Notes under the pieces: generated by a model | The model's database searches: none | The model's input: only the letters and a program-made list of their open reading frames with translations | What the model was told of the DNA's origin: nothing | Shown: in pieces, positions 1 through 64,000 of the stretch | How the letters are laid out: the number at the start of each line of letters is the position of its first letter | How positions within the stretch are numbered: position 1 is the first letter of the stretch | Source of the DNA: an uncultured Sphingomonas sp. | Lineage (GTDB): Bacteria > Pseudomonadota > Alphaproteobacteria > Sphingomonadales > Sphingomonadaceae | Reading direction: 5' to 3' | NCBI RefSeq assembly: GCF_913062585.1 | Contig: NZ_CAJXWX010000003.1 | Coordinates: 136,438-200,437 of the forward strand | DNA length: 64,000 nt | Made by a program: the position numbers and the translations under genes

Positions 1-58
1 GAACGGAGGGCGGGGATTGGGGCGACCGGAGCGGTAAGTCCTCCGGGCTCCCTCACCT

Positions 59-86
59 CCGTTCAGGCTGAGCGCAGTCGAAGCCC
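59..86. repeat. 28-bp REP-like unit (partner cut at window start)
   Basis: CCGTTCAGGCTGAGCGCAGTCGAAGCCC; GAACGGAG at 1-8 is the end of the inverted partner. Confidence 0.75.
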
Positions 87-110
87 ACGCCCCGCCGCTT
101 GCTCCGCGAA

Positions 111-794
111 CTACCCCAGCGCCTTCAGAAACCGCACCGCCGCATCGAACTCGCGCCTTTTGCCCTCGCGCGCTTCGACCGCGAGATAATCCTCGCCCCA
201 TAGCTCGGCCTGGAAATCCTCGTCGACATGCGCGGCGGTCCATACGGCATCGGCGTCCGCTGCGCCCTCCAGCAGCGCCAACGCCAGCACCAGCGAGCCG
301 GTGATCGTCACCACCGGCGAAAGCGCCGCGAGACGAAACGGGTCGAGCGCCTCGACTGCCTGGGCCAGCCGCGCGACCGTCGCGTCGGGCGGAGGCCGGT
401 GCATGATGCCCGTCACCAGCGTGAAGTGGATGTCGTACCGATCACGCGCCCAGTCGAGCAGCGGGTTCCAGACCCTGTCCTGCCGCTCGATCAGTTCCGG
501 CGGCGAGTCGGTGCGGTAACAGAGCAGGTCGCTCTCGGCATAACGCGCCAGCCCCTCGGCAAAGGGGGCCGCATCGGCCGCGATCCGGTCGATCGCCGCA
601 TTGGCCAGCCCGGTCAGCGGCATGGCGCGCGGGTCGATCGTCTCCGCGACGCTGCGCCATTCGTCCGCCACCGCCTCGGCCAGTGCGGTCGTGGGCAGCG
701 CCAGCGGCACGCGGCCGGGCGTCCGCACCGGCCTGTCGTCCAGCCGCACGACGCGATCGGCATCGACGGTCACCTCGGTCCAGAAGCGCTTCAT
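111..794 (-). CDS. ATP12 family chaperone protein
   Basis: From MKRFWTEV: RTP..LALP, MPLTGLANAAID, DLLCYR, DEDFQ..WGED motifs of ATP12; ATGA overlap with upstream gene. Confidence 0.85.
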   Translation of the reverse strand: MKRFWTEVTVDADRVVRLDDRPVRTPGRVPLALPTTALAEAVADEWRSVAETIDPRAMPLTGLANAAIDRIAADAAPFAEGLARYAESDLLCYRTDSPPELIERQDRVWNPLLDWARDRYDIHFTLVTGIMHRPPPDATVARLAQAVEALDPFRLAALSPVVTITGSLVLALALLEGAADADAVWTAAHVDEDFQAELWGEDYLAVEAREGKRREFDAAVRFLKALG

Positions 795-1006
795 TCGCCA
801 CCGCTCCGCCAACGAAGCGCCAGCCCGGCGGGGACGATCGCGATCATGCCCAGCGCCGAGAAGACGATGGCGACGCCCAATGCCTTTTCCGGCCAAGCCA
901 CCCCGCGCGACGCCAGCATTACGCCGAACAGCGCCCCCGCCACGCCGATCAGGCGGACGGCCATGATGATGAACCAGCGCCGCCGGGCCAGGGTATCGCG
1001 GCTCAT
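791..1006 (-). CDS. small membrane protein, 71 aa
   Basis: Two hydrophobic segments; 4-nt overlaps with both neighbours. Confidence 0.7.
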   Translation of the reverse strand: MSRDTLARRRWFIIMAVRLIGVAGALFGVMLASRGVAWPEKALGVAIVFSALGMIAIVPAGLALRWRSGGE

Positions 1007-1668
1007 CGCCGCACCAGCAGCGCGGGCAGGTCCGCCACCTCTTGCGCGACGACGTCCGCGCCCGCGTTCACCAGTTCGTGCACGTCATGATATCCCCAGG
1101 CGACACCGATCGCGAAGGCGCCCGCCGCCCTGCCCATCGCCATGTCGAAGCTCGTATCGCCGATCATCGCGACATCCTCGGCCGCCACGCCCGTTTCCGC
1201 CATGGCGGCGAGCACCATGGACGGATCGGGCTTGGAAGGATGCCGGTCGGCCGTCTGCAGCGTGACGAAATGATGCGTCAGGCCATGTTCGGCGAGCACC
1301 CGCGCCAATCCGCGATCCGACTTGCCCGTGGCCACGCCCATCAGCCAGCCCTGCCCCGCCAGATGGTCGAGCAGCGCCGGAATGCCGTCGAACAAAGGCT
1401 CGGGCTCCATCGCGCCCTCGGTACGCAGGCGGAAGAAGGCGGCCTTATAGTCGCTTGCCAGTCGGTGATGCACCGCCTCCGGCAGATCGGGCGCCAGCAC
1501 GCGCATCGCCTCGACCAGGCTCAGCCCCACGATCCGGCGAATCGCGGTGGCGGGCGGCGGGACCAGGTCGGACAGCTGAAAGGCTTCGACCGCTGCGAGG
1601 TAGATATTGGCCTGGCTGTCGACCAGGGTGCCGTCGCAATCGAACAGGGCAAGGCGCGGGCGCGTCAT
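1003..1668 (-). CDS. HAD-IA family hydrolase (phosphoglycolate phosphatase-like)
   Basis: FDCDGTLVD motif I, ATGK, KPDP, IGDT..D. Confidence 0.9.
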   Translation of the reverse strand: MTRPRLALFDCDGTLVDSQANIYLAAVEAFQLSDLVPPPATAIRRIVGLSLVEAMRVLAPDLPEAVHHRLASDYKAAFFRLRTEGAMEPEPLFDGIPALLDHLAGQGWLMGVATGKSDRGLARVLAEHGLTHHFVTLQTADRHPSKPDPSMVLAAMAETGVAAEDVAMIGDTSFDMAMGRAAGAFAIGVAWGYHDVHELVNAGADVVAQEVADLPALLVRR

Positions 1669-1834
1669 CGCCCCCTCCTATCGGCAAGCCCTGCGCGGGG
1701 GAAGCATGACGTTTTGCATGAACATTGGCTAACAACCGCATTCAGCATCCGAACAGCGCGAATCGGGCAAAAGGTCTTCAACGACGACGGGAATCACCCC
1801 GCCGCCGCCGGTTTGAAGATCAAGGGAGATCGTG

Positions 1835-2230
1835 ATGTTCAAGAAGCTTTCGCTCGCTGCCGCCGCCCTTGCCGTCGGCGCCACGGCCATGGTTCCGACC
1901 GCTGCTTCGGCGCAGCGTTATTACGACCGCTATGACCGCGCCTATGGCGACGCCTATTCCGACGGTTACAACCGTGGCCCGCGTTACGATCGCGGCTATC
2001 GGGGCGACCGTGGCTATTATGACCAGCGCGGCTATGCCTATCGCGGTCCGCAGCGCTGCAACAGCGGCACCACGGGCACCATTGTCGGCGCGATCGCCGG
2101 TGGTCTGCTGGGCCGCACGATCGACACCCGGGGCGACCGCACCCTCGGCACGATCCTGGGCGGCGGCGCCGGTGCGCTGGCCGGTAACGCGATCGAAAAG
2201 TCGAACAACCCCGGCTATTGCCGTCGCTAA
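1835..2230 (+). CDS. glycine zipper 2TM domain secreted protein
   Basis: Signal peptide, Y/R/D-rich repeats, GTIVGAIAGGLLGRTID..GTILGGGAGALAG; GGGAG RBS upstream. Confidence 0.85.
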   Translation: MFKKLSLAAAALAVGATAMVPTAASAQRYYDRYDRAYGDAYSDGYNRGPRYDRGYRGDRGYYDQRGYAYRGPQRCNSGTTGTIVGAIAGGLLGRTIDTRGDRTLGTILGGGAGALAGNAIEKSNNPGYCRR

Positions 2231-2268
2231 CGGGATGGGGGCGCGACGTCCCCCTCCCCCAAATCCGG

Positions 2269-2302
2269 AAGCCCCGTCGACTTATGGTCGGCGGGGCTTT
2301 CT
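2269..2302 (+). terminator. intrinsic terminator
   Basis: AAGCCCCGTCGA-loop-TCGGCGGGGCTT followed by TCT after the stop codon. Confidence 0.65.
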
Positions 2303-2312
2303 GCGTCATCGC

Positions 2313-2339
2313 CATGTACCTTGCATAACAGGATACATG
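2313..2339. promoter_or_regulatory. candidate PadR operator
   Basis: CATGTACCT-N8-AGGATACATG inverted repeat (one bulge) 16 nt upstream of the padR start. Confidence 0.55.
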
Positions 2340-2355
2340 CCATTACCTAGGCCGC

Positions 2356-2691
2356 ATGGATATCGGAAGCTGGCAATCGCAGTTGCGCAAGGGCGCGGCC
2401 GAACTCGTGTTGCTGTCGGTGCTGTCGCGCGGTGAAGCCTATGGCCTGGAGATCCTCGCGCGCATCCGGGCGGGCGGCGATCTGGTCAGCGAGGGCAGCC
2501 TCTATCCGCTGCTCGCCCGGCTGGAAAAGGCAGGGCGAATCGCCGGCCGTTGGGAGCTGCCGGCCGAGGGCGGCAATCCGCGCAAATATTATCGCCTGAC
2601 GCCCGAAGGCGCGGCGCTGTCCGAGGCGATGCGCGCCGCCTGGATCGAATTCCGCACCACCATCACCACCCTTGTCGAGGATCCGTCATGA
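2356..2691 (+). CDS. PadR family transcriptional regulator
   Basis: QLRKG..EL..L, YGLEI, EGSLYPLLARLE, RKYYRLT..G. Confidence 0.92.
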   Translation: MDIGSWQSQLRKGAAELVLLSVLSRGEAYGLEILARIRAGGDLVSEGSLYPLLARLEKAGRIAGRWELPAEGGNPRKYYRLTPEGAALSEAMRAAWIEFRTTITTLVEDPS

Positions 2692-3257
2692 CCGAGCCTG
2701 CCCGCGTGATCGCCGATTATGTCCGCCGCCTGCGCTGGTCGCTGCAGGCGATTCCCGCTGCGGATCGCGCCGGGCTGGTGCGGGAAATCGAAAGCCATCT
2801 GAACGACAGCCTCGCTGCGGGCGCGGATTCGTTCGATGCGACGATCCGGGCGATGGGTCCGCCCCATGCGCTGGCAGCGCGCTATGTTCAGGAATATCGC
2901 CTGGCCGGCGCGTTGGCCGAGGACCGGCCGGTGGCGCTGATCGGCGCGATGCTGGTCCGGTCGGGGCGCAGCGTCGCGGCGTTCGGTGCGGTGCTGGCGG
3001 CGATGCTGCTCTATCTCTTCGCGCTGTGCCTGGCCGCCGTTGCCATCGCCAAGCCGCTGTTTCCGACGCATGTCGGGCTATGGTCGCCGCCGCAAGGCGG
3101 TGCCTTCGGTATCATGACCGAGCCGCCCGCCGCGCCGGAAATGATGGGGCTATGGATCCTGCCGGTCGCCATTGCCGGAGCGCTGGGGTGTTATGCGCTG
3201 GCGACGCTGGTTCTGCGAGGGACGGGACGACATTTGTTGCGGCATACCGGCCTTTAA
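2688..3257 (+). CDS. HAAS/DUF1700-type membrane protein, PadR partner
   Basis: YVRRL...L....R...REIESHL...MGPPHALA helical N-domain then TM helices; ATGA overlap with padR. Confidence 0.7.
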   Translation: MTEPARVIADYVRRLRWSLQAIPAADRAGLVREIESHLNDSLAAGADSFDATIRAMGPPHALAARYVQEYRLAGALAEDRPVALIGAMLVRSGRSVAAFGAVLAAMLLYLFALCLAAVAIAKPLFPTHVGLWSPPQGGAFGIMTEPPAAPEMMGLWILPVAIAGALGCYALATLVLRGTGRHLLRHTGL

Positions 3258-3391
3258 TTCCTCCCCTGCAAGGGGAGGGGGACCATGCGTAGCATGGTGG
3301 AGGGGTTTAACCGCCGGTGGCACTCCGATCTCAAGCGCTGACACCCCTCCGTCAGGCATTCGGCCTGCCACCTCCCCTGCAAGGGGAGGAA
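3258..3391. repeat. palindromic CCCC/GGGAGGGG-type repeat pair
   Basis: CTCCCCTGCAAGGGGAG twice plus ACCATGCGTAGCATGGT hairpin between convergent genes. Confidence 0.75.
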
Positions 3392-3401
3392 TGGCCTGGT
3401 G

Positions 3402-4496
3402 TTACCGTGCGCCCCGGCCCCGCCGTTCGCCGCGCCGTTCCTTGCGATATTGCTTGGCATGGGCCTTGGCGCGCTGCTTCAGCACGTCCTTGGACGGGGG
3501 GCCGCGATCCTCGTCCTGGGGCAGGACGTCGCCGCGAATCTCGTCGAAGCCCAGCTGGTTCATCGACTCGGCGAAGTGGCTGGGCAGCTCGGCGGTCTGG
3601 TCGATCCGGCCGCCATCGGGATGATCGACCCGGATGCGCCGCGCGTGCAAGTGCATCTTGCGGCTGATCCCCCCGGTCAGGAACGCCGCCGCACCGCCAT
3701 ATTTGCCGTCGCCGACGATCGGATGGCCGATCGCCGCCATATGCACGCGAAGCTGGTGGGTGCGGCCCGTAAAGGGCTGCAACTCGACCCAGCAGCAGCG
3801 ATTGCCCGCCCGCTCGATCACCCGGTAGCGCGAGCGCGCGGCCTGGCCGTTTTCTTCGTCGACATGCATCTTCTCGCCGCCGGTCCCCGGCTGCTTGGCG
3901 ATGGGCAGTTCGACCGTGCCGTCCTCGATCGAGGGGACGCCGACGACCAGCGCCCAGTAGATCTTCTTGGCGGTGCGCCCCGAAAAGGCCTTGGCGAAGA
4001 AGGCCGCCGCCCGCGCATTGCGCGCGACGAGCAGCGCGCCCGAGGTATCCTTGTCGAGCCGGTGGACCAGCTTGGGCCGCCCCTCCGCCTCGAACTGCAA
4101 CGCGTCGAGCAGGCCGTCGACATGGGTGGTCGTCTTGGTCCCGCCCTGCGTCGCCAGCCCCGGCGGCTTGTTGAGGACCAGCGCGTCGCGATCCTTGTGG
4201 ATCACCATCTCGCGCGCAAACGACTCCTCATCCTCGGACAGAATGTGGCGCGGCCGCATCGTCGGCTTGCTGCTTTCGGCCAGCGCGGGCTCGGCGGGCG
4301 GAACGCGCAGCACCTGGCCCGCCGTGATCCGGTCGCCCGGCGTGGCGCGCGAACCGTCGACGCGCAACTGCCCGGTACGCGCCCATTTGGCGACGGTCGT
4401 GAAGCTCGTTTCGGGCAGATGCCGCTTGAACCAGCGGTCCAGACGGATTCCGTCGTCGTCATACCCGACCGTAAATTGGCGGACAGAGTCCGTCAT
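3402..4496 (-). CDS. RluA family pseudouridine synthase
   Basis: S4-like RLDRW N-terminus, VHRLDKDTSG catalytic motif, GRTHQLRVH, HPIVGD. Confidence 0.92.
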   Translation of the reverse strand: MTDSVRQFTVGYDDDGIRLDRWFKRHLPETSFTTVAKWARTGQLRVDGSRATPGDRITAGQVLRVPPAEPALAESSKPTMRPRHILSEDEESFAREMVIHKDRDALVLNKPPGLATQGGTKTTTHVDGLLDALQFEAEGRPKLVHRLDKDTSGALLVARNARAAAFFAKAFSGRTAKKIYWALVVGVPSIEDGTVELPIAKQPGTGGEKMHVDEENGQAARSRYRVIERAGNRCCWVELQPFTGRTHQLRVHMAAIGHPIVGDGKYGGAAAFLTGGISRKMHLHARRIRVDHPDGGRIDQTAELPSHFAESMNQLGFDEIRGDVLPQDEDRGPPSKDVLKQRAKAHAKQYRKERRGERRGRGAR

Positions 4497-4867
4497 GAAA
4501 AAATCCTCGTCATCCAAAGCCCAGCCCATAGCGCGGCCAGCGAGCCCAGCAGCGAGAGGGCGATATAGGCCATGGCCACACCCCCCTGCCCCCGCTCGAT
4601 CAGCGTGATGGTGTCGAGCGAAAAGGACGAGAAGGTCGTATAGCCCCCCAATATCCCGACACCGATGAACAGCCGCCACCCCTCGCCCGCCCCGGTCCGG
4701 GCCAGCACGCCCGCCAGCACGCCCATGGCGAGACAACCGAACCAGTTGACCGCGAGCGTGCCGTAAGGAAAGCCGGGGCCCAGTGCATCGGTCAGCACGC
4801 GCCCCGTCAGATACCGTCCCCCCGAGCCCAGCGCGCCGCCCAGCATCACGAGAAGAAGTGGTGACAT
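4493..4867 (-). CDS. crcB: fluoride efflux channel CrcB/FluC
   Basis: GGALGSGGRY, FPYGTLAVN, GILGGYTTFSSF signature. Confidence 0.92.
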   Translation of the reverse strand: MSPLLLVMLGGALGSGGRYLTGRVLTDALGPGFPYGTLAVNWFGCLAMGVLAGVLARTGAGEGWRLFIGVGILGGYTTFSSFSLDTITLIERGQGGVAMAYIALSLLGSLAALWAGLWMTRIFS

Positions 4868-4991
4868 GATCCTGTCGCCCTTAGCGCAACCGCGCCTTTC
4901 ACGCAAAGGACAAGCATTGGGGGGCGAATCCCATCCTTCCCCGGCCCGATGGGGACGGAATGAAGGCAATCCGGCCCGACGTCGATCCAGC

Positions 4992-5723
4992 CTATCCCCC
5001 CTTCACCACCAGGTCGACATCCGTGCCGCCGTCACGCGGCGTGGCATAGACCATATACGCCGCCTCGCCCCGCGTGCCGCCCAGGACATGCTGCGCGCCG
5101 TCCATCTTGTGTTCGGCGGAATAGCCGGCCCGGCTGGCCTGGGTGTAATAATAGTCGATCACCTTTGCGACCGGCGCCGCGGTACGCAGGCTGACGATGC
5201 GGAAGGCGCAGTTGTTCGCGTCGTTGCCCGCCGCCTCGGCCACCTGCGCACCGGGATAGGGCGCCAGCGCCTGGGGCAGGCGTTGCGCCCAACCGGCCGA
5301 ATAACGCAGCCCCGACAGACAGGCGGCGTTGGCGGCCTGCTGCCCCGCCTTGGCCGCCAATGTATAGGCCCCGGCCGACGCCCGGCATTCCGGGCAATCG
5401 CGCGACGCGGCCGGGGCGGACTTCAGCGTGCGCGGATCGACGGGATCGACGGGCAGCGGCATGGAGGGCACCTGATCGCTCGGCGGCCGGTTGGGCGGGC
5501 GGACAGCATTGGCGTTGGCGCTCTGGGTCAGGCCGGGATCGACCATGATCTGCCCGGCCAGCGCCTCGCGCAGTTGCGGGTCGCGGGTCGGACTGCCGTC
5601 GTTCATCGCGGCGAGTTCGTTGTCGAGCGCATTCAGCTGCGCATCGTCATCCGGCTTGCCGCCGCACCCGGCGATCAGCAAACATGCCAGCGAAATCAGG
5701 GTCGGTCGCATCTTGGCCATCAT
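4992..5723 (-). CDS. hypothetical lipoprotein
   Basis: Lipobox LIAGC after a hydrophobic N-terminus; GC3-biased codons. Confidence 0.7.
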   Translation of the reverse strand: MMAKMRPTLISLACLLIAGCGGKPDDDAQLNALDNELAAMNDGSPTRDPQLREALAGQIMVDPGLTQSANANAVRPPNRPPSDQVPSMPLPVDPVDPRTLKSAPAASRDCPECRASAGAYTLAAKAGQQAANAACLSGLRYSAGWAQRLPQALAPYPGAQVAEAAGNDANNCAFRIVSLRTAAPVAKVIDYYYTQASRAGYSAEHKMDGAQHVLGGTRGEAAYMVYATPRDGGTDVDLVVKGG

Positions 5724-5836
5724 GCCCTCGCCTTAGCACAGGGATGCGACATCTTCCTTAACGGCCGAAACGCCATCACGCGATGCGGCCGCACCGGCGC
5801 TTGTATGGGCGGCGCGGCGACGCCATCTTGATCGCC

Positions 5837-6058
5837 ATGCTGAACCTGTTTTCCATCGTCATCGGCCTGGTCGCGCTGCTGCTCGGCATCGTGCCGTTCC
5901 TGCCCTTTTTCGCCTGGGGCTATTGGTTCGTCATCCCCATCGCGATCGTCGGCGCGGCGGTCGGCGCGCTCTCGTCACGAAACGGCGGGCGCAATCTCAA
6001 CCTGATCCTCATTTTGATCTTCGGCCTGCGCTTGATGCTGGGCGGCGGGTTCATTTAA
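5837..6058 (+). CDS. small membrane protein
   Basis: MLNLFSIVIG..., three hydrophobic stretches, followed by a terminator. Confidence 0.7.
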   Translation: MLNLFSIVIGLVALLLGIVPFLPFFAWGYWFVIPIAIVGAAVGALSSRNGGRNLNLILILIFGLRLMLGGGFI

Positions 6059-6062
6059 AAGG

Positions 6063-6096
6063 AAAAGGCCCGGCGGGTTTCCCCGCCGGGCCCTAT
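6063..6096. terminator. bidirectional intrinsic terminator
   Basis: GGCCCGGCGGG-TTTC-CCCGCCGGGCC hairpin between convergent stops, A-run on the left. Confidence 0.75.
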
Positions 6097-6115
6097 TGCC
6101 GGTCGCTCGGGCGAC

Positions 6116-6679
6116 TTAGCGGCAGCGGACCTGACCGCGGTCGATCTGCTGGCCGAGCAGCGCGCCGCCGCCCGCACCGATCACCGTGCCCAGCAGGCGC
6201 GAACCGCCACCCGCGATCACATTGCCCAGCGCGCCGCCGGCCAGACCGCCGATGACCAGACCGGTGGTGCCGTCATTGCGGCGGCAATAATAGCGGCCGT
6301 TCATGCCGCGATAGATGCGGTCGTTCCGGCCGAGCGCACGGGGCTGATAATAGCGACCGTCGCGATAATAGCGCTCGGGATAATAGCCGCGCTGACCCGG
6401 CTCGAAGCGATTATAGTCGTAGTTGCGCCAGCGAACGTTGCGCATGTCCTTGCGATAATCCTGGCGGGCATCGCGAATGTCCTCGCGATATTCGCGGTGG
6501 GCTTCGCGAACATCGCGGCGCGAGTCGGCCCGACGGACATCGCGGTTATAGTCACGACGGGCATCACGAACCTCGTCGCGATATTCCTGGCGCGCTTCCC
6601 AGCCATTGCGCTGAGCCTCGGCAGGAATGGCGGTAAAAGCGGTGGCGGCGATCGTCGCCGACAAGAGAGCGATACGCAT
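6116..6679 (-). CDS. glycine zipper 2TM domain secreted protein
   Basis: Signal peptide, R/D/Y repeats, YYCRRNDGTTGLVIGGLAGGALG...GAGGGALLG. Confidence 0.85.
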   Translation of the reverse strand: MRIALLSATIAATAFTAIPAEAQRNGWEARQEYRDEVRDARRDYNRDVRRADSRRDVREAHREYREDIRDARQDYRKDMRNVRWRNYDYNRFEPGQRGYYPERYYRDGRYYQPRALGRNDRIYRGMNGRYYCRRNDGTTGLVIGGLAGGALGNVIAGGGSRLLGTVIGAGGGALLGQQIDRGQVRCR

Positions 6680-6853
6680 TACTAAACTCCCGTTGAAGAT
6701 GGATATGAGAACCCGAGACCTCGCGGGATGTTGCGTGAACCCAAAACTACCTGCCATTCACTTCACAGACAGGCGCATGCGTTTGATTTTCTAAATAGAA
6801 AGGGCGCCACCCGGAGGTGACGCCCCTGTTTCCCGACGTCGCGGAAAAGGCCG

Positions 6854-7162
6854 TTAGCGGCAGCGGCGATTGCTGGTGCCGCGCTCGATCTCGCGACCCG
6901 CCAGCGCACCGACGGCGGCGCCGCCCAGCGTGCCCAGCGTACGGTCGCCGCGCGTGTCGATGGTGCGGCCCAGCAGCGCACCCGCGACGCCGCCGACCAC
7001 CAGGCCGGTGGTGCCGTCCGGCTTGCGGCAGCGGACGCGGCCGCGATCATCGCGCCACTCGCGATACTTGTAGCGACGCTGGGCGTCGGCGGCGGTGGTG
7101 GGGAGGACCAGCGCGGGGACGACCATCGCGGTGCAGCCCAGGGCAAGCATCAATTTCCGCAT
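6854..7162 (-). CDS. glycine zipper 2TM domain secreted protein
   Basis: Signal peptide, CRKPDGTTGLVVGGVAGALLGRTIDTRGDRTLG. Confidence 0.85.
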   Translation of the reverse strand: MRKLMLALGCTAMVVPALVLPTTAADAQRRYKYREWRDDRGRVRCRKPDGTTGLVVGGVAGALLGRTIDTRGDRTLGTLGGAAVGALAGREIERGTSNRRCR

Positions 7163-7299
7163 GACAAACTTCCTTCCTGATGTGTTCTGATGCCGTAACG
7201 TTCCAATTCTACTGTCTGTTGCATGAACGTCAGATAACGTCACGTTCATCGAAATGACGCCCTTTTCGGAAGCGGGGGCGGGCTCTAGGGTCGCCTGCG

Positions 7300-7926
7300 A
7301 TGCTGCCCCAACCGACCGCCATGCTGCCCGCCGTAATGCCCTGGCTCGACCTGGCGGGACTGGCCGTGTTCGCGGTTTCGGGCGCGCTGGCCGCGGCCAA
7401 GCATCGCCAGACCATGGTGACGCTGGTGTTCTTCGCGCTGATTACGGGGGTTGGCGGCGGCACGCTGCGCGACCTGCTGATCGACGCGCCGGTCTTCTGG
7501 GTGCATGATGCGCGGGTGCCCCTGGTCTGCCTGGTCGCGGCGGTGGCGGTCTGGGCGACGCCGGCGCGCTGGTGGCGGGGCAGCGCACTGGACTGGTTCG
7601 ATGCGGTGGGGCTGGCGGCCTATGCTGTGTACGGCGCGGCCAAGGCGAGCGGATATGGCATTCCCCCGATTCCGGCGGCGATGCTGGGGGTGGTGTCGGC
7701 CTGTGTCGGCGGCATCATCCGCGACGTCATCGCGGGCGAGCCTTCGATCCTGATGCGCCCCGAACTGTATGTCACCGCCGCCGCGCTGGCCTCGACCAGC
7801 TATGTGCTGCTGAGCGCGCTTGGCGTGCCGGGGGCCGGGCCGATCGCGGCGCTGGCGGGATTCGCCTTGCGCGGGGCCGCGATCCGGTATCGGCTCGCTT
7901 TGCCTGCCTATCCGGCCAAGGGGTAG
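7300..7926 (+). CDS. trimeric intracellular cation channel (TRIC/UPF0126) family protein
   Basis: Two repeats: FAVSGAL..TGVGGGTLRDLL and DAVGL..SACVGGIIRDVI; start may be 7321. Confidence 0.85.
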   Translation: MLPQPTAMLPAVMPWLDLAGLAVFAVSGALAAAKHRQTMVTLVFFALITGVGGGTLRDLLIDAPVFWVHDARVPLVCLVAAVAVWATPARWWRGSALDWFDAVGLAAYAVYGAAKASGYGIPPIPAAMLGVVSACVGGIIRDVIAGEPSILMRPELYVTAAALASTSYVLLSALGVPGAGPIAALAGFALRGAAIRYRLALPAYPAKG

Positions 7927-7950
7927 GATCGAGCGGTAGCGCCGGGGCGT

Positions 7951-8027
7951 GGCCTTCGATTTCGCTCAGGCTGAACGGAGCGAAGAATCATCCCCGCCTC
8001 CGTTCGGGCTGAGCGAAGTCGAAGCCC
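7951..8027. repeat. inverted pair of 28-bp REP-like units
   Basis: 7951-7978 and 8000-8027. Confidence 0.8.
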
Positions 8028-8038
8028 AAGGGAAACCC

Positions 8039-9442
8039 TCACCGCCCGAGCATCAACTCCGGCCGCACCACCCGGTCGAAGGTCGCCTCATCGACCAGCC
8101 CCAGTTCCAGCCCCGCCTCCTTCAGCGTCTGCCCCTTCTGATGCGCGTGCTTGGCGATCTTGGCGGCGTTGTCATAACCGATCTCGGGCGCGAGCGCGGT
8201 CACGAGCATCAGCGAGCGGTCGAGCAGTTCGGTGATCCGGTCGCGATTGACCGTCATCCCCTCGACGGTGCGCTCCGCGAAGCTCTCCATCCCGACCGAC
8301 AGCAGATGGACCGAGCGTAGGGCGTTCGCGCCGATCAACGGCTTGAAGACGTTCAGTTCCAGATGCCCCTGCAAGCCGCCGACCGTCACGGCGGCATTGT
8401 TACCGATCACCTGCGCGGCGACCATGGTCAGCATCTCGCACTGGGTCGGGTTGACCTTGCCCGGCATGATCGAGCTGCCCGGCTCATTGGCTGGCAGTTC
8501 CAGCTCGCCCAGCCCCGAGCGCGGGCCGGAGCCCAACAAGCGGATGTCGTTGGCGATCTTGGTCAGCGCCACCGCCAGCACGTTCAGCGTGCCGTGCAGG
8601 TCGACCAGCCCGTCATTGCTGGCCAGCGCCTCGAACTTGTTAGGCGCAGTGACGAAGTCCAGGCCCGTCGCCTCGGCGATTTCGGCGGCGATCGACTCGG
8701 CGAAACCGTTCGGCGCGTTCAGCCCGGTGCCGACCGCCGTCCCCCCTTGCGCCAGCGGCAGGATATTGCGGTGAAGCGTCCCCTCGATCCGGTCGCGGGC
8801 ATTGGCCAGCTGCTGCACATAGCCGGAAAATTCCTGGCCCAGCGTCAGCGGGGTCGCGTCCTGCAAATGGGTGCGGCCGATCTTGACGATGTCGTCCCAT
8901 GCCTTCGCCTTGGCATTCAGCGCGGCGTGCAGCCGGTCGAGCGCGGGGAAAAGCTGCTGCGTCACCGCCAGCGCAGCGGCGACATGAAGCGCGGTCGGGA
9001 AGGTGTCGTTGGACGACTGGCCGCGATTGACGTCGTCATTGGGGTGGACCGGCGATTTGCCGCCGCGCGTGCCGGTCAGCATCTCATTGGCGCGGCCCGC
9101 AATCACCTCATTGGCGTTCATGTTGGACTGGGTGCCGGAGCCCGTCTGCCAGATGACCAGCGGGAACTGGTCGTCATGCCGCCCGTCGATCACCTCCTGC
9201 GCCGCCGCCTCGATCGCATCGGCCTTGTCCGCCGACAGCCCGTGCCCGCGATTGATTCGCGCGGCGGCCTTTTTGACGATGGCCAGCGCATGGACGATGC
9301 CGATCGGCATCTGCTCGCGCGCGCCGAAGGGGAAGTTTTCCAGGCTGCGCTCGGTCTGCGCGCCCCAATAGGTGGTGGCGGGGACGTCGATCGGGCCGAT
9401 CGAGTCGGTTTCGGTGCGGGTAGCGGTGGGGGTCTGGGTCAT
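8039..9442 (-). CDS. fumC: class II fumarate hydratase
   Basis: [39 protein letters not shown]. Confidence 0.95.
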
Positions 9443-9490
9443 GGGCTAGGGACTCACCGGGTAGGGAATGGGTTCCCGGTGAATATCAAG

Positions 9491-9603
9491 CCCTCTCCCC
9501 TCCGGGGAGAGGGTTGGGTGAGGGGTTGAGGCTTGGCGAAACAGGCGGACTGCAGGTCCGACCCCAGCCCCTCACCCCGGCCCTCTCCCCGAGGGGGAGA
9601 GGG
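9491..9603. repeat. inverted pair of CCCTCTCCCC-N-GGGGAGAGGG palindromes
   Basis: 9491-9525 and 9568-9603 are near reverse complements. Confidence 0.8.
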
Positions 9604-9635
9604 AGAAGGGACTCGCGCCTCTGCGCGAACCGAAA

Positions 9636-10121
9636 TTACTTCTTCCGCTTGAAGTCCACCGCGACGACATTGCTGCCGTCCTCGACCGGCTTGGCGACGG
9701 GTTCGTCATTTTCGGCCGAACCGTGCGGATCGGGATCGCTCTGGGGATCGTCGGCGACGTGGAAGCCCAGCTCGAACTGAACCTCCGGGTCCTGGAAACG
9801 GGTGATCGCCGAATAGGGAATCACCAGCTTCGAGGGCACCTGGTTGAAGCTGAGGCCGACCGAGAAGCGATTCTCGTCCACCGTCAAGTCCCAGAAGCGA
9901 TTCTGCAGGACGATGGTCATCTCGTCCGGGAATCGCTCGACCAGCCGCTGCGGGATGTCGACGCCAGGCGCCTGGGTCTTGAAGGTGATGTAGAAATGAT
10001 GCGTGCCGGGCAGTTGCCCCGTCTCCGCCACCGGGCCGAGCACACGCCCCACCACGGCGCGCAGGGCCTCCTGCACGATGTCGTCATAGGGGATGAGGCT
10101 GTCGGGCAATCCTTCGGTCAT
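9636..10121 (-). CDS. sspB: SspB family ClpXP adaptor (alphaproteobacterial type)
   Basis: HHFYITFKT..PGV, FPDEMTIVLQ..FWDL, C-terminal NVVAVDFKRKK ClpX-binding-type tail. Confidence 0.85.
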   Translation of the reverse strand: MTEGLPDSLIPYDDIVQEALRAVVGRVLGPVAETGQLPGTHHFYITFKTQAPGVDIPQRLVERFPDEMTIVLQNRFWDLTVDENRFSVGLSFNQVPSKLVIPYSAITRFQDPEVQFELGFHVADDPQSDPDPHGSAENDEPVAKPVEDGSNVVAVDFKRKK

Positions 10122-10193
10122 GGCCCATGGACTAGCGGCCTTTGATCGCGGGTCAAGATTGCATGGGACGGATAGGTGTTTAAGGGAGGGGCC

Positions 10194-10781
10194 ATGCGCA
10201 CCGCCACCGTCCACCGCGCCACCGCGGAAACCGTCATCGACGTCACCGTCAATCTCGACGGCACCGGCGTCTATCAGAACGCCACCGGCATCGGGTTTCT
10301 CGACCATATGCTCGACCAGCTGTCGCGGCATTCGCTGATCGATCTTTCGGTCAAGGTCGAGGGCGACCTGCATATCGACGGGCACCACACCACCGAGGAC
10401 AGCGCGCTGGCGATCGGACAGGCCTTTGCCAAGGCGCTGGGCGACAAGCGCGGCATCTATCGGTACGGCGAAGCGCTGTCGCCGATGGACGAGGTGCTGA
10501 CCCGCACCGCGCTCGACATTTCGGGGCGGCCCTGGCTGGTGTGGAAGGTACCGTTCACCAACCCGATGCTCGGCACGCTCCAGACCGAGATGATCGAGCA
10601 CTGGTTCCACAGCTTCGCACAGGAGGCCGGGATCACGCTCCACGTCGAGCTGCTGCACGGCCACAACAACCATCACATCGCCGAGAGCGTCTTCAAGGGC
10701 CTGGCGCGTGCGCTGCGGATGGCGGTCGAGATCGACCCGCGCAAGGCCGACGCCATCCCCTCGACCAAGGGCATGCTGTGA
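10194..10781 (+). CDS. hisB: imidazoleglycerol-phosphate dehydratase
   Basis: [29 protein letters not shown]. Confidence 0.95.
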
Positions 10782-11383
10782 CGCTGGCGCTGATCGACAT
10801 CGAGTCGGGCAATCTCCACTCGGTCGACAATGCCCTGCGCGCGGCAGGGGCGAGCGATGTCGTCATCACCGCCGATCCGGATGTGATCGCCAAGGCCGAC
10901 CGGATCGTGCTGCCGGGCGTCGGCGCGTTCGGCGCGTGCGCGGCCAATCTGCGCGCCGTCGACGGGCTGGAAGAGGCGCTGCGCGAGGCCGCCCTCACCC
11001 GCGCCCGCCCCTTTCTGGGCATTTGCGTGGGCATGCAGCTGCTCGCCGACACCGGCGAGGAAATGGGGGAGCATCGCGGGCTTGGCTGGATCCGCGGCCG
11101 TGTGGCGCGACTCACGCCGTCCGATCCGGCGGCGAAGGTGCCGCATATGGGCTGGAACGATGTCCGCCCATTGCACGACCACCCGCTGATCGTGCCGGGC
11201 GAGGCCTATTTCCTCCACAGTTTTGCCTTTACCGGCGAGCATGTGCTGGCGACCACCGACCATGACGGCGCCGTCACCGCCGCGATCGGCCGCGACACGA
11301 TCGTCGGCGCGCAATTCCACCCCGAGAAGAGCCAGCGTTATGGCCTCTCCTTCCTCACCCGTTTCCTGGAGTGGCATCCGTGA
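10778..11383 (+). CDS. hisH: imidazole glycerol phosphate synthase, glutaminase subunit
   Basis: [21 protein letters not shown]; GTG start overlapping hisB. Confidence 0.95.
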
Positions 11384-12114
11384 GCCTGATCGTCTTTCCC
11401 GCCATCGACCTGAAGGGCGGCCAAGTGGTGCGTCTGGCCGAGGGCGATATGGACCGCGCGACCGTCTATGGCGACGATCCCACCCATCAGGCGATGCTCT
11501 TCGCCGAGGCGGGCGCGCAGCATCTGCACGTCGTCGACCTCGACGGCGCCTTTGCGGGCGAGTCGGTCAATGGCGAGGCGGTGCAGGCGATCGTCCAGGC
11601 GTTCCCCGGCCATGTCCAGCTGGGCGGCGGCATCCGTAACCCTGCGAATGTCGAGCGCTGGTTCGATCTGGGCGTCTCGCGCGTGGTGATCGGCACTGCG
11701 GCGCTGGAGAATCCCGACTTCGTGCGTGACATGGCCAAGGCCTATCCCGGTGGCATCGTCGTCGCGGTCGATGCCAAGGACGGCATGGTCGCCACGCGCG
11801 GCTGGGCAGACGTGTCGGACGTGTCGGTCGAGGATCTGGCGCGGCGGTTCGAGGATGCGGGCGTGGCCGCGCTCCTCTTTACGGACGTGGGCCGTGATGG
11901 GTTGCTCAAGGGCTGCAACGTGCCTGCAACCGTCGATCTGGCGCGCGCGGTGCGGATTCCCGTCATCGCCAGCGGCGGTGTGGCGGGAATCGGCGACATT
12001 CATATGCTGGCCCTCCATCATCAGGACGGGGTCGAGGGCGTCATCACCGGCCGCGCGCTCTATGACGGGCGGCTCGATCTGGCGGCGGCCTTGTCGGTGG
12101 CGGCGGCCGCATGA
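11380..12114 (+). CDS. hisA: ProFAR isomerase
   Basis: [33 protein letters not shown]. Confidence 0.95.
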
Positions 12115-12872
12115 CCGTCCGTGCGCGTGTCATCCCCTGTCTCGACGTCGCGAACGGCCGGGTGGTCAAGGGCGTCAACTTCGTCGACCTGATCGATGCG
12201 GGCGATCCCGTCGAACAGGCGCGCGCCTATGACGCCGCCGGCGCGGACGAGCTGTGCTTCCTCGACATCACCGCCAGCCATGAGGCGCGCGGCACCATCC
12301 TGGACGTGGTGCGGCGGACGGCGGCGGTATGCTTCATGCCGCTGACCGTGGGCGGCGGGGTCCGCACGGCGGAGGATGCGCGTGCGCTGTTGCTGGCAGG
12401 GGCGGACAAGGTGGCGGTCAACTCCGCCGCCGTCAGCCGCCCGGAGGTCGTCTCCGACATTGCCGAGCGATTCGGCAGCCAGTGCTGCGTCGCCAGCGTC
12501 GACGCACGGCGGACGGCAGATGGCTGGGAGGTGTTCACCCATGGCGGACGGCGCGCGACCGGGATCGACGCGGTCGAGCATGCGCTGCGCCTGGCGGAGC
12601 TGGGTGCTGGCGAACTCCTCGTCACCTCGATGGACCGGGACGGGACGCGGGGCGGATATGACCTGGAGTTGATCCGCACCATCGCCGATCGGACCAGCGT
12701 GCCGGTGGTGGCGAGCGGCGGAGTCGGCGGGCTGGACGATCTGGTCGCGGGGGTGCGTGACGGTCATGCCTCGGCGGTGCTGGCGGCGTCGATCTTCCAC
12801 TTCGGTGATGCGTCGATCGCGGATGCGCACCGGGCGCTGGCAGCGGCGGGGGTGCCGGTTCGGGCACATTGA
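12111..12872 (+). CDS. hisF: imidazole glycerol phosphate synthase, cyclase subunit
   Basis: [38 protein letters not shown]. Confidence 0.95.
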
Positions 12873-13242
12873 TTTCACGCGAAGCCGCTAAGCCGCGAAG
12901 GTTTTTGGGGTTCGCGCGGAGGCGCGGAGAGTTTGGATTTGGGGGGCTGCATGGCGGCTCATGCACGGTGTTTGTCTTCCGATTGCCACGCCGCCCTACC
13001 CCCGTTCACGCTGAGCGAAGTCGAAGCGTACGCCCTGCCCTTTGCCAGACGGGATTCCCTTGGCCTTCGACTTCGCTCGGGCTGAACGGCGGTGGGATTA
13101 CGGGCAACCGCCATCGACCGGGAGACCTTCCCACGTCAGTGAGGCAGACCGCCGCGCCCCCTCCAAGACCAAACTCTCTGCGCCTCCGCGCCTCTGCGCG
13201 AACCAAAAAAACCGTCGCGCCTTCGCGTCTTCGCGCGAACTC
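12873..13242. repeat. nested composite palindromic repeat
   Basis: Outer inverted arms (CGCGAAG..CGCGGAGGCGCGGAG / CTCCGCGCCTCTGCG..CTTCGCG) enclose an inverted pair of the 28-bp REP-like unit. Confidence 0.75.
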
Positions 13243-13288
13243 AAATCCCCCGGATGACCCGCTCCCGCGACGCTGCTAAACTCCCTCC

Positions 13289-13444
13289 ATGCCACTCGCG
13301 ATCATGACCCCTGCCAACGGCCATAGCGGTATCATCCGCGTGCGCACCCATCCGGAGTTGTCGGACATCGCGCTGTTCGTCTTTGCGATCGGCGCGATCT
13401 GGTTCCTGCGTCGTGCCATGCGCCGCCGCAATCGCAAGGATTGA
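13289..13444 (+). CDS. 51-aa PEP-CTERM-like microprotein (not in ORF track)
   Basis: Manual translation ends HPELSDIALFVFAIGAIWFLRRAMRRRNRKD: PE, a TM helix and a basic tail; start uncertain (13289 or 13304). Confidence 0.6.
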   Translation: MPLAIMTPANGHSGIIRVRTHPELSDIALFVFAIGAIWFLRRAMRRRNRKD

Positions 13445-13476
13445 CGCGGACGCGTCGGCGCGTCACCCAGCCGCGC

Positions 13477-13791
13477 ATGGACATGCTCGACCGCCTCGAA
13501 GCCACGATCCGCGCGCGCCGCGACGAAGGTGACGCCGCCACCTCCTATGCCGCCAGCCTGTTCGCCAAGGGACGGCCGAAGATCGCGCAGAAACTGGGCG
13601 AGGAAGCGGTCGAAACCGTCATCGCCGCCATGGCCCAGCCCGACAAGATCGTGTCGGAGGCCGCCGACCTCATGTTCCACCTGATCGTGCTGCTGGCCGA
13701 CACCGGCCATTCGCTGGACGATGTCCGCGCCGAACTCGCCCGGCGCGAGGGCGTGTCGGGGCATGACGAAAAGGCCGCGCGCGCCCGCTGA
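13477..13791 (+). CDS. hisE: phosphoribosyl-ATP pyrophosphatase
   Basis: SYAASL...IAQKLGEEAVE, SEAADLMFHL, EL.RREG.SG. Confidence 0.93.
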   Translation: MDMLDRLEATIRARRDEGDAATSYAASLFAKGRPKIAQKLGEEAVETVIAAMAQPDKIVSEAADLMFHLIVLLADTGHSLDDVRAELARREGVSGHDEKAARAR

Positions 13792-13808
13792 TCCCTCGGA
13801 GACCATTG

Positions 13809-14186
13809 ATGCCGATCGACGCCACCCTGCCCTATGACGACCAGAATGTCTTCGCGAAGATCCTGCGCGGCGAGATTCCGTCGACCCGCGTCTATGAAGA
13901 CGAGTGGGCGGTCGCCTTCCACGACATCGCGCCGCACGCGCCGACCCATATCCTGGTGATCCCGCGCGGCGCGTATGTGTCGTGGGACGATTTCTCGACC
14001 CGAGCGAGCGAAGCGGAGATCGCCGGTTTCGTCCGTGCCGTCGGCCATGTCGCGCGCGAAGCGGGGGCGGTTCAGCCGGGATACCGGCTGCTGGCGAATA
14101 TCGGGCCCGATGCCGGACAGGAAGTGCCGCATCTCCATGTCCATATCCTGGCGGGCAGGCCGCTCGGCCCGATGCTGGCGCGCTGA
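13809..14186 (+). CDS. HIT family nucleotide-binding protein
   Basis: NVFAKILRGEIP, HLHVHIL histidine triad. Confidence 0.92.
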   Translation: MPIDATLPYDDQNVFAKILRGEIPSTRVYEDEWAVAFHDIAPHAPTHILVIPRGAYVSWDDFSTRASEAEIAGFVRAVGHVAREAGAVQPGYRLLANIGPDAGQEVPHLHVHILAGRPLGPMLAR

Positions 14187-14203
14187 CGTCCCCTCTTGGC
14201 ACG

Positions 14204-14275
14204 CCCCTCCCGCCTGCGGGAGGGGCTTACCGCGATAGGAACACCATTCCCACTCCCCCAACCGGGAGAGGGCTT
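14204..14275. repeat. CCCCTCCCGCCTGCGGGAGGGG palindrome plus degenerate partner
   Basis: Same 22-mer recurs at 26572. Confidence 0.65.
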
Positions 14276-14412
14276 TAATCGCGCCCCGACCGCATCCCCG
14301 GCGTCTTAGGGATTGCGCGTAATAAAATTGCAGCTAACTTCCCCGACCATTCACCGGACGCCGGGCGCGCCTCATATCGGGGCCGCCCTTCCCTTGGGGG
14401 GATTGGACATTC

Positions 14413-15951
14413 ATGATTTTCGGGCGCGTTAAGCCTCTGGACGCCATTTTGGCGACCGCCGAGAAGAAGGGGCTGCAACGATCGCTAGGCGCGTTCCAGC
14501 TCACCATGCTGGGTATCGGCGCGGTCATCGGCACGGGCATCTTCGTTCTCACCTCCGAAGCCGCGCAAAAGGCGGGGCCGGGGATGATGCTGTCGTTCGT
14601 GCTGGCAGGCTTTGTCTGCGCGGTGGCGGCACTCTGCTATTCCGAGCTGGCCTCGATGGTGCCGGTCGCCGGGTCGGCTTATACCTATACCTATGCGGTC
14701 ATGGGCGAACTGCTCGCCTGGATGGTCGGCTGGGCGCTGATCCTGGAATATGCGGTCGGCGCCTCGGCCGTCGCGGTCGGCTGGTCGGGTTATGTGGTGG
14801 GGCAGATCCGCAACCTGCTGGGCATCGACATACCGATGGAGTGGGTTAACGGCCCCTCCTCGGGCGGCTATATCAACCTGCCCGCCGTCATCATCTCGCT
14901 GCTCGTCACCTGGCTGCTGGTCGTCGGCACGACCGAGAGCGCGCGCGTCAACGCCATCCTGGTCGCGATCAAGGTCGCCGCGCTGACCTTGTTCATCGCG
15001 CTGTCGGTGCCGGTGATGAACGGCGCGAATTTCCACCCGTTCATGCCGACCGGCCTGACGGGCGTGGCGGGCGCCGCGGCCTCGATCTTCTTCGCCTATG
15101 TCGGCTTCGACGCGGTCTCGACCGCCGCCGAGGAAACCAAGAACCCGCAGCGCAACGTGCCGATCGGCCTGATCGCCTCGCTGCTGTTCTGCACCGTCTT
15201 CTACCTGCTGGTGTCGGCGGGCGCGATCGGTTCGCCGCTGGGTGCGCAGCCGGTGCGCGATGCCGCCGGCGTCGTGCTGTCGCCCGGCACGTCGGAACTG
15301 ACCGCGCAGTGCAAGGCGGTCGTCGCCAGTGGCGCGGCCGAACCGCTGTCCTGCTCGAAGGAAGCGCTGGCGCATGTCCTGCGCACCATCGGCTGGGAAA
15401 AGATCGGCAACCTGATCGGCCTGGCCGCCACGCTGGCGCTGCCCTCGGTCGTGCTGATGATGATGTTCGGCCAGACCCGCGTGTTCTTCACCATGGCGCG
15501 TGACGGCCTGTTGCCCAAGGCGTTCGCCAAGGTCCATCCGAAGTACAAGACGCCGCACGTCGTCACGATCGTGACGGGTCTGGCCGCGACCTTCGCATCG
15601 GCCTTCCTGCCGGTCGGCAAGCTGGCCAATTATTCCAATTCGGGCACGCTCTTCGCCTTCCTGATGGTGGCCGTGTCGGTGCTGGTGCTGCGTCGGACCG
15701 ACCCGGATCGTCGTCGTCCGTTCCGCACGCCCTTGGTGTGGATCGTCGCGCCGCTCGCGATCGTCGGCTGCCTGTATCTGTTCCTCTCGCTCGACTGGGG
15801 CTCGATCCTCGTCCTGCCCATCTGGGGTGCGGTCGGCCTGGCCATCTATTTCGGCTATAGCCGCAAGCGCAGCTATGTCGGGCGCGGCATCGTCGATGTC
15901 GTCGACGATCCCGCGATGCAGCCGGAGGTCGCCAAGCCGATCGACCGCTGA
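14413..15951 (+). CDS. APC family amino acid permease
   Basis: GIGAVIGTGIF, YSELASMVPVAGSAY, FFAYVGFD; about 12-14 TM segments. Confidence 0.92.
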   Translation: MIFGRVKPLDAILATAEKKGLQRSLGAFQLTMLGIGAVIGTGIFVLTSEAAQKAGPGMMLSFVLAGFVCAVAALCYSELASMVPVAGSAYTYTYAVMGELLAWMVGWALILEYAVGASAVAVGWSGYVVGQIRNLLGIDIPMEWVNGPSSGGYINLPAVIISLLVTWLLVVGTTESARVNAILVAIKVAALTLFIALSVPVMNGANFHPFMPTGLTGVAGAAASIFFAYVGFDAVSTAAEETKNPQRNVPIGLIASLLFCTVFYLLVSAGAIGSPLGAQPVRDAAGVVLSPGTSELTAQCKAVVASGAAEPLSCSKEALAHVLRTIGWEKIGNLIGLAATLALPSVVLMMMFGQTRVFFTMARDGLLPKAFAKVHPKYKTPHVVTIVTGLAATFASAFLPVGKLANYSNSGTLFAFLMVAVSVLVLRRTDPDRRRPFRTPLVWIVAPLAIVGCLYLFLSLDWGSILVLPIWGAVGLAIYFGYSRKRSYVGRGIVDVVDDPAMQPEVAKPIDR

Positions 15952-15969
15952 TCGGTTTCGCGAAGACAT

Positions 15970-16007
15970 GGAAAAGGCCCGGGGGAGCGATCCTCCGGGC
16001 CTTTTCC
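15970..16007. terminator. bidirectional intrinsic terminator
   Basis: GGAAAAGGCCCGG..CCGGGCCTTTTCC. Confidence 0.75.
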
Positions 16008-16019
16008 GTTTGGGCTCCT

Positions 16020-16124
16020 GCCCCTCCACCACCCGGCTGGGCCGGGTGGTCCCCCTCCCCAAGCCTAGCTTGGGGAGGAATGGGTTAGGCCTTCCTCCGT
16101 TCAGCCTGAGCGAAGTCGAAGGCC
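16020..16124. repeat. two adjacent palindromic repeat units
   Basis: 16020-16080 is the reverse complement of the 3258-type unit; 16097-16124 is the 28-bp REP-like unit. Confidence 0.7.
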
Positions 16125-16135
16125 ACGCTTATCTC

Positions 16136-17128
16136 TCAGAGGCTGGCGGCGAGCGTCTTCAGATCGACCTGGGGCCGCGCGCCGAAATGGCTGATGATCT
16201 CGGCGGCGCAAGCCGCACCCAGCGTCAGCGAGGCCTTCAGGTCCTGGCCATGCGTCTGGCCATAGAGGAAGCCCGCCGCGAACAGGTCGCCCGCGCCCGT
16301 CGTGTCGACGACCTTGTCGACCGGATGCGCCGGAACGGTGACGCGCTCGTCACCGCGCTGTGCCAGCGCGCCCTTTTCGGCGAGGGTCACGACCAGCGTC
16401 TCGACCTTGTCCTTCAGCGCGGCGATCGCCGCCTCGACATCCGCCGTCTCGGTCAGCGCGACGATCTCGGTCTCATTGGCGAAGATCACGTCGATCATGC
16501 CGCCGTCGATCAGGGCGTGGAAATCGGCGCGGTGGCGGTCGATGACGAACTCGGCCGAGGCGGTGAAGGCGACCTTGCGGCCCGCATCCCGCGCAACTTG
16601 GATCGCAGCGCGCATCGCGGCGCGCGGTTCTTCGGGATCCCAGAGATAGCCCTCGATATAGAGATAGGCCGCATCGGCGATCAGCGCGCGGTCGAGCGCT
16701 TCGGCGGGCAGATAGTGCGACGCGCCGAGGAAGGTATTCATCGTCCGCTGCCCATCGGGGCTGACGAAGATCATGCAGCGCGCGGTGGTCGGCAGGCCCG
16801 CGCGGGCGGGCACGTCGAAGCGGACGCCCGCCGCGCGGATGTCGTGCCCGAAGACCTGGCCCAGCTGGTCGTCGGCGACCTGGCCGATGAACGCGGTCTT
16901 GCCGCCCAACGCAGCCATGCCCGCCAGGGTGTTCGCCGCCGAACCGCCCGAAATCTCGCGGCCGGGGCCCATCTTGGAATAGAGGGCGTCGGCCTCCTCG
17001 GTCGAGAAGACGAGCTGCATCGCGCCCTTCGTCATGCCCTGTTCGGCGATGAAATCATCCTCGGCAGAGGCCAGGATGTCGACGATCGCATTGCCGATCG
17101 CCACCACGTCGTAAGTGGGGTTGCTCAA
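16136..17128 (-). CDS. PfkB family carbohydrate/adenosine kinase
   Basis: GNAIVD, SGGSAANT, VVDTTGAGDLFAAG. Confidence 0.9.
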   Translation of the reverse strand: MSNPTYDVVAIGNAIVDILASAEDDFIAEQGMTKGAMQLVFSTEEADALYSKMGPGREISGGSAANTLAGMAALGGKTAFIGQVADDQLGQVFGHDIRAAGVRFDVPARAGLPTTARCMIFVSPDGQRTMNTFLGASHYLPAEALDRALIADAAYLYIEGYLWDPEEPRAAMRAAIQVARDAGRKVAFTASAEFVIDRHRADFHALIDGGMIDVIFANETEIVALTETADVEAAIAALKDKVETLVVTLAEKGALAQRGDERVTVPAHPVDKVVDTTGAGDLFAAGFLYGQTHGQDLKASLTLGAACAAEIISHFGARPQVDLKTLAASL

Positions 17129-17256
17129 GAAAGGGACTCCGGGAAAAATAGCTGTGATACCGCCGCCCTAGTCAGGGCCATGTCCCCATGCAAGTTGGCC
17201 GGCCGCCAGCCCATCACGCATTGACTCCGTCGCGTCGGCCACCGCATCCCTGCGCG

Positions 17257-17934
17257 ATGATCCGCGCCTTCTTTCTGTCGATAGGCCAGCTGGGCGATCC
17301 GGCGATCCGCCGGGTGCTGGTCCGCTCGCTGGCACTCACCTTCGCGCTGTTCGCGGTGGCGGGCCTGGCCCTCTGGTGGGGCGTCCGCGCGGCGCTGACG
17401 GGGTGGCTGGGGGCGCAGGCAGGCGGCTGGTCGGCGGCGCTGACCCTGGTGGTCGAGATACTTGCGCTGTGGATTGCCTTTCGCGCAGTGGCGGTCGGCG
17501 TGGTCGGGATCTTCGCCGACGACATCGTCGCGGCGGTCGAGGCGCGCCATTATCCGCAAGGCCTGGCGAGCGCGCGGCCGGTATCGCTGGCGCGCGGGAT
17601 GGCGATGGGCCTGGGATCGGGCTTGCGCGTCGTCGCGATCAACCTGATCCTGTTGCCGCTCTATATCGTCCTGCTGGTCACCGGCGTTGGCACGGCGGTG
17701 GCGTTCCTGCTGGTCAATGCCTGGCTGTTGTCGCGCGATCTGGGCGACATGGTCGCGGCACGGCATCTGGACGGGCCTGCCATGCGTCGCTGGCGCAAGG
17801 CGACCGGGCCCAGGCGCTTCCTCCTGGGACTTGCCGCGGCCGCCCTGTTCGTGGTTCCAGGGCTCAATCTGCTCGCGCCCGTCCTGGGGGCGAGCATGGC
17901 GACCCATTTCTTCCACAGGAGACCCCGCGCGTGA
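17257..17934 (+). CDS. EI24/CysZ-like membrane protein
   Basis: Hydrophobic helices, FADDIVAAVEARHY, VPGLNLLAPV. Confidence 0.75.
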   Translation: MIRAFFLSIGQLGDPAIRRVLVRSLALTFALFAVAGLALWWGVRAALTGWLGAQAGGWSAALTLVVEILALWIAFRAVAVGVVGIFADDIVAAVEARHYPQGLASARPVSLARGMAMGLGSGLRVVAINLILLPLYIVLLVTGVGTAVAFLLVNAWLLSRDLGDMVAARHLDGPAMRRWRKATGPRRFLLGLAAAALFVVPGLNLLAPVLGASMATHFFHRRPRA

Positions 17935-18311
17935 TCCGCCGCTATGCGTTGCCGCTCTTTCCGCTGATCGTGCTGGCGGGGTGTACCGTGCCGCAGACCG
18001 CCGCGCCGGTCCGCACCGGCGGCATGGCCCCGGTCCCGGTGCCCTATACCAGCGTCGGGCTGGAACGGGTCATCGGCCAGGACGCCGCCGGGCTGACCAA
18101 GCTGTTCGGCACGCCCGATGCCGATGTCCGCGAAGGCACCGCCCGCAAGCTGCAATTCCAGGGCAGCTTCTGCGTGCTCGACGCCTATCTCTACCCCAAG
18201 GACGGGGCGGAGCCGCGCGTCACCTATCTCGACGCGCGCGAACCCGATGGCAGCTCGATCGACCGGGCGAGCTGCGTCGCGGCGCTGACCCGGCGCGACG
18301 GCGGACGCTGA
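17931..18311 (+). CDS. hypothetical lipoprotein
   Basis: Lipobox LAGC; overlaps both neighbours. Confidence 0.7.
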   Translation: MIRRYALPLFPLIVLAGCTVPQTAAPVRTGGMAPVPVPYTSVGLERVIGQDAAGLTKLFGTPDADVREGTARKLQFQGSFCVLDAYLYPKDGAEPRVTYLDAREPDGSSIDRASCVAALTRRDGGR

Positions 18312-18931
18312 TGCGCCCCGACCTGTGGTTCGCCTTCGTCGCCGCGACGCTGGTGATCGGCCTGATCCCCGGTCCGGGCGTGGCGGCGATCCTGGGCTAT
18401 GCGATCGGATCGGGACGACGGACCGCCTTCGCCTCGGTCGCCGGGTTGATGCTCGGCAACATGGCAGCGGCCACCGCCAGCCTGCTCGGCATGGGCGCGG
18501 TGCTTGCCGCCTCGGCCTTTCTGTTCGGACTGCTCAAATGGGCGGGAGCGGCCTATCTGATCGCGGTGGGCGCGATCGGTTTATGGCGGGCGCGCCATGC
18601 CCATGCCGTCGCGGTTCGCCCGCGCCAGATCTCTCCGCGCGCGGCCTTTCTGGGCAATCTCGGCATCGGAACCTTCCATCCCAAGACGATCCTGTTCCTG
18701 GCCGCCTTCGCCCCGCAGTTCCTGGATTCCCAGCGCCCCTATGCGACGCAGGCGGCGGTTCTGGTCGCGACCTTCGCCCTGACCCTGGCCTTGACGGACG
18801 GCTGCTATGCCTGGGCAGCATCCGGTGCGGGCGGGTTGCTGCGTTCGCCGCGCACCCAGGCCTGGGCGCAACGCGCGGGCGGCGGTGCGTTGATTTTCGC
18901 GGGTTTCGCGACAGCTGCCATCCGGCAATAA
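18311..18931 (+). CDS. LysE family translocator
   Basis: PGPG motif, LKWAGAAYL, HPKTILF. Confidence 0.9.
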   Translation: MRPDLWFAFVAATLVIGLIPGPGVAAILGYAIGSGRRTAFASVAGLMLGNMAAATASLLGMGAVLAASAFLFGLLKWAGAAYLIAVGAIGLWRARHAHAVAVRPRQISPRAAFLGNLGIGTFHPKTILFLAAFAPQFLDSQRPYATQAAVLVATFALTLALTDGCYAWAASGAGGLLRSPRTQAWAQRAGGGALIFAGFATAAIRQ

Positions 18932-19106
18932 TAAAGTAATCGGAATGTGCCGTTTTGGTTAACTGAATTTTACTGTGGCAAAAAGTTCCACATCGCCCAA
19001 AAAAATTGCTGCAGTGCAGGAACAAATTTACGTCTTTGCCCGTATACGCTAATGGGACGATGAACCACGCCGCGTCTTGGCGGTAGTTCGCCATGGGAGA
19101 TTGTAT

Positions 19107-19343
19107 ATGATGAAGTTCCTGTCTGCTGTTGCCGCCACCGCCCTGGTTGCCGCTCCGGTTGCTGCTGCTCCGGCCAACCCGGCTGCCAGCCTGTCGGTTT
19201 CGAAGTCGGTCCGCGCCTCGGCCCCGACCGCCAAGGGCAACAAGCTGGCCGGCGCCGGCATCCTGGCCGCTCTGATCGCTGCTGGCGTCGTCGCCATCGG
19301 CGTCGTCGCTGTCACCAAGGACGACAGCGCCGCGAGCAACTGA
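19107..19343 (+). CDS. small secreted/membrane-anchored protein
   Basis: GGGAG RBS, signal peptide, C-terminal hydrophobic helix, downstream terminator. Confidence 0.7.
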   Translation: MMKFLSAVAATALVAAPVAAAPANPAASLSVSKSVRASAPTAKGNKLAGAGILAALIAAGVVAIGVVAVTKDDSAASN

Positions 19344-19408
19344 TTGTCGCGGGCGGGGGAAACCCCGCCCCGATCATCACCGCTCGGGTCCAATCCCCAG
19401 CGGACGGA

Positions 19409-19434
19409 AGGGAGCCGGTTTCGGCTCCCTTTTT
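19409..19434 (+). terminator. intrinsic terminator
   Basis: AGGGAGCCG-GTTT-CGGCTCCCT-TTTT. Confidence 0.8.
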
Positions 19435-19445
19435 CGTTCTGGGGC

Positions 19446-19856
19446 TTACGCACCCCAATCGGGTCCATCGGGATCGGGATAAAAGCCATCCTGCTCGGGG
19501 CCGACCGACGACGGCGCCCGGTCGTCCTTTAGCGGCAGTGTCGGGGCCTCGCCCCCGAATCGCACCCGGATATAGCCGACCGCCCCCTTCATCCCCTGAT
19601 AGATCGCCCGCACCACCTCACCGCGTCGAAGGCGTGCACCGATCAGCGGCGCGCGTTCGGCCGAGAGATAACCGATCTGGACATCCCGCGCGCTGAACAC
19701 CGCCACCGCATTGGGATCGTGCCGGTTGCGCGGCTCGGGCCGCAACGTCACCGGATCGCCCGGGGCCGACGCCATCAGCTCGAAACGCCGATTGCTGCGT
19801 GCCTTGTCCTCGTTGGGAAAGTCGATCCCGACCACGGTCAGCGTCATCTCGTCCAT
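19446..19856 (-). CDS. HIRAN domain protein
   Basis: VVGIDF, L.PEP.N.HDPNAVAV, QIGYL. Confidence 0.85.
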   Translation of the reverse strand: MDEMTLTVVGIDFPNEDKARSNRRFELMASAPGDPVTLRPEPRNRHDPNAVAVFSARDVQIGYLSAERAPLIGARLRRGEVVRAIYQGMKGAVGYIRVRFGGEAPTLPLKDDRAPSSVGPEQDGFYPDPDGPDWGA

Positions 19857-19954
19857 GCCCCCTAGCTGGTGACGCCACGCCGCTGCGTCCAGAGCCCTCC
19901 CATTCGTCCGCGATCCGGCTATGGTACACGCATCCTGCCCTAATCGGAGTGCCC

Positions 19955-21811
19955 ATGTCCCTGGCCGCCCTGGCGATTCTGCTCGCCGCCCAATCCCCCG
20001 CGCCCGCCGTCGCGCCCGTCCTGACTAGCGCCGATGCGCGCGACGTGCACAGCTATGCCCGGCCGCTGGAGGCGCGGGCCACCCATGTCTCGCTGAACCT
20101 CTATGCCGATTTCGATACCCATGTGATGCGCGGGATCGCGACCCTGTCGGTCGATGCGAAGCCCGACGTCAGGCAACTCGTCGTCGACGACAACGGCCTG
20201 CGGATCGTCGCGGTGACGGACGGGCAGAATCGCCCCCTGCCCTACACCATTGGGGCGGTCGACAAGGTGCATGGCGCGCCGCTGGCCATCACGCTGAACG
20301 GCGCCCGCACGGTCAGGATCGCCTATGCCTCAGTCCCGGGCGCCAAAGCGCTGCAATGGCTGTCGCCCGAGCAGACGGCGGGCAAGAAACAGCCCTATCT
20401 GTTCAGCCAGGGCGAGGCGATCCTCAACCGAAGCTGGATCCCGACTCAGGATTCGCCCGGCATCCGTCAGACCTGGGACGCGACGATCAACGCCCCCTGC
20501 GCTCTGACCGTCGTCATGAGCGGCGAGCGGACCGGCGAGACGCCCTGTACCGATGGTCGCCACACCGCCAGCTATCGCATGGACAAGCCGGTCGCCCCCT
20601 ATCTGATCGCGCTGGCCATCGGCGACCTGAAGTTCAAGGCCTTGAGCGCCCATACCGGCATCTGGACCGAGCCTGCGATGCTCGACAAATCGGCGTGGGA
20701 ATTTGCCGGGCTCGACAAGTTCGTCACCGCGGCCGAGGGGCTGTACGGGCCCTATCGCTGGGGCCGGTATGACGTGCTGGTCCTGCCGCCCAGCTTCCCG
20801 TTCGGCGGCATGGAGAACCCCACCCTCACCTTCGCCACGCCGACCGTGCTGGCGGGCGACCGGAGCCTCGTCAGCCTGATCGCGCATGAGCTGGCGCATA
20901 GCTGGTCGGGTAATCTCGTCACCAACGCAACCTGGGACGATTTCTGGCTGAACGAAGGCTTCACCAGCTATTTCGAAAACCGGATCATGGAGTCCATGTA
21001 CGGCAAGCGCCGCGCCGCGATGGAGGCGGATCTTGCCTGGACCGACATGCAGAACGCCGTGAAGGAAGCGGGCGGCCCGCAGTCGGCCGATACCAAGCTG
21101 CACCTCGATCTGGACGCCCGTCGTGACCCCGACGACGGCATGACCCAGATCGCCTATGATAAGGGCGCGACCTTCCTGCGGACGATCGAGTCGGTCGTCG
21201 GCCGCGCGCGTTGGGACGCCTATCTGCGCGGCTATTTCGACCGCCATGCCTTCCAGCCGCAGACCAGTGCAGGCTTCCTCGCCGACCTGAAGGCGAAGTT
21301 GCTCAAGCCCGGCGAGGCTGAGAAGATCGGCGTTGACCAATGGGTCTATCAGCCCGGCATCCCAGCCAACGCCGTCCATGTCCGCTCCGACGCCTTCCCC
21401 GCCATCGACGCGGCGGCCAAGGCGTTCGCGGCCGGCGGTCCGGTGTCGGCGGTGCCGGATAAGGTGACGACGCAGGAATATGTCCGCTTCCTCGACCAGC
21501 TGCCCCGCCAGCTCTCGGCCGAGCGGCTCGCCGCGCTGGACGGACGCTTCCACTGGAACGAGACGGGCAATAGCGAGATCCGCTTCGCTTGGCTGCGCCT
21601 TGCTCTCGCCAACCGCTATCCGCCCGCCGAAGCCTCGGCCGAGCAGTTCCTAACCGCCCAGGGCCGCCGCAAGTTCGTCGCACCGCTGTTCCAGCAGCTT
21701 CAGGGACAAGGCGAATGGGGTCAGGCGCTAGCCAAGCGAATCTACGACAAAGCGCGTCCCGGTTATCATTCGGTCACGCAGGTGACGGTCGATCGCCTGT
21801 TGGGGCGATAA
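19955..21811 (+). CDS. M1 family aminopeptidase (LTA4 hydrolase-like)
   Basis: GGMEN, HELAH...WLNEGFT, YDKG; signal peptide. Confidence 0.92.
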   Translation: MSLAALAILLAAQSPAPAVAPVLTSADARDVHSYARPLEARATHVSLNLYADFDTHVMRGIATLSVDAKPDVRQLVVDDNGLRIVAVTDGQNRPLPYTIGAVDKVHGAPLAITLNGARTVRIAYASVPGAKALQWLSPEQTAGKKQPYLFSQGEAILNRSWIPTQDSPGIRQTWDATINAPCALTVVMSGERTGETPCTDGRHTASYRMDKPVAPYLIALAIGDLKFKALSAHTGIWTEPAMLDKSAWEFAGLDKFVTAAEGLYGPYRWGRYDVLVLPPSFPFGGMENPTLTFATPTVLAGDRSLVSLIAHELAHSWSGNLVTNATWDDFWLNEGFTSYFENRIMESMYGKRRAAMEADLAWTDMQNAVKEAGGPQSADTKLHLDLDARRDPDDGMTQIAYDKGATFLRTIESVVGRARWDAYLRGYFDRHAFQPQTSAGFLADLKAKLLKPGEAEKIGVDQWVYQPGIPANAVHVRSDAFPAIDAAAKAFAAGGPVSAVPDKVTTQEYVRFLDQLPRQLSAERLAALDGRFHWNETGNSEIRFAWLRLALANRYPPAEASAEQFLTAQGRRKFVAPLFQQLQGQGEWGQALAKRIYDKARPGYHSVTQVTVDRLLGR

Positions 21812-21819
21812 AACGAACC

Positions 21820-21870
21820 TTCCGAGCGGCGAAACGAGGAACGAAAAACTCGTTTCGCCGCCGGTTTTTC
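21820..21870 (+). terminator. intrinsic terminator
   Basis: GCGGCGAAACGAG..CTCGTTTCGCCGC followed by GGTTTTT. Confidence 0.6.
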
Positions 21871-21981
21871 AGGTCATCGCCGCTCGAACACCGTTCACCG
21901 GATATGGTTCCCGGCGACCTTTCCAACCTGTTTAGCCCCGGTTAATCGACACCCACACCGACATTCCGACCGGGGGGTCAT

Positions 21982-22530
21982 GTGAAGTTCAAGGCATTTG
22001 CAGTGCGATTCGCGCTGATGGCATCGTGCGGCCTGATGATGGCCACCCCCGCTGCCGCGCAGTTCTGGCAGTGCGCACCCTATGCCCGCGAAATCTCGGG
22101 CATTGATCTTCACGGCAACGCCAACACCTGGTGGGGCCAGGCCCAGGGTCGCTACGACCGCGGCCACACGCCGCAAGAGGGTTCGGTCCTCGCCTTCGAA
22201 GCCACCAGCCGGATGCGCGTCGGCCATGTCGCTATGGTCAGCAAGGTCGTCAGCGACCGCGAAGTCCTCCTGACCCATGCCAACTGGTCGCGTCGCGGCG
22301 GCATCGAGCGCGACGTCCGCGCCATTGACGTCTCGCCGAACAACGACTGGTCGATGGTCAAGGTCTGGTACGGCCCGACCGGCGGCCTGGGTACCTCGGC
22401 CTATCCGACCAAGGGTTTCATCTATTCGGGTCACAAGAACGGCACCGCCGACCTGCCCGCCACCCAGATCGCCTCGCGCGACAGCGGCCGCGTTTCGGGC
22501 ATCCTGACCTTCGCGGCGCCGGTTCAGTAA
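21982..22530 (+). CDS. CHAP domain cell-wall hydrolase
   Basis: WQCAPYAR, GNANTWW, GHVAMV, THANW; GTG start. Confidence 0.88.
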   Translation: MKFKAFAVRFALMASCGLMMATPAAAQFWQCAPYAREISGIDLHGNANTWWGQAQGRYDRGHTPQEGSVLAFEATSRMRVGHVAMVSKVVSDREVLLTHANWSRRGGIERDVRAIDVSPNNDWSMVKVWYGPTGGLGTSAYPTKGFIYSGHKNGTADLPATQIASRDSGRVSGILTFAAPVQ

Positions 22531-22589
22531 TTTCCCACCTGCCCTGCCCCGAGCGAGGTCAGGAAAGCTTAGCCCAAAGCGCGGAACGT

Positions 22590-22718
22590 GCGCTTCGACT
22601 TCGCTCGGCGTGAGCGGGGGTTGGTGCTGACGACTTTAAAGAGCAGCGGATCAACCTGGCTCGCCCCCGAAACGGAAAATCCCCAAAACCCCGTTCCGCC
22701 TGAGCGAAATCGAAGGCC
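22590..22718. repeat. inverted pair of 28-bp REP-like units
   Basis: 22590-22617 and 22691-22718. Confidence 0.75.
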
Positions 22719-22748
22719 AAGGGAAAAGCTCACCGCCCGCGAGCGATC

Positions 22749-23243
22749 TTACCCCGCCCGAAACGTCATCGCCACGCCGTTCATGCAATAGCGCTTGCCG
22801 GTCGGCTTCGGCCCGTCGTCGAAGACATGGCCCAGATGCCCGCCACAGCGGCTGCAATGCACCTCGACTCGCTCCATCATCAGCGACCGATCGTTGCTCG
22901 TCCCTACCGCACGGGGCAGCGGCGCCCAGAAGCTGGGCCAGCCCGTGCCGCTGTCGAACTTGGTCTTCGAGGAGAATAGCGGCTGCGCGCAGCCCTTGCA
23001 GGCGAAGATGCCGCCACGATGCTCGCCGTTAAGCGGGCTGGAATAGGGCCGCTCGGTCCCTTCCTTGCGCAGGACGTCATAGGCTGCCGGGCCGAGCTTC
23101 TGCCGCCAGGCGGCATCGCTCATCGTCACGGGAAAGCGCTCCGCCGCATCGGCCTGGCGGCCACAAGCCGACAGGCCCACGCCCAGCGTGCCCAGGCCCA
23201 TCAGCGACAGGAAAGTGCGGCGATCGGAAGAGGATGCGGTCAT
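22749..23243 (-). CDS. msrB: peptide-methionine (R)-S-oxide reductase
   Basis: KFDSGTGWPSF, RVEVHCSRCGGHLGHVFDDGP, RYCMNG; N-terminal RRTFL and LSAC. Confidence 0.92.
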   Translation of the reverse strand: MTASSSDRRTFLSLMGLGTLGVGLSACGRQADAAERFPVTMSDAAWRQKLGPAAYDVLRKEGTERPYSSPLNGEHRGGIFACKGCAQPLFSSKTKFDSGTGWPSFWAPLPRAVGTSNDRSLMMERVEVHCSRCGGHLGHVFDDGPKPTGKRYCMNGVAMTFRAG

Positions 23244-23320
23244 AAACACAAGATAGGAAAGCGGTGCAGGCCGGAAAAGGGTGCCTTCCATCCTCCCTAT
23301 TTCCAATAGGAAGGACCGTC

Positions 23321-24547
23321 CTACGCCCGCTTGCGCCGCCAGAAAGGCCGGACGCTCCCCGATTGCAGCACGCCGCGCCGGAACAACCGAGCCCCCAGCG
23401 TGACGAACAGCGCGACCCACAGCGCCTGCCACGCCAGCGCCACGGCATGAGGCCACAGCGTGTCCCTGGCCGCCGCCATGCCCGCCATCGCAAAGGGCGA
23501 GGACAGCGGAAACACCTCGGCGATCACCGCCAGCCAGCTATCGGGCTTGGACAGGCCGCTGAGCGTCAGGGTGAACATGCCGACCTGCACGATCGTGATC
23601 GGCAGCGACAGCATCTGGATCTCGCGCATGGTCGATGCCTGCGCCCCGATGGTCAGGAACACCGATCCCAGCAGCAGATAGGCCATGGTGAAATAGGCGA
23701 CGAACAGGACCGCAAACATCGGCAGGCCGATGGCGGGCGACAATTCGCCGACCATACCGGCAAAGCTGGGGGGCAAGATGCTCGTCAGCTGGCCGAGCAC
23801 GGTGCCCCAGAAGCCGACGAACAGCACCGCCACCCCGAACATGCCGAGCAGCTTGCCCAGGAACACCGCCTCCAGCGGCACGGCGGCAGCCAGCACCTCG
23901 ATCACCTTGTTCGACCGCTCCTCGGCCATGGTGCCGACCACCTGCCCCGCCAGGAACAGGGTGAGGAAGAAGACGCCGAACACCGCCAGGAACGCGGTCT
24001 GGTTCTGCCCGCCCAGCGTCGCGCGCTGGCGGACGAACGGCGTCTTGACGGCCGCGACCTGCGGCAGATGGCCGCCGACCCGATCCGCCACGAGCGATTG
24101 CCCCGCCAGGACGGCCAGATAATCCGCCGCACGCGCGCCACGCGCGCCATACAGGATCGTCGGCCGTTCGAGCGGGCCGTACAGCACCGCCGTGGCATCG
24201 TAATCGCGCGCCTCGAACGCTGCGCGCGCCTGGGCGGCGGGATCGCGGGCGGGGGCCAGCGTCTTCAGTGCGGGCGGCTCCTCGTCGCGCCGGAACACGG
24301 TGCGGGTGCGCGTGTCCGCCTCGACAAAGGCGCGGGCGATCGCATCCGGCACGATGGCGACGATCTTTACCCGGTCCGCGCCATGATCCGCCGCCTGCGC
24401 CGCGCCCATCGCCCCGATCGTGCTGAACGCGACCATGATCAGCGGCGCGAACAGGAACAGCAGGAAGATCGGCGTGAAGACGGTCGCGATGAAGTCGCGC
24501 CGCGCGATCGTCAGCGTCTGGCGGATCAGCCGCCGGCTCGGGCTCAT
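23321..24547 (-). CDS. ABC-2 type transporter permease (NatB/YhaP-like)
   Basis: EERSNKVIEVL, LGKLLG, FPLSSP. Confidence 0.85.
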   Translation of the reverse strand: MSPSRRLIRQTLTIARRDFIATVFTPIFLLFLFAPLIMVAFSTIGAMGAAQAADHGADRVKIVAIVPDAIARAFVEADTRTRTVFRRDEEPPALKTLAPARDPAAQARAAFEARDYDATAVLYGPLERPTILYGARGARAADYLAVLAGQSLVADRVGGHLPQVAAVKTPFVRQRATLGGQNQTAFLAVFGVFFLTLFLAGQVVGTMAEERSNKVIEVLAAAVPLEAVFLGKLLGMFGVAVLFVGFWGTVLGQLTSILPPSFAGMVGELSPAIGLPMFAVLFVAYFTMAYLLLGSVFLTIGAQASTMREIQMLSLPITIVQVGMFTLTLSGLSKPDSWLAVIAEVFPLSSPFAMAGMAAARDTLWPHAVALAWQALWVALFVTLGARLFRRGVLQSGSVRPFWRRKRA

Positions 24548-25464
24548 GCCGCATTCTCCTGGGACGCCTGCTCGCCGACGATGCGGACAAAGGCTTCGTG
24601 CAGACTCGGACGTTCGATCGACAGATTCCATATGCCCGCCCCCGCCGCCAGCAGGCGCCCCAGCACCGGCTCGATCCCCTCGTCGGGCAGCGAAAAGCGC
24701 CAGTCGGTGCCGTCAGGCCGCGCATCGGCAGGTAACAGCTCGGGCGTCACCCGGTCGGGATCGCGCGGGCGATAGCGGACCAGCGAGGGCAAGGTGCCCC
24801 GCGCCTCGTCGACCGTCCCCTCGAACCGCCGCTGCCCGCCCGCAATGATCGCCAGCCGGTCGCACAGCCGCTCGGCATGGGCCATGACATGGGTGGAGAA
24901 CAGGATGGTGGCCCCGCGATCCCGCTCGCCCAGCATCAGCGCCTCCAGCCGCTCCTGGTTGACCGGGTCCAGCCCCGAAAAGGGCTCGTCCAGCACCAGC
25001 AGCCGGGGACGGTGCACGACCGCGCCGAGCAGCTGGACGAGCTGCGCCATGCCCTTCGACAATTTGCGGATCTTGGTATCGGCGGCATGGCCGAGCCCGG
25101 CCTGCTCCAGCAGCTCGATCGCCCGTGCCCGCCCGGTCTTCCAGTCGAGCCCGCGCAGCGCGCCCATGAAGGCGATCGCCTCGCGCGCCTTCATCGCCGG
25201 GTACAGTCCGCGCTCCTCCGGCAGATAGCCGACCAGGTCGCTGGCGTCGCGCGGATGCGCATGACCGAGCAGCGTGCGCTCCCCCTCATCGGGTTCGATG
25301 ATGCCCAGCAACATGCGCAGCGTCGTGGTCTTGCCCGCGCCATTGGGCCCCAGCACGCCGTACACCGCGCCCGTGGGCACCGCGATATCGACGCCATCGA
25401 CGACGCGCCGGTCGCCGAATCGCTTGGCGAGGCCCGAGGCGTTGACCGCCCACTGATTATCCAC
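24544..25464 (-). CDS. ABC transporter ATP-binding protein
   Basis: GPNGAGKTT, LSKGMAQ, LDEPFSGLD, STH; GTG start inferred. Confidence 0.9.
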   Translation of the reverse strand: MDNQWAVNASGLAKRFGDRRVVDGVDIAVPTGAVYGVLGPNGAGKTTTLRMLLGIIEPDEGERTLLGHAHPRDASDLVGYLPEERGLYPAMKAREAIAFMGALRGLDWKTGRARAIELLEQAGLGHAADTKIRKLSKGMAQLVQLLGAVVHRPRLLVLDEPFSGLDPVNQERLEALMLGERDRGATILFSTHVMAHAERLCDRLAIIAGGQRRFEGTVDEARGTLPSLVRYRPRDPDRVTPELLPADARPDGTDWRFSLPDEGIEPVLGRLLAAGAGIWNLSIERPSLHEAFVRIVGEQASQENAA

Positions 25465-25504
25465 GCAACTGTTCCTCCCTGAACGCCTGTGGTAGCGGGC
25501 GCAT

Positions 25505-26554
25505 GTGGCGCAAGACAAGCTGGAAACCCGGATCAAGGCAAAAGCGGCCGAACTGGGCTTTGCCGCGGTCGGGATCACCCATGCCGACGCCGCGCCGAAA
25601 ACGGCCGAGCGGCTGCACCAATGGCTCGCCGAAGGGCGCCACGGGTCGATGATCTGGATGGCCGACCGTGCGCATCAGCGGCAGAGCCCGGCGAGCCTCT
25701 GGCCCGAGGTGAAGAGCGTCATCTCGCTGGGGGTCAGCTATGCCCCGGCCGAGGACCCGATGCGGCTGGCCGATCACGGGCGGATCGGGCGCATCTCGGT
25801 CTATGCGCAAGGGGCCGATTATCATGACGTGGTGAAGCGCCAGCTAAAGGCGCTGGGTCGCTGGCTGGCGCAGGAGGGCGGGTGCGACCTGAAGGTCTTC
25901 GTCGACACGGCGCCGGTCATGGAAAAGCCGCTGGCCGAGGCGGCGGGGCTCGGTTGGCAGGGCAAGCACACCAATTTGGTCAGCCGGACCCATGGCAGCT
26001 GGCTGTTCCTGGGCGCGATCTACACCACGCTGGCGCTGGAGCCCGACGCGGTGGCGCGCGATACGTGCGGACGCTGCGATGCGTGCCAGCATGCCTGCCC
26101 GACCGATGCCTTTCCCGCGCCCTATCAGCTCGATGCGCGGCGGTGCATTTCGTACCTGACGATCGAACATGCCGGGCCGATCCCGGATGAGTTCCGGACG
26201 GCGATCGGCAACCGCATCTATGGCTGCGACGATTGCCTGGCAGTGTGCCCGTGGAACAAGTTCGCGGCCGTCGCGCAGGCGAACATGGCGTTCCATCCCC
26301 GCGCCGAGCTGACCGCGCCGGAGCTGGGGGATATTCTCTCGCTGGACGATGCGGGGTTTCGGCAGGTTTTTGCGGGGTCGCCGATCAAGCGGATCGGACG
26401 GAACCGGATGGTGCGCAACGCGGCGATCGCAGCGGGGAATAGCGGTGCGGCGGAGTTGGTGCCGGTGTTGCGGGGGTTGTTGGGGGATGCCGATCCGGTT
26501 GTCGTCGAGGCGGCGGGATGGGCTTTGGGGCGGTTGGGTGAGGGAGTGGCCTAG
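25505..26554 (+). CDS. queG: epoxyqueuosine reductase
   Basis: DYHDV, VDTAPVMEK, CGRCDACQHACPT, IYGCDDCLAVCPWN. Confidence 0.92.
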   Translation: MAQDKLETRIKAKAAELGFAAVGITHADAAPKTAERLHQWLAEGRHGSMIWMADRAHQRQSPASLWPEVKSVISLGVSYAPAEDPMRLADHGRIGRISVYAQGADYHDVVKRQLKALGRWLAQEGGCDLKVFVDTAPVMEKPLAEAAGLGWQGKHTNLVSRTHGSWLFLGAIYTTLALEPDAVARDTCGRCDACQHACPTDAFPAPYQLDARRCISYLTIEHAGPIPDEFRTAIGNRIYGCDDCLAVCPWNKFAAVAQANMAFHPRAELTAPELGDILSLDDAGFRQVFAGSPIKRIGRNRMVRNAAIAAGNSGAAELVPVLRGLLGDADPVVVEAAGWALGRLGEGVA

Positions 26555-26559
26555 CCCCG

Positions 26560-26704
26560 GCCCTCCCCCATCCCCTCCCGCCTGCGGGAGGGGCGTGCCT
26601 GGCCCGAAGAGTAAGCGCTCCTGCAAGCAATGAACGTGTTGCTTATGCTGGATACGAGCCAAGCATCGCACCCCTCCCGCAGGCGGGAGGGGATGGGGGA
26701 GGGC
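26560..26704. repeat. inverted pair of CCCCTCCCGC-type palindromes
   Basis: 26560-26593 and 26671-26704 are reverse complements. Confidence 0.8.
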
Positions 26705-26737
26705 AACGGTGTCTCACCGAGCCCCCACCCCCAATAA

Positions 26738-27634
26738 TCAATCCACCCAATCCAACCCGATATCCTTGTAAACCGACCGATCCTCGTCCCAGCCCGGCTT
26801 CACCTTCACGTGCAGATACAGATGCACCTTATGCCCCAAGATGCGCGACAGCTCCTCGCGCGCCTTGGCCCCGATCTCCTTGATCCGCACCCCGTTCTTG
26901 CCCAGCACGATGGCGCGCTGGGTGGGGCGTTCGACCAGGATCTGCTGGTGGATCTCGACCGATCCGTCCTCGCGCTCCTTATAGGCTTCGGTCTCGACCG
27001 CGCTGGCATAGGGTAGCTCGGCGTGGAGCTGGAGATAGATCTGCTCGCGCGTCACCTCGGCGGCCAGCGCGCGCTCGGTCGCGTCGGAGACCTGGTCCTC
27101 GGGATAATGCCACGGCCCCTCGGGCATCAGCTTGGCGAAATGCGCCTTCAGTTCGGGCAGGCCGTCGCCGGTCTGGGCCGAGACGAACCAGATTTCGTCG
27201 AACGGCACGACCGCGTTCAGCTTTTCGGCATGGCCCAGCAGCCGCGCCTTGTCGGCGATGTCGACCTTGTTGAGGATCAGATGCTTGGGCTCGGGCCGTT
27301 GCGCGATCGACTCGGCGATGGCGGTGACCTTGGGGCCGATGCCGCCCTTGCCATCGACCACCAGCGCCAGGATGTCCGCGCCCTCCGCGCCTTCCCAAGC
27401 GGCGGCGACCATCGCGCGGTCCAGGCGGCGCTTGGGCTCGAAGATTCCCGGCGTGTCGACCAGCAGGATCTGCGCCTCGCCCTCGATCGCCACGCCGAGC
27501 AGCTTGGCACGCGTCGTCTGCGCCTTGGGGCTGACGATGGCGACCTTCTGGCCGACCAGCGCATTGACGAGGGTGGATTTGCCGGCATTGGGCGCGCCGA
27601 CGACGGCCACGAGGCCGCAACGTTGTTCAGTCAT
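26738..27634 (-). CDS. era: GTPase Era
   Basis: GAPNAGKST, QTTR, DTPG, NKVD, KH domain ELPY..IVLGKNG. Confidence 0.95.
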   Translation of the reverse strand: MTEQRCGLVAVVGAPNAGKSTLVNALVGQKVAIVSPKAQTTRAKLLGVAIEGEAQILLVDTPGIFEPKRRLDRAMVAAAWEGAEGADILALVVDGKGGIGPKVTAIAESIAQRPEPKHLILNKVDIADKARLLGHAEKLNAVVPFDEIWFVSAQTGDGLPELKAHFAKLMPEGPWHYPEDQVSDATERALAAEVTREQIYLQLHAELPYASAVETEAYKEREDGSVEIHQQILVERPTQRAIVLGKNGVRIKEIGAKAREELSRILGHKVHLYLHVKVKPGWDEDRSVYKDIGLDWVD

Positions 27635-27769
27635 GTGCCAGCGGTACAGGTCCCGCCCCCTTCCCGCAACGGCCAGACCACATGGACAGAATGTAATGGC
27701 TCCATCACGGAACGGCCAAGCCGGCGCGCGCATTTTCGGCCCACGAATTCGAGTGCAAGGAGAGACGTT

Positions 27770-27991
27770 ATGAAGACCCTTCTCACCGCCCTGTCGGCTG
27801 CCGCCTTGCTGACCGTCGCGGGCCCGGCCTCGGCCAAGGGATGCCTGAAGGGTGCGGCCGTCGGCGCGGTCGGCGGGCATTTCGTCGGCAAGGGCCATGC
27901 TGTGCTCGGCGCGGCGGCGGGCTGCGCAGTCGGCCATCACCGGGCCAAGGTGCAGGCCAAGAAGGAAGCAGCCGCCGCCAAGGGGCGCTGA
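27770..27991 (+). CDS. small secreted glycine-zipper-like protein
   Basis: AAGGAG RBS, signal peptide, KGCLKGAAVGAVGGHFVG.GH..LGAAAGC. Confidence 0.75.
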   Translation: MKTLLTALSAAALLTVAGPASAKGCLKGAAVGAVGGHFVGKGHAVLGAAAGCAVGHHRAKVQAKKEAAAAKGR

Positions 27992-28022
27992 TCTCGGTAG
28001 TTACTGGGCGAGGTCGGGGCAT

Positions 28023-28110
28023 GGGCTTCGACTTCGCTCAGCCTGAACGGCTGTTCTGGAAGGCAGCCACACATCCAAACCGACGTTCGGCCTGAGCGAA
28101 GTCGAAGGCC
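28023..28110. repeat. inverted pair of 28-bp REP-like units
   Basis: 28023-28050 and 28083-28110. Confidence 0.8.
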
Positions 28111-28132
28111 ACGCCCAGACCTCGCCCCCCCC

Positions 28133-28798
28133 TCAAGCCTTCAGCTTCGCCAGCAACGCCTTCGCAGCGGCCGTCTCCGCCTCCTGCTTGTTCGCACCCG
28201 ACGCAGAGGCCTCCGCCGTCCGCCCGATCCGCACCGTTACCGTAAAGCGCGGCGCGTGATGCGGCCCCGAACGATCCGTCACCACATATTCGGGCGCCTT
28301 GCGATTATGCGCGGCCGCCCATTCCTGCAGCGCCGACTTGGGATGCTGCGGCGCCTTGCCCTGCGCGTGGACCCGGTCGCCCCAGGCCTTGCGGACGAAC
28401 GCCCGCGCCGCCTCCAGACCCGCCTCGCGATACCAGGCACCGATCAGCGCCTCCATCACGTCACCCAGCACATTGTCGCTGTCCGAGGCGCCATCGTCGC
28501 GCGCCTGCTTCCCCAGCTTCAGATGGTCGCGCACGCCCAGATCGCGCGCGACATCGGCACAGACCGCCCCCGTCACCAGCGCGTTGAGGCGGCGCGACAG
28601 CTGCCCCTCGGGCTCGGCGGGGAACTGCTCCCACAGCCATTCGGCCATGATGAGGCCCAGCACCCGGTCGCCCAGAAACTCCAGCCGCTCGTAATTCTCG
28701 GCCGCCTGGCTGCCATGGGTCAGCGCGCGGTGGAACGGGGCGGCATCGGCGGGGGCACGGCCGAGGATACCGGCCAGCCAGTCATCGACCGTGCTCAA
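28133..28798 (-). CDS. rnc: ribonuclease III
   Basis: NYERLEFLGDRVLG, DVMEALIGA, C-terminal dsRBD; TTG start overlapping lepB stop. Confidence 0.95.
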   Translation of the reverse strand: MSTVDDWLAGILGRAPADAAPFHRALTHGSQAAENYERLEFLGDRVLGLIMAEWLWEQFPAEPEGQLSRRLNALVTGAVCADVARDLGVRDHLKLGKQARDDGASDSDNVLGDVMEALIGAWYREAGLEAARAFVRKAWGDRVHAQGKAPQHPKSALQEWAAAHNRKAPEYVVTDRSGPHHAPRFTVTVRIGRTAEASASGANKQEAETAAAKALLAKLKA

Positions 28799-29589
28799 AA
28801 CCCCTCTCCGATCCGGTTCCAGCGCGCGGCCGATACCCAGGTCCAGGGCTTGATCCACTCGGCCGAGCCATCGGTCGAGAAGAAGGTGATCGCCGCGCGG
28901 CCCTCCAGCCGGTTCATCGGGATCATGCCCATGCCCTGGGGCGGGGCGAAGCGGCTGTCGGCCGAGTCGTCGCGATTGTCGCCCATCAGGAAGACATGCC
29001 CCTCGGGCACCTTGTAGAGGACCGTATCATCGCGATCGGGGAAATTGCCCTGGTCCAGCACCTCGTAGCTCTTGCCGTTCGGCAGCGTCTCGCGGAACCG
29101 GGCATAGCGGCAGACGGGCTTGCCATCGACCGTATCGACGAACGGGCCGCATTCCTTGAACCCGAAATTGGGCGTCAGCGGCAGGATGAAGTCGGCCACG
29201 CGCTGCTTGGGGATCGGGCGGCCGTTCAGGATCACCTGACCGTTCGTCACCTGGATCGTGTCATTGGGCAGGCCGATCACCCGCTTGATGACGTCATGAT
29301 CGTCAGGCCCCGGCGAGCGGAACACCACCACGTCGCCGCGCGCCGGATCGCGCGCCAGGATATGGCCGGGCAGCAGCGGCAGGCCGAAGGGCAGCGACCA
29401 GCGCGAATAGCCGTAATTCCACTTCGTCACGAACAGATAGTCACCGATCAGCAGGCGCGGCAGCATTGATTCCGACGGAATGACGAACGACGTCACGATG
29501 AAGCTGCGCAGGATGAAGACGAACAGCGCCAGCTTCAGGAAAAAGCGCAGCGTGTCCTTCGCCTCGGACTTTTGTGGGGTATCGGCCAT
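28795..29589 (-). CDS. lepB: signal peptidase I
   Basis: IPSESM.P.L, IKRVIGLP, GDNRDDSADSR. Confidence 0.95.
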   Translation of the reverse strand: MADTPQKSEAKDTLRFFLKLALFVFILRSFIVTSFVIPSESMLPRLLIGDYLFVTKWNYGYSRWSLPFGLPLLPGHILARDPARGDVVVFRSPGPDDHDVIKRVIGLPNDTIQVTNGQVILNGRPIPKQRVADFILPLTPNFGFKECGPFVDTVDGKPVCRYARFRETLPNGKSYEVLDQGNFPDRDDTVLYKVPEGHVFLMGDNRDDSADSRFAPPQGMGMIPMNRLEGRAAITFFSTDGSAEWIKPWTWVSAARWNRIGEGF

Positions 29590-29715
29590 GCCCAGCGGGT
29601 TCGCGCAACCGCTTCGCGCCGTCAACCCAGCTCTTCAGGCCGCTCGACTCTTTCGCCGGAGGATCGGGGCCGTTAGAGGAACCGCCCCCGCCCTCATCGG
29701 TACATCCCTACACCC

Positions 29716-30321
29716 ATGACCGATTTCATCCTCAACCTGATCGCCTGGGGCGGCTATTTCGGCATCTTCCTGCTGATGGCGCTGGAGAATATCGTACCCC
29801 CCATCCCGTCGGAGGTCATCATGGGCCTGGGCGGCATGGCGGTGGCGCGCGGGCAGATGGAGATGATCCCGCTGATCCTGTGGGGCACGGCGGGGACGAC
29901 GGCGGGCAATTACGCCTGGTACGCGGTCGGTCGCTATATCGGTTACGAGCGTTTCCGGCCCTTTATCGACCGCCATGGCCGCTGGCTGACCATGGAGTGG
30001 CGCGATGTCGAGCGGCTACACCTGTTCTTCGTCCGGCATGGCGGCTGGGTCGTGTTCGTCTTCCGCTTCATGCCCGCCTTTCGCACGTTGATCTCGCTGC
30101 CCGCCGGGATCACACGGATGCCGCTCGCCAAGTTCCTGATCTGGACCTTTGCGGGCAGCACGATCTGGAACACCATCCTGGCCTATGCAGGGCTATGGCT
30201 GGGATCGAATTTCGAAGCGATCAACCGCTATATCGGCCCCGCCGCCATCGCGATGACGGTGGTGATGGTCGGCGGCTATCTCTGGCGCGTCCTCACCTGG
30301 AAGCCGCACGGCAAAGGATGA
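29716..30321 (+). CDS. DedA family membrane protein
   Basis: LENIVPPIPSEVI, G..AGN...Y..GR, RFMPAFRTLISLPAG. Confidence 0.9.
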   Translation: MTDFILNLIAWGGYFGIFLLMALENIVPPIPSEVIMGLGGMAVARGQMEMIPLILWGTAGTTAGNYAWYAVGRYIGYERFRPFIDRHGRWLTMEWRDVERLHLFFVRHGGWVVFVFRFMPAFRTLISLPAGITRMPLAKFLIWTFAGSTIWNTILAYAGLWLGSNFEAINRYIGPAAIAMTVVMVGGYLWRVLTWKPHGKG

Positions 30322-31200
30322 TCAGGCGCGCGGATGCGCCGTGCGATAGATGTCGAGCAGATGGGCCGCATCGACCGCCGTATAGATTTGCGTCGAGCTG
30401 AGGCTGGCATGGCCCAGCAGTTCCTGGAGCTGCCGCAGATCGGCTCCGCGTCCCAGCAAATGGGTGGCGAAGCTGTGACGCAGCGCATGGGGTGTCGTCC
30501 GCGCGCCCAGGCCCAGCCGGTCCCGCGCACCCTGCACCGCCCGGCGGATGATAGCGGGGGATAGCGGCCCACCCTTGGCGCCCCGGAACAAGGGCTCGTT
30601 CGGGAGCAGCGGATAGGGACATTGCGCCGCATAGGCCTCGATCGCGGTCCGCAGTTCGGGGAGCAGCGGCACGATCCGCGTCTTGGCGCGCTTGCCCGTG
30701 ACCCGGATCGTCTCGCCCAGCGGCAGGATGTCGGCGGTCAGCGCCATGGCCTCGCCGATGCGCAGACCCGCACCGTAGAGCAGCAGCAACACCGCCCAGT
30801 CGCGCGCCGCGATCCAGAGCTCGGCGGCATTCTCGCCGATATCCTCGCCCAGCGCCATGATGTCGGCGGGCGACTGCGGACGCGGCAGGCTGCGCTTGCG
30901 ACGCGGGCCTTTCAGGGCGGGCGGCTCGATCCCCGCCCAGTGCAGGAAGGTGCGCACCGCCGACAATTCCCGCGCGGTCGAAGCGGCGGTCAGCCCCTCC
31001 CCCCGACGCCGCGCCAGATAGGCGCGCAGGTCGGCGGCGGTGATCCGGGCGAGGCTGGCGGCGTCGATCGCTTCCGCCCAATGCTCGGTGAGGAATCCGC
31101 ATAACCGCTCGGCCGTGGCGACATAGGCGCGGACCGTGTGGTCGGATCGCCGCAGGTCGACGGTCAGGTGACGGTAATAGTCGGCGATCTGCGCGGTCAT
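30322..31200 (-). CDS. xerC: tyrosine recombinase XerC
   Basis: LYGAGLRIGE, GKRAK.R.VP, TPHALRHSFATHLL, LGHASLSSTQIYT. Confidence 0.8.
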   Translation of the reverse strand: MTAQIADYYRHLTVDLRRSDHTVRAYVATAERLCGFLTEHWAEAIDAASLARITAADLRAYLARRRGEGLTAASTARELSAVRTFLHWAGIEPPALKGPRRKRSLPRPQSPADIMALGEDIGENAAELWIAARDWAVLLLLYGAGLRIGEAMALTADILPLGETIRVTGKRAKTRIVPLLPELRTAIEAYAAQCPYPLLPNEPLFRGAKGGPLSPAIIRRAVQGARDRLGLGARTTPHALRHSFATHLLGRGADLRQLQELLGHASLSSTQIYTAVDAAHLLDIYRTAHPRA

Positions 31201-31248
31201 GGAGCGGGTTTAGGGGAATATCCTATCCGGTTGAACCGTTTCTCCGCT

Positions 31249-31347
31249 TCGTTCAGCCTAAGCGACGTCGAGGGCCAAGGGATTCCTTTTCCAAAGGCAT
31301 GTGGCGAGGGCCGGAGCGTGGCCTTCGACTTCGCTCAGGCGGAACGG
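31249..31347. repeat. inverted pair of 28-bp REP-like units
   Basis: 31249-31276 and 31320-31347. Confidence 0.75.
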
Positions 31348-31403
31348 GGGTTTGAAATGATCCTCCCCTCCTCATTAGCCTCCGCGCACGCTTCTTGCCG
31401 CTC

Positions 31404-31507
31404 CTCTCCCGTAAACGGGAGAGGATGGGGGAGGGCACGGGGGTCTCACAGAGACCAGCCCCCGTGGCCTTGCCCCTCCCCAACCCCTCCCCCTGCCGGG
31501 AGAGGGG
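31404..31507. repeat. inverted pair of CTCTCCC/GGGAGAG palindromes
   Basis: CCTCTCCCGTAAACGGGAGAGG..GGGGAGGG and CCCTCCCC..CCCC..GGGAGAGGGG. Confidence 0.65.
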
Positions 31508-31573
31508 CTTCAAAAGAAAAAGGGGCGCTCCCTCGCGGAAACGCCCCCCTGTCTTCAATCCATCAGGACCGGA

Positions 31574-32221
31574 TCAGCGATCGAGCACCGCGTCGATCGC
31601 GGCACCGACCTCGTCCATGCCCGCCATGCCGTCGACGCGCGTCACGATGCCGCGCGCTTCATAGATCGGCAGGATCGGCGCGGTCTTGGCGCGATATTCG
31701 GCCATGCGGGTGCGTACCGTCTCGGCATTATCGTCGGGACGGCGCTTGAACTCGGTCGAGCCGCACACGTCGCACACGCCCTCGACCTGGGTCGGCTTGA
31801 ACCGGTCGTGATAACCCGTGCCGCACGACGCGCAGGTGAAGCGGCCCGTGATCCGCTCGACCAGCGCATCCTCGTCGACGCCCAGCTCGATCACATGGTC
31901 GAGCGCCTTGCCGCGTTCTGCCAGCAACACGTCCAGCGCCTCCGCCTGGGCGGCGGTGCGGGGATAGCCGTCAAAGATCGCGCCGCCTTCCGCTTCCGCC
32001 TGGTCCAGCCGTTCGCCGATCAGCGCCGAGACGATCGCGTCGGACACCAGCTCACCCGCGTCCATCACCGCCTTGGCCTGGAGCCCGACGGGCGTACCCG
32101 CCTTGACCGCCGCGCGGAGCATGTCCCCGGTCGACAGCTGCACCATGCCGCGATTGGCCACCAGCCGCTGCGCCTGGGTCCCCTTGCCCGCGCCCGGCGG
32201 CCCCAGCAGGATGATGTTCAC
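31574..32221 (-). CDS. adk: adenylate kinase
   Basis: GPPGAGKGTQ, STGDMLR, DGYPRT, zinc LID CASC..CDVC; GTG start. Confidence 0.95.
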   Translation of the reverse strand: MNIILLGPPGAGKGTQAQRLVANRGMVQLSTGDMLRAAVKAGTPVGLQAKAVMDAGELVSDAIVSALIGERLDQAEAEGGAIFDGYPRTAAQAEALDVLLAERGKALDHVIELGVDEDALVERITGRFTCASCGTGYHDRFKPTQVEGVCDVCGSTEFKRRPDDNAETVRTRMAEYRAKTAPILPIYEARGIVTRVDGMAGMDEVGAAIDAVLDR

Positions 32222-32264
32222 GCCCACGTCTCTCTCCCCTCTTTCCCTTGGATCCGCCCCGCGA

Positions 32265-33611
32265 TCAGCGTAGGCGGCCACCCTTCAGCTTCGCCTTCTT
32301 GATCAGATCGCCATATTGATGCGCGAGCAAGTGGCTCTGGATCTGCGTCACCGTGTCCATCGTCACGTTCACGACGATGAGCAGGCTGGTGCCACCCAGA
32401 TAGAAGGGGATCTGCAACGCCGTCACCAGATATTCGGGCAGCAGGCAGATGATCGTCAGATAGGCCGCGCCGATGACCGTGATACGCGTCAGGACGTAAT
32501 CGAGATAGGTCTCGGTATTCTTGCCCGGACGGATGCCGGGGATGAAGCCGCCATAGCGCTTCAGATTGTCCGCCGTCTCTTCCGGATTGAACACCACCGC
32601 GGTGTAGAAGAACGAGAAGAAGATGATGCCCGCGCCGTAGAGCAGCATATAAACGGGCGAGCCGTGCTGCAGATACTGGTTCAGGCTGATGATCAGGTCG
32701 CCCCAGCGGCTTTCACCCGCGACGCGCTGCCCCGCGAACTGCGAGATGGTCAGCGGCATCAGCAGCAGCGAGGAGGCGAAGATCGGCGGGATCACCCCCG
32801 CGGTGTTGATCTTCAGCGGCAGGTGGCTGCGATCGGCCTGCATCCCGCGCTGCGTCGCGCGCTTGGGATATTGGATCAGGATGCGGCGCTGGGCGCGCTC
32901 CATGAAGCAGATGAACAGGACGAGGAACACGACGGCCAGGATGATGCCGATCAGGCGCACCGCGTCGATGCTGCCGCTGCGCCCGCCCTCGAGCAGGTTG
33001 AGCAGCGTGGTCGGCAGATGCGCGACGATACCGGCCATGATGATCAGCGACACGCCGTTGCCGATACCCCGGGTGGTGATCTGCTCGCCCAGCCACATCA
33101 GGAACATCGTGCCGCCGATCAGCGAGACGATGGCCGACATGATGAACACCGCACCGGGCTCGACGACCGCACCGCCCCCCTCGAAGCCCCGCGCCAGCGC
33201 ATAGCCCTGGATGGCGGTCAGCGCGACGGTGCCATAGCGGGTATACTGGTTGAGCTTCTTGCGGCCCGACTCGCCTTCCTTCTTGATCGCGGCGAGCTGC
33301 GGCATCAGCGAGGTCGCGAGCTGCACGACGATCGAAGCCGTGATGTACGGCATGACGCCCAGCGCGATCAACGACGCGCGGGACAGCGCACCGCCCGAGA
33401 AGGTGTTGAAGAAGTCGAGGACACCGCCCTGCGTGCGATTGGCCAGGCTGGTCAGGCCGACAGGGTCGATGCCCGGCAGCGGGACATAGCTGAGCAGGCG
33501 GAAGACGATCAGCGCGCCGATCGTGAACCACAGCCGCTTCTTGAGGTCGGTGGCCTTGGCGAATTTCGCCAGGCTGATGCTTTGCGCCATCTGGTCGGCT
33601 GCGGATGCCAT
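32265..33611 (-). CDS. secY: preprotein translocase SecY
   Basis: LGVMPYITASI, GIGNGVSLII, GFIPGIRPG, GGTSLLI. Confidence 0.97.
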   Translation of the reverse strand: MASAADQMAQSISLAKFAKATDLKKRLWFTIGALIVFRLLSYVPLPGIDPVGLTSLANRTQGGVLDFFNTFSGGALSRASLIALGVMPYITASIVVQLATSLMPQLAAIKKEGESGRKKLNQYTRYGTVALTAIQGYALARGFEGGGAVVEPGAVFIMSAIVSLIGGTMFLMWLGEQITTRGIGNGVSLIIMAGIVAHLPTTLLNLLEGGRSGSIDAVRLIGIILAVVFLVLFICFMERAQRRILIQYPKRATQRGMQADRSHLPLKINTAGVIPPIFASSLLLMPLTISQFAGQRVAGESRWGDLIISLNQYLQHGSPVYMLLYGAGIIFFSFFYTAVVFNPEETADNLKRYGGFIPGIRPGKNTETYLDYVLTRITVIGAAYLTIICLLPEYLVTALQIPFYLGGTSLLIVVNVTMDTVTQIQSHLLAHQYGDLIKKAKLKGGRLR

Positions 33612-33769
33612 AGCTGTTGCGTTATCCTGGAAACGAAAAACGGCGGGATGCGTTTTGAACCGCCCCGCCGCTCATATAGGCGCGAAGACGCGCTTGTCTA
33701 ACCCGGATGAAAAATCCGCCGCTGTCGCTGTGGCTTTTCACCAAGCAACAGCGACGGATCTTATCCGGT

Positions 33770-34300
33770 TCAGGCCTTGGCGGCGAGCTTCGCGGCGCGG
33801 GTCTGGCCCTTCTTCGCGGCAGCCTTTTCAGCGGCGGGCACGACGTGCGGCACGTCGACCGAACCACCGACCTTCTCGACGGCGGCGCGGGCCGAAGCCG
33901 ACACACCCTGCACGACGAACGACAGCTTGGCGGTCAGCTCGCCCTTGGCCAGCAGACGCACGCCGTCCTTGCCGCCACGCGCCAGGCCAGCGGCCTTCAG
34001 CGCGGCGTGGTCGATCGTGCCGTCGGTCTTCAGCTTGCCCGAATCGACCGCCTTCTGAATCGCGCCCAGGTTCACCTCGGCATAGTCCTTGGCGAAGATG
34101 TTGTTGAAGCCGCGCTTCGGCAGACGCATGTGGAGCGGCATCTGACCGCCCTCGAAGCCCGCGATGGACACGCCCTCACGGCTCTTCTGGCCCTTGACGC
34201 CGCGACCACCGGTCTTGCCCTTGCCCGAACCGATACCGCGACCAACGCGGATCTTGGACTTGCGGGCACCCTGGTTGTCGAAAAGTTCGTTCAGCTTCAT
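33770..34300 (-). CDS. rplO: 50S ribosomal protein L15
   Basis: [35 protein letters not shown]. Confidence 0.97.
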
Positions 34301-34449
34301 GATTTGCACTCGCTTTCGCTTGTTTCGCGCATGGCCGTCACTCGGGAAGAATCACGACCGCTGGATAAAAGGAAGGGGGCCGCATAGCCCCCTTCCCCGT
34401 GTTTGTCACTGTTCAATGTGACGGATGTGAGACTGTCTTACGACAGGGC

Positions 34450-34626
34450 TCAGTCCACCACCTGAACCATGTGCTGCACCTTGCGGATCATGCCGCGGAC
34501 TTCAGGGCTGTCCTGAAGCTCGGAGACCTTGTGCATCTTGTTCAGGCCCAGGCCGACGAGGGTCGCGCGCTGGTCCTTGGTGCGGCGGATCGGCGAACCG
34601 GTCTGCTTGATCTTGATGGTAGCCAT
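34450..34626 (-). CDS. rpmD: 50S ribosomal protein L30 (not in ORF track)
   Basis: Manual translation [30 protein letters not shown]...[15 protein letters not shown]. Confidence 0.95.
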
Positions 34627-34632
34627 GGTCGC

Positions 34633-35352
34633 TTACTCCACGACGGCCGCGGCTTCCGCCTCGGCAGTCTGCTGGGTGGCACCGTGACCGCGACCCAGCA
34701 GGTCGGCGATCTTCTTGCCACGACGCTGCGCCACCGCCTTCGGCGAAGTCTGGTCGCCCAGCGCTTCGAAAGTGGCACGGATCATGTTGTACGGGTTCGA
34801 CGTACCGACCGACTTCGTCACCACGTCGGCGACGCCGAGCGATTCGAAGATGGCGCGCATCGGACCACCGGCGATGATGCCGGTCCCCTGCGGGGCCGAA
34901 CGCAGCGTCACGCGACCCGCACCGAAATGGCCGTTGCCATCATGATGCAGCGTGCGACCGTCCTTCAGCGGAACGCGGACCATCGCCTTCTTGGCGGCAG
35001 CCGTCGCCTTCGAGATGGCTTCCGGCACTTCGCGCGCCTTGCCATGACCGAAGCCCGCACGTCCCTTGCCGTCGCCGACCACGACGAGCGCGGCGAAGCC
35101 GAAACGCTTACCACCCTTCACGGTCTTCGAGACGCGGTTGATGTGGACGAGCTTTTCGATCAGCTCTTCGCCCTGCTCCTCGGGGTTACCGCGACGGTCG
35201 TCGCGACGACCACGGTTGCCGTCACGGCCACCACGGCCGCGGTCACCGCCGCCCGGACCACGGCCACGGCCGCCCCGGGGACCACGACCCTGGGTCGCGT
35301 CCTGCGCGGCGCCTTCGGCACCGGCAACGGCCACGTTGTTCTCGTCAGCCAT
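34633..35352 (-). CDS. rpsE: 30S ribosomal protein S5
   Basis: [22 protein letters not shown]; G/R-rich N-terminal extension. Confidence 0.97.
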
Positions 35353-35353
35353 A

Positions 35354-35710
35354 TTAGAACTCCAATCCCGCTTCGCGTGCCGCCTCGGCCAGCGCCTTGA
35401 CGCGACCGTGGAACAGGAAGCCGCCACGGTCGAAAACGACCTGCGTGACGCCGGCGGCCTTGGCCTTCTCGGCCACGCGCTTGCCGACTTCGCTCGCCGC
35501 TGCGACGTTCGCGCCCGACTGGCCGCGTGCGTCCTTTTCCAGCGTCGAGGCCGAAGCCACGGTACGACCTGCCTCGTCGTCGATCACTTGGGCATAGATG
35601 TGCTTGCCCGAGCGATGCACCGACAGGCGCGGACGGGTGCCGGCCCGCGCACGCAGCGCGGTACGGTTGCGCCGACGGCGCTTCTCGAAAAGAGAGAGAC
35701 CCTTGGTCAT
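35354..35710 (-). CDS. rplR: 50S ribosomal protein L18
   Basis: [21 protein letters not shown]. Confidence 0.97.
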
Positions 35711-36243
35711 TACTTCTTCTTCCCTTCCTTGCGGAAGATGAACTCGCCGTCGTACTTGATGCCCTTGCCCTTATACGGCTCGGGCTTGCGCCAGCGGCGG
35801 ATCTCGGCGGCCAGCTGGCCGACCTTCTGCTTGTCCGCACCGCTGATTTCGACGGTGGTGGCGTCCGGCGTCTTCACCTCGAGGCCTTCCGGCACGTCGA
35901 TGTTGACGTCGTGGCTGTAGCCAAGCTGCAGCTTCAGGGTCTTGCCCTGCGCGGCGGCGCGGTAGCCGACGCCGGTGATGACCAGCTTCTTCGAGAAGCC
36001 TGCGGTCACGCCAGTGACGAGGTTCTGCACCATGGTGCGCTGCATGCCCCAGAAGGCGCGAGCGCGCTTCGTGGCGTTGGCAGGCTGCACGGCGATGGCG
36101 TCCGCCTGGACGTCATAGCTGATCTCGTCGGCGAGCGGCATGGAAAGGGTGCCCTTGGGCCCCTTCACGCTCAGCACCTTGTCGGCGATGGTCGCGGTGA
36201 CGCCGGCCGGAACCGGGACCGCCTTCTTACCGATGCGGCTCAT
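35710..36243 (-). CDS. rplF: 50S ribosomal protein L6
   Basis: [17 protein letters not shown]. Confidence 0.97.
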
Positions 36244-36638
36244 CAGAACACCTCCGCCAGGACTTCGCCACCGACATTCTGCTCGCGCGCTTCGGCGTCC
36301 GACAGAACGCCACGCGGCGTCGACACGATGGTGATGCCCAGGCCGTTGCGAACGCGCGGCAGGTCCTGCGCGCCCGAATAGATACGGCGGCCAGGCTTCG
36401 AGATGCGCGCGACATGCTTGATCGCGGGCTGGCCCTCGAAATACTTCAGCTCGATGCGGATGCCGGCCGCGGGGCCCATCTGCTCTTCGCTGTAGCCACG
36501 GATATAGCCCTCGCGCTGAAGCACGTCGAGCACGCGGGCGCGCAGCTTCGACGCAGGCGTCAGGACGGAGTCCTTGCGCGCGCGCTGGCCGTTGCGGATG
36601 CGGGTGAGCAAGTCACCCAGGGGATCGGTCACTGCCAT
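36243..36638 (-). CDS. rpsH: 30S ribosomal protein S8
   Basis: [26 protein letters not shown]. Confidence 0.97.
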
Positions 36639-36650
36639 CTCAAATGGTCC

Positions 36651-36956
36651 TTACCAGCTCGACTTGGTGACGCCGGGGATCTGGCCCTTGTTGGCCAGTT
36701 CACGCAGCATGACGCGAGCGAGACGGAACTTGCGGTAATACGCACGCGGACGACCGGTGATCTCGCAACGGTTGCGGATACGGGTCGGGTTGCCGTTACG
36801 GGGAATCTCGGCCATCTTCAGGCGCGCGATCAGACGCTCGGTCTCATCGAGGCTCTGGTCGTTCGCGATCGCCTTCAGCTTCGCGTACTTGCCCGCATAC
36901 TTCTTGACGAGAGCGCGACGCTTCTCGTTCTTATTGATTGAACTCAGTTTCGCCAT
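36651..36956 (-). CDS. rpsN: 30S ribosomal protein S14
   Basis: [17 protein letters not shown]; 101-aa zinc-free type. Confidence 0.97.
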
Positions 36957-37013
36957 GGACTTAAGCTCTTTCTGTAAGGACCCCCTCCCCGGCGTGGAGA
37001 GGGGGCAGTCCGG

Positions 37014-37595
37014 TTACGCTGCCTTCTTCTCGTCGGCAGCGTCTTCCTTGGGGAACGGGAAGCCGAACAGACGGAGCAGCTCGCGCGCTTCGTCGTCGGT
37101 CTTCGCCGAGGTGGTCACGATCACATCCATGCCGCGCACCTTGTCGATGCGGTCATAGTTGATTTCGGGGAAGATGATCTGTTCCTTGATGCCGCAGGCA
37201 TAGTTGCCGCGACCGTCGAAGGACTTCGGATTCAGGCCGCGGAAGTCGCGAACGCGCGGCAGCGCGATCGTGATGAAGCGGTCCAGAAATTCGTACATGC
37301 GCTCGCGACGCAGCGTGACCTTCACACCGATCGGCATGCCTTCACGCAGCTTGAACTGCGCGATCGACTTCTTCGCCTTGGTGATGACGGGCTTCTGACC
37401 CGCGATCAGCTCCATCTCGGAGGCGGCCTGGTCGACGCGCTTCTTGTCCTGCGTCGCTTCGCCCACGCCCATGTTGAGCACGATCTTCTCGATCCGGGGG
37501 ATCTCGTTGACGTTCTTGTAACCGAACTTGTCGGTCATCGCCTTGATGATGCTATCCTCGTAGATAGCCTTCATGCGGGGCTTGTAATCAGCCAT
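37014..37595 (-). CDS. rplE: 50S ribosomal protein L5
   Basis: [28 protein letters not shown]. Confidence 0.97.
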
Positions 37596-37905
37596 CGATC
37601 TTCTCCCCGGTCTTGACGGCCACGCGGACCTTCTTGCCATCCTGCGTCTCGAAACGGACGCGGGTGGGCTTGCCGTCGGCGGTCACGTGCGCGACCTTCG
37701 AGACGTGCAGCGGCGCAGCCGTGCGCTCCAGGCCACCCTGCGGGTTCGCCTGGGTCGGCTTGCGGTGGCGGGTCGCGATGTTGATGCCATCGACGACGAC
37801 CTTGCCGTCCTTGGGCATCGACACCGACACGGTGCCGGTCTTGCCCTTGTCCTTGCCGGACAGGACGATGACGCGATCGCCCTTCTTGATCTTGGCGGCG
37901 GCCAT
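37588..37905 (-). CDS. rplX: 50S ribosomal protein L24
   Basis: [23 protein letters not shown]. Confidence 0.97.
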
Positions 37906-38273
37906 TACAGCACCTCCGGAGCCAGCGAGATGATCTTCATGTGCTTCTTGCCGCGAAGCTCACGCACGACCGGGCCAAAGATACGGGTGCCGATCGGCTC
38001 CTCGTTCTTGTTGACCAGCACGGCGGCGTTACCGTCGAAACGGATCACCGAACCGTCGGCGCGACGGATGTCCTTGGCGGTACGCACGATCACCGCGCGG
38101 TGAACGTCGCCCTTCTTCACGCGGCCACGCGGCTGCGCTTCCTTGACGCTGACGACGATGATGTCGCCGACCGATGCGGTACGGCGCTTCGAGCCGCCCA
38201 GCACCTTGATGCACTGCACCCGCTTCGCGCCGCTGTTGTCCGCGACGTCGAGATTGGACTGCATCTGGATCAT
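37905..38273 (-). CDS. rplN: 50S ribosomal protein L14
   Basis: [20 protein letters not shown]. Confidence 0.97.
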
Positions 38274-38508
38274 GGATCCGCTTCCTTCTCTCTTCTGGGG
38301 AGGATACCGACCCTACCCCGCCTTAAAAAACGACCCCCGGCGCAGGGTGACCCGCGCCAGGGGGAGAGGCCCCTTAGCCACTCCTGGTCCGAAAGGCAAG
38401 CGAGTCGCTTCGCCCTTCGACCAATCCGCTCATCACCCCCGAAAGGGCGGCTTTCACTCCGAACCCCGCCCCTCCTTGCCGGAGAAGCGGGGTCCGAAAT
38501 CAAAGACT

Positions 38509-38781
38509 TCAGCCCTCGGCCGAGGCCCGTTCCGGCGTCAAGTGGGTATCGACCCGCTCGACGACCTTCCAGGTCTTCAGCTTCGAGATCGGGGCGGTCT
38601 CTTCGATCCGCACCGTCTCACCGGCCTTGTACTCGTTCGCCTCGTCATGGGCGTGGTACTTCTTCGACCGACGGATGATCTTGCCGTAGAGGGGGTGCTT
38701 AACCTTCCGCTCCACATTGACGACGACCGTCTTGTCGGTCTTGTCCGAGACAATCACCCCGGTCAGCACGCGCTTCGGCAT
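38509..38781 (-). CDS. rpsQ: 30S ribosomal protein S17
   Basis: DKTVVV, HPLYGK, KKYHAHD. Confidence 0.97.
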
Positions 38782-38793
38782 GTGTCTCGGTCC

Positions 38794-38994
38794 TTACTTG
38801 GCAGCCGCAGCGGAGCGCTGCGCCTGGATGGTCTTGATCCGCGCGATGTCGCGACGGACTTCCTTGACCCGGCTGGGCTTTTCGAGTTGGCTCGTGGCCG
38901 CCTGGAAGCGCAGGTTGAACTGCTCACGCTTCAGGTTGCCCAGCGCCTCGACGAGCTGGTCGTCGCTCTGGCCGGTATATTCAGTCTTGGCCAT
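38794..38994 (-). CDS. rpmC: 50S ribosomal protein L29
   Basis: [17 protein letters not shown]. Confidence 0.96.
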
Positions 38995-39428
38995 TACTCG
39001 CCTCCGAGGTGCGAGGTGTCGCCCAGGCGGGCAACGACCTTGGTCTTGATGGGCAGCTTCATCGCGGCGCGCTCGAATGCTTCGGCGGCCAGCGGGCCGT
39101 CGACACCGTCGAGCTCGAACAGGATGCGACCCGGCTTCACGCGGGCGGCCCAGAATTCCGGCGAACCCTTACCCGAGCCCATGCGGACTTCGGCAGGCTT
39201 CGACGAGACGGGCACGTCCGGGAAGATGCGGATCCAGAGACGCCCCTGGCGCTTGATGTGACGCGTGATCGCGCGGCGAGCCGCCTCGATCTGGCGAGCG
39301 GTGATGCGCTCCGGCTCCATGGCCTTCAGGCCATAGGAACCGAAATTCAGGCTCGTGCCGCCCTTCGCATCGCCGTGGATGCGGCCCTTGAAGGCCTTGC
39401 GGAACTTGGTGCGCTTTGGTTGCAGCAT
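38994..39428 (-). CDS. rplP: 50S ribosomal protein L16
   Basis: [18 protein letters not shown]. Confidence 0.97.
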
Positions 39429-39440
39429 GTTCTTTGATCC

Positions 39441-40151
39441 TTAGCGGCGATGATCGTCGCGCGCCGGGCGCACGCCGGAGGTCTGAGCCTCCATCATCAG
39501 CCGGTCCTGCGCCATGGGATCATGACCCAGGATCTCGCCCTTGAAGATCCACACCTTCACGCCGCACACGCCATAAGCGGTGTGTGCCTGCGCTTCGGCA
39601 TAGTCGACGTTCGCACGCAGCGTGTGCAGCGGAACGCGGCCTTCACGATACCATTCGGTCCGCGCGATTTCCGCGCCGCCCAGACGGCCGCCGCAGGTGA
39701 TACGGATGCCTTCGGCGCCCAGACGGAGCGCGGACTGCACCGCACGCTTCATGGCGCGGCGGAACGCGATACGGCGCTCCAACTGGTCGGCCACGCCCTG
39801 TGCAACGAGCTTGGCGTCGATCTCGGGCTTGCGGATTTCGACGATGTTCAGCGACACGTCGGACGAGGTCATCGAACCCAGCTTCTTGCGAAGCTTTTCG
39901 ATGTCGGCGCCCTTCTTGCCGATGATCACGCCCGGACGCGCCGCGAAGATCGAGATGCGGCACAGCTTGGCCGGACGCTCGATGACGACCTTCGAGATCG
40001 CGGCCTGGGGCAGCGTCTTCATGATGAACTGGCGGATCTTCAGATCCTCCAGCAGCAGGCGGCCATAGTCATGGCCTTCGGCGAACCAGCGGCTGTCCCA
40101 GGTACGGTTGATCTGGAGACGCAGGCCGATCGGATTGCTCTTCTGACCCAT
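39441..40151 (-). CDS. rpsC: 30S ribosomal protein S3
   Basis: [31 protein letters not shown]. Confidence 0.97.
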
Positions 40152-40528
40152 TATGCTTCTTCCTGCTCGCGGACGACGATGCGGAGCCGCGAAAACGGCT
40201 TCAGGATGCGGGTGGACTTGCCACGACCGCGCGTCGCGAAACGCTTCATGGTGATCGACTTGCCGACCGACGCCTCGGCGACGACGAGCGAGTCGACGTC
40301 GAGGTTGTGGTTGTTCTCGGCATTGGCGATCGCGGAGGCCAGGATCTTGCGCGCGTCGACAGCCATCGCCTTCGTCGAGAAGGCCAGGATGTTCATCGCG
40401 TCGCCGACCTTCTTGCCGCGGATCAGGGCCGCGACCAGGTTCAGCTTCTGCGCCGAACCACGGATCTGCGTGCCGACCGACAGCGCTTCCTTGTCACCGA
40501 CCTTGCGGGGGGATGCGGGCTTCGACAT
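40151..40528 (-). CDS. rplV: 50S ribosomal protein L22
   Basis: [16 protein letters not shown]. Confidence 0.96.
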
Positions 40529-40806
40529 CAGCGCTTACCCTTCTTGTCGGCAGCGTGGCCGGGGAAGTAGCGCGTGGGCGCGAATTCACCGAGCTTCATG
40601 CCGACCATGTCCTCGTTCACCGAGACGGGAACGAACTTGCGACCATTGTAGACGTTGAAGGTCAGGCCGACGAACGACGGCAGGATGGTCGAGCGACGCG
40701 ACCAGGTCTTGATCGGACCTGCGCGGTTGCCAGCATCCTGAGCCACTTCGGCCTTCTTCAGGAGATGGAGGTCCACGAAAGGACCCTTCCAAACGGAACG
40801 AGCCAT
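40528..40806 (-). CDS. rpsS: 30S ribosomal protein S19
   Basis: [24 protein letters not shown]. Confidence 0.97.
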
Positions 40807-40812
40807 TGCGTG

Positions 40813-41664
40813 TTAGCCCTTCTTCTTGGCGTGACGGCTACGGATGATCATCTTGTCCGTCGCCTTGTTGTGACGAGTGCGCGCACCCTTCGTCGGCTTG
40901 CCCCACGGGGTGACCGGATGACGGCCGCCCGAGGTCCGGCCTTCACCACCGCCGTGCGGGTGGTCGACCGGGTTCTTCGCAACACCGCGGGTCAGCGGGC
41001 GATGGCCCTTCCAACGGTTGCGACCAGCCTTCGCCAGGTTGGTGTTGCCGTTGTCGGGGTTCGACACCGCGCCGACGGTCGCCATGCAGTTCGCATGGAT
41101 GTAGCGCTGCTCGCCCGAGTTCAGACGGACGATGACCATGCCCTTGTCGCGGCCCACGACCTGCACATAGGTGCCGGCCGAACGTGCGATCTGACCGCCC
41201 TTGCCGGGCTTCATCTCGACGTTGTGGACGATCGTGCCGACCGGCATCTGGCCCAGTTCCATCGCGTTGCCCGGCTTCACGTCGGTCTTCTTGCCCGCGA
41301 TCACCTTGTCGCCGACAGCGAGGCGCTGCGGTGCGATGATGTAGGACTGGTCGACCTTGCCGGCTTCGTCGGTGCCATAGTTGATGAGCGCGATGAAGGC
41401 GGTGCGGTTGGGATCATATTCGATCCGCTCCACGGTGCCCTCGACGTCCCACTGGCGACGCTTGAAGTCGATAAAGCGATAGCGCTGCTTGTGGCCGCCC
41501 GCGATACCGCGGCTGGTCACATGGCCCTTGTTGTTGCGGCCGCCGGTCTTGCGCTTGCCTTCGGTGAGCGCCTTGACAGGCGCGCCCTTCCAGAGCGCCG
41601 AGCGGTCGACGAGGATCAGGCCGCGGCGGGCCGGGCTCGTCGGGTTATAATGCTTGAGTGCCAT
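40813..41664 (-). CDS. rplB: 50S ribosomal protein L2
   Basis: [26 protein letters not shown]. Confidence 0.97.
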
Positions 41665-41668
41665 CGCC

Positions 41669-41980
41669 TCAGATCCCCGTCGTCACGTCAATGGACTGAC
41701 CGTCCTTGAGGGTGACGATCGCCTTCTTCATGTCGGAACGCTGATAGGGCGCACCCTTCCAACGCTTCGTCTTGCCCTTCTGGACGATCGTGTTCACGCC
41801 GGTGACGGTCACGTCGAACAGAGCCTCGACAGCCGCCTTGATCTCGGGCTTGGTAGCCCCCGAAGCGACCTTGAACACCACGGCGTTGTGCTCGCTGAGG
41901 AGCGTCGCCTTCTCGGTGATGTGCGGCGCGACGATCACGTCGTAATGACGCGGATCGACCGCCTTCTGCTGCTTAGCCAT
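41669..41980 (-). CDS. rplW: 50S ribosomal protein L23
   Basis: [22 protein letters not shown]. Confidence 0.96.
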
Positions 41981-42599
41981 TAAAACGGGCCTCCAGCTTT
42001 TCGACAGCCGAGCGCGTCAGCACCAGGGTGTCATGCTTCAGAATGTCGTAGACATTGGCGCCAGCGGCCGGAAGGACGTTGATTTCCTTCAGGTTGCCTG
42101 CGGCCAGTGCGAACGACGTCTCGACGGCGTCGCCATCGATGACCAGCGCGGTCTTGCCGAAGCCGAGCTTCACCAGATCGCCCTGCAGCGTCTTCGTCTT
42201 GTTACCCTCGACGGCCAGATCGTTCATCACGATCAGCGAACCCGCCTTGGCGTGGCTCGACAGCGCCATCTTCAGGCCCAGAGCGCGAACCTTCTTGTTC
42301 AGGCCCGGGTTGAAGTCGCGGACGCGGGCGCCGTGCGCCTTACCACCGCCGATGAAGACGGGGGCCCGACGATCGCCGTGACGAGCGACACCGCCGCCCT
42401 TCTGGCGACCGAGCTTCTTGCCCGAGCGGGCGACATCGGCGCGCTCACGGGTGCCGCGCGCGGTGGCGCGACGCTTTTCCAGCTGCCAGGTCACAACGCG
42501 GTGCAGGATGTCGGCGCGCGGATCGAGGCCGAAGACCTCGTCGTTGAGCTCGATGTCCGCGGCGTCGGTGCCGGCGAAGGATTGAACCTTGACCTTCAC
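41973..42599 (-). CDS. rplD: 50S ribosomal protein L4
   Basis: RQKGGG.ARHG, GGGKAHG. Confidence 0.96.
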
Positions 42600-42602
42600 G
42601 AC

Positions 42603-43337
42603 TTAGCCCTCCTGGCTCTCGGTGGCTTCCGGAGCAGGCTCGGCAGAAGCGTTGTTGTTGGCGGCCGCCTTGATGCTGGCGGGGAACGGGGCGTCAGCGT
42701 GGCGCGAAACCTTGACCGCGTCCTTGACGATCAGCCAGCCACCCTTCGAGCCGGGCACCGAGCCCTTGACGAAGATCAGGCCGCGCTCGACGTCGGTCGA
42801 CACGATTTCCAGGTTCTGCTGCGTGCGGTTCTTGTCGCCCATGTGGCCGGCCATCTTCTTGTTCTTGAAGACGCGGCCCGGATCCTGACGGTTACCGGTC
42901 GAACCATGCGAACGGTGCGAGACCGAGACGCCGTGGGTCGCGCGCAGACCACCGAAGTTCCAGCGCTTCATCGCACCGGCAAAGCCCTTACCCTGGGTAC
43001 GACCCTGGATATCGACATACTGCCCGGCAACGAAGTGGTCGGCGGCGATTTCCGCGCCGACGTCCAACAGGCCGTCTTCGTTCACGCGGAACTCGACCAG
43101 CACCTGCTTGGGCTCGACTTCGGCCTTGCCGAAGTGGCCACGCTGCGGCTTGGCAACATTCTTGGTCTTGGCGACACCTGCACCAAGCTGGACGGCGGTG
43201 TAGCCGTCACGATCCATCTCGCGGCGAGCGACGACCTGTACGCCTTCAAGCGCCAGGACGGTGACCGGCACGTGCCGACCATCGTCCTGGAACAGGCGGG
43301 TCATCCCCAGCTTCTTCGCGATCACGCCGGTACGCAT
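42603..43337 (-). CDS. rplC: 50S ribosomal protein L3
   Basis: [31 protein letters not shown]. Confidence 0.97.
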
Positions 43338-43621
43338 GATCCTGTTCCTTCCTCGACAGAGGCCCCCAAGAACCATTCAAGGGGGGCATATCCAGCCCGA
43401 TTAAAGCGAAACGAGCCCCCGTCCCGGGCTGGTGACCGGCGAACCGGTCAGACGGGGGACGCTGCCCCGGCACCATCTCGCTTGCGCGAAACCACCGGGC
43501 GGTATCCCTTAAGAGTGCCGGATCGCGGGAGCGACCTCAGCGCGTTGCCTGGCAGCTTTAGAACCAGGAAACGCCAAAATCCCGTGGGACGGAATCGTCG
43601 ACCACGGGAATGCTGGCCCTC

Positions 43622-43930
43622 TTACGCCAGCTTGATCTCGACATCAACACCTGCGGCGAGGTCGAGCTTCATCAGCGCATCGACGGTCTGCGGGGTCGGC
43701 TGCACGATGTCCAGCATCCGCTTGTAGGTGCGGACCTCGAACTGCTCGCGCGACTTCTTGTCGATGTGCGGACCACGGTTGACCGTGAACTTCTCGATGC
43801 GCGTCGGAAGCGGGATCGGACCGCGGATAAGAGCGCCGGTGCGGCGCGCGGTGTCGGCGATGTCGCCGGTCGCCTGATCGAGCACGCGATGGTCGAACGC
43901 CTTCAGACGAATGCGGATATTGCTGTCCAT
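43622..43930 (-). CDS. rpsJ: 30S ribosomal protein S10
   Basis: [25 protein letters not shown]. Confidence 0.97.
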
Positions 43931-44247
43931 GATCCCTACCGATGCGAAAGAGCGGGCCTTCAGGTCTCCCACGCGGTGAGCGGCAAGTGCGATCGGCTAT
44001 CCGACCGGGCACTCGACCGTTCGCCGTCAAGGCGACCCTGGGCCGAAACAAACTCTGGGTTACGACAAGAGCGGAAAACCACCCCTGCCCTCATTAAAAG
44101 CAAAAGGCCGACTCCGGTGTTTCCGGTGCCAGCCGATTCCCTCAAGGCGTGTGCCTATACGCATATGGCGAGGGCGCCGCAAGGGGTGCGCGGCGGTTTT
44201 TGTTGGAGGGGATGGAACCAGCGCCCACCAGCCGAAAATCCCGACTT

Positions 44248-44430
44248 CCGTTCAGCCTGAGCGAAGTCGAAGGCCACGGGAAAGCGGAGAGCGCCGGGCG
44301 TGCACTTCGACTTCGCTCGGTGCGGACGGAGCTGGACCGCCCTCCCCCTTCCCACCCGCTGGCGCGGGCGGGCCCCTTCCCTCTCCCACCGGGAGAGGGA
44401 GGGAGGCGCGTAGCGCCGGAAGGGTGAGGG
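44248..44430. repeat. inverted pair of 28-bp REP-like units plus a CCCTCTCCC-type unit
   Basis: 44248-44275, 44302-44329, then 44340-44430. Confidence 0.75.
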
Positions 44431-44455
44431 TGTATCACCCACGACCCCACACACG

Positions 44456-44493
44456 AAAAAGGCCGACCCCGTTGCCGGGGCCGGCCCTTTCCT
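44456..44493 (-). terminator. tuf intrinsic terminator
   Basis: Minus strand GGCCGGCCCCG-GCAA-CGGGGTCGGCC-TTTTT. Confidence 0.8.
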
Positions 44494-44520
44494 AAGAAGT
44501 ATCAGGCTTTCGCCCGAGAC

Positions 44521-45714
44521 TTACTTGTCGATCGAGCTGACGACGCCCGCGCCGACGGTACGGCCGCCTTCACGGATCGTGAAGCGCTGACCGATGTCCA
44601 TGGCGATCGGAGCGATCAGCTTCACGCCCAGAGCGACGTTGTCGCCCGGCATGACCATCTCGGTGCCCTCAGGCAGCTCGACGGTGCCGGTCACGTCGGT
44701 CGTGCGGAAGTAGAACTGCGGACGATAGTTCGCGAAGAACGGGGTGTGACGGCCGCCTTCTTCCTTCGACAGGACGTACACTTCCGACTGGAAGTCGGTG
44801 TGCGGGGTGATCGAACCCGGCTTGGCCAGAACCTGACCACGCTCGACTTCGTCACGAGCGACGCCACGGATCAGCGCACCGATGTTGTCGCCGGCCTGGC
44901 CCGAGTCGAGCAGCTTGCGGAACATTTCGACACCGGTGACGGTGGTCTTGCGGGTGTCGTTGATGCCGACGATCTCGACTTCTTCACCAACCTTGATGAT
45001 GCCGGTTTCGACACGGCCGGTGACGACGGTGCCGCGACCCGAGATCGAGAACACGTCTTCGATCGGCATCATGAACGGCTTGTCGAGCGGACGCTCCGGC
45101 TGCGGGATGTATTCGTCGACCTGCTTCATCAGCTCGAGAACGGCATCCTTGCCGAACTTGTCGTTCGAACCCGACAGCGCGCAGGTCGCCGAACCCTTGA
45201 CGACGGGGATGTCGTCGCCCGGGAATTCGTACGAGCTCAGCAGCTCGCGGATTTCCAGCTCGACCAGCTCGAGGATTTCCTCGTCATCGACCAGGTCGAC
45301 CTTGTTCATGAACACGACCATCGCGGGCACGCCGACCTGGCGGGCCAGCAGGATGTGCTCGCGGGTCTGCGGCATCGGGCCGTCGGTCGACGAAACGACG
45401 AGGATCGCGCCGTCCATCTGCGCCGCGCCGGTGATCATGTTCTTCACATAGTCGGCGTGGCCGGGGCAGTCGACGTGCGCATAGTGGCGCGCTTCGGTCT
45501 CATACTCGACGTGCGCGGTCGAGATGGTGATGCCGCGCTCACGCTCTTCCGGCGCCTTGTCGATGTTCGCGAAGTCCACCGCCGCGTTGCCGGCGACGTT
45601 ATCGGCCAGAACCTTGGTGATCGCTGCGGTCAGCGAGGTCTTGCCATGGTCGACGTGGCCGATGGTGCCGATGTTGAGGTGCGGCTTGTTCCGCTCGAAT
45701 TTTGCCTTTGCCAT
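44521..45714 (-). CDS. tuf: elongation factor Tu
   Basis: [26 protein letters not shown]. Confidence 0.98.
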
Positions 45715-45849
45715 TTTCCTACCTTCTGAATCGAATTCGGTGCCGCATCCGAGGCCACGCGAACGCGGCCCCATAGCGGGTGTTTCAGGTGATTGCCAGC
45801 CCCTAGCGTCATCGCGCCTGCCGGTCGCCCGGCAGGCGCGACATACGCC

Positions 45850-47925
<2,076 letters not shown>

Positions 47926-48072
47926 GATCGATCTTCCTCAAGCGTAGGGGGGAGCCGGTTGGCCCGGCTCCCCCTTATATAGGCTGTTTGCGTGACCAGC
48001 GGAAGACCGCCGGCACCGCACCCTGAAAAGGTTGCGGCAGGCCGGAAATAATTCCGGTCCGCCGCAAGGCCC

Positions 48073-48543
48073 TTACCAGCGGTAGTGCGAGAAGGCGCGA
48101 TTCGCTTCCGCCATGCGGTGCGTATCTTCGCGCTTCTTGACCGCATTGCCGCGGTTGTTCGCGGCATCCATCAGCTCACCCGACAGACGCGCAGCCATCG
48201 TGTTTTCCGAACGGGCACGCGACGCGCCGATCAGCCAACGGATGGCCAGAGCCTGGGCACGCTCCGGACGGACTTCGACCGGAACCTGGTAGGTCGCACC
48301 GCCGACGCGGCGCGAACGGACTTCGATGCCCGGCTTGATGTTGTTCAGCGCATCGTGGAACACGCCGATCGGATCGCGCTTGGCGCGCGTCTCGACGGTT
48401 TCCAGAGCACCGTAAACGATGGCTTCGGCCACGGACTTCTTACCGTCCAGCATGACCGAATTCATGAACTTCGACAGGACCTCATCTCCGAACTTGGGGT
48501 CCGGCAGAATTTCCCGCTTTTCGGGACGACGACGACGAGCCAT
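48073..48543 (-). CDS. rpsG: 30S ribosomal protein S7
   Basis: [24 protein letters not shown]. Confidence 0.98.
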
Positions 48544-48609
48544 TCTCGTATTTCCTTACAAAACTTCAGCCTTTGATGGTCGAGGAGCCTCAGGAGAGGC
48601 CCGACCGGC

Positions 48610-48981
48610 TTACTTCGGACGCTTCGCGCCGTACTTCGAGCGGGACTGCTTGCGATCCTTCACGCCCTGCGTGTCGAGAACGCCGCGCAGCACGTGGTAA
48701 CGCACGCCGGGAAGGTCGCGCACACGGCCGCCGCGGATAAGCACCACCGAGTGCTCCTGCAGGTTGTGGCCTTCGCCCGGGATGTACGAAATGACTTCGC
48801 GGCTGTTGGTCAGACGGACCTTGGCCACCTTGCGAAGCGCCGAGTTCGGCTTCTTCGGGGTCGTCGTGTAGACACGGGTGCAAACGCCGCGCTTCTGCGG
48901 GTTCTGCTCCATTGCAGGGACCTTGGACTTGGCCTTCTGCAGTTCGCGGCCCTTGCGGACCAGCTGGTTGATCGTCGGCAT
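48610..48981 (-). CDS. rpsL: 30S ribosomal protein S12 (Arg at position 88)
   Basis: [29 protein letters not shown]. Confidence 0.98.
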
Positions 48982-49285
48982 TGAAGCCTTCACCTTTCCA
49001 TGAGGTTACTTTGCTGGAGCCATCACAGCACTTCGGAATACAAAAAGGGGCCTTCGCGGCTTTCGCCCGGCCCTCATTCGCATCCAGCAATGTTCAAGCT
49101 TGCCCGACGGATAAGTCCCGATTCCCGGAAAATCCCCTTCGTGCAGCGGCGGCCTATACGCGGGAGTCGTCGGGCGGTCAATGTCGGCGCGGAGAGGCGA
49201 CCCGGGCGCATCCGAATTATCTGCGAAAATCGCACATTTGGGTCTTGTCCCGCCCTGCCAGCCAAGCTAATGGCAGCCGCCTCGC

Positions 49286-49361
49286 AGGAGTGTAGCTCAG
49301 TTGGTAGAGCATCGGTCTCCAAAACCGAGGGCCCACGGTTCGAGTCCGTGCACTCCTGCCA
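49286..49361 (+). tRNA. trnW: tRNA-Trp (CCA)
   Basis: AGGAGTG acceptor/CACTCCT, D-loop AGTTGGTA, anticodon loop CTCCAAA, T-loop GTTCGAG, encoded CCA. Confidence 0.96.
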
Positions 49362-49597
49362 CTTGTCTGTCGTAGCACGGTATAAGTGCACGCATTTGAA
49401 CGCTAAGTCCTACATCGCCGTCGCTTAGGAACTTGCACAAGTCACGCCTAATTTAAAGGCATGCGAAAAGCGCTCCGATAAAAGCGGTGTGCTCTTTCTG
49501 TGTGAATGAGTGAATCGCCTTTCAGGACGTCGGCGACATCACATTATCGCCGGCGTTTCATGGTTGACGGGATCGGTGGATCGACGATCATACCGCC

Positions 49598-49903
49598 ATG
49601 TCCGACCCTTCAGCATTCCGATCGACCGCCTCTGTGGCGCATCACCTCGCCAAGGTGGTGGCAAAAACTGTCGAATTGGAGACGACGCAGTCAGGGCTTC
49701 GAGGGTCATGCCCTTTCCACCCGGATGCGACCCGTGGCCTCTACGTTCACAACGGCCGCTTTCACTGTTTTTCGTGCGGCGCGGGCGGGGACGTGGTCGA
49801 CTGGTGGATGCGGCTCCATCGAGCCGACGAAGAGACTGCGGCAGCATATCTCACGCGAGGCGCATCCGGTGACGGCGCCGATCACGATAAAAAGCCTTGC
49901 TGA
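49598..49903 (+). CDS. stand-alone CHC2 zinc finger (primase zinc-binding domain)
   Basis: CPFH.D...L.V....FHCFSCGAGGDVVDW; stop after 101 aa with no TOPRIM domain. Confidence 0.82.
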   Translation: MSDPSAFRSTASVAHHLAKVVAKTVELETTQSGLRGSCPFHPDATRGLYVHNGRFHCFSCGAGGDVVDWWMRLHRADEETAAAYLTRGASGDGADHDKKPC

Positions 49904-50003
49904 TCGGATCGGACGGCCGCTCAGCAAGGCTTCGGATGACACAAATACCCTTCGCGTGTCTCAAGTACGTCGAGGCTTCGTCGCCGCCTGGCACAAGCGT
50001 CGC

Positions 50004-50780
50004 CTAAGTCAGCGGTGACCTGGATGCTACAACCAGCCCGAGCAGGTGCTGCGTGAATGCATCGCCTCCCTTGCTGTAGGCCATGCGTCCCCAGTGATCC
50101 CAATTGTCGACCCTGGCCGCGATCCACGCGAACAGATCGTCGCGTACGCTCTGGTCATCGAACGCCAGGGACCAAGTCACTCGCCTCACCGGCATCCTGA
50201 CGGGACTTCCGTTCGCCATCGAGGTCAGGGTGATCGCGTGCGACTGCCCAACCGTCTCGCGCGCGAAGACGTGACGCCGAAAGCCAACCGCGCGTTCGAA
50301 ATCCTGCAGCGCCTGCTCCCGGTCCCGATCGGATGGATTCCGGACGGCCGCGACCACCGCTGCCATGACGTCCGCGATAGGCAGATCCTCCCACTCTGGA
50401 TCGCGGGTAGCCACCAGCATCATCAGCACCGACCGACCCTCGGGGCTTAGATCGTCCGTCGACCCGCGCTGCAGCAGACCGACGGTACCGAGCCAGCACA
50501 TATAGAAAGTCCAGAGAACCAGGTTGCCGCGGAAGAGATCAAATCGGCGTTCGCTCTCACCACGTTCTGCCATATCGACCGACAGAAGGACCCGGAGGAG
50601 GAATTCGAGCTGCTCCCGTACGGCGTGCGTTTCGGGAAGGCCCAACTCGTCCCGCCAAAAGGCATCGCGCACCGACGTCCACTTGCGGCCATCCTCGTCC
50701 TCAAAATGAGCGCCGTTGGCTCGCAGCCACCAGCCCCACGGCAGATCGCCAGGCCGGTGCCGTTCCCGCGCCGTCGCCAT
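50004..50780 (-). CDS. hypothetical protein, 258 aa (Trp-rich)
   Basis: Long ORF translationally coupled (TAATG) to the upstream gene. Confidence 0.75.
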   Translation of the reverse strand: MATARERHRPGDLPWGWWLRANGAHFEDEDGRKWTSVRDAFWRDELGLPETHAVREQLEFLLRVLLSVDMAERGESERRFDLFRGNLVLWTFYMCWLGTVGLLQRGSTDDLSPEGRSVLMMLVATRDPEWEDLPIADVMAAVVAAVRNPSDRDREQALQDFERAVGFRRHVFARETVGQSHAITLTSMANGSPVRMPVRRVTWSLAFDDQSVRDDLFAWIAARVDNWDHWGRMAYSKGGDAFTQHLLGLVVASRSPLT

Positions 50781-51592
50781 TATTCGGCCCTCGGTTCGAG
50801 GCCGATGGGCGGGAGCGGCGGCCCGTCGCGGGCCGGGACTGGACGACCGTCGCGGATCGCGGCGAGCTGCGCAGCCAGGTTGCGGATCTCACGCACGACA
50901 TAGCCGTCGTCACGATACCTTGCCTCGATCCCGGTGCCTGCCGAGCTCTGGCGATCGCGCAGTTCGCCGGGCACGACGTCGTAGACATGGTTGCAGTCGA
51001 AGCCGAACCACCACTGGTGCGGGCTGGCGCGATGATCGGTCGCATGCTGCAGAGGCACCTCGCCAACGACGACGTGGCAGATGCGGCGGTATTCGGTGAT
51101 CAGGCGCCGCTTAGGGTTTGGGCCGTCGTCGCAGATGCGCGAGTAGGTCAGGCCACCGTGCACCTCGATCCCGAGGCTCGCCGGCACCGCGTCATGGTCC
51201 CAGCCGAAGAGGGGATGGGTGGACGGCACCCCGACGAAGCCGCTCAGGTAGCCCTCGGGATGCCCGCGCATCATGATGCACTCCAGGCCGGTCGCCTCGT
51301 CGACCCACGAGACCTTGTCTGCCTCGCCGAGCCATGGACCATGAGAGCGCGGCATCTCCCGCTTCGCATAGAAGATCTCGGCTTCCGGCACCAAGTCACG
51401 GCTCGTCGCATAGGCGCGGCCGGTGATGCGGACCACGCCGTCCTGGCTGACGAACTCGCCGCCGGTCCCCGACACCTTGGCCAGATCGACGCCCGACCCG
51501 ACCGCATCCGCCAATGCGCCCTTCCCTACCTTCGCGAGCGGCAGCGGCTTCTGCACCGCGACGGCCGTCGACCTGCTCTTCTTCGTGGCCAT
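50780..51592 (-). CDS. hypothetical protein with HGGLTY / WWFGFDCNH motifs
   Basis: GFVGVPSTHP, VHGGLTYS, WWFGFDCNH..D; start MATKKS inferred. Confidence 0.75.
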   Translation of the reverse strand: MATKKSRSTAVAVQKPLPLAKVGKGALADAVGSGVDLAKVSGTGGEFVSQDGVVRITGRAYATSRDLVPEAEIFYAKREMPRSHGPWLGEADKVSWVDEATGLECIMMRGHPEGYLSGFVGVPSTHPLFGWDHDAVPASLGIEVHGGLTYSRICDDGPNPKRRLITEYRRICHVVVGEVPLQHATDHRASPHQWWFGFDCNHVYDVVPGELRDRQSSAGTGIEARYRDDGYVVREIRNLAAQLAAIRDGRPVPARDGPPLPPIGLEPRAE

Positions 51593-51773
51593 GACTTTCA
51601 CCTTTCCTGCTGTGGTTCGATCGATCAGTTGGTCGAGGGGCAGCGCCGCCCTTCGGCGCCTACGCCTATCGGATCGTCCCTGGCCGCCCGCCCACAGCAC
51701 CTGCGCAGCCTGCGGATGGTCCTTCGCTGACGGTCGAGATGAAGCGCGCGCCTACCGGCACTGACGAAGGCGC

Positions 51774-52655
51774 TCACAGGAAGCGGTCCGCGGCCGTGAC
51801 CATCTCGAAGCGGGGCGCCATGGCTCTGGCACCGTGCCCCGCGGCGTAGACGTTCGTCGCCAGCCAGAATTCTTCCGCCGTGCGCGCGTCATCCGCGACC
51901 TCGGTCCACCACGTCCGGCGCTCCGGATCCCACCTATAGCCCCGCGCCTTCAGTGCATCCTTGGCGTCAAAGCTGGCCCCATCGGCGTACACCATCCAGC
52001 TGGGTGCCCTCATGCGACCGAGCAGTTCCGCGAGCACGGTCGTGCCATCGTCCGCGCGGTGACGGAGCAGCTGCACGAGGGCGTCGACGTCCGTGGCGGC
52101 CCGATGGGGCCGGAAGAAGTATCCGGCCTGCTGGAGCAGGTAGCCGAGGGCCCGGCCATCGAAGCCTCGCCCGCGCCAGTCGACCTGTTGGAAGGAGCAA
52201 GCCCAGTCTAGTCCGCGTACGTCCGGCAGGCGACGTTCGACATAGGGGCGGTCGAATGCGGCGTGGTGCGCCACGACGCATGACGCCGTGCGGAGCATGC
52301 GCGTCGCCTCGGCATCGTCGATCCGCCGACCGGCGACGTCGTCGTCAGTCAGCCCGGTGATCGCGACCGTCTCCGGCGTCAGCGGGTGGCCCGGATCCTC
52401 CGTCCACGAGGAGATGGGGCCGATGTCGGTAATGACGCCATCGGCATCGAAACGGAACGGGCGGATCGCTAGTTCGACGACCGCGCCTAGGTGGACAACG
52501 GTGCCCGTCGTCTCCACGTCGACCGCGACGCCGATGGCGGTGTCATGATCGTCGCCATCGCCGGTGGGGCCTTCGCGCACGTCGAGGCTGTGCAGGACGC
52601 GCGTCTTCTCGTCGCCAGCCGCACCAATGCGGCTGGCCGATGCCAGCTTTTCCAT
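51774..52655 (-). CDS. DEDDh 3'-5' exonuclease (Pol III epsilon-like)
   Basis: ExoI VDVETTG, ExoII AHHAAFD, ExoIII HRAATD. Confidence 0.9.
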   Translation of the reverse strand: MEKLASASRIGAAGDEKTRVLHSLDVREGPTGDGDDHDTAIGVAVDVETTGTVVHLGAVVELAIRPFRFDADGVITDIGPISSWTEDPGHPLTPETVAITGLTDDDVAGRRIDDAEATRMLRTASCVVAHHAAFDRPYVERRLPDVRGLDWACSFQQVDWRGRGFDGRALGYLLQQAGYFFRPHRAATDVDALVQLLRHRADDGTTVLAELLGRMRAPSWMVYADGASFDAKDALKARGYRWDPERRTWWTEVADDARTAEEFWLATNVYAAGHGARAMAPRFEMVTAADRFL

Positions 52656-52704
52656 GTCGTTCTCCGGTGATCATGCCAGGCCGTGCCCGGCGGTTACGCG
52701 AACC

Positions 52705-53436
52705 TTAGGCTTCGAGGCGCTGCTCGGTGTCGTACGAGAAGGAGGCGTATCGCGGCTCGTCGCTCGCCAACTCTACCGAACGCAGCAGTTCGGCGACCGC
52801 GCCCGGCACGAGAGCGATGGCTAGCGGCAAATAGGGGTGAAAACCTTCACGAATCTCCGCCAGGTCGATCACATCCTCGCCGAATCTAGCGCGCAGGCGC
52901 TGCACGACCTCGGCCGGGTGACGCGCCACCGAAGCGTGAAAGGCCTGCAGTACGACGCCGTTTCCCTCCCAGGCGATCGTCGCGCAGTAGAGCGATGGCC
53001 TCGCCGCCAGTCTGTGCCTTCCGCTGCGACCGCGCCTCGGCCGCGAGAGATGCGGAGTGTCGCCGTCACCATCGGGGGCTACGAGCCGGTCGAGCATGGC
53101 GGGATCGGCGTCCACCCCGAGCGAAAGGCCGTGCAGGACGATCGCGCGGACGAAGTGTTCCCGGTCGAGGCACGCCTCGATCGCCGGAGCCCCATCAAAG
53201 ATACGGCGAGGCGCGAGCATCCATCCCACTGGATCGATCGGGTTTGCCTCCCGCTGGAAGCGGGCACCAGCCTCAGCGGCAACCGTCACGACGCGGCAGA
53301 GGGCTCGACGCGTCGTGACGACGGTCTCGTCGCCGGGCATATCGTCATCCAACGGATCTTCGAAGGTAAACTGTGGAACCGGCACCACTGTGCTCGGCAT
53401 GTTCGACATTACGGTTGCATGCATGGTCATCTCCAT
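52705..53436 (-). CDS. hypothetical protein, possible Xre/MbcA/ParS-like toxin-binding segment
   Basis: PVGWMLAPRRIFDGAPAIEAC resembles the W..P...L.G..P motif; start could be 53424 or 53406. Confidence 0.6.
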   Translation of the reverse strand: MEMTMHATVMSNMPSTVVPVPQFTFEDPLDDDMPGDETVVTTRRALCRVVTVAAEAGARFQREANPIDPVGWMLAPRRIFDGAPAIEACLDREHFVRAIVLHGLSLGVDADPAMLDRLVAPDGDGDTPHLSRPRRGRSGRHRLAARPSLYCATIAWEGNGVVLQAFHASVARHPAEVVQRLRARFGEDVIDLAEIREGFHPYLPLAIALVPGAVAELLRSVELASDEPRYASFSYDTEQRLEA

Positions 53437-53513
53437 GTCCCCCGAATCCTGATCACGTTCCCGTCGCTGTGCGGTCTGTTCGGGAACGCGGTTAAGAATG
53501 GTGACACTGATTT

Positions 53514-53537
53514 ATATGTCAATAAGTCTGGACATAT
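53514..53537. promoter_or_regulatory. palindromic operator in divergent promoter region
   Basis: ATATGTC-N10-GACATAT perfect 7-bp inverted repeat. Confidence 0.55.
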
Positions 53538-53625
53538 TGAGATGATTTTGCCGGTGAATACCGCATTAACTATTTTTAGGGCCTCCACCACTTGCGATGC
53601 AAAAAATGTCTATTAATCTAGAGAT

Positions 53626-53973
53626 ATGGACCAGATTTCTGCCATTCAGCTGATGAGTGCCTTGGCCCAACCTACGAGAATGGCGGTGTTTCTCACATTG
53701 GCAAAGCATGGGGTGGAAGGGCTACCGGTCGGCGAACTAGCGCGGCTTATGGATACTCCTCCAAACACGATGTCGACCCATCTTTCGATCCTTGCTCGTG
53801 CAGGTGCAGTCGTCGCCAACCGGGACGGGCGGGTGGTAAGCTACAAAGTGCTTCCAGCCGCTGTCCGCGACCTCGCGCTATTCCTTGTGATGGGCAGCTG
53901 TGGGGGCGCCAAAAACCTAAGCGACAGTTTCGCGACCGCGCTGGACGAAGCATTTGCTGCAAACAGCCACTAG
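53626..53973 (+). CDS. ArsR/SmtB family transcriptional regulator
   Basis: ALAQPTRMAVF..L, VGELA, NTMSTHLSILARAG, RDGR.V.Y. Confidence 0.88.
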   Translation: MDQISAIQLMSALAQPTRMAVFLTLAKHGVEGLPVGELARLMDTPPNTMSTHLSILARAGAVVANRDGRVVSYKVLPAAVRDLALFLVMGSCGGAKNLSDSFATALDEAFAANSH

Positions 53974-54577
53974 GTGCCGAGAGCATCGGCGCGATAAGTC
54001 GGCACGAGCACTGGCGATCGTCACCCGTGGGTATCCGCATGCGCGGGGAATGCAATGTATCAATTATTATCGATCGCAGCCTGTAGGTCTGTGCCGTCAA
54101 TTGCCGACGTCTCAGTGGGAATGATTGGGGTCAGGGCTCGTTGATCTCAGCCAGAGGATGAAGGTGGCAGCGAGAGCAACGACGAAAGAGGCCGTGGGGC
54201 CGCGACGATAGCGGGTGGCAACGCGGGACAAGTTTTTAGGCAGCCGAACATGAAGCGATGCGGCAACGACCCCTTCCGCGGCGCTTGTCGTGCCGGACGC
54301 TAGTGGCTTAGTTCTAGTGATTTGTCCCTCCTGACACACCTGGAAAGTTTCGTCGGCGCATACGCGACGGTTCCGACCGCTCTTTGTCGCTGCATTGGCC
54401 GCGATACCTACCGGCCTATCGCTCACCGCTAAAATGAGGGTGATTCCGGTTCGATCGAGGGAATGCCGTAAAAACAAATGAAAGCTGATTTCCCCGAATT
54501 TCCTATCAGGAATTAATTTCCTAATACCATCTCGATTGCTAATCCGTATCGATTACAAGGGGAGGATACATAAATCG

Positions 54578-56224
54578 ATGGCGACGAACGTTCAGCAACT
54601 TCCACGAGGAGCCAACGATTCGGGGACGGAAAGCGATGGCCGTGGCATCATCCAGGCCAATCGCTCGAGTGAAATCTTCTTTGCCGTCGTTGGGCCGGTC
54701 GGTGCCGGAGCTTCACGCGCCCGAGATTCGCTTGACCGGGCCTGTCGCGAAGCAGGTTATAAAGTGGAGACGGTCAAGGTCAGTTCGCTCATCGCACAAT
54801 GGGGCGAGGCCAACCAATCTCCAGTTCCGGCGAATCTTTCACCGATCGATAAGGTTCGTCATCTGCAAGATCTAGGCGACCGGATGCGTGCCACAGACCC
54901 GACCAGGGTCGCTCGCGCAACGCTGGCCAAGATCGCCAGCCTGCGCGCCGCCCGGATCGGCAAGACGTTCACCCAGGGTGATGTCGTCAAGCCGGGTCCT
55001 GAGAAGGTGGCCTACATCATCGACTCGATCCGGCATCCGGCGGAGACGAGCCTGTTTCGTCGAACCTATGCCAACGCCTTCGCCCTGGTCGGAGTTGTCT
55101 GTGAGGAAAAGGAGAGGAAGAACCGCATCCTCGACAAGCTCTTCACCGGCCCTCAGCGACGAGACGCCGACCTGATCGCCGCAGCAGAAGCGTTCATAAG
55201 CCGAGATGCTGAAGACGAAAACGCCTCCCATGGCCAGCACGTACGGGATGCATTCTTCGAGGCCGACTTCTTCGTCGACAATACGCTGCAGGACCAGATC
55301 GACGAGAAGCAGTTCCTCGACGACCCGCTGGCCCGTCTCGTCAGTATCATCTCCCATGATAAGATAGAGCGGCCGACGATCGAGGAGACCGCCATGCATC
55401 ATGCGCATTCAGCGCGGGTCCGAAGCGCCTGCCTATCGCGACAGGTTGGTTCCGCCCTCGTGGACCGCGATGGTACCGTCGTCGCGACGGGTACGAATGA
55501 AGTGCCCCGCGCGGGCGGCGGGGTCTATGGCGAACGACCGCTGCTAGCCGACGAGCCTGATCATCGCTGCGCCTTTCGCGAAACCGCCTTCTGCAGCAGC
55601 AACGTCCAGCAGAACAGGATCATCAACGAGCTGATTGATTCGATCGATGAACTCAAGGCAGTGGCCGACCGATCGGCGTTGGTCAGCAAGCTGCGCGGTA
55701 CCGCAGTGGGGCAGCTCATCGAGTTCAGCCGGGCGGTTCACGCGGAGATGGATGCACTGCTTTCGGCAGGGCGTGAAGGCATATCGACCGTCGGAACACG
55801 TCTTTTCGTGACGACGTTTCCATGCCACTATTGCGCCCGTCACGTCGTCAGCGCGGGTGTTTACGAGGTGCAGTTCATCGAACCCTATCCTAAGAGCCTC
55901 GCCCTCGACCTCCACCAGGATGCGATCGCGATCGAGGAGCAGGACTGGCTACCGCCGGAGGAGATCGGGATGGCCGAAGCGAAGAGGCGTAAGACCGTGG
56001 CCGATCAGACGGAGCGTGCAGCGCCACGAACCGGTCGCGTGCTGTTCCGCCCCTTCGTGGGCGTTGCGCCCCGCCTCTATCTCAGGGCCTTCGAAAAGAC
56101 GCGTAGATTGAAGGACAAAAATACGGGAGACATGAATATCCAGCCCCCCGAATGGGGAGACGAATGGTCGCCGTTCACCGCGGCCTACCCCGAACTTGAA
56201 GCCGTATTGACCAAATCGTTATGA
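54578..56224 (+). CDS. anti-phage dCTP/dCMP deaminase (AvcD-like): P-loop kinase-like domain plus zinc deaminase
   Basis: AVVGPVGAGAS and DSIRHPAE in the N-domain; SACLSRQVG, TGTNEVP, HAEMDAL, PCHYC, EPYPKS in the C-domain; GGAGG RBS. Confidence 0.9.
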   Translation: MATNVQQLPRGANDSGTESDGRGIIQANRSSEIFFAVVGPVGAGASRARDSLDRACREAGYKVETVKVSSLIAQWGEANQSPVPANLSPIDKVRHLQDLGDRMRATDPTRVARATLAKIASLRAARIGKTFTQGDVVKPGPEKVAYIIDSIRHPAETSLFRRTYANAFALVGVVCEEKERKNRILDKLFTGPQRRDADLIAAAEAFISRDAEDENASHGQHVRDAFFEADFFVDNTLQDQIDEKQFLDDPLARLVSIISHDKIERPTIEETAMHHAHSARVRSACLSRQVGSALVDRDGTVVATGTNEVPRAGGGVYGERPLLADEPDHRCAFRETAFCSSNVQQNRIINELIDSIDELKAVADRSALVSKLRGTAVGQLIEFSRAVHAEMDALLSAGREGISTVGTRLFVTTFPCHYCARHVVSAGVYEVQFIEPYPKSLALDLHQDAIAIEEQDWLPPEEIGMAEAKRRKTVADQTERAAPRTGRVLFRPFVGVAPRLYLRAFEKTRRLKDKNTGDMNIQPPEWGDEWSPFTAAYPELEAVLTKSL

Positions 56225-56742
56225 ACGTAAGCTATCTCGAGTTTCCCAACCACGTCTCGGACGTTCAGGCCAACATGGCTCATCACGTCGACCATCTCGC
56301 GCGCCACGACGACCCCCAGCTCGAACTCGATCTGGGGGATCGGGCCTGTCGCATCATGAAGATCGCAGCCACCGAATCACTTCACGGTCAGACCCTATCG
56401 GCTCTGATCGACCAGGTTTCCCCCGAATTCGTGCTCGACCTTCGAGACGTCCTGCGCTTCAATCTTCCCGGGCTGTCACGGGACGTGTTCTTCCACATGC
56501 TTTCCGCTCGCGGCGTCCACTATGCGCGTGTTCCGATCGGTTGGCATAGCATCTCGCCCAAGGCGGTGACGGCGGGCGCTCCCCTGCCTGCGCGCCTTCA
56601 GCACGAGGCCATCGAGCGCTGGGGGGGCAATCTGGTCCTTCTGGTGTCGCGCAACGAGCATGCCCTTCATACCCAGGCCATGCTGAACATGGCTCTGTCT
56701 TCCCATCGCTCCAGAGGGTGGCGGATCGAGCGGGTGTCCTGA
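56221..56742 (+). CDS. hypothetical protein, 173 aa, degenerate DUF488-like
   Basis: ATGA overlap with the deaminase stop; FVLDLRDVLRF..GLSR..F..ML..RGVHY pattern. Confidence 0.7.
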   Translation: MNVSYLEFPNHVSDVQANMAHHVDHLARHDDPQLELDLGDRACRIMKIAATESLHGQTLSALIDQVSPEFVLDLRDVLRFNLPGLSRDVFFHMLSARGVHYARVPIGWHSISPKAVTAGAPLPARLQHEAIERWGGNLVLLVSRNEHALHTQAMLNMALSSHRSRGWRIERVS

Positions 56743-56941
56743 CGCCTGCCCTGGGGCAACTCGTATGTGTCGCTCCCCAATACGCTGAATTCGAATCTTG
56801 GGCATCGTGCACAGGCTAACCATTCGATAGACTGGGAAAAGTTCGAAACGGCCTCATCCGGCATGGTCCTGATGCGACGTTTCCGATAAGACTCTTTTTA
56901 GGGACAGGCCGGGGGGCCAAGGTCCGCTTTCGGATGGCGGA

Positions 56942-58345
56942 ATGATCAGGACACGACCTAGCAGCATCTTCGACAGGATCGTCATCTGGTCTTTCGATCG
57001 GCCTTTGTCGGGTCTGACGCGATATACTGTCGCAGCCTTGGTGATAGTTCTGGTCGCGGCGGCACGCATCCTGTTCGTGCCCGACGAACTTCCATGGCTG
57101 CTGTTCATTCCTGCGGCGATTGGCGTTGCGCTGGTGCTTGGACAGGGAGCCGGGCTGTTTGCCGCCGCGCTGTCCACGGCTGCCGGTGCCCTTTCGATCG
57201 GAAGCGCCTCCAACGACTATTGGTTGCCGGAACCGCAGTGGGTGGCGGCAGGCCTCTTCGTCGTGATCCTGACGGGGATGGTCATGCTTGCCGGCGAACT
57301 GCGCGAATCCATGCGTCGGTCGGTCTCCCTAAATGCCGAGCTGGTCGAGCGGGAGCGTTCGTCAGCGGAACGCGAGGCCTTCCTGTCCAGCGTCCTTGCG
57401 GCGTCGACTGACTGCATCAAGGTCCTGGATCTGGACGGCAACCTGACCTTCATGAGCGAAGGCGGCATGAAGGTGATGGACATCAGCGACTTCAACGCGG
57501 TTCGTGGCTGTCCCTGGCCGGAATTCCTCAAGGACGCCGGCTCGGTCCAGGCGCGCGCGGCACTTGATGCGGCAGCCGAGGGGCGTTCGTCGCATTTCGA
57601 GGCGGCGGCGGACACCCATATCGGCATTCCCAAATGGTGGTCGGTGTCGGTGTCGCCGATCCCCGGCCCAGATGGTCACCCCGCCCGCGTCCTGTCGGTG
57701 TCGCGCGACCACACCGCGCTGCACGAAGCGCGCGAGCAGCAGCAGTTGCTGAACGGCGAACTGAGCCACCGGCTCAAGAATGTCCTGACCCTAGTCCAGT
57801 CCATCGCCAATCAGACGCTGCGCGGAGCGCATAGCGTCGAGGACGCTTCGGCCGCCTTCTCATCGAGACTGGCATCGCTCGGACGGGCTACCGACGTTTT
57901 GACCACCACCGCCTGGCAGCAGGCGGAGCTTCACGACGTCGTCGATGCCGGCCTGTCGGCCGTGTCCGGCATGAAGGACAGGATCACGATCGATGGCCCA
58001 CGCATCCGATTGAACTCGCAGGTCGCTCTGGCGTTGACCCTGGCTCTTCACGAACTGGCGACGAACGCGACCAAGTATGGCGCGCTCAGCAAAGACACGG
58101 GATCGGTAGCTCTGCGATGGCAGGTGAATGGCAACAACGGAGCTTCCTGCTTCCATCTGATCTGGCAGGAACGGGATGGGCCGCCGGTCGTACGACCGAC
58201 GCAGCGCGGCTTTGGCTCACGTATGATTGAGCGCTCGCTCGGGGCCTATTTCAGAGGCAGGACGGTACTGGATTTCCCGGCCGAAGGCGTCGTGTTCCGG
58301 ATCGATGCGCCACTTGGCGACACCGGCGAACTGATCGACAGCTGA
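56942..58345 (+). CDS. membrane-bound PAS + HWE histidine kinase
   Basis: N-terminal TM helices, PAS (DCIKVLDLDG), ELSHRLKN, HELATNATKYG, WQE. Confidence 0.92.
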   Translation: MIRTRPSSIFDRIVIWSFDRPLSGLTRYTVAALVIVLVAAARILFVPDELPWLLFIPAAIGVALVLGQGAGLFAAALSTAAGALSIGSASNDYWLPEPQWVAAGLFVVILTGMVMLAGELRESMRRSVSLNAELVERERSSAEREAFLSSVLAASTDCIKVLDLDGNLTFMSEGGMKVMDISDFNAVRGCPWPEFLKDAGSVQARAALDAAAEGRSSHFEAAADTHIGIPKWWSVSVSPIPGPDGHPARVLSVSRDHTALHEAREQQQLLNGELSHRLKNVLTLVQSIANQTLRGAHSVEDASAAFSSRLASLGRATDVLTTTAWQQAELHDVVDAGLSAVSGMKDRITIDGPRIRLNSQVALALTLALHELATNATKYGALSKDTGSVALRWQVNGNNGASCFHLIWQERDGPPVVRPTQRGFGSRMIERSLGAYFRGRTVLDFPAEGVVFRIDAPLGDTGELIDS

Positions 58346-58346
58346 C

Positions 58347-58718
58347 ATGGGACAGGCCATTCCCCCACGCAGCATCCTCATCGTCGAGGACGAGCCGTTC
58401 ATTCGCTACGATCTTGTGGACTTCTTCGAAGACCGTGGCTTCAAGGTGTTCGAAGCCGAGGATGCAGAAGAGGCGATCGAAGTGCTCGCCGCGAACGCTT
58501 CCGTTCGGATTGTCCTGACCGACGTGCAGATGCCAGGATCCATGGATGGCGTGAAACTCGCCCACTTCGTCCGCGACCGCTATCCGCCAACGATCCTCAT
58601 CGTCGTTTCGGGCATGGCCAATCCATCTGCAGCCGACCTACCCGACCGGGCGGTGTTCGTGGGAAAGCCGTTCGACCCGCGCCATGTACTGGGCGTGATC
58701 GACCACCTTTCGGCGTGA
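58347..58718 (+). CDS. single-domain response regulator
   Basis: LIVEDE, LTDVQMPGSMDG, VSG, KPF. Confidence 0.92.
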   Translation: MGQAIPPRSILIVEDEPFIRYDLVDFFEDRGFKVFEAEDAEEAIEVLAANASVRIVLTDVQMPGSMDGVKLAHFVRDRYPPTILIVVSGMANPSAADLPDRAVFVGKPFDPRHVLGVIDHLSA

Positions 58719-58775
58719 TGGACCGCTCCGCGCGGCGGAGGTCGAATTTGTGAACACCCCATCATTCGGCAAGCG

Positions 58776-61535
58776 TCAGTTTCGGCGTTCGCCCGATCGT
58801 GCGATACGACGCTGCAGCGCGACCGACAGTTGGCCAGCCGAATAGGGCTTGCGGAGCAGATCGATACCTTTGACACCTTCCTGCGCAAGGACATGGCTAT
58901 AGCCGCTGGCGAGTACGACGGGCATGTCGGGCAGATCCCGCATGAGCCGCTTGGCTAGCTCGACACCGCCCATGCCGGGCATCACGACGTCTGAGAACAC
59001 GATGTCGAAGCCGTCGCCATCGGACCCGAGCCGTTCGAGCGCTTCCTCCGCGCTGGTTACCCACGCAGTCTGATAGCCCATGTCCTCAAGCAGCTGGGTC
59101 GCGAACTGGCCGACGCTGATATTGTCTTCGACCACAAGCACGCAGCGGCCCCCTCCGTCGATGTTCTCCTGCTGATCGGCGGACCTCTCTTCCGTGGCAA
59201 TCGCCGGATCGGCCTGTGGCAGATAGAGGGTGAAGGTCGCCCCCTCTCCGACCAAGCTCGAGACGTCGACGTCGCCGCCGGACTGCTTGGCGAAGCCGAA
59301 CACCTGGCTGAGGCCCAGGCCGGTGCCTTTCCCCACATCCTTGGTCGTGAAAAAGGGCTCGAAGATGCGCTCCAGGTCCTCGGGTGAAATGCCCGTCCCG
59401 GTATCTGTGAGTGATATGGCGACGAAGTGGCCCGTCCCAGGGCCATGACCGCGTATTGAGGGCATCTGCGCATCGCATCGCAGGCGGATCGTGACTGTGC
59501 CCTCGCCATTCATCGCATCGCGGGCGTTGACGGCGAGGTTGACCAAGGCCGTCTCGAACTGGCTGACGTCAGCACGCACGCGGCATATGCCGTCCGGGAC
59601 CTCGAACCGGACGAGCACGCGGCTGCCGGTGATGCTGTCGAGCATGTCGGTGATGGCATCGAGCCGCTGCCCGACCTCGAACACTTCCGGCTCCAACGTC
59701 TGCCGGCGGGCGAAGGCGAGAAGCTGACCGGTCAGCTTGGCAGCTCGGTCGGCGGTGTCGCCGATCGCATCGAGATAGCGCTGGCGCTTCTCCGGTGCGA
59801 CATTGTCCCGACGCAGCAGGTCGACCGAGCCGCGGATGACCGTCAACAGGTTGTTGAAGTCGTGCGCCACCCCGCCGGTGAGCTGGCCGATCGCTTCCAT
59901 CTTTTGACTTTGACGCAGACGTTCTTCCGCCTCCATCAGTTCAGCCGTCCGATCGGCGACCCGCTGCTCTAGCGTCTCGGTAAGCGTGCGGAGGGCCGCG
60001 GTTGCACGGTCGCGGTCCGCTTCCACCGCGCGGCGTTCCTCGACGTCGATCAGCACGCCAGGGAAGCTCTGTGCATTGCCCTCTGGCCCCATATCGACCC
60101 GGCCATTCGCCTCGATCCAGTAATAGCGGCCATCGGTTCGACGCACGCGGTACTGGTGCGCATAGGGGCCGCCGCGGGCAATGACGGCTCCGATCGCTTC
60201 CGCGAGGCCAGCCTGGTCGTCCGGATGGACGGTGGCGACGATCTGCTCGAGCGGGATGCCCTCGCGACCCAATGCCGGATCCAGTCCGAAGGTATGGGCG
60301 AACGCCTCGTCGATCGTGAAGCGATCACCAGGAACATCCCAGTGCCAGGTCCCGATGATGGCACCGGCAGCCAGCGCCAGCTGCACCCGCTCGACATTCT
60401 GGCGAGCGATGGCCTCGCTTTCCTTCAGCTTTTCCTGCGCTTCGCGACGCGCGGTGACATCGTTGAACAGGATGGCGATCTGGCGATCGGCGGGGTCGCC
60501 GACGCGAACCGTGCGCACGTCGAACCAGCGTCCGAACGCCTCAGCATAGTTTTCGAAATTGGTCGGCTCGCCCGTCCTCGCAACGTGGCCATAGGTCTCG
60601 AACCAGAAACGCTCCAGGTCAGGTGCGAACTCAGTGACCCACTTGCCGCGAAGATCGACACCCGACTGCTCGGCGAATGCAGGGTTCGCCTCGAGGAAGC
60701 GATAGTCGATCGGCTTGTCGTCAGCGTCGAACTTGACCTCGACGATGGCAAAGGCCGCGTCGATCGTGTCGATGATCGTCTGGAACCGCTCCTGCGCATG
60801 TCGGAGGGCAACGCCGCTCAGATGCTCGTGCGTCCGGTCACGCAGCATTTTGACGAAGCCGAGATGTCGATCATCCGCATCGAACAATGGCAGCATCTCG
60901 CCCGACGCCCAGAAGCGCTCGCCGTCCTTACGCAGATGCCATCGCTCGTCGGTGGCACGACCGTTCCGGAGGGCCCCTGACATCTCGTATTCGATACGAT
61001 CGCTTTCGCGGTCTTCCGGCGTGAAGAACCGTTCTGCATCCTGGCCCACCATTTCGTCGGCAGTCCAGCCGAGCACGGTCTGTGCGCCTGGATTCCAGTC
61101 GGTGATGATGCCTGACGGGTCGGTGACGATCATCGCAATGTCGATCGCATTTTCGAAAATCGCGCGCTGCCTGGCCTCGCTGGCAGCGAGCGCGATCTGG
61201 CTTTCGCGGAGCATGGCGACCAGTTCCCGAGAATCGTTCAGGTCCGCCAAGGCATCGGCAATGTGAAGTCTATGGGTTTTCGCCGCGGCCTGTTCGCGTT
61301 CCTGCGCCGCGATGGTTCGCCCATTGGCCTCGATCGTCTGCCTGCGGCTTACCGTCAGGTCGGTCAGGTGCCGATGTTCCTGTTCTATCTGTCGTTGGCC
61401 GAACTGGTCAGCCCGGATCTCAGCTTGCGCCAGCGCCGCGCGCAGATGCGCGACCTCCGCCTCGAGTTCCTCTCTGGTCATCGTATTCAAGGACGGTTCC
61501 GCTGCTGGCATCGCATGATTATTATCGCGATCCAT
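58776..61535 (-). CDS. hybrid sensor kinase: coiled coil, three PAS, HisKA/HATPase, receiver
   Basis: [50 protein letters not shown]; start 61535 or 61511. Confidence 0.92.
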
Positions 61536-61907
61536 ATTAGCGGCGACGGCGGCACCGCAATCGAAAAAAATGTTACGGATCGGGGCATTAACCCGTGGTT
61601 GCCAGAGCAAATGCAACTGCAATTCGGCTTGTCCCGACACGTTGACCAATTCGCTAATCTGATTGATGGTGATCGTCAGGACGATAAGTCAGTTCTCCAC
61701 GATGTACTGGTGGCTGGCCGCAATGAACGATGCATTCGATGCGGGACGGCGTGCCGGTGCCCCACCTCTGGGCTCGGCGGCCGATTGCCCGATCACCCAT
61801 GCCGAACTCATGCTGCGCATGAGCTGGATGAACGGCTCCAGTTGGAGCCGGATCAATGGAATTTCTATGCGAGCGTGAGTTGATCCGACCATCCGGTTGC
61901 CTTTTCC

Positions 61908-62090
61908 TCAGCCGGATGTCTCTACCGTGTCGCGCGCCCGTTCCCCGGTTGCGGCGAAATAGGCGGCCCTATTTAAATGCCGCGCTTTCAGGGTCAGGTC
62001 GTCGACCGACTTGGCCAAGGCCAATTCCTCATTGGTGCGTCGTTCAAAGTATGCCGGGCAATCTTCACTCACGCATGTCTCCTTTCGCAA
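61908..62090 (-). CDS. small helical protein, 60 aa
   Basis: AAGGAG RBS; YFERRTNEELALA...KARHL..AAYF. Confidence 0.6.
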   Translation of the reverse strand: MRKETCVSEDCPAYFERRTNEELALAKSVDDLTLKARHLNRAAYFAATGERARDTVETSG

Positions 62091-62265
62091 AGTGTTACCC
62101 GTTGCGAACGTTGTTCATGGCGGTCTGAAGGGCCATGGAGGGCGGCGTCGCGCATTTAGGCGACATCCCCCGTTTCGTGCCTGAACTGATCGTCTCGACT
62201 GCCATTATGTTCCTTCACGAGACAGAATGTTTCGAAACTGTATCAATCACATGGGTGGATTGTCC

Positions 62266-62292
62266 GGAACAAGATTGACCTCGGCATGCGTT
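62266..62292 (+). promoter_or_regulatory. candidate EcfG/SigT-type promoter
   Basis: GGAAC-N18-CGTT 28 nt upstream of the response regulator; spacer 1 nt longer than the usual 16-17. Confidence 0.45.
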
Positions 62293-62320
62293 ATGAAGTG
62301 GTCGGGTCGGGAGCCGGATC

Positions 62321-62680
62321 ATGTGTCATGTGCTGATTATCGAGGATGAACCATTCATCGCCATGAGCATCCAGGTGATGCTCGAGGAGGAAGGTGCGAC
62401 GTCGTTCGACTTCGCCGTTACCGAGCAGGATGCGGTGGCGGCGGCGATGGCACATCGCCCGGAACTGATAACCTCCGACGTGAAGCTGATCGAGGGTACC
62501 GGCCCCATGGCGGTGGCCCAGATCCATGAACGGCTGGGAGCCCTGCCGGTCATCTTCATCAGCGCGACTCCCGGCGAATGTAAACCTTGCGACCCACCCG
62601 GAATCGTCCTGAGCAAGCCGCTTCGCGAGGGCGATCTGAAGGACGCCTTCCACAGGATCGGAATGTGCGAAAGCGGATAG
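62321..62680 (+). CDS. single-domain response regulator
   Basis: LIIEDE, TSDVKL, ISA, KP. Confidence 0.88.
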   Translation: MCHVLIIEDEPFIAMSIQVMLEEEGATSFDFAVTEQDAVAAAMAHRPELITSDVKLIEGTGPMAVAQIHERLGALPVIFISATPGECKPCDPPGIVLSKPLREGDLKDAFHRIGMCESG

Positions 62681-62780
62681 GCCAGCGGTCGACGCAGCCG
62701 TTCGCAAAGATTGATTGCCCATCATTTCAAGGACCTGTGCCATCTATTGACACGAATGTGACGTACGCGCAGTGCGAGCC

Positions 62781-64000
62781 ATGACCTCCCGACTTTCCTG
62801 CAATGTTTCGCTGACCCCTGAGCTGAAGAGCTTCATTGCGGACAGCATCGTCACGGGCGACTATGCCAATGTCAGCGAAGTCGTCCGGGCGGGTCTGCGT
62901 GCCCTGCGTGACGGACAGGGCGTCGTGGTCCGGCCGATGATTCAGGACTGGCCCGCCTCTGGTGGGGAATGTGGCGCACTCATTCGCAATCGGGATTGGA
63001 GCCGAACTTCACTCGGGACTCCGCAAGGATGGTCGCACGAGATGCGCGCGACCATCTCGAATCTCGTCAATTCACCGGTCGCCAAGGTGCTCATGTGGGG
63101 CCCCGACCACGTCATGTTCTACAATGACGCATATCGGGAAATCGCAGGCGACCGGCATCCGCTGGCGCTCGGAATGCCGGTCGCCGAGGCATTTCCGGAG
63201 GTCTGGGACTGGAATGGTCCGGTGCTGGCTGCCGTCCTGAAGGGTGAGGCTCAGTCCCATCTCGACCAGCCCATCGTATTCCAGCGGCCCGATGGCCCAC
63301 AGACGCTGTTCCTCGGCCTATTCTACACGCCCGTCTACGATGCGGATGGCCAGCCGGGCGGCGTATTGTGCACGATCATCGACAACAGCGCGCGCATCGC
63401 AGCCGAGCAGAAGGTCGCGGCCAGCGAGGCGGAACTGCGTCGGATTACCGACGCCGTGCCGATGCTCGTTTCCTATGTCGATCGGGACCACGTCTACCGC
63501 TTCGCCAATGCCGACTATCAGACTTGGTTCGGCATAGCGCCCGACGCCATGGTCGGCAGGCATGTGCGAGACGTGATCGGCGACGTCGCCTATAGCGACC
63601 GCCGTGCAGACCTCGATGCCTCGCTAGCAGGGGCTTCGATCGTGGCGGAGACGGTGCTCCAGCATCGCGAGCTGGGCCCACGTCAGACCGAGATTCGCTA
63701 TGTGCCGCATATCGGCGATGATGGTACCACGCACGGCGTCTACATACTTGGCATCGACGTCGGAGAACGAGCCGAACGGGAAGCACAGATCAGGGCCAGC
63801 AACAGCCGCTTCCGTACCGCCATGGAGGCAGTGCACGGCGTCCTGTGGACCAACAGCGCGGATGGGCGGATGATCGGGGAGCAGCCAGGCTGGGCTGCGC
63901 TCACCGGTCAGAGCACCGACGAGTATCAAGGCTTCGGCTGGTCCTCGGCGGTCCACCCCGACGATGCTGCCGGCAGCGTCATCGCATGGAACGAAGCGGT
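62781..64000 (+). CDS. ParD-like RHH domain fused to tandem PAS domains, probable sensor kinase (partial, not in ORF track)
   Basis: Manual translation open for 406 codons: NVSLTPELKSFI..GDYANVSEVVRAGLRAL, then DWSRTSLG..GW, FYNDAY, YVDRDHVYRFAN, GWSSAVHPDD. Confidence 0.85.
   Translation, partial: MTSRLSCNVSLTPELKSFIADSIVTGDYANVSEVVRAGLRALRDGQGVVVRPMIQDWPASGGECGALIRNRDWSRTSLGTPQGWSHEMRATISNLVNSPVAKVLMWGPDHVMFYNDAYREIAGDRHPLALGMPVAEAFPEVWDWNGPVLAAVLKGEAQSHLDQPIVFQRPDGPQTLFLGLFYTPVYDADGQPGGVLCTIIDNSARIAAEQKVAASEAELRRITDAVPMLVSYVDRDHVYRFANADYQTWFGIAPDAMVGRHVRDVIGDVAYSDRRADLDASLAGASIVAETVLQHRELGPRQTEIRYVPHIGDDGTTHGVYILGIDVGERAEREAQIRASNSRFRTAMEAVHGVLWTNSADGRMIGEQPGWAALTGQSTDEYQGFGWSSAVHPDDAAGSVIAWNEA

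Follow-up and report, generated by a model that had tools for sequence, protein, structure and literature searches.

Catalogues list defence by dCTP deaminases in two forms, one gene alone (PADLOC, NCBIfam) and a gene with an accompanying small RNA (AvcID), and the way in which it senses infection is understood only in part. The nucleotide-depletion activity of the deaminase family is established, though not for the copy described here. In its single-gene form, the anti-phage dCTP deaminase has been described with no mention of a partner (Tal et al., bioRxiv 10.1101/2021.04.26.441389). In AvcID, a type III toxin-antitoxin system, the AvcD deaminase is paired with AvcI, a small-RNA antitoxin that is labile, and AvcD is released upon transcription shut-off (PMC10511110).

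The locus analysed here lies in a stretch of 64,000 nt from an uncultured Sphingomonas sp. (contig NZ_CAJXWX010000003.1), referred to below as the window. A comparison with the single-gene systems reveals a full-length effector of the same kinase-like and zinc-deaminase architecture with intact motifs; the difference is that an entire well-supported clade here carries an obligate, coupled second gene together with a clade-specific deaminase tail. The effector is also homologous to that of AvcID, and the proposed logic would be the same, namely an inhibitor encoded in the locus that acts until infection. However, the second component in the window is a downstream protein of 173 aa, whereas that of AvcID is an upstream small RNA; additionally, no conserved upstream RNA is detected here, and in some relatives the available space is too short for one.

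The deaminase

54560..54566, + strand: Shine-Dalgarno-like GGGAGGA, read from the sequence, 11 nt ahead of the deaminase ATG
54578..56224, + strand: predicted anti-phage dCTP deaminase gene, 548 aa, with a kinase-like N-terminal domain and a zinc deaminase domain
56033..56221, + strand: deaminase C-terminal tail, aa 486-548, GRVLFRPFVGVAPRLY...PEWGDEWSPF..YPELEAVLTKSL

Judged from its sequence, the window effector is a member of the anti-phage dCTP deaminase family. It matches the PADLOC dCTPase profile with E = 1.5e-151 and NCBIfam NF041025 at full length (413.9 bits over profile positions 1-437; the curated cut-off is 400 bits), and Pfam dCMP_cyt_deam_1 is matched at residues 269-433. The catalytic motifs HAE (RAVHAEMDAL) and PCxxC/PCHYC (FPCHYCARH) are intact and align with those of relatives, whose N-termini (MATKPQ...) are consistent in the alignment with the start at 54578. 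The deaminase lies in an acquired low-GC islet. The NF041025 model stops at residue 512, and alignments of partnered and unpartnered deaminases limit the conservation of the final ~36 residues of the tail to the partnered clade. This tail may be the docking site for the partner.

A coupled second gene linked to one deaminase clade

56221..56224, + strand: ATGA stop/start overlap with translational coupling (partner ATG 56221-56223, deaminase TGA 56222-56224)
56221..56742, + strand: partner gene, an open frame of 173 aa, from an unnamed family seen only behind one deaminase clade

The original prediction held that a 173-aa ORF starts inside the deaminase stop codon and is coupled to it, and the ATGA at 56221-56224 is confirmed. 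Equivalent tight junctions (ATGA, GTGA, TGATG or TAGnnATG) are present in relatives at 13 loci, and the stop/start junction is also tight on a Rhizobium plasmid, as it is wherever it was read. The ORF is a genuine gene: 8 close homologues were identified, an exhaustive profile search across 1.84 billion representatives expands the family to about 59 sequence clusters, and dN values of 0.23-0.40 with saturated dS indicate purifying selection. A second, word-indexed search for homologues adds just 3 members. A fusion of the partner to Argonaute-linked proteins was rejected, since none of the credible matches in the profile search exceeds 286 aa and a 506-aa entry matches only repetitively, in 9 stretches.

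The frequency with which homologues sit beside dCTP deaminases had been named as a check on the original prediction, and the linkage is strict. At 24 of 24 further loci examined, a deaminase (full-length or truncated by the contig) immediately precedes the partner, even where partner identity falls to 22-27%, and the partner profile retrieves 7 loci from an unbiased sample of 401 genomes, all 7 of which adjoin a deaminase. In the tree, the partnered deaminases form a single clade (support 100/100, stem 2.64), and all 11 unpartnered deaminases fall outside it. The mean identity of the partner is 36%, whereas that of the deaminase is 62%; the partner thus evolves much faster, and the distances of the two proteins are nevertheless correlated (r = 0.92). 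Regulators and antitoxins typically show this combination of fast evolution, purifying selection and correlated distances. Strict co-occurrence and co-evolution are equally compatible with a required activator.

Predicted fold of the partner and probable relationship to DUF488

56221..56343, + strand: partner residues 1-41, variable, predicted to be disordered; contains a single short motif that is conserved, Q33-L-x-L
56344..56739, + strand: partner residues 42-173, alpha/beta core predicted by AlphaFold2 (beta-alpha-beta-alpha-beta ... alpha-beta-alpha-beta)
56401..56535, + strand: partner residues 61-105, DUF488-like motif block (hhalign)

Searches of Pfam, PADLOC, NCBIfam and PHROG give no match to the partner, and PDB sequence searches with the single partner and with its profile return chance matches only. 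The AlphaFold2 prediction, based on 17 sequences, has a mean pLDDT of 78 and about 90 in the core; residues 1-41 have pLDDT values <50 in both models, and Q33 is found in 97% of the family. Foldseek searches with two partner models against the PDB, plus BFVD, yield nothing at E<=1e-3, with a TM of at most 0.44 against the PDB. The top 50 of these weak matches are mostly PRL, DUSP, PFA-DSP, Siw14, RNA 5'-phosphatase and tetrapyrrole/diphthine methylases, and most of the matches are Cys-phosphatase-like; the fold assignment is tentative. The rhodanese-phosphatase superfamily is said to contain both the tetrapyrrole/diphthine methylases and the Cys-phosphatases. The placement of DUF488 in this superfamily traces to Burroughs & Aravind 2023.

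The DUF488 pattern that the original prediction had read by eye over EFVLDLRDVLRFNLPGLSRDVFFHMLSARGVHY is reproduced by hhalign when the family profile is compared with a DUF488 alignment, with a probability of 78% and a score of 34.9 at query residues 61-105, and the most divergent partner subgroup reaches a probability of 87% and a score of 39.6 against the DUF488 alignment. In the controls, 40 column-shuffled alignments score <=16.6 and the reversed template scores 7.3; by the same measurement, the partner-DUF488 score of 35-40 exceeds that of Pfam DUF488 against DUF488-N3i, which is 28. The original prediction is supported in that none of the refuting outcomes that a computational analysis could reveal was observed. 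The similarity is remote and was recovered at the profile level, all fold matches being sub-threshold. The window partner has no match to Pfam DUF488 (PF04343) at E<=1, the best of 59 family members reaches 18.4 bits (E 0.0035), below the gathering threshold of 22.2 bits, and sub-threshold Pfam DUF488 matches are found for two divergent members. Additionally, the similarity is confined to the N-terminal D-x-R...RFD...R...Y half, where profile alignment of the motifs D-[VL]-R, R-F-D/P-x-S-R, R and Y has a probability of 78-87%.

The segment NLVLLVSRNEHALHT had been proposed to align with the catalytic region aLlC.E...CHR with both cysteines lost. The loss of the cysteines holds for the whole family, in which Cys never exceeds 15% at any position and none is conserved, whereas the alignment itself is forced, of zero confidence and positional, with no statistical support; the segment topologically equivalent to C-x-E...C-H-R reads LLV-[SK]-x-x-H-A. 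Residues D73, R75, R79, F80, D81, R87 and Y101 are near-invariant in the family, and H55 is frequent. The lack of a conserved cysteine in a protein that keeps the D73/R75/R79/R87/Y101 block indicates that the partner is not a DUF488-type enzyme.

The partner resembles a DUF488 offshoot without conserved cysteines. It differs from DUF488 (PF04343; subclades N3a/N3i PF22751, PF22752) in that it has no C.E...CHR motif, passes no Pfam model, carries an extra disordered N-terminus and belongs to a family associated exclusively with the deaminase. Kinship with DUF488-N3i (PF22752) was rejected at an hhalign score of 13.9, which is at the null level, and PF22752 gives no Pfam match among 59 partner members or at the partner loci in 401 genomes; kinship of the partner family with RapZ_C was also rejected (score 10.6, null level). 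The conserved charged pocket of the partner could still be catalytic.

Proposed regulation of the deaminase

The likeliest role for the partner is that of a regulatory, antitoxin-like subunit, closely followed in probability by that of a sensor or activator. In the favoured reading, which we put at somewhat less than an even chance, both genes belong to a single anti-phage module for nucleotide depletion that was acquired horizontally, and the partner, obligate and translated together with the deaminase, serves as a regulatory subunit with no catalytic activity that holds the deaminase inactive, as the protein counterpart of AvcI. The deaminase would be the effector, converting dCTP/dCMP-type nucleotides to deoxyuridine nucleotides and starving phage DNA synthesis. 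The partner, probably derived from a DUF488-type domain after loss of the cysteine/histidine motif, would bind the deaminase, perhaps via the clade-specific acidic C-terminal tail, and keep it inactive in uninfected cells. Infection may lift the inhibition in either of two ways: the fast-evolving partner with its disordered N-terminus may be lost once host expression stops, or its conserved D/R-rich pocket may bind a phage-derived ligand. Counting against this reading, phage-encoded homologues or mimics of the partner were not found in INPHARED or in pattern scans of IMG/VR, and no orphan partner gene was seen.

It is possible, if on balance unlikely, that the partner is instead a positive regulator or sensor, such that deaminases of this clade lack activity by themselves and are switched on after a phage cue, such as a nucleotide, a nucleic-acid end or an RNA, binds the D-x-R/RFD/R pocket. 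The conserved part of the partner is the ligand-facing N-terminal DUF488 motif block, the co-occurrence with the deaminase clade is strict, the fast evolution of the partner is expected for a phage-facing component, and the deaminase carries a clade-specific C-terminal tail, all of which agree with such a role. However, we know of no ligand for DUF488, and the present data fit activation and inhibition alike. Relatives of the enzyme also function without a protein partner (Tal et al., bioRxiv 10.1101/2021.04.26.441389; AvcID, PMC10511110). A more specific form, which is less probable still, makes the partner a pseudo-enzyme of DUF488 origin and the direct sensor of infection; binding of a phage nucleotide, nucleic-acid end or RNA in its pocket would license the deaminase. 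If this form is correct, the partner would be the first defined protein sensor in the dCTP-deaminase defence family, and a DUF488-type domain would have its first assigned role.

We consider it doubtful that the partner has a catalytic role of its own, as an accessory enzyme whose new active site lies within the DUF488 scaffold; it would then act on nucleotides or DNA in a two-step pathway with the deaminase, for instance in the processing of dU-nucleotides or the modification of nucleic-acid ends. The near-invariant D73, R75, R79, D81, R87 and Y101, together with the frequent H55, could make up a site for phosphate binding or catalysis, phosphate-transfer chemistry has reportedly been predicted for the DUF488 clade, and some members of the superfamily are said to have relocated active sites. 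However, the partner lacks the Cys/His motif by which active DUF488 is defined, the rapid divergence of the partner is unusual for a metabolic enzyme, and inactive DUF488 subclades are already recognised by Pfam.

Slightly less probable again is the possibility that the partner binds RNA or other nucleic acids and acts as an adaptor, tethering an AvcI-like RNA or a different nucleic acid to the deaminase; RNA and protein would then regulate the enzyme jointly. The family has a median pI of 8.4, DUF488 reportedly shares a group with the RapZ C-terminal domain, which binds RNA, and about 600 nt of gene-free, non-coding DNA lie upstream of the deaminase in the window. Additionally, AvcD-type enzymes are under small-RNA regulation (PMC10511110). 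Against this, the hhalign comparison with RapZ_C is at the null level, Rfam gives no match to an AvcI-like RNA upstream of the deaminase, and the upstream regions of 5 close relatives show no conservation. At some partnered loci the upstream gap is as short as 7 nt (L029) or 96 nt (L001), and the near lack of space there for an upstream RNA of AvcI size also speaks for the favoured reading. A consensus scan detects no sigma-70-like promoter, and terminator-like hairpins occur at the chance level only. The ~600 nt of the window may contain an additional RNA regulator.

The downstream ORF might be taken for an unrelated hitch-hiker or a non-functional frame, since it has no database family and is annotated as a 'hypothetical protein' at most (the RefSeq label of the plasmid homologue). 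Linkage and conservation effectively refute this: the family spans 59 clusters, with identity as low as 22%, its position never changes, it is under purifying selection and its predicted fold is confident.

Implications and comparison with toxin-antitoxin pairs

The partner is unannotated and yet obligate in a whole clade, and detection tools therefore miss half of the system there. A deaminase cloned from this clade without its partner may yield misleading toxicity or an absence of defence, and a protein partner would provide a handle for studying the regulatory step. The locus also places a cysteine-less branch of the DUF488 / rhodanese-phosphatase assemblage, for whose members we know of no experimentally established function, in a concrete biological setting.

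The arrangement of a small, fast-evolving protein coupled downstream of a potentially harmful enzyme resembles that of the toxin-first type II pairs HigBA and MqsRA and of the polymorphic deaminase toxin-immunity pairs. Type II antitoxins usually carry a DNA-binding domain for autoregulation; no such domain (HTH, RHH or AbrB) is detected in the partner, which counts against the favoured reading, and neutralisation by the partner is a proposal. Unlike the polymorphic toxins, the window deaminase is cytoplasmic and not secreted. The toxin-first gene order, the less common one among type II toxin-antitoxin pairs, counts against that reading as well.

The deaminase gene and its overlapping partner

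Reading both frames in the window bears out the arrangement given in the original prediction, a deaminase gene and a 173-aa ORF that overlap at an ATGA:

54578-56224, + strand: deaminase gene, ATG at 54578, TGA at 56222-56224, 548 aa
56221-56742, + strand: partner gene, ATG at 56221 inside the ATGA, 173 aa

The deaminase and its partner are a translationally coupled pair. A GGGAGGA sequence (54560-54566) lies ahead of the deaminase ATG, and an alternative TTG start is present at 54536. The 548-aa protein is, judged from its sequence, an anti-phage dCTP deaminase: it matches the PADLOC dCTPase profile (1.5e-151), scores 413.9 bits with NCBIfam NF041025 ("anti-phage dCTP deaminase"; curated cut-off 400), matches Pfam dCMP_cyt_deam_1 over residues 269-433, and contains complete HAE and PCxxC zinc-deaminase motifs.

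The partner has no match in Pfam, PADLOC, NCBIfam, PHROGs or PDB sequences, and no phage homologue of it turns up in INPHARED or in pattern scans of IMG/VR. A word-indexed search returns eight homologues (identity 57-99%), and when 1.84 billion representatives are searched exhaustively with a profile, a family of 59 clusters emerges at E<=1e-3, nearly all of 150-200 aa; within these clusters, no member is fused to an Argonaute-linked protein. Residues Q33, G56, P68, D73, R75, R79, F80, R87 and Y101 are near-invariant in 59 sequences, and comparison with five close relatives gives dN values of 0.23-0.40 with saturated dS. Taken together, these data show that the 173-aa ORF is a genuine, conserved gene.

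Linkage and co-inheritance of the two genes

Whether partner homologues sit directly downstream of dCTP deaminases has an unequivocal answer: the linkage is absolute in all loci examined. In the contigs with close partner homologues (L001-L007), a dCMP_cyt_deam_1 protein of 551-600 aa is encoded immediately 5' of the partner on the same strand, as it is for two very distant partners with 22% identity in the partner alignment (P0046 and P0062). This arrangement recurs in Sphingobium estronivorans AXB, the single match among GTDB species genomes, in six metagenome loci and on a plasmid of Rhizobium sp. CIAT894 (RefSeq), where the genes, labeled "anti-phage dCTP deaminase" and "hypothetical protein", overlap by 4 nt. 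The junctions are of the ATGA, GTGA, TGATG and TAG-nn-ATG types. In an ascertainment-free sample of 401 genomes from the same phylum as the window, 25 are positive with the deaminase profile, and the partner lies directly downstream in five of these besides the window's own genome. The partner profile recovers exactly those six genomes, at seven loci; the seventh is an additional copy, with its deaminase truncated at a contig end.

A maximum likelihood tree of 28 deaminases places the 17 with a downstream partner in one clade (support 100/100) on a long stem (2.64), and all 11 unpartnered deaminases, including one from the window's own genus, fall outside. Twelve of the 17 were found via the partner; the five found via the deaminase also fall inside the clade, which contains no unpartnered sequence. 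Partnered deaminases share the C-terminal tail PEWGDEWSPF..YPELEAALTK and an insertion following the deaminase domain, both of which are missing from the unpartnered ones. Deaminase and partner distances are correlated (r = 0.92), and the two genes are strictly co-inherited, with the partner diverging much faster (mean identity 36% vs 62% for the deaminase).

Relationship of the partner to DUF488

An AlphaFold2 model of the partner, built with 17 sequences (mean pLDDT 78), predicts a disordered N-terminus of 41 residues, which holds one conserved short motif, and a confident alpha/beta core (residues 42-173, pLDDT about 90) of alternating strands and helices. Foldseek against PDB and BFVD yields no match at E<=1e-3. 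The sub-threshold top 50 PDB matches belong mostly to two groups, namely cysteine phosphatases (PRL-1/3, DUSP26, laforin, PFA-DSP1, Siw14, a baculovirus RNA 5'-phosphatase and DUF442) and tetrapyrrole or diphthine methylases. Burroughs & Aravind 2023 reportedly joined these phosphatases and methylases with DUF488 in the Rhodanese-phosphatase superfamily.

Profile-to-profile comparison with a DUF488 alignment built from 18 genome matches recovers the same block that had been aligned by eye (residues 61-105; probability 78%, score 34.9), compared with at most 16.6 for 40 column-shuffled templates and 7.3 for a reversed template. The most divergent partner subgroup scores 39.6 (87%), with the alignment reaching the last strand; for calibration, DUF488 against the Pfam "inactive DUF488-N3" subclade scores only 28. 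Comparisons of the partner family with the N3i and RapZ_C profiles remain at null level. Two divergent members show sub-threshold matches to Pfam DUF488 (best 18.4 bits, cut-off 22.2). The predicted loss of the DUF488 cysteines also holds, as Cys does not exceed 15% at any family position and the C.E...CHR motif is absent; the D/R-rich motif block is kept and the Cys/His motif is gone. Because the family fails the Pfam DUF488 model and lacks C.E...CHR, the partner should not be counted as DUF488 proper; the family is best seen as a branch of its own, without cysteines and remotely related to core DUF488. A canonical DUF488 protein is encoded elsewhere in the window's genome (G000:C6:57488-57844, L008; 105.9 bits), and the partner is therefore no replacement for an ordinary family member.

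Possible regulation of the deaminase

In the related AvcID system, the labile AvcI RNA holds back the AvcD deaminase, which is freed when phage stops host transcription (PMC10511110). In the partnered clade, the regulator would be a protein. Upstream of the window deaminase, about 600 nt (53974-54577) contain no credible gene, AT-rich ATTTCC repeats occur near 54488-54522, and no Rfam family is matched. In five close relatives, conservation of this stretch is confined to a short AT-rich patch about 70 nt ahead of the start, and in two partnered loci the space in front of the deaminase is only 7 and 96 nt. The short upstream spaces, the unconserved upstream regions and the lack of Rfam matches mildly favor a protein regulator over an RNA one; an additional RNA regulator in the 600-nt stretch of the window is possible.

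The partner may tentatively be regarded as an inhibitory, antitoxin-like subunit of the deaminase, at somewhat below an even chance. That it acts instead as a sensor or activator is somewhat less probable. It is unlikely to be an accessory enzyme working beside the deaminase, and an RNA-binding adaptor is the least likely of these roles.

No description of a protein partner of a dCTP deaminase was found in the literature searched, although Burroughs & Aravind 2023 may list the clade, and the original dCTP-deaminase preprint (bioRxiv 10.1101/2021.04.26.441389) mentions no partner at all. The pair would represent a known defence in a new, two-gene form, with solid genomic evidence and a putative function.

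Genomic setting

The G+C content around the pair (53000-57000) is 55-60%, compared with 63-68% in the flanks, and a tRNA gene lies upstream:

49286-49361: tRNA-Trp gene

The low G+C content and the upstream tRNA-Trp suggest that the pair resides in an acquired islet. The region after the tRNA gene holds hypothetical, defence and sensor genes. Beside the pair, three genes of 306, 293 and 243 aa share the minus strand (50780-53436); the 293-aa product is an RNase_T/DEDDh-type exonuclease (Pfam 2.7e-06), and Pfam gives no match for the 306- and 243-aa products.

Other loci show varied surroundings. One of the sampled genomes (G114) has two deaminase-partner pairs, located on separate contigs (L067 and L072). 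In a 9.4-kb metagenome contig (loci L006, 3-401 and 8033-8908, and L007), the deaminase is split over both ends, resembling a circular or tandem element; its cargo comprises an integrase, a DNA methylase with an MvaI/BcnI-type restriction enzyme and an SNase-like gene, and it could represent a small, mobile island of defence genes. In a distant branch (L029-L032), a Rib_5-P_isom_A/DeoRC-like gene lies only 7 nt ahead of the pair, suggesting an operon of three genes. On the 274-kb Rhizobium sp. CIAT894 plasmid (NZ_CP020949, record 1742-14173; L073), the pair adjoins ThiF-adenylyltransferase and multiubiquitin genes as well as an HTH and ImmA/IrrE peptidase pair, in a dense defence neighborhood.

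What the first reader, a model, noticed from the sequence alone, without database searches (positions are those of the whole stretch)
62737..64000. ParD-like ribbon-helix-helix DNA-binding domain fused in frame to a multi-PAS sensor
Seen: one uninterrupted frame from ATG 62781 to the window end, absent from the ORF track. Residues 1-43 (NVSLTPELKSFIADSIVTGDYANVSEVVRAGLRAL) match the ParD/CC2985 antitoxin RHH pattern but lack the acidic toxin-binding tail. At least three PAS domains follow, and I saw no parE gene upstream. A near-palindrome GTGCCA-N5-TGACAC, containing TTGACA, lies at 62737-62753. Established: RHH antitoxins dimerise and autorepress through short palindromes. Inference: an antitoxin DNA-binding module recruited onto a sensor (likely a kinase), giving a self-regulating or DNA-tethered sensor, an architecture I do not recognise as described.
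Basis: partly seen in the sequence, partly recalled or inferred. Interest (0 to 1): 0.75.

Follow-up and report, generated by a model that had tools for sequence, protein, structure and literature searches.

The report
Sensor kinase carrying an antitoxin's DNA-binding head
A large soluble sensor kinase of Sphingomonas has kept, at its very tip, the DNA-binding domain of a ParD antitoxin together with that antitoxin's operator on its own promoter, so the kinase probably switches its own gene off; this is a conserved but unstudied design.

Summary
ATG 62781 opens a 1036-aa hybrid histidine kinase: ParD-type RHH, variable 11-aa linker, three PAS domains, kinase core, two receivers. The RHH passes the curated ParD cut-off but lacks the toxin-binding tail, and the genome has no ParE.

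The fusion is not an artefact. It is one uninterrupted frame in 80 loci and over 200 protein clusters (Sphingomonas, Methylobacterium, Rhizobium, Agrobacterium, Bosea, Devosia; also on plasmids). The RHH evolves under purifying selection (pN/pS 0.34; linker 0.95). Met53 is not conserved.

The palindrome is conserved: core TGNCA-N5-TGACA is perfect in 58 of 78 distinct upstream regions (shuffles 0.2%). Its right arm is an invariant TTGACA 34-35 nt before the ATG, and Shine-Dalgarno sequences are mostly absent, suggesting a leaderless mRNA.

The closest stand-alone parDE operons, in Proteobacteria and Acidobacteria, carry the same dyad type on their promoters. A paralogue clade with a diverged RHH strand lacks it.

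Best reading (about 0.6): a parD promoter-operator-RHH cassette was captured by a PAS kinase, which represses its own promoter. DNA binding is untested, and I found no paper describing the architecture. The scan had not recorded this fusion on other DNA.

The parts
62737..62753 (.). 17-bp dyad GTGCCA-TCTAT-TGACAC. It comprises two self-symmetric TGNCA pentamers 10 bp centre to centre and is the putative RHH operator.
   Evidence: Read directly. The strict form is present in 44 of 80 orthologous loci, always 43-46 nt before the ATG, with none in 924 kb of flanks. The core is perfect in 58 of 78 distinct upstream regions against 0.2% of shuffles. The same dyad type is found on stand-alone parDE promoters.
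62747..62752 (+). TTGACA, a consensus -35 hexamer that overlaps the right arm of the dyad
   Evidence: Invariant in 74 non-redundant loci, 34-35 nt before the ATG in most.
62771..62771 (+). Conserved A, 18 nt after the -35 hexamer. It sits at position 2 of a -10 box that is otherwise degenerate, and it lies 10 nt before the ATG.
   Evidence: A in 63 of 74 non-redundant loci. The simple sigma-70 scan calls no promoter here because the -10 is weak.
62781..64000 (+). 5' part (406 of 1036 codons) of the RHH-PAS3-HK-REC-REC hybrid histidine kinase gene. It continues 1891 nt beyond the window (L003 2781-5891).
   Evidence: It is a single open frame in 80 loci.
62796..62915 (+). ParD-type ribbon-helix-helix domain (residues 6-45): beta-strand CNVSLT (family consensus SRNVSLT), helix 13-24 and helix 31-43
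   Evidence: TIGR02606 at 50.6 bits against 46.2, PF03693 at 25.2 against 21. PDB ParD chains 7ycv and 3kxe match at E 3-4e-4. AF2 predicts the helices with pLDDT about 90. pN/pS is 0.34.
62916..62948 (+). Variable linker (residues 46-56), which contains the non-conserved Met53
   Evidence: pN/pS is 0.95, column conservation is 0-40%, and length varies between loci. AF2 confidence is lower here.
62949..63395 (+). PAS domain 1 with the conserved N-cap WP.GGGECG.LIR..DW
   Evidence: PAS_9/PAS_4 hits. AF2 pLDDT is above 90 and the nearest solved fold is the Rv1364c PAS domain, 3k3c.
63432..63773 (+). PAS domain 2
   Evidence: PAS_4 covers residues 224-331.
63792..64000 (+). PAS domain 3, cut by the window end
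   Evidence: PAS_3 covers residues 369-450 and TIGR00229 covers 338-463 in the full protein.
62321..62680 (+). Upstream single-domain response-regulator receiver. It is a neighbour, not a conserved partner.
   Evidence: PF00072. It is syntenic only in S. sanguinis-level relatives.

Best explanation
The gene encodes a soluble 1036-aa hybrid histidine kinase. Its first 45 residues are the DNA-binding ribbon-helix-helix domain of a ParD antitoxin, stripped of the toxin-binding tail and joined by a short flexible linker to the first of three PAS sensor domains.

Histidine kinases are parallel dimers, so the two N-termini can form one RHH dimer. I infer that two such dimers sit side by side on the two TGNCA boxes of the dyad, which covers the -35 hexamer of the kinase's own promoter, and so repress transcription (negative autoregulation).

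The promoter geometry places the transcription start at or next to the ATG, so the mRNA is probably leaderless. The promoter, operator and RHH look like one cassette inherited from a parDE module and captured by a PAS kinase gene. The unit then spread, partly on plasmids, among Sphingomonadales and Hyphomicrobiales.

Shown here: the fusion, its conservation and the selection on it; the conserved dyad at a fixed position; and the same dyad type at stand-alone parDE promoters. Inferred: DNA binding by the fused RHH, repression, the leaderless start, and any coupling of DNA binding to the sensed signal or phosphorylation state.
For: - **Architecture and homology:**
- **Fusion conserved as one frame:** over 200 protein clusters and 80 genome loci, with no stops inside.
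- **RHH translated and constrained:** pN/pS is 0.34, against 0.95 for the linker and 0.38 for the PAS cap. The strand residues R-N-V-S-L-T are 80-90% conserved.
- **Dyad in the kinase clade:** the core is perfect in 58 of 78 distinct upstream regions (shuffles 0.23%). The strict form occurs only at -43 to -46 and nowhere else in 924 kb of flanks.
- **No conserved synteny:** the promoter-dyad-ORF travels as a unit.
- **Independent link of dyad to RHH:** the closest stand-alone ParDs have the same RN(V/I)(S/A)L strand and SGDYANASEV core, and each is followed by ParE. They carry GTGNCA-N5-KGNCAC on their promoters. The core is perfect or one base off in 13 of 14 distinct proteobacterial upstream regions and in 17 of 17 acidobacterial ones.
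- **Natural negative control:** the paralogue clade, whose strand reads SRMLSLP (the Asn is lost), has no dyad in 0 of 18 regions.
- **Known RHH operator architecture:** the CopG operator is TGCA-N5-TGCA and the ParD2 operator has boxes 6 bp apart, with adjacent dimers in consecutive major grooves (PMC10776004).
- **Leaderless geometry:** TTGACA is invariant, a conserved A lies 18 nt later and the ATG 10-11 nt after that. SD-like tetramers occur in only 8 of 80 loci.
- **No rival ParD:** the genome has no ParE and no other ParD that could occupy the site.
Against: - There is no experimental or RNA evidence.
- The window's own -10 region is poor, and the simple sigma-70 scan finds no promoter.
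- TTGACA would be conserved as a -35 box whether or not a protein binds it. Only the left arm and the flanking C carry information specific to an operator, about 1.2-1.4 bits per position.
- In the stand-alone parDE promoters the left arm coincides with the -35 box (clearest in the acidobacterial set), while in the kinases the right arm does. The cassette was therefore remodelled, not copied unchanged.
- 20 of 78 kinase upstream regions have an imperfect core.
- Two 230-kDa kinase dimers binding 10 bp apart could clash; this was not modelled.
- The AF2 monomer cannot show the RHH dimer, and the RHH-only model gave no fold matches.
Confidence: 0.6

Rival explanations
1. The RHH is kept only as a dimerisation cap for the PAS-kinase dimer and no longer binds DNA. 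The conserved upstream element would then be just a strong -35 box plus an upstream promoter element, or the site of an unrelated regulator.
For: RHH domains are obligate dimers and the kinase is a dimer, so a structural role is plausible. TTGACA conservation alone is explained by promoter function. The paralogue clade keeps an RHH-like fold with a changed strand and no dyad, which shows the domain can persist without this operator.
Against: The solvent-facing strand residues (R, N, S, T) are as conserved as the hydrophobic core. The left arm TG.CA is conserved at exactly 10-bp spacing with symmetric flanks. The same dyad type accompanies the same RHH subfamily in unrelated parDE operons of two phyla. 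An unrelated regulator would have to be co-transferred with a gene that has no conserved neighbours.
Confidence: 0.2
2. The RHH makes the kinase a signal-gated transcription factor with a wider regulon, or tethers it to DNA to phosphorylate a DNA-bound partner. Its own promoter would be only one of several targets.
For: A second perfect dyad (GTGTCACAAAATGTCAC) lies in the intergenic region upstream of another PAS sensor gene in the same genome. The protein has two receiver domains and no obvious output domain other than the RHH.
Against: Strict dyad counts in this genome and in five other carrier genomes are at the level of the reversed-pattern control. Only the kinase's own promoter recurs. 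The second site could not be shown to be conserved in relatives.
Confidence: 0.12
3. The fusion is an assembly or annotation accident, or only an internal-start product (Met53) without the RHH is made.
For: None beyond the presence of an in-frame ATG at 62937.
Against: The frame is single and uninterrupted in 80 loci from many genera and in 22 plasmids. Met53 lies in the unconserved linker and is absent in relatives. The RHH codons are under purifying selection. The conserved promoter sits immediately before ATG 62781.
Confidence: 0.02

Closest known systems
ParD antitoxins of parDE type II toxin-antitoxin modules (TIGR02606 / PF03693; Caulobacter ParD1 3KXE, V. cholerae ParD2 7B22/7R5A)
   Same: The N-terminal RHH domain is homologous. 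The closest stand-alone ParDs share the RN(V/I)(S/A)L strand and the SGDYANASEV(V/M)RAGLRAL core. They also carry the same operator type on their promoters. ParD is an established autorepressor that binds as adjacent RHH dimers (PMC10776004).
   Different: There is no C-terminal toxin-neutralising region (model positions 41-70 are missing). There is no parE next to the gene or anywhere in the genome. The RHH is covalently joined to a 990-aa sensor kinase, and the mRNA is probably leaderless, whereas the parDE operons have a leader with a Shine-Dalgarno sequence.
PutA of enteric and some other bacteria (an RHH domain fused to proline dehydrogenase/P5C dehydrogenase, repressing the put genes). 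This comparison is from my own knowledge.
   Same: An N-terminal RHH is fused to a large enzyme that thereby regulates its own gene. DNA binding there is coupled to the enzyme's functional state.
   Different: The partner enzyme is unrelated. PutA's RHH is not of the ParD subfamily. Coupling of DNA binding to the signal is unknown here.
Histidine kinases with built-in DNA-binding domains: Bacteroides hybrid two-component systems (HK-REC-AraC HTH; own knowledge) and the Arc-type RHH-HisKA-REC proteins noted in Lokiarchaeum (PMC5847659)
   Same: The sensor kinase, receiver and DNA-binding module are in one polypeptide.
   Different: Here the DNA-binding domain is N-terminal, upstream of the sensor domains, and derives from ParD. 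The only recurrent conserved site is the kinase's own promoter. The Lokiarchaeal proteins were listed, not studied, and lack PAS and HATPase_c in the reported architecture.
CopG / Arc / MetJ RHH repressors
   Same: The operator logic is the same: short self-symmetric boxes about one helical turn apart, read by beta-ribbons of adjacent dimers (CopG TGCA-N5-TGCA against TGNCA-N5-TGACA here).
   Different: Those are small stand-alone repressors. Tetramer formation by the kinase is not shown.
PRK13557 / CckA-like hybrid histidine kinases of Alphaproteobacteria
   Same: The kinase core and first receiver (residues 498-885) match strongly.
   Different: Scores are below the curated cut-offs (486 against 631; CckA 400 against 1000). 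The N-terminal half differs, and this protein has the RHH and a second receiver.

Membership tests
ParD antitoxin (TIGR02606 / PF03693) | N-terminal RHH domain matching the family model | tested here: met
   The isolated domain scores 50.6 bits against the 46.2 cut-off (TIGR02606) and 25.2 against 21 (PF03693). Within the full protein, Pfam gives 19-20.7 bits, just under the cut-off.
ParD antitoxin (TIGR02606 / PF03693) | C-terminal toxin-binding (ParE-neutralising) region | tested here: not met
   Only model positions 2-40 of 70 (TIGR02606) and 7-42 of 81 (Pfam) align. Residue 46 onward is a variable linker and then PAS.
ParD antitoxin (TIGR02606 / PF03693) | Cognate parE toxin gene in an operon with it | tested here: not met
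   The neighbours are a receiver gene and a GGDEF-EAL gene. PF05016 finds nothing in the whole genome, while the control genomes do give hits.
ParD antitoxin (TIGR02606 / PF03693) | Autorepression through an operator at its own promoter | tested here: inconclusive
   A conserved dyad of the type found at stand-alone parDE promoters overlaps the -35 box. Binding and repression cannot be tested with these tools.
RHH (CopG/Arc/MetJ) DNA-binding superfamily | Beta-strand followed by two helices, dimerising to form a two-stranded ribbon | tested here: inconclusive
   AF2 gives an extended residues 1-12, then helices 13-24 and 31-43 at pLDDT about 90. The dimer cannot be modelled here. The fold search with the small monomer model gave no matches.
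Hybrid sensor histidine kinase | Phospho-acceptor (DHp) segment with an H-box, HATPase_c catalytic domain and receiver domain(s) | tested here: met
   HATPase_c scores 73 bits and Response_reg 102.6 bits in two stretches. HisKA scores 21.4 bits, below its 26.9 cut-off, but the H-box AHDFNNLL is visible in the sequence. PRK13557 scores 486 bits over residues 498-885.
CckA cell-cycle kinase (NF046020 / NF046026) | Score above the equivalog cut-off | tested here: not met
   It scores 400 and 336 bits against a cut-off of 1000.

The most novel reading that the evidence does not exclude
A signal-gated autorepressor kinase. The PAS-sensed signal or the phosphorylation state of the two receivers would change the oligomeric state or geometry of the N-terminal RHH pair. 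Occupancy of the two-box operator, and hence the amount of kinase, would then track the signal. That would make one polypeptide both a two-component sensor and a one-component transcription factor, built by domesticating a complete toxin-antitoxin autoregulation cassette (promoter, operator, RHH) without its toxin.
Probability: 0.3. Interest if true: 0.78.

Novelty: new variant of a known kind. Interest (0 to 1): 0.62.

Why it matters
Histidine kinases are normally thought to act only by phosphotransfer, and antitoxin DNA-binding domains only within toxin-antitoxin modules.

This family would be a natural example of an antitoxin's autoregulatory cassette (promoter, operator and RHH) being reused to give a sensor kinase built-in control of its own level. 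That control may depend on the signal.

The hypothesis is clear and cheap to test: a 17-bp site, a 45-residue domain, and a natural negative-control paralogue in the same genome.

The work also corrects a recurring misannotation, in which proteins of about 1000 aa are named 'ParD family antitoxin'. It further supplies a candidate operator consensus for a whole subfamily of ParD antitoxins across two phyla.

The carriers are mostly plant- and phyllosphere-associated Sphingomonas, Methylobacterium, Rhizobium and Agrobacterium, so the signal sensed may matter for life on plants.

Tried and rejected
- **Fold search with the RHH-only AF2 model.** The model had 52 aa and pLDDT 70.6. It gave no significant hits. 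The model is too small and monomeric, so this does not count against the RHH assignment.
- **Fold search with the 220-aa model.** It only identified the PAS domain, with Rv1364c PAS as the best match, and says nothing about the RHH.
- **Simple sigma-70 scan of 62550-62900.** It found no promoter, because the -10 is degenerate.
- **Regulon search.** The strict dyad occurs at chance frequency in this genome and in five other carrier genomes. The one extra site, upstream of a PAS sensor on contig C7, could not be traced in relatives because the intergenic DNA is not alignable.
- **Conserved gene neighbourhood.** None exists beyond S. sanguinis-level relatives, so there is no partner response regulator by synteny.
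- **Known motifs considered from memory and rejected on spacing or sequence:**
  - sigma-54 -24/-12 on the reverse strand: TGGCAC is present but no properly spaced TTGC.
  - Pho box: direct TGTCA repeats at 11 bp.
  - CRP: TGTGA-N6-TCACA.
  - FNR/FixK: TTGA-N6-TCAA.
- **Literature searches** for an RHH- or ParD-fused histidine kinase. They returned no description of this family, only the Lokiarchaeal Arc-RHH-HisKA-REC remark.
- **An even class-wide sample of 400 genomes** found no further carrier. The family is therefore rare and patchy, not a general alphaproteobacterial feature.

Full report
**Observation.** The window ends inside a long open frame that starts at ATG 62781, with an in-frame GTG at 62772. 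The window maps to contig C3 of a 3.9-Mb, 47-contig genome. Its closest public relative is Sphingomonas sanguinis NBRC 13937, at 97% identity over the N-terminus. Extending the sequence gives a 1036-aa protein.

Pfam and NCBIfam resolve these parts:
- a ParD-type ribbon-helix-helix (RHH) at residues 6-45;
- three PAS domains at about 57-205, 218-331 and 338-463;
- a DHp segment with the H-box AHDFNNLL;
- HATPase_c;
- two receiver domains.

The isolated N-terminus passes the curated cut-offs of TIGR02606 (50.6 against 46.2 bits) and PF03693 (25.2 against 21). It aligns only to the first 40 or so model positions, so the toxin-neutralising half is missing. Solved ParD chains (7ycv, 3kxe) are the best PDB sequence matches. 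An AF2 model of residues 1-220 (pLDDT 90.7) shows an extended N-terminus, helices 13-24 and 31-43, a lower-confidence linker and a PAS fold. The genome has no ParE (PF05016), and its only TIGR02606 hit is this kinase. The palindrome GTGCCA-TCTAT-TGACAC is at 62737-62753.

**Is the fusion real?** A search with residues 1-110 returned 210 full-length proteins of 890-1060 aa, at 55-97% identity. They come from Sphingomonas, Methylobacterium, Rhizobium, Agrobacterium, Shinella, Neorhizobium and others. Eighty genome loci were fetched. In all of them the RHH and PAS lie in one uninterrupted frame. Two loci stop early after the DHp segment.

The N-terminal sequence (SRNVSLTPELE.FI...SGDYANASEVVRAGLRALRD) is among the most conserved parts of the first 110 residues. 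The 11-residue linker that holds Met53 is variable in both sequence and length. Pairwise pN/pS is 0.34 for the RHH, 0.95 for the linker and 0.38 for the PAS cap, with synonymous sites near saturation. The RHH is therefore translated and under selection.

**Distribution.** The family is rare and patchy.
- In an even sample of the family Sphingomonadaceae, 3 of 201 genomes have the full RHH-to-PAS match.
- In an even sample of 400 genomes across the class, none does.
- 195 relatives were found among the species representatives.
- 22 plasmid records carry it, 8 of them conjugative.
- Gene neighbourhoods are not conserved beyond the closest relatives.

In this window the gene sits among other signalling genes: an HWE kinase with a receiver, a hybrid PAS kinase, a lone receiver, and a GAF-GGDEF-EAL gene downstream.

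**The upstream element.** Anchoring all loci on the ATG revealed a conserved element, tgTGNCA.t.gTTGACACa.
- The strict form GTGNCA-N5-TGNCAC is present in 44 of 80 loci, always 43-46 nt before the ATG. It never occurs in the other 924 kb of fetched flanks.
- In 15 loci the six-base arms are perfectly complementary.
- The core TGNCA-N5-KGNCA is perfect in 58 of 78 distinct upstream regions and one base off in 13 more. The corresponding rates in shuffles are 0.23% and 6.3%.
- TTGACA is invariant in 74 non-redundant loci and lies 34-35 nt before the ATG in most.
- The only other conserved base is an A 18 nt after the hexamer (63 of 74 loci). That is position 2 of a -10 box, and it lies 10-11 nt before the ATG.
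- Only 8 of 80 loci have any Shine-Dalgarno-like tetramer.

This geometry puts the transcription start at or beside the ATG, so the mRNA is probably leaderless. It is an inference. The simple sigma-70 scan finds no promoter, because the -10 is degenerate.

**Linking the dyad to the RHH.** Three lines of evidence go beyond co-occurrence.

1. The element has the classic RHH operator layout: two short self-symmetric boxes one helical turn apart. CopG's operator is TGCA-N5-TGCA, and V. cholerae ParD2 reads boxes 6 bp apart, with adjacent dimers in consecutive major grooves (PMC10776004).

2. The closest stand-alone ParDs are 85-95-aa proteins with the same RN(V/I)(S/A)L strand and SGDYANASEV core. 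Where the gene calls were examined, each is followed by a ParE gene. They carry the same dyad type on their promoters:
   - GGTG(G/T)CA-N5-(T/G)GNCACC in proteobacterial loci. The core is perfect or one base off in 13 of 14 distinct upstream regions.
   - TTGGCA-AAGTT-GGCCAA in 16 of 17 acidobacterial loci. It overlaps the -35 box and is followed by a TATACT -10.
   - ParD autorepression at such sites is established for the family.

3. A paralogue in the same genome (contig C8) and its Sphingomonas-wide clade keep an RHH-like N-terminus, but the strand has changed to SRMLSLP and the Asn is lost. None of its 18 upstream regions has the dyad. They share a different conserved block.

**Target range.** The strict dyad is at chance frequency genome-wide, both here and in five other carrier genomes. 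Only the kinase's own promoter recurs. The main target therefore appears to be the gene itself. One extra perfect site lies upstream of an RHH-less PAS sensor on contig C7. Its conservation could not be assessed.

**Mechanism.** The best-supported reading is that the kinase dimer presents one RHH dimer, and that two dimers occupy the two boxes over the -35 hexamer and repress the kinase's own leaderless promoter. The cassette of promoter, operator and RHH was captured from a parDE module whose toxin and toxin-binding tail were lost.

Shown:
- the architecture;
- the conservation and the selection on the RHH;
- the conserved dyad at a fixed position;
- the shared dyad type at parDE promoters;
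- the loss of the dyad in the strand-diverged paralogue clade.

Inferred:
- DNA binding by the fused RHH;
- repression;
- the transcription start;
- tetramer formation;
- any gating by the PAS signal or by phosphorylation.

Against this reading, TTGACA would be conserved as a promoter element in any case. The register of the dyad relative to the -35 box also differs between the parDE promoters (left arm) and the kinases (right arm), so the cassette was remodelled. Steric feasibility for two large kinase dimers is unknown.

**Comparison with known systems.**
- The protein is not a ParD antitoxin. It has no toxin-binding region and no toxin, so two defining features were tested and not met. Only its DNA-binding domain is homologous.
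- It works most like PutA, an RHH-fused enzyme that controls its own genes (my own knowledge).
- As a kinase with a DNA-binding domain, it recalls the Bacteroides hybrid two-component systems (my own knowledge) and the Arc-RHH-HisKA-REC proteins listed for Lokiarchaeum (PMC5847659).
- Its kinase core resembles PRK13557/CckA-type kinases but scores below their cut-offs.
- I found no paper describing this family.
- Databases flag the domain and often misname the whole protein 'ParD family antitoxin'.

**Verdict.** The feature is a new variant of a known kind: an RHH autoregulator fused to an enzyme, or equally a kinase with a DNA-binding module. Interest is 0.62. Confidence that the RHH binds the dyad and autoregulates the gene is about 0.6.

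Noticed in passing
G000 contig C8:69472 onward (L002 1236-3956): A second, paralogous RHH-PAS-HK-REC kinase lies in the same genome. Its RHH has diverged (RTLSLPPQLERYV...ERAMLIAAIERLRD). Its clade in the S. sanguinis/paucimobilis/yabuuchiae group shares a different conserved upstream block (CCGATTGACTTGA..GGTATAGCTT...CATG) and lacks the TGNCA dyad.
   Followed up: partly
G000 contig C7:82358-82374 (L115 1501-1517): This is the only other strict copy of the dyad in the genome (GTGTCACAAAATGTCAC). It lies in the 227-bp intergenic region between acetyl-CoA synthetase and a multi-PAS sensor gene that has the same N-cap but no RHH. The count is at chance level and conservation could not be assessed.
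   Followed up: partly
L157-L171 and L198-L217, about 40-65 nt upstream of each parD ATG: There is a candidate operator consensus for a whole ParD subfamily with the strand RN(V/I)(S/A)L. In Proteobacteria it is GGTGKCA-N5-KGNCACC. In Acidobacteria (Terracidiphilus and relatives) it is TTGGCA-AAGTT-GGCCAA, which overlaps the -35 box and is followed by a TATACT -10.
   Followed up: partly
window 62949-62990 (residues 57-70): The N-cap of PAS1 carries a nearly invariant motif, WP.GGGECG.LIR..DW. Its cysteine (C64) is at least 90% conserved, so it is a possible redox or ligand-linked residue. The nearest solved fold for PAS1 is the Rv1364c N-terminal PAS domain (3k3c).
   Followed up: no
window 56942-62680 and L003 5965-7830: The gene sits in a dense cluster of signalling genes: PAS-HWE kinase with receiver, a 957-aa hybrid PAS kinase on the minus strand, a lone 119-aa receiver, and a convergent GAF-GGDEF-EAL gene downstream. 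None of these is syntenic with the RHH kinase outside the closest relatives.
   Followed up: partly
L042 6001-7506 and L063 6001-7566: Two orthologues, in a Methylobacterium frigidaeris MAG and in Devosia aurantiaca, end after the DHp segment at 501-524 aa. They are possible frameshifts, pseudogenes or assembly errors.
   Followed up: no
Public annotation of homologues and 22 plasmid records: Full-length kinases of about 1000 aa are named 'type II toxin-antitoxin system ParD family antitoxin' or 'putative addiction module CopG family antidote', which is misleading. Copies occur on large Rhizobium, Agrobacterium, Novosphingobium and Roseomonas plasmids, 8 of them conjugative. That fits the patchy distribution.
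   Followed up: partly
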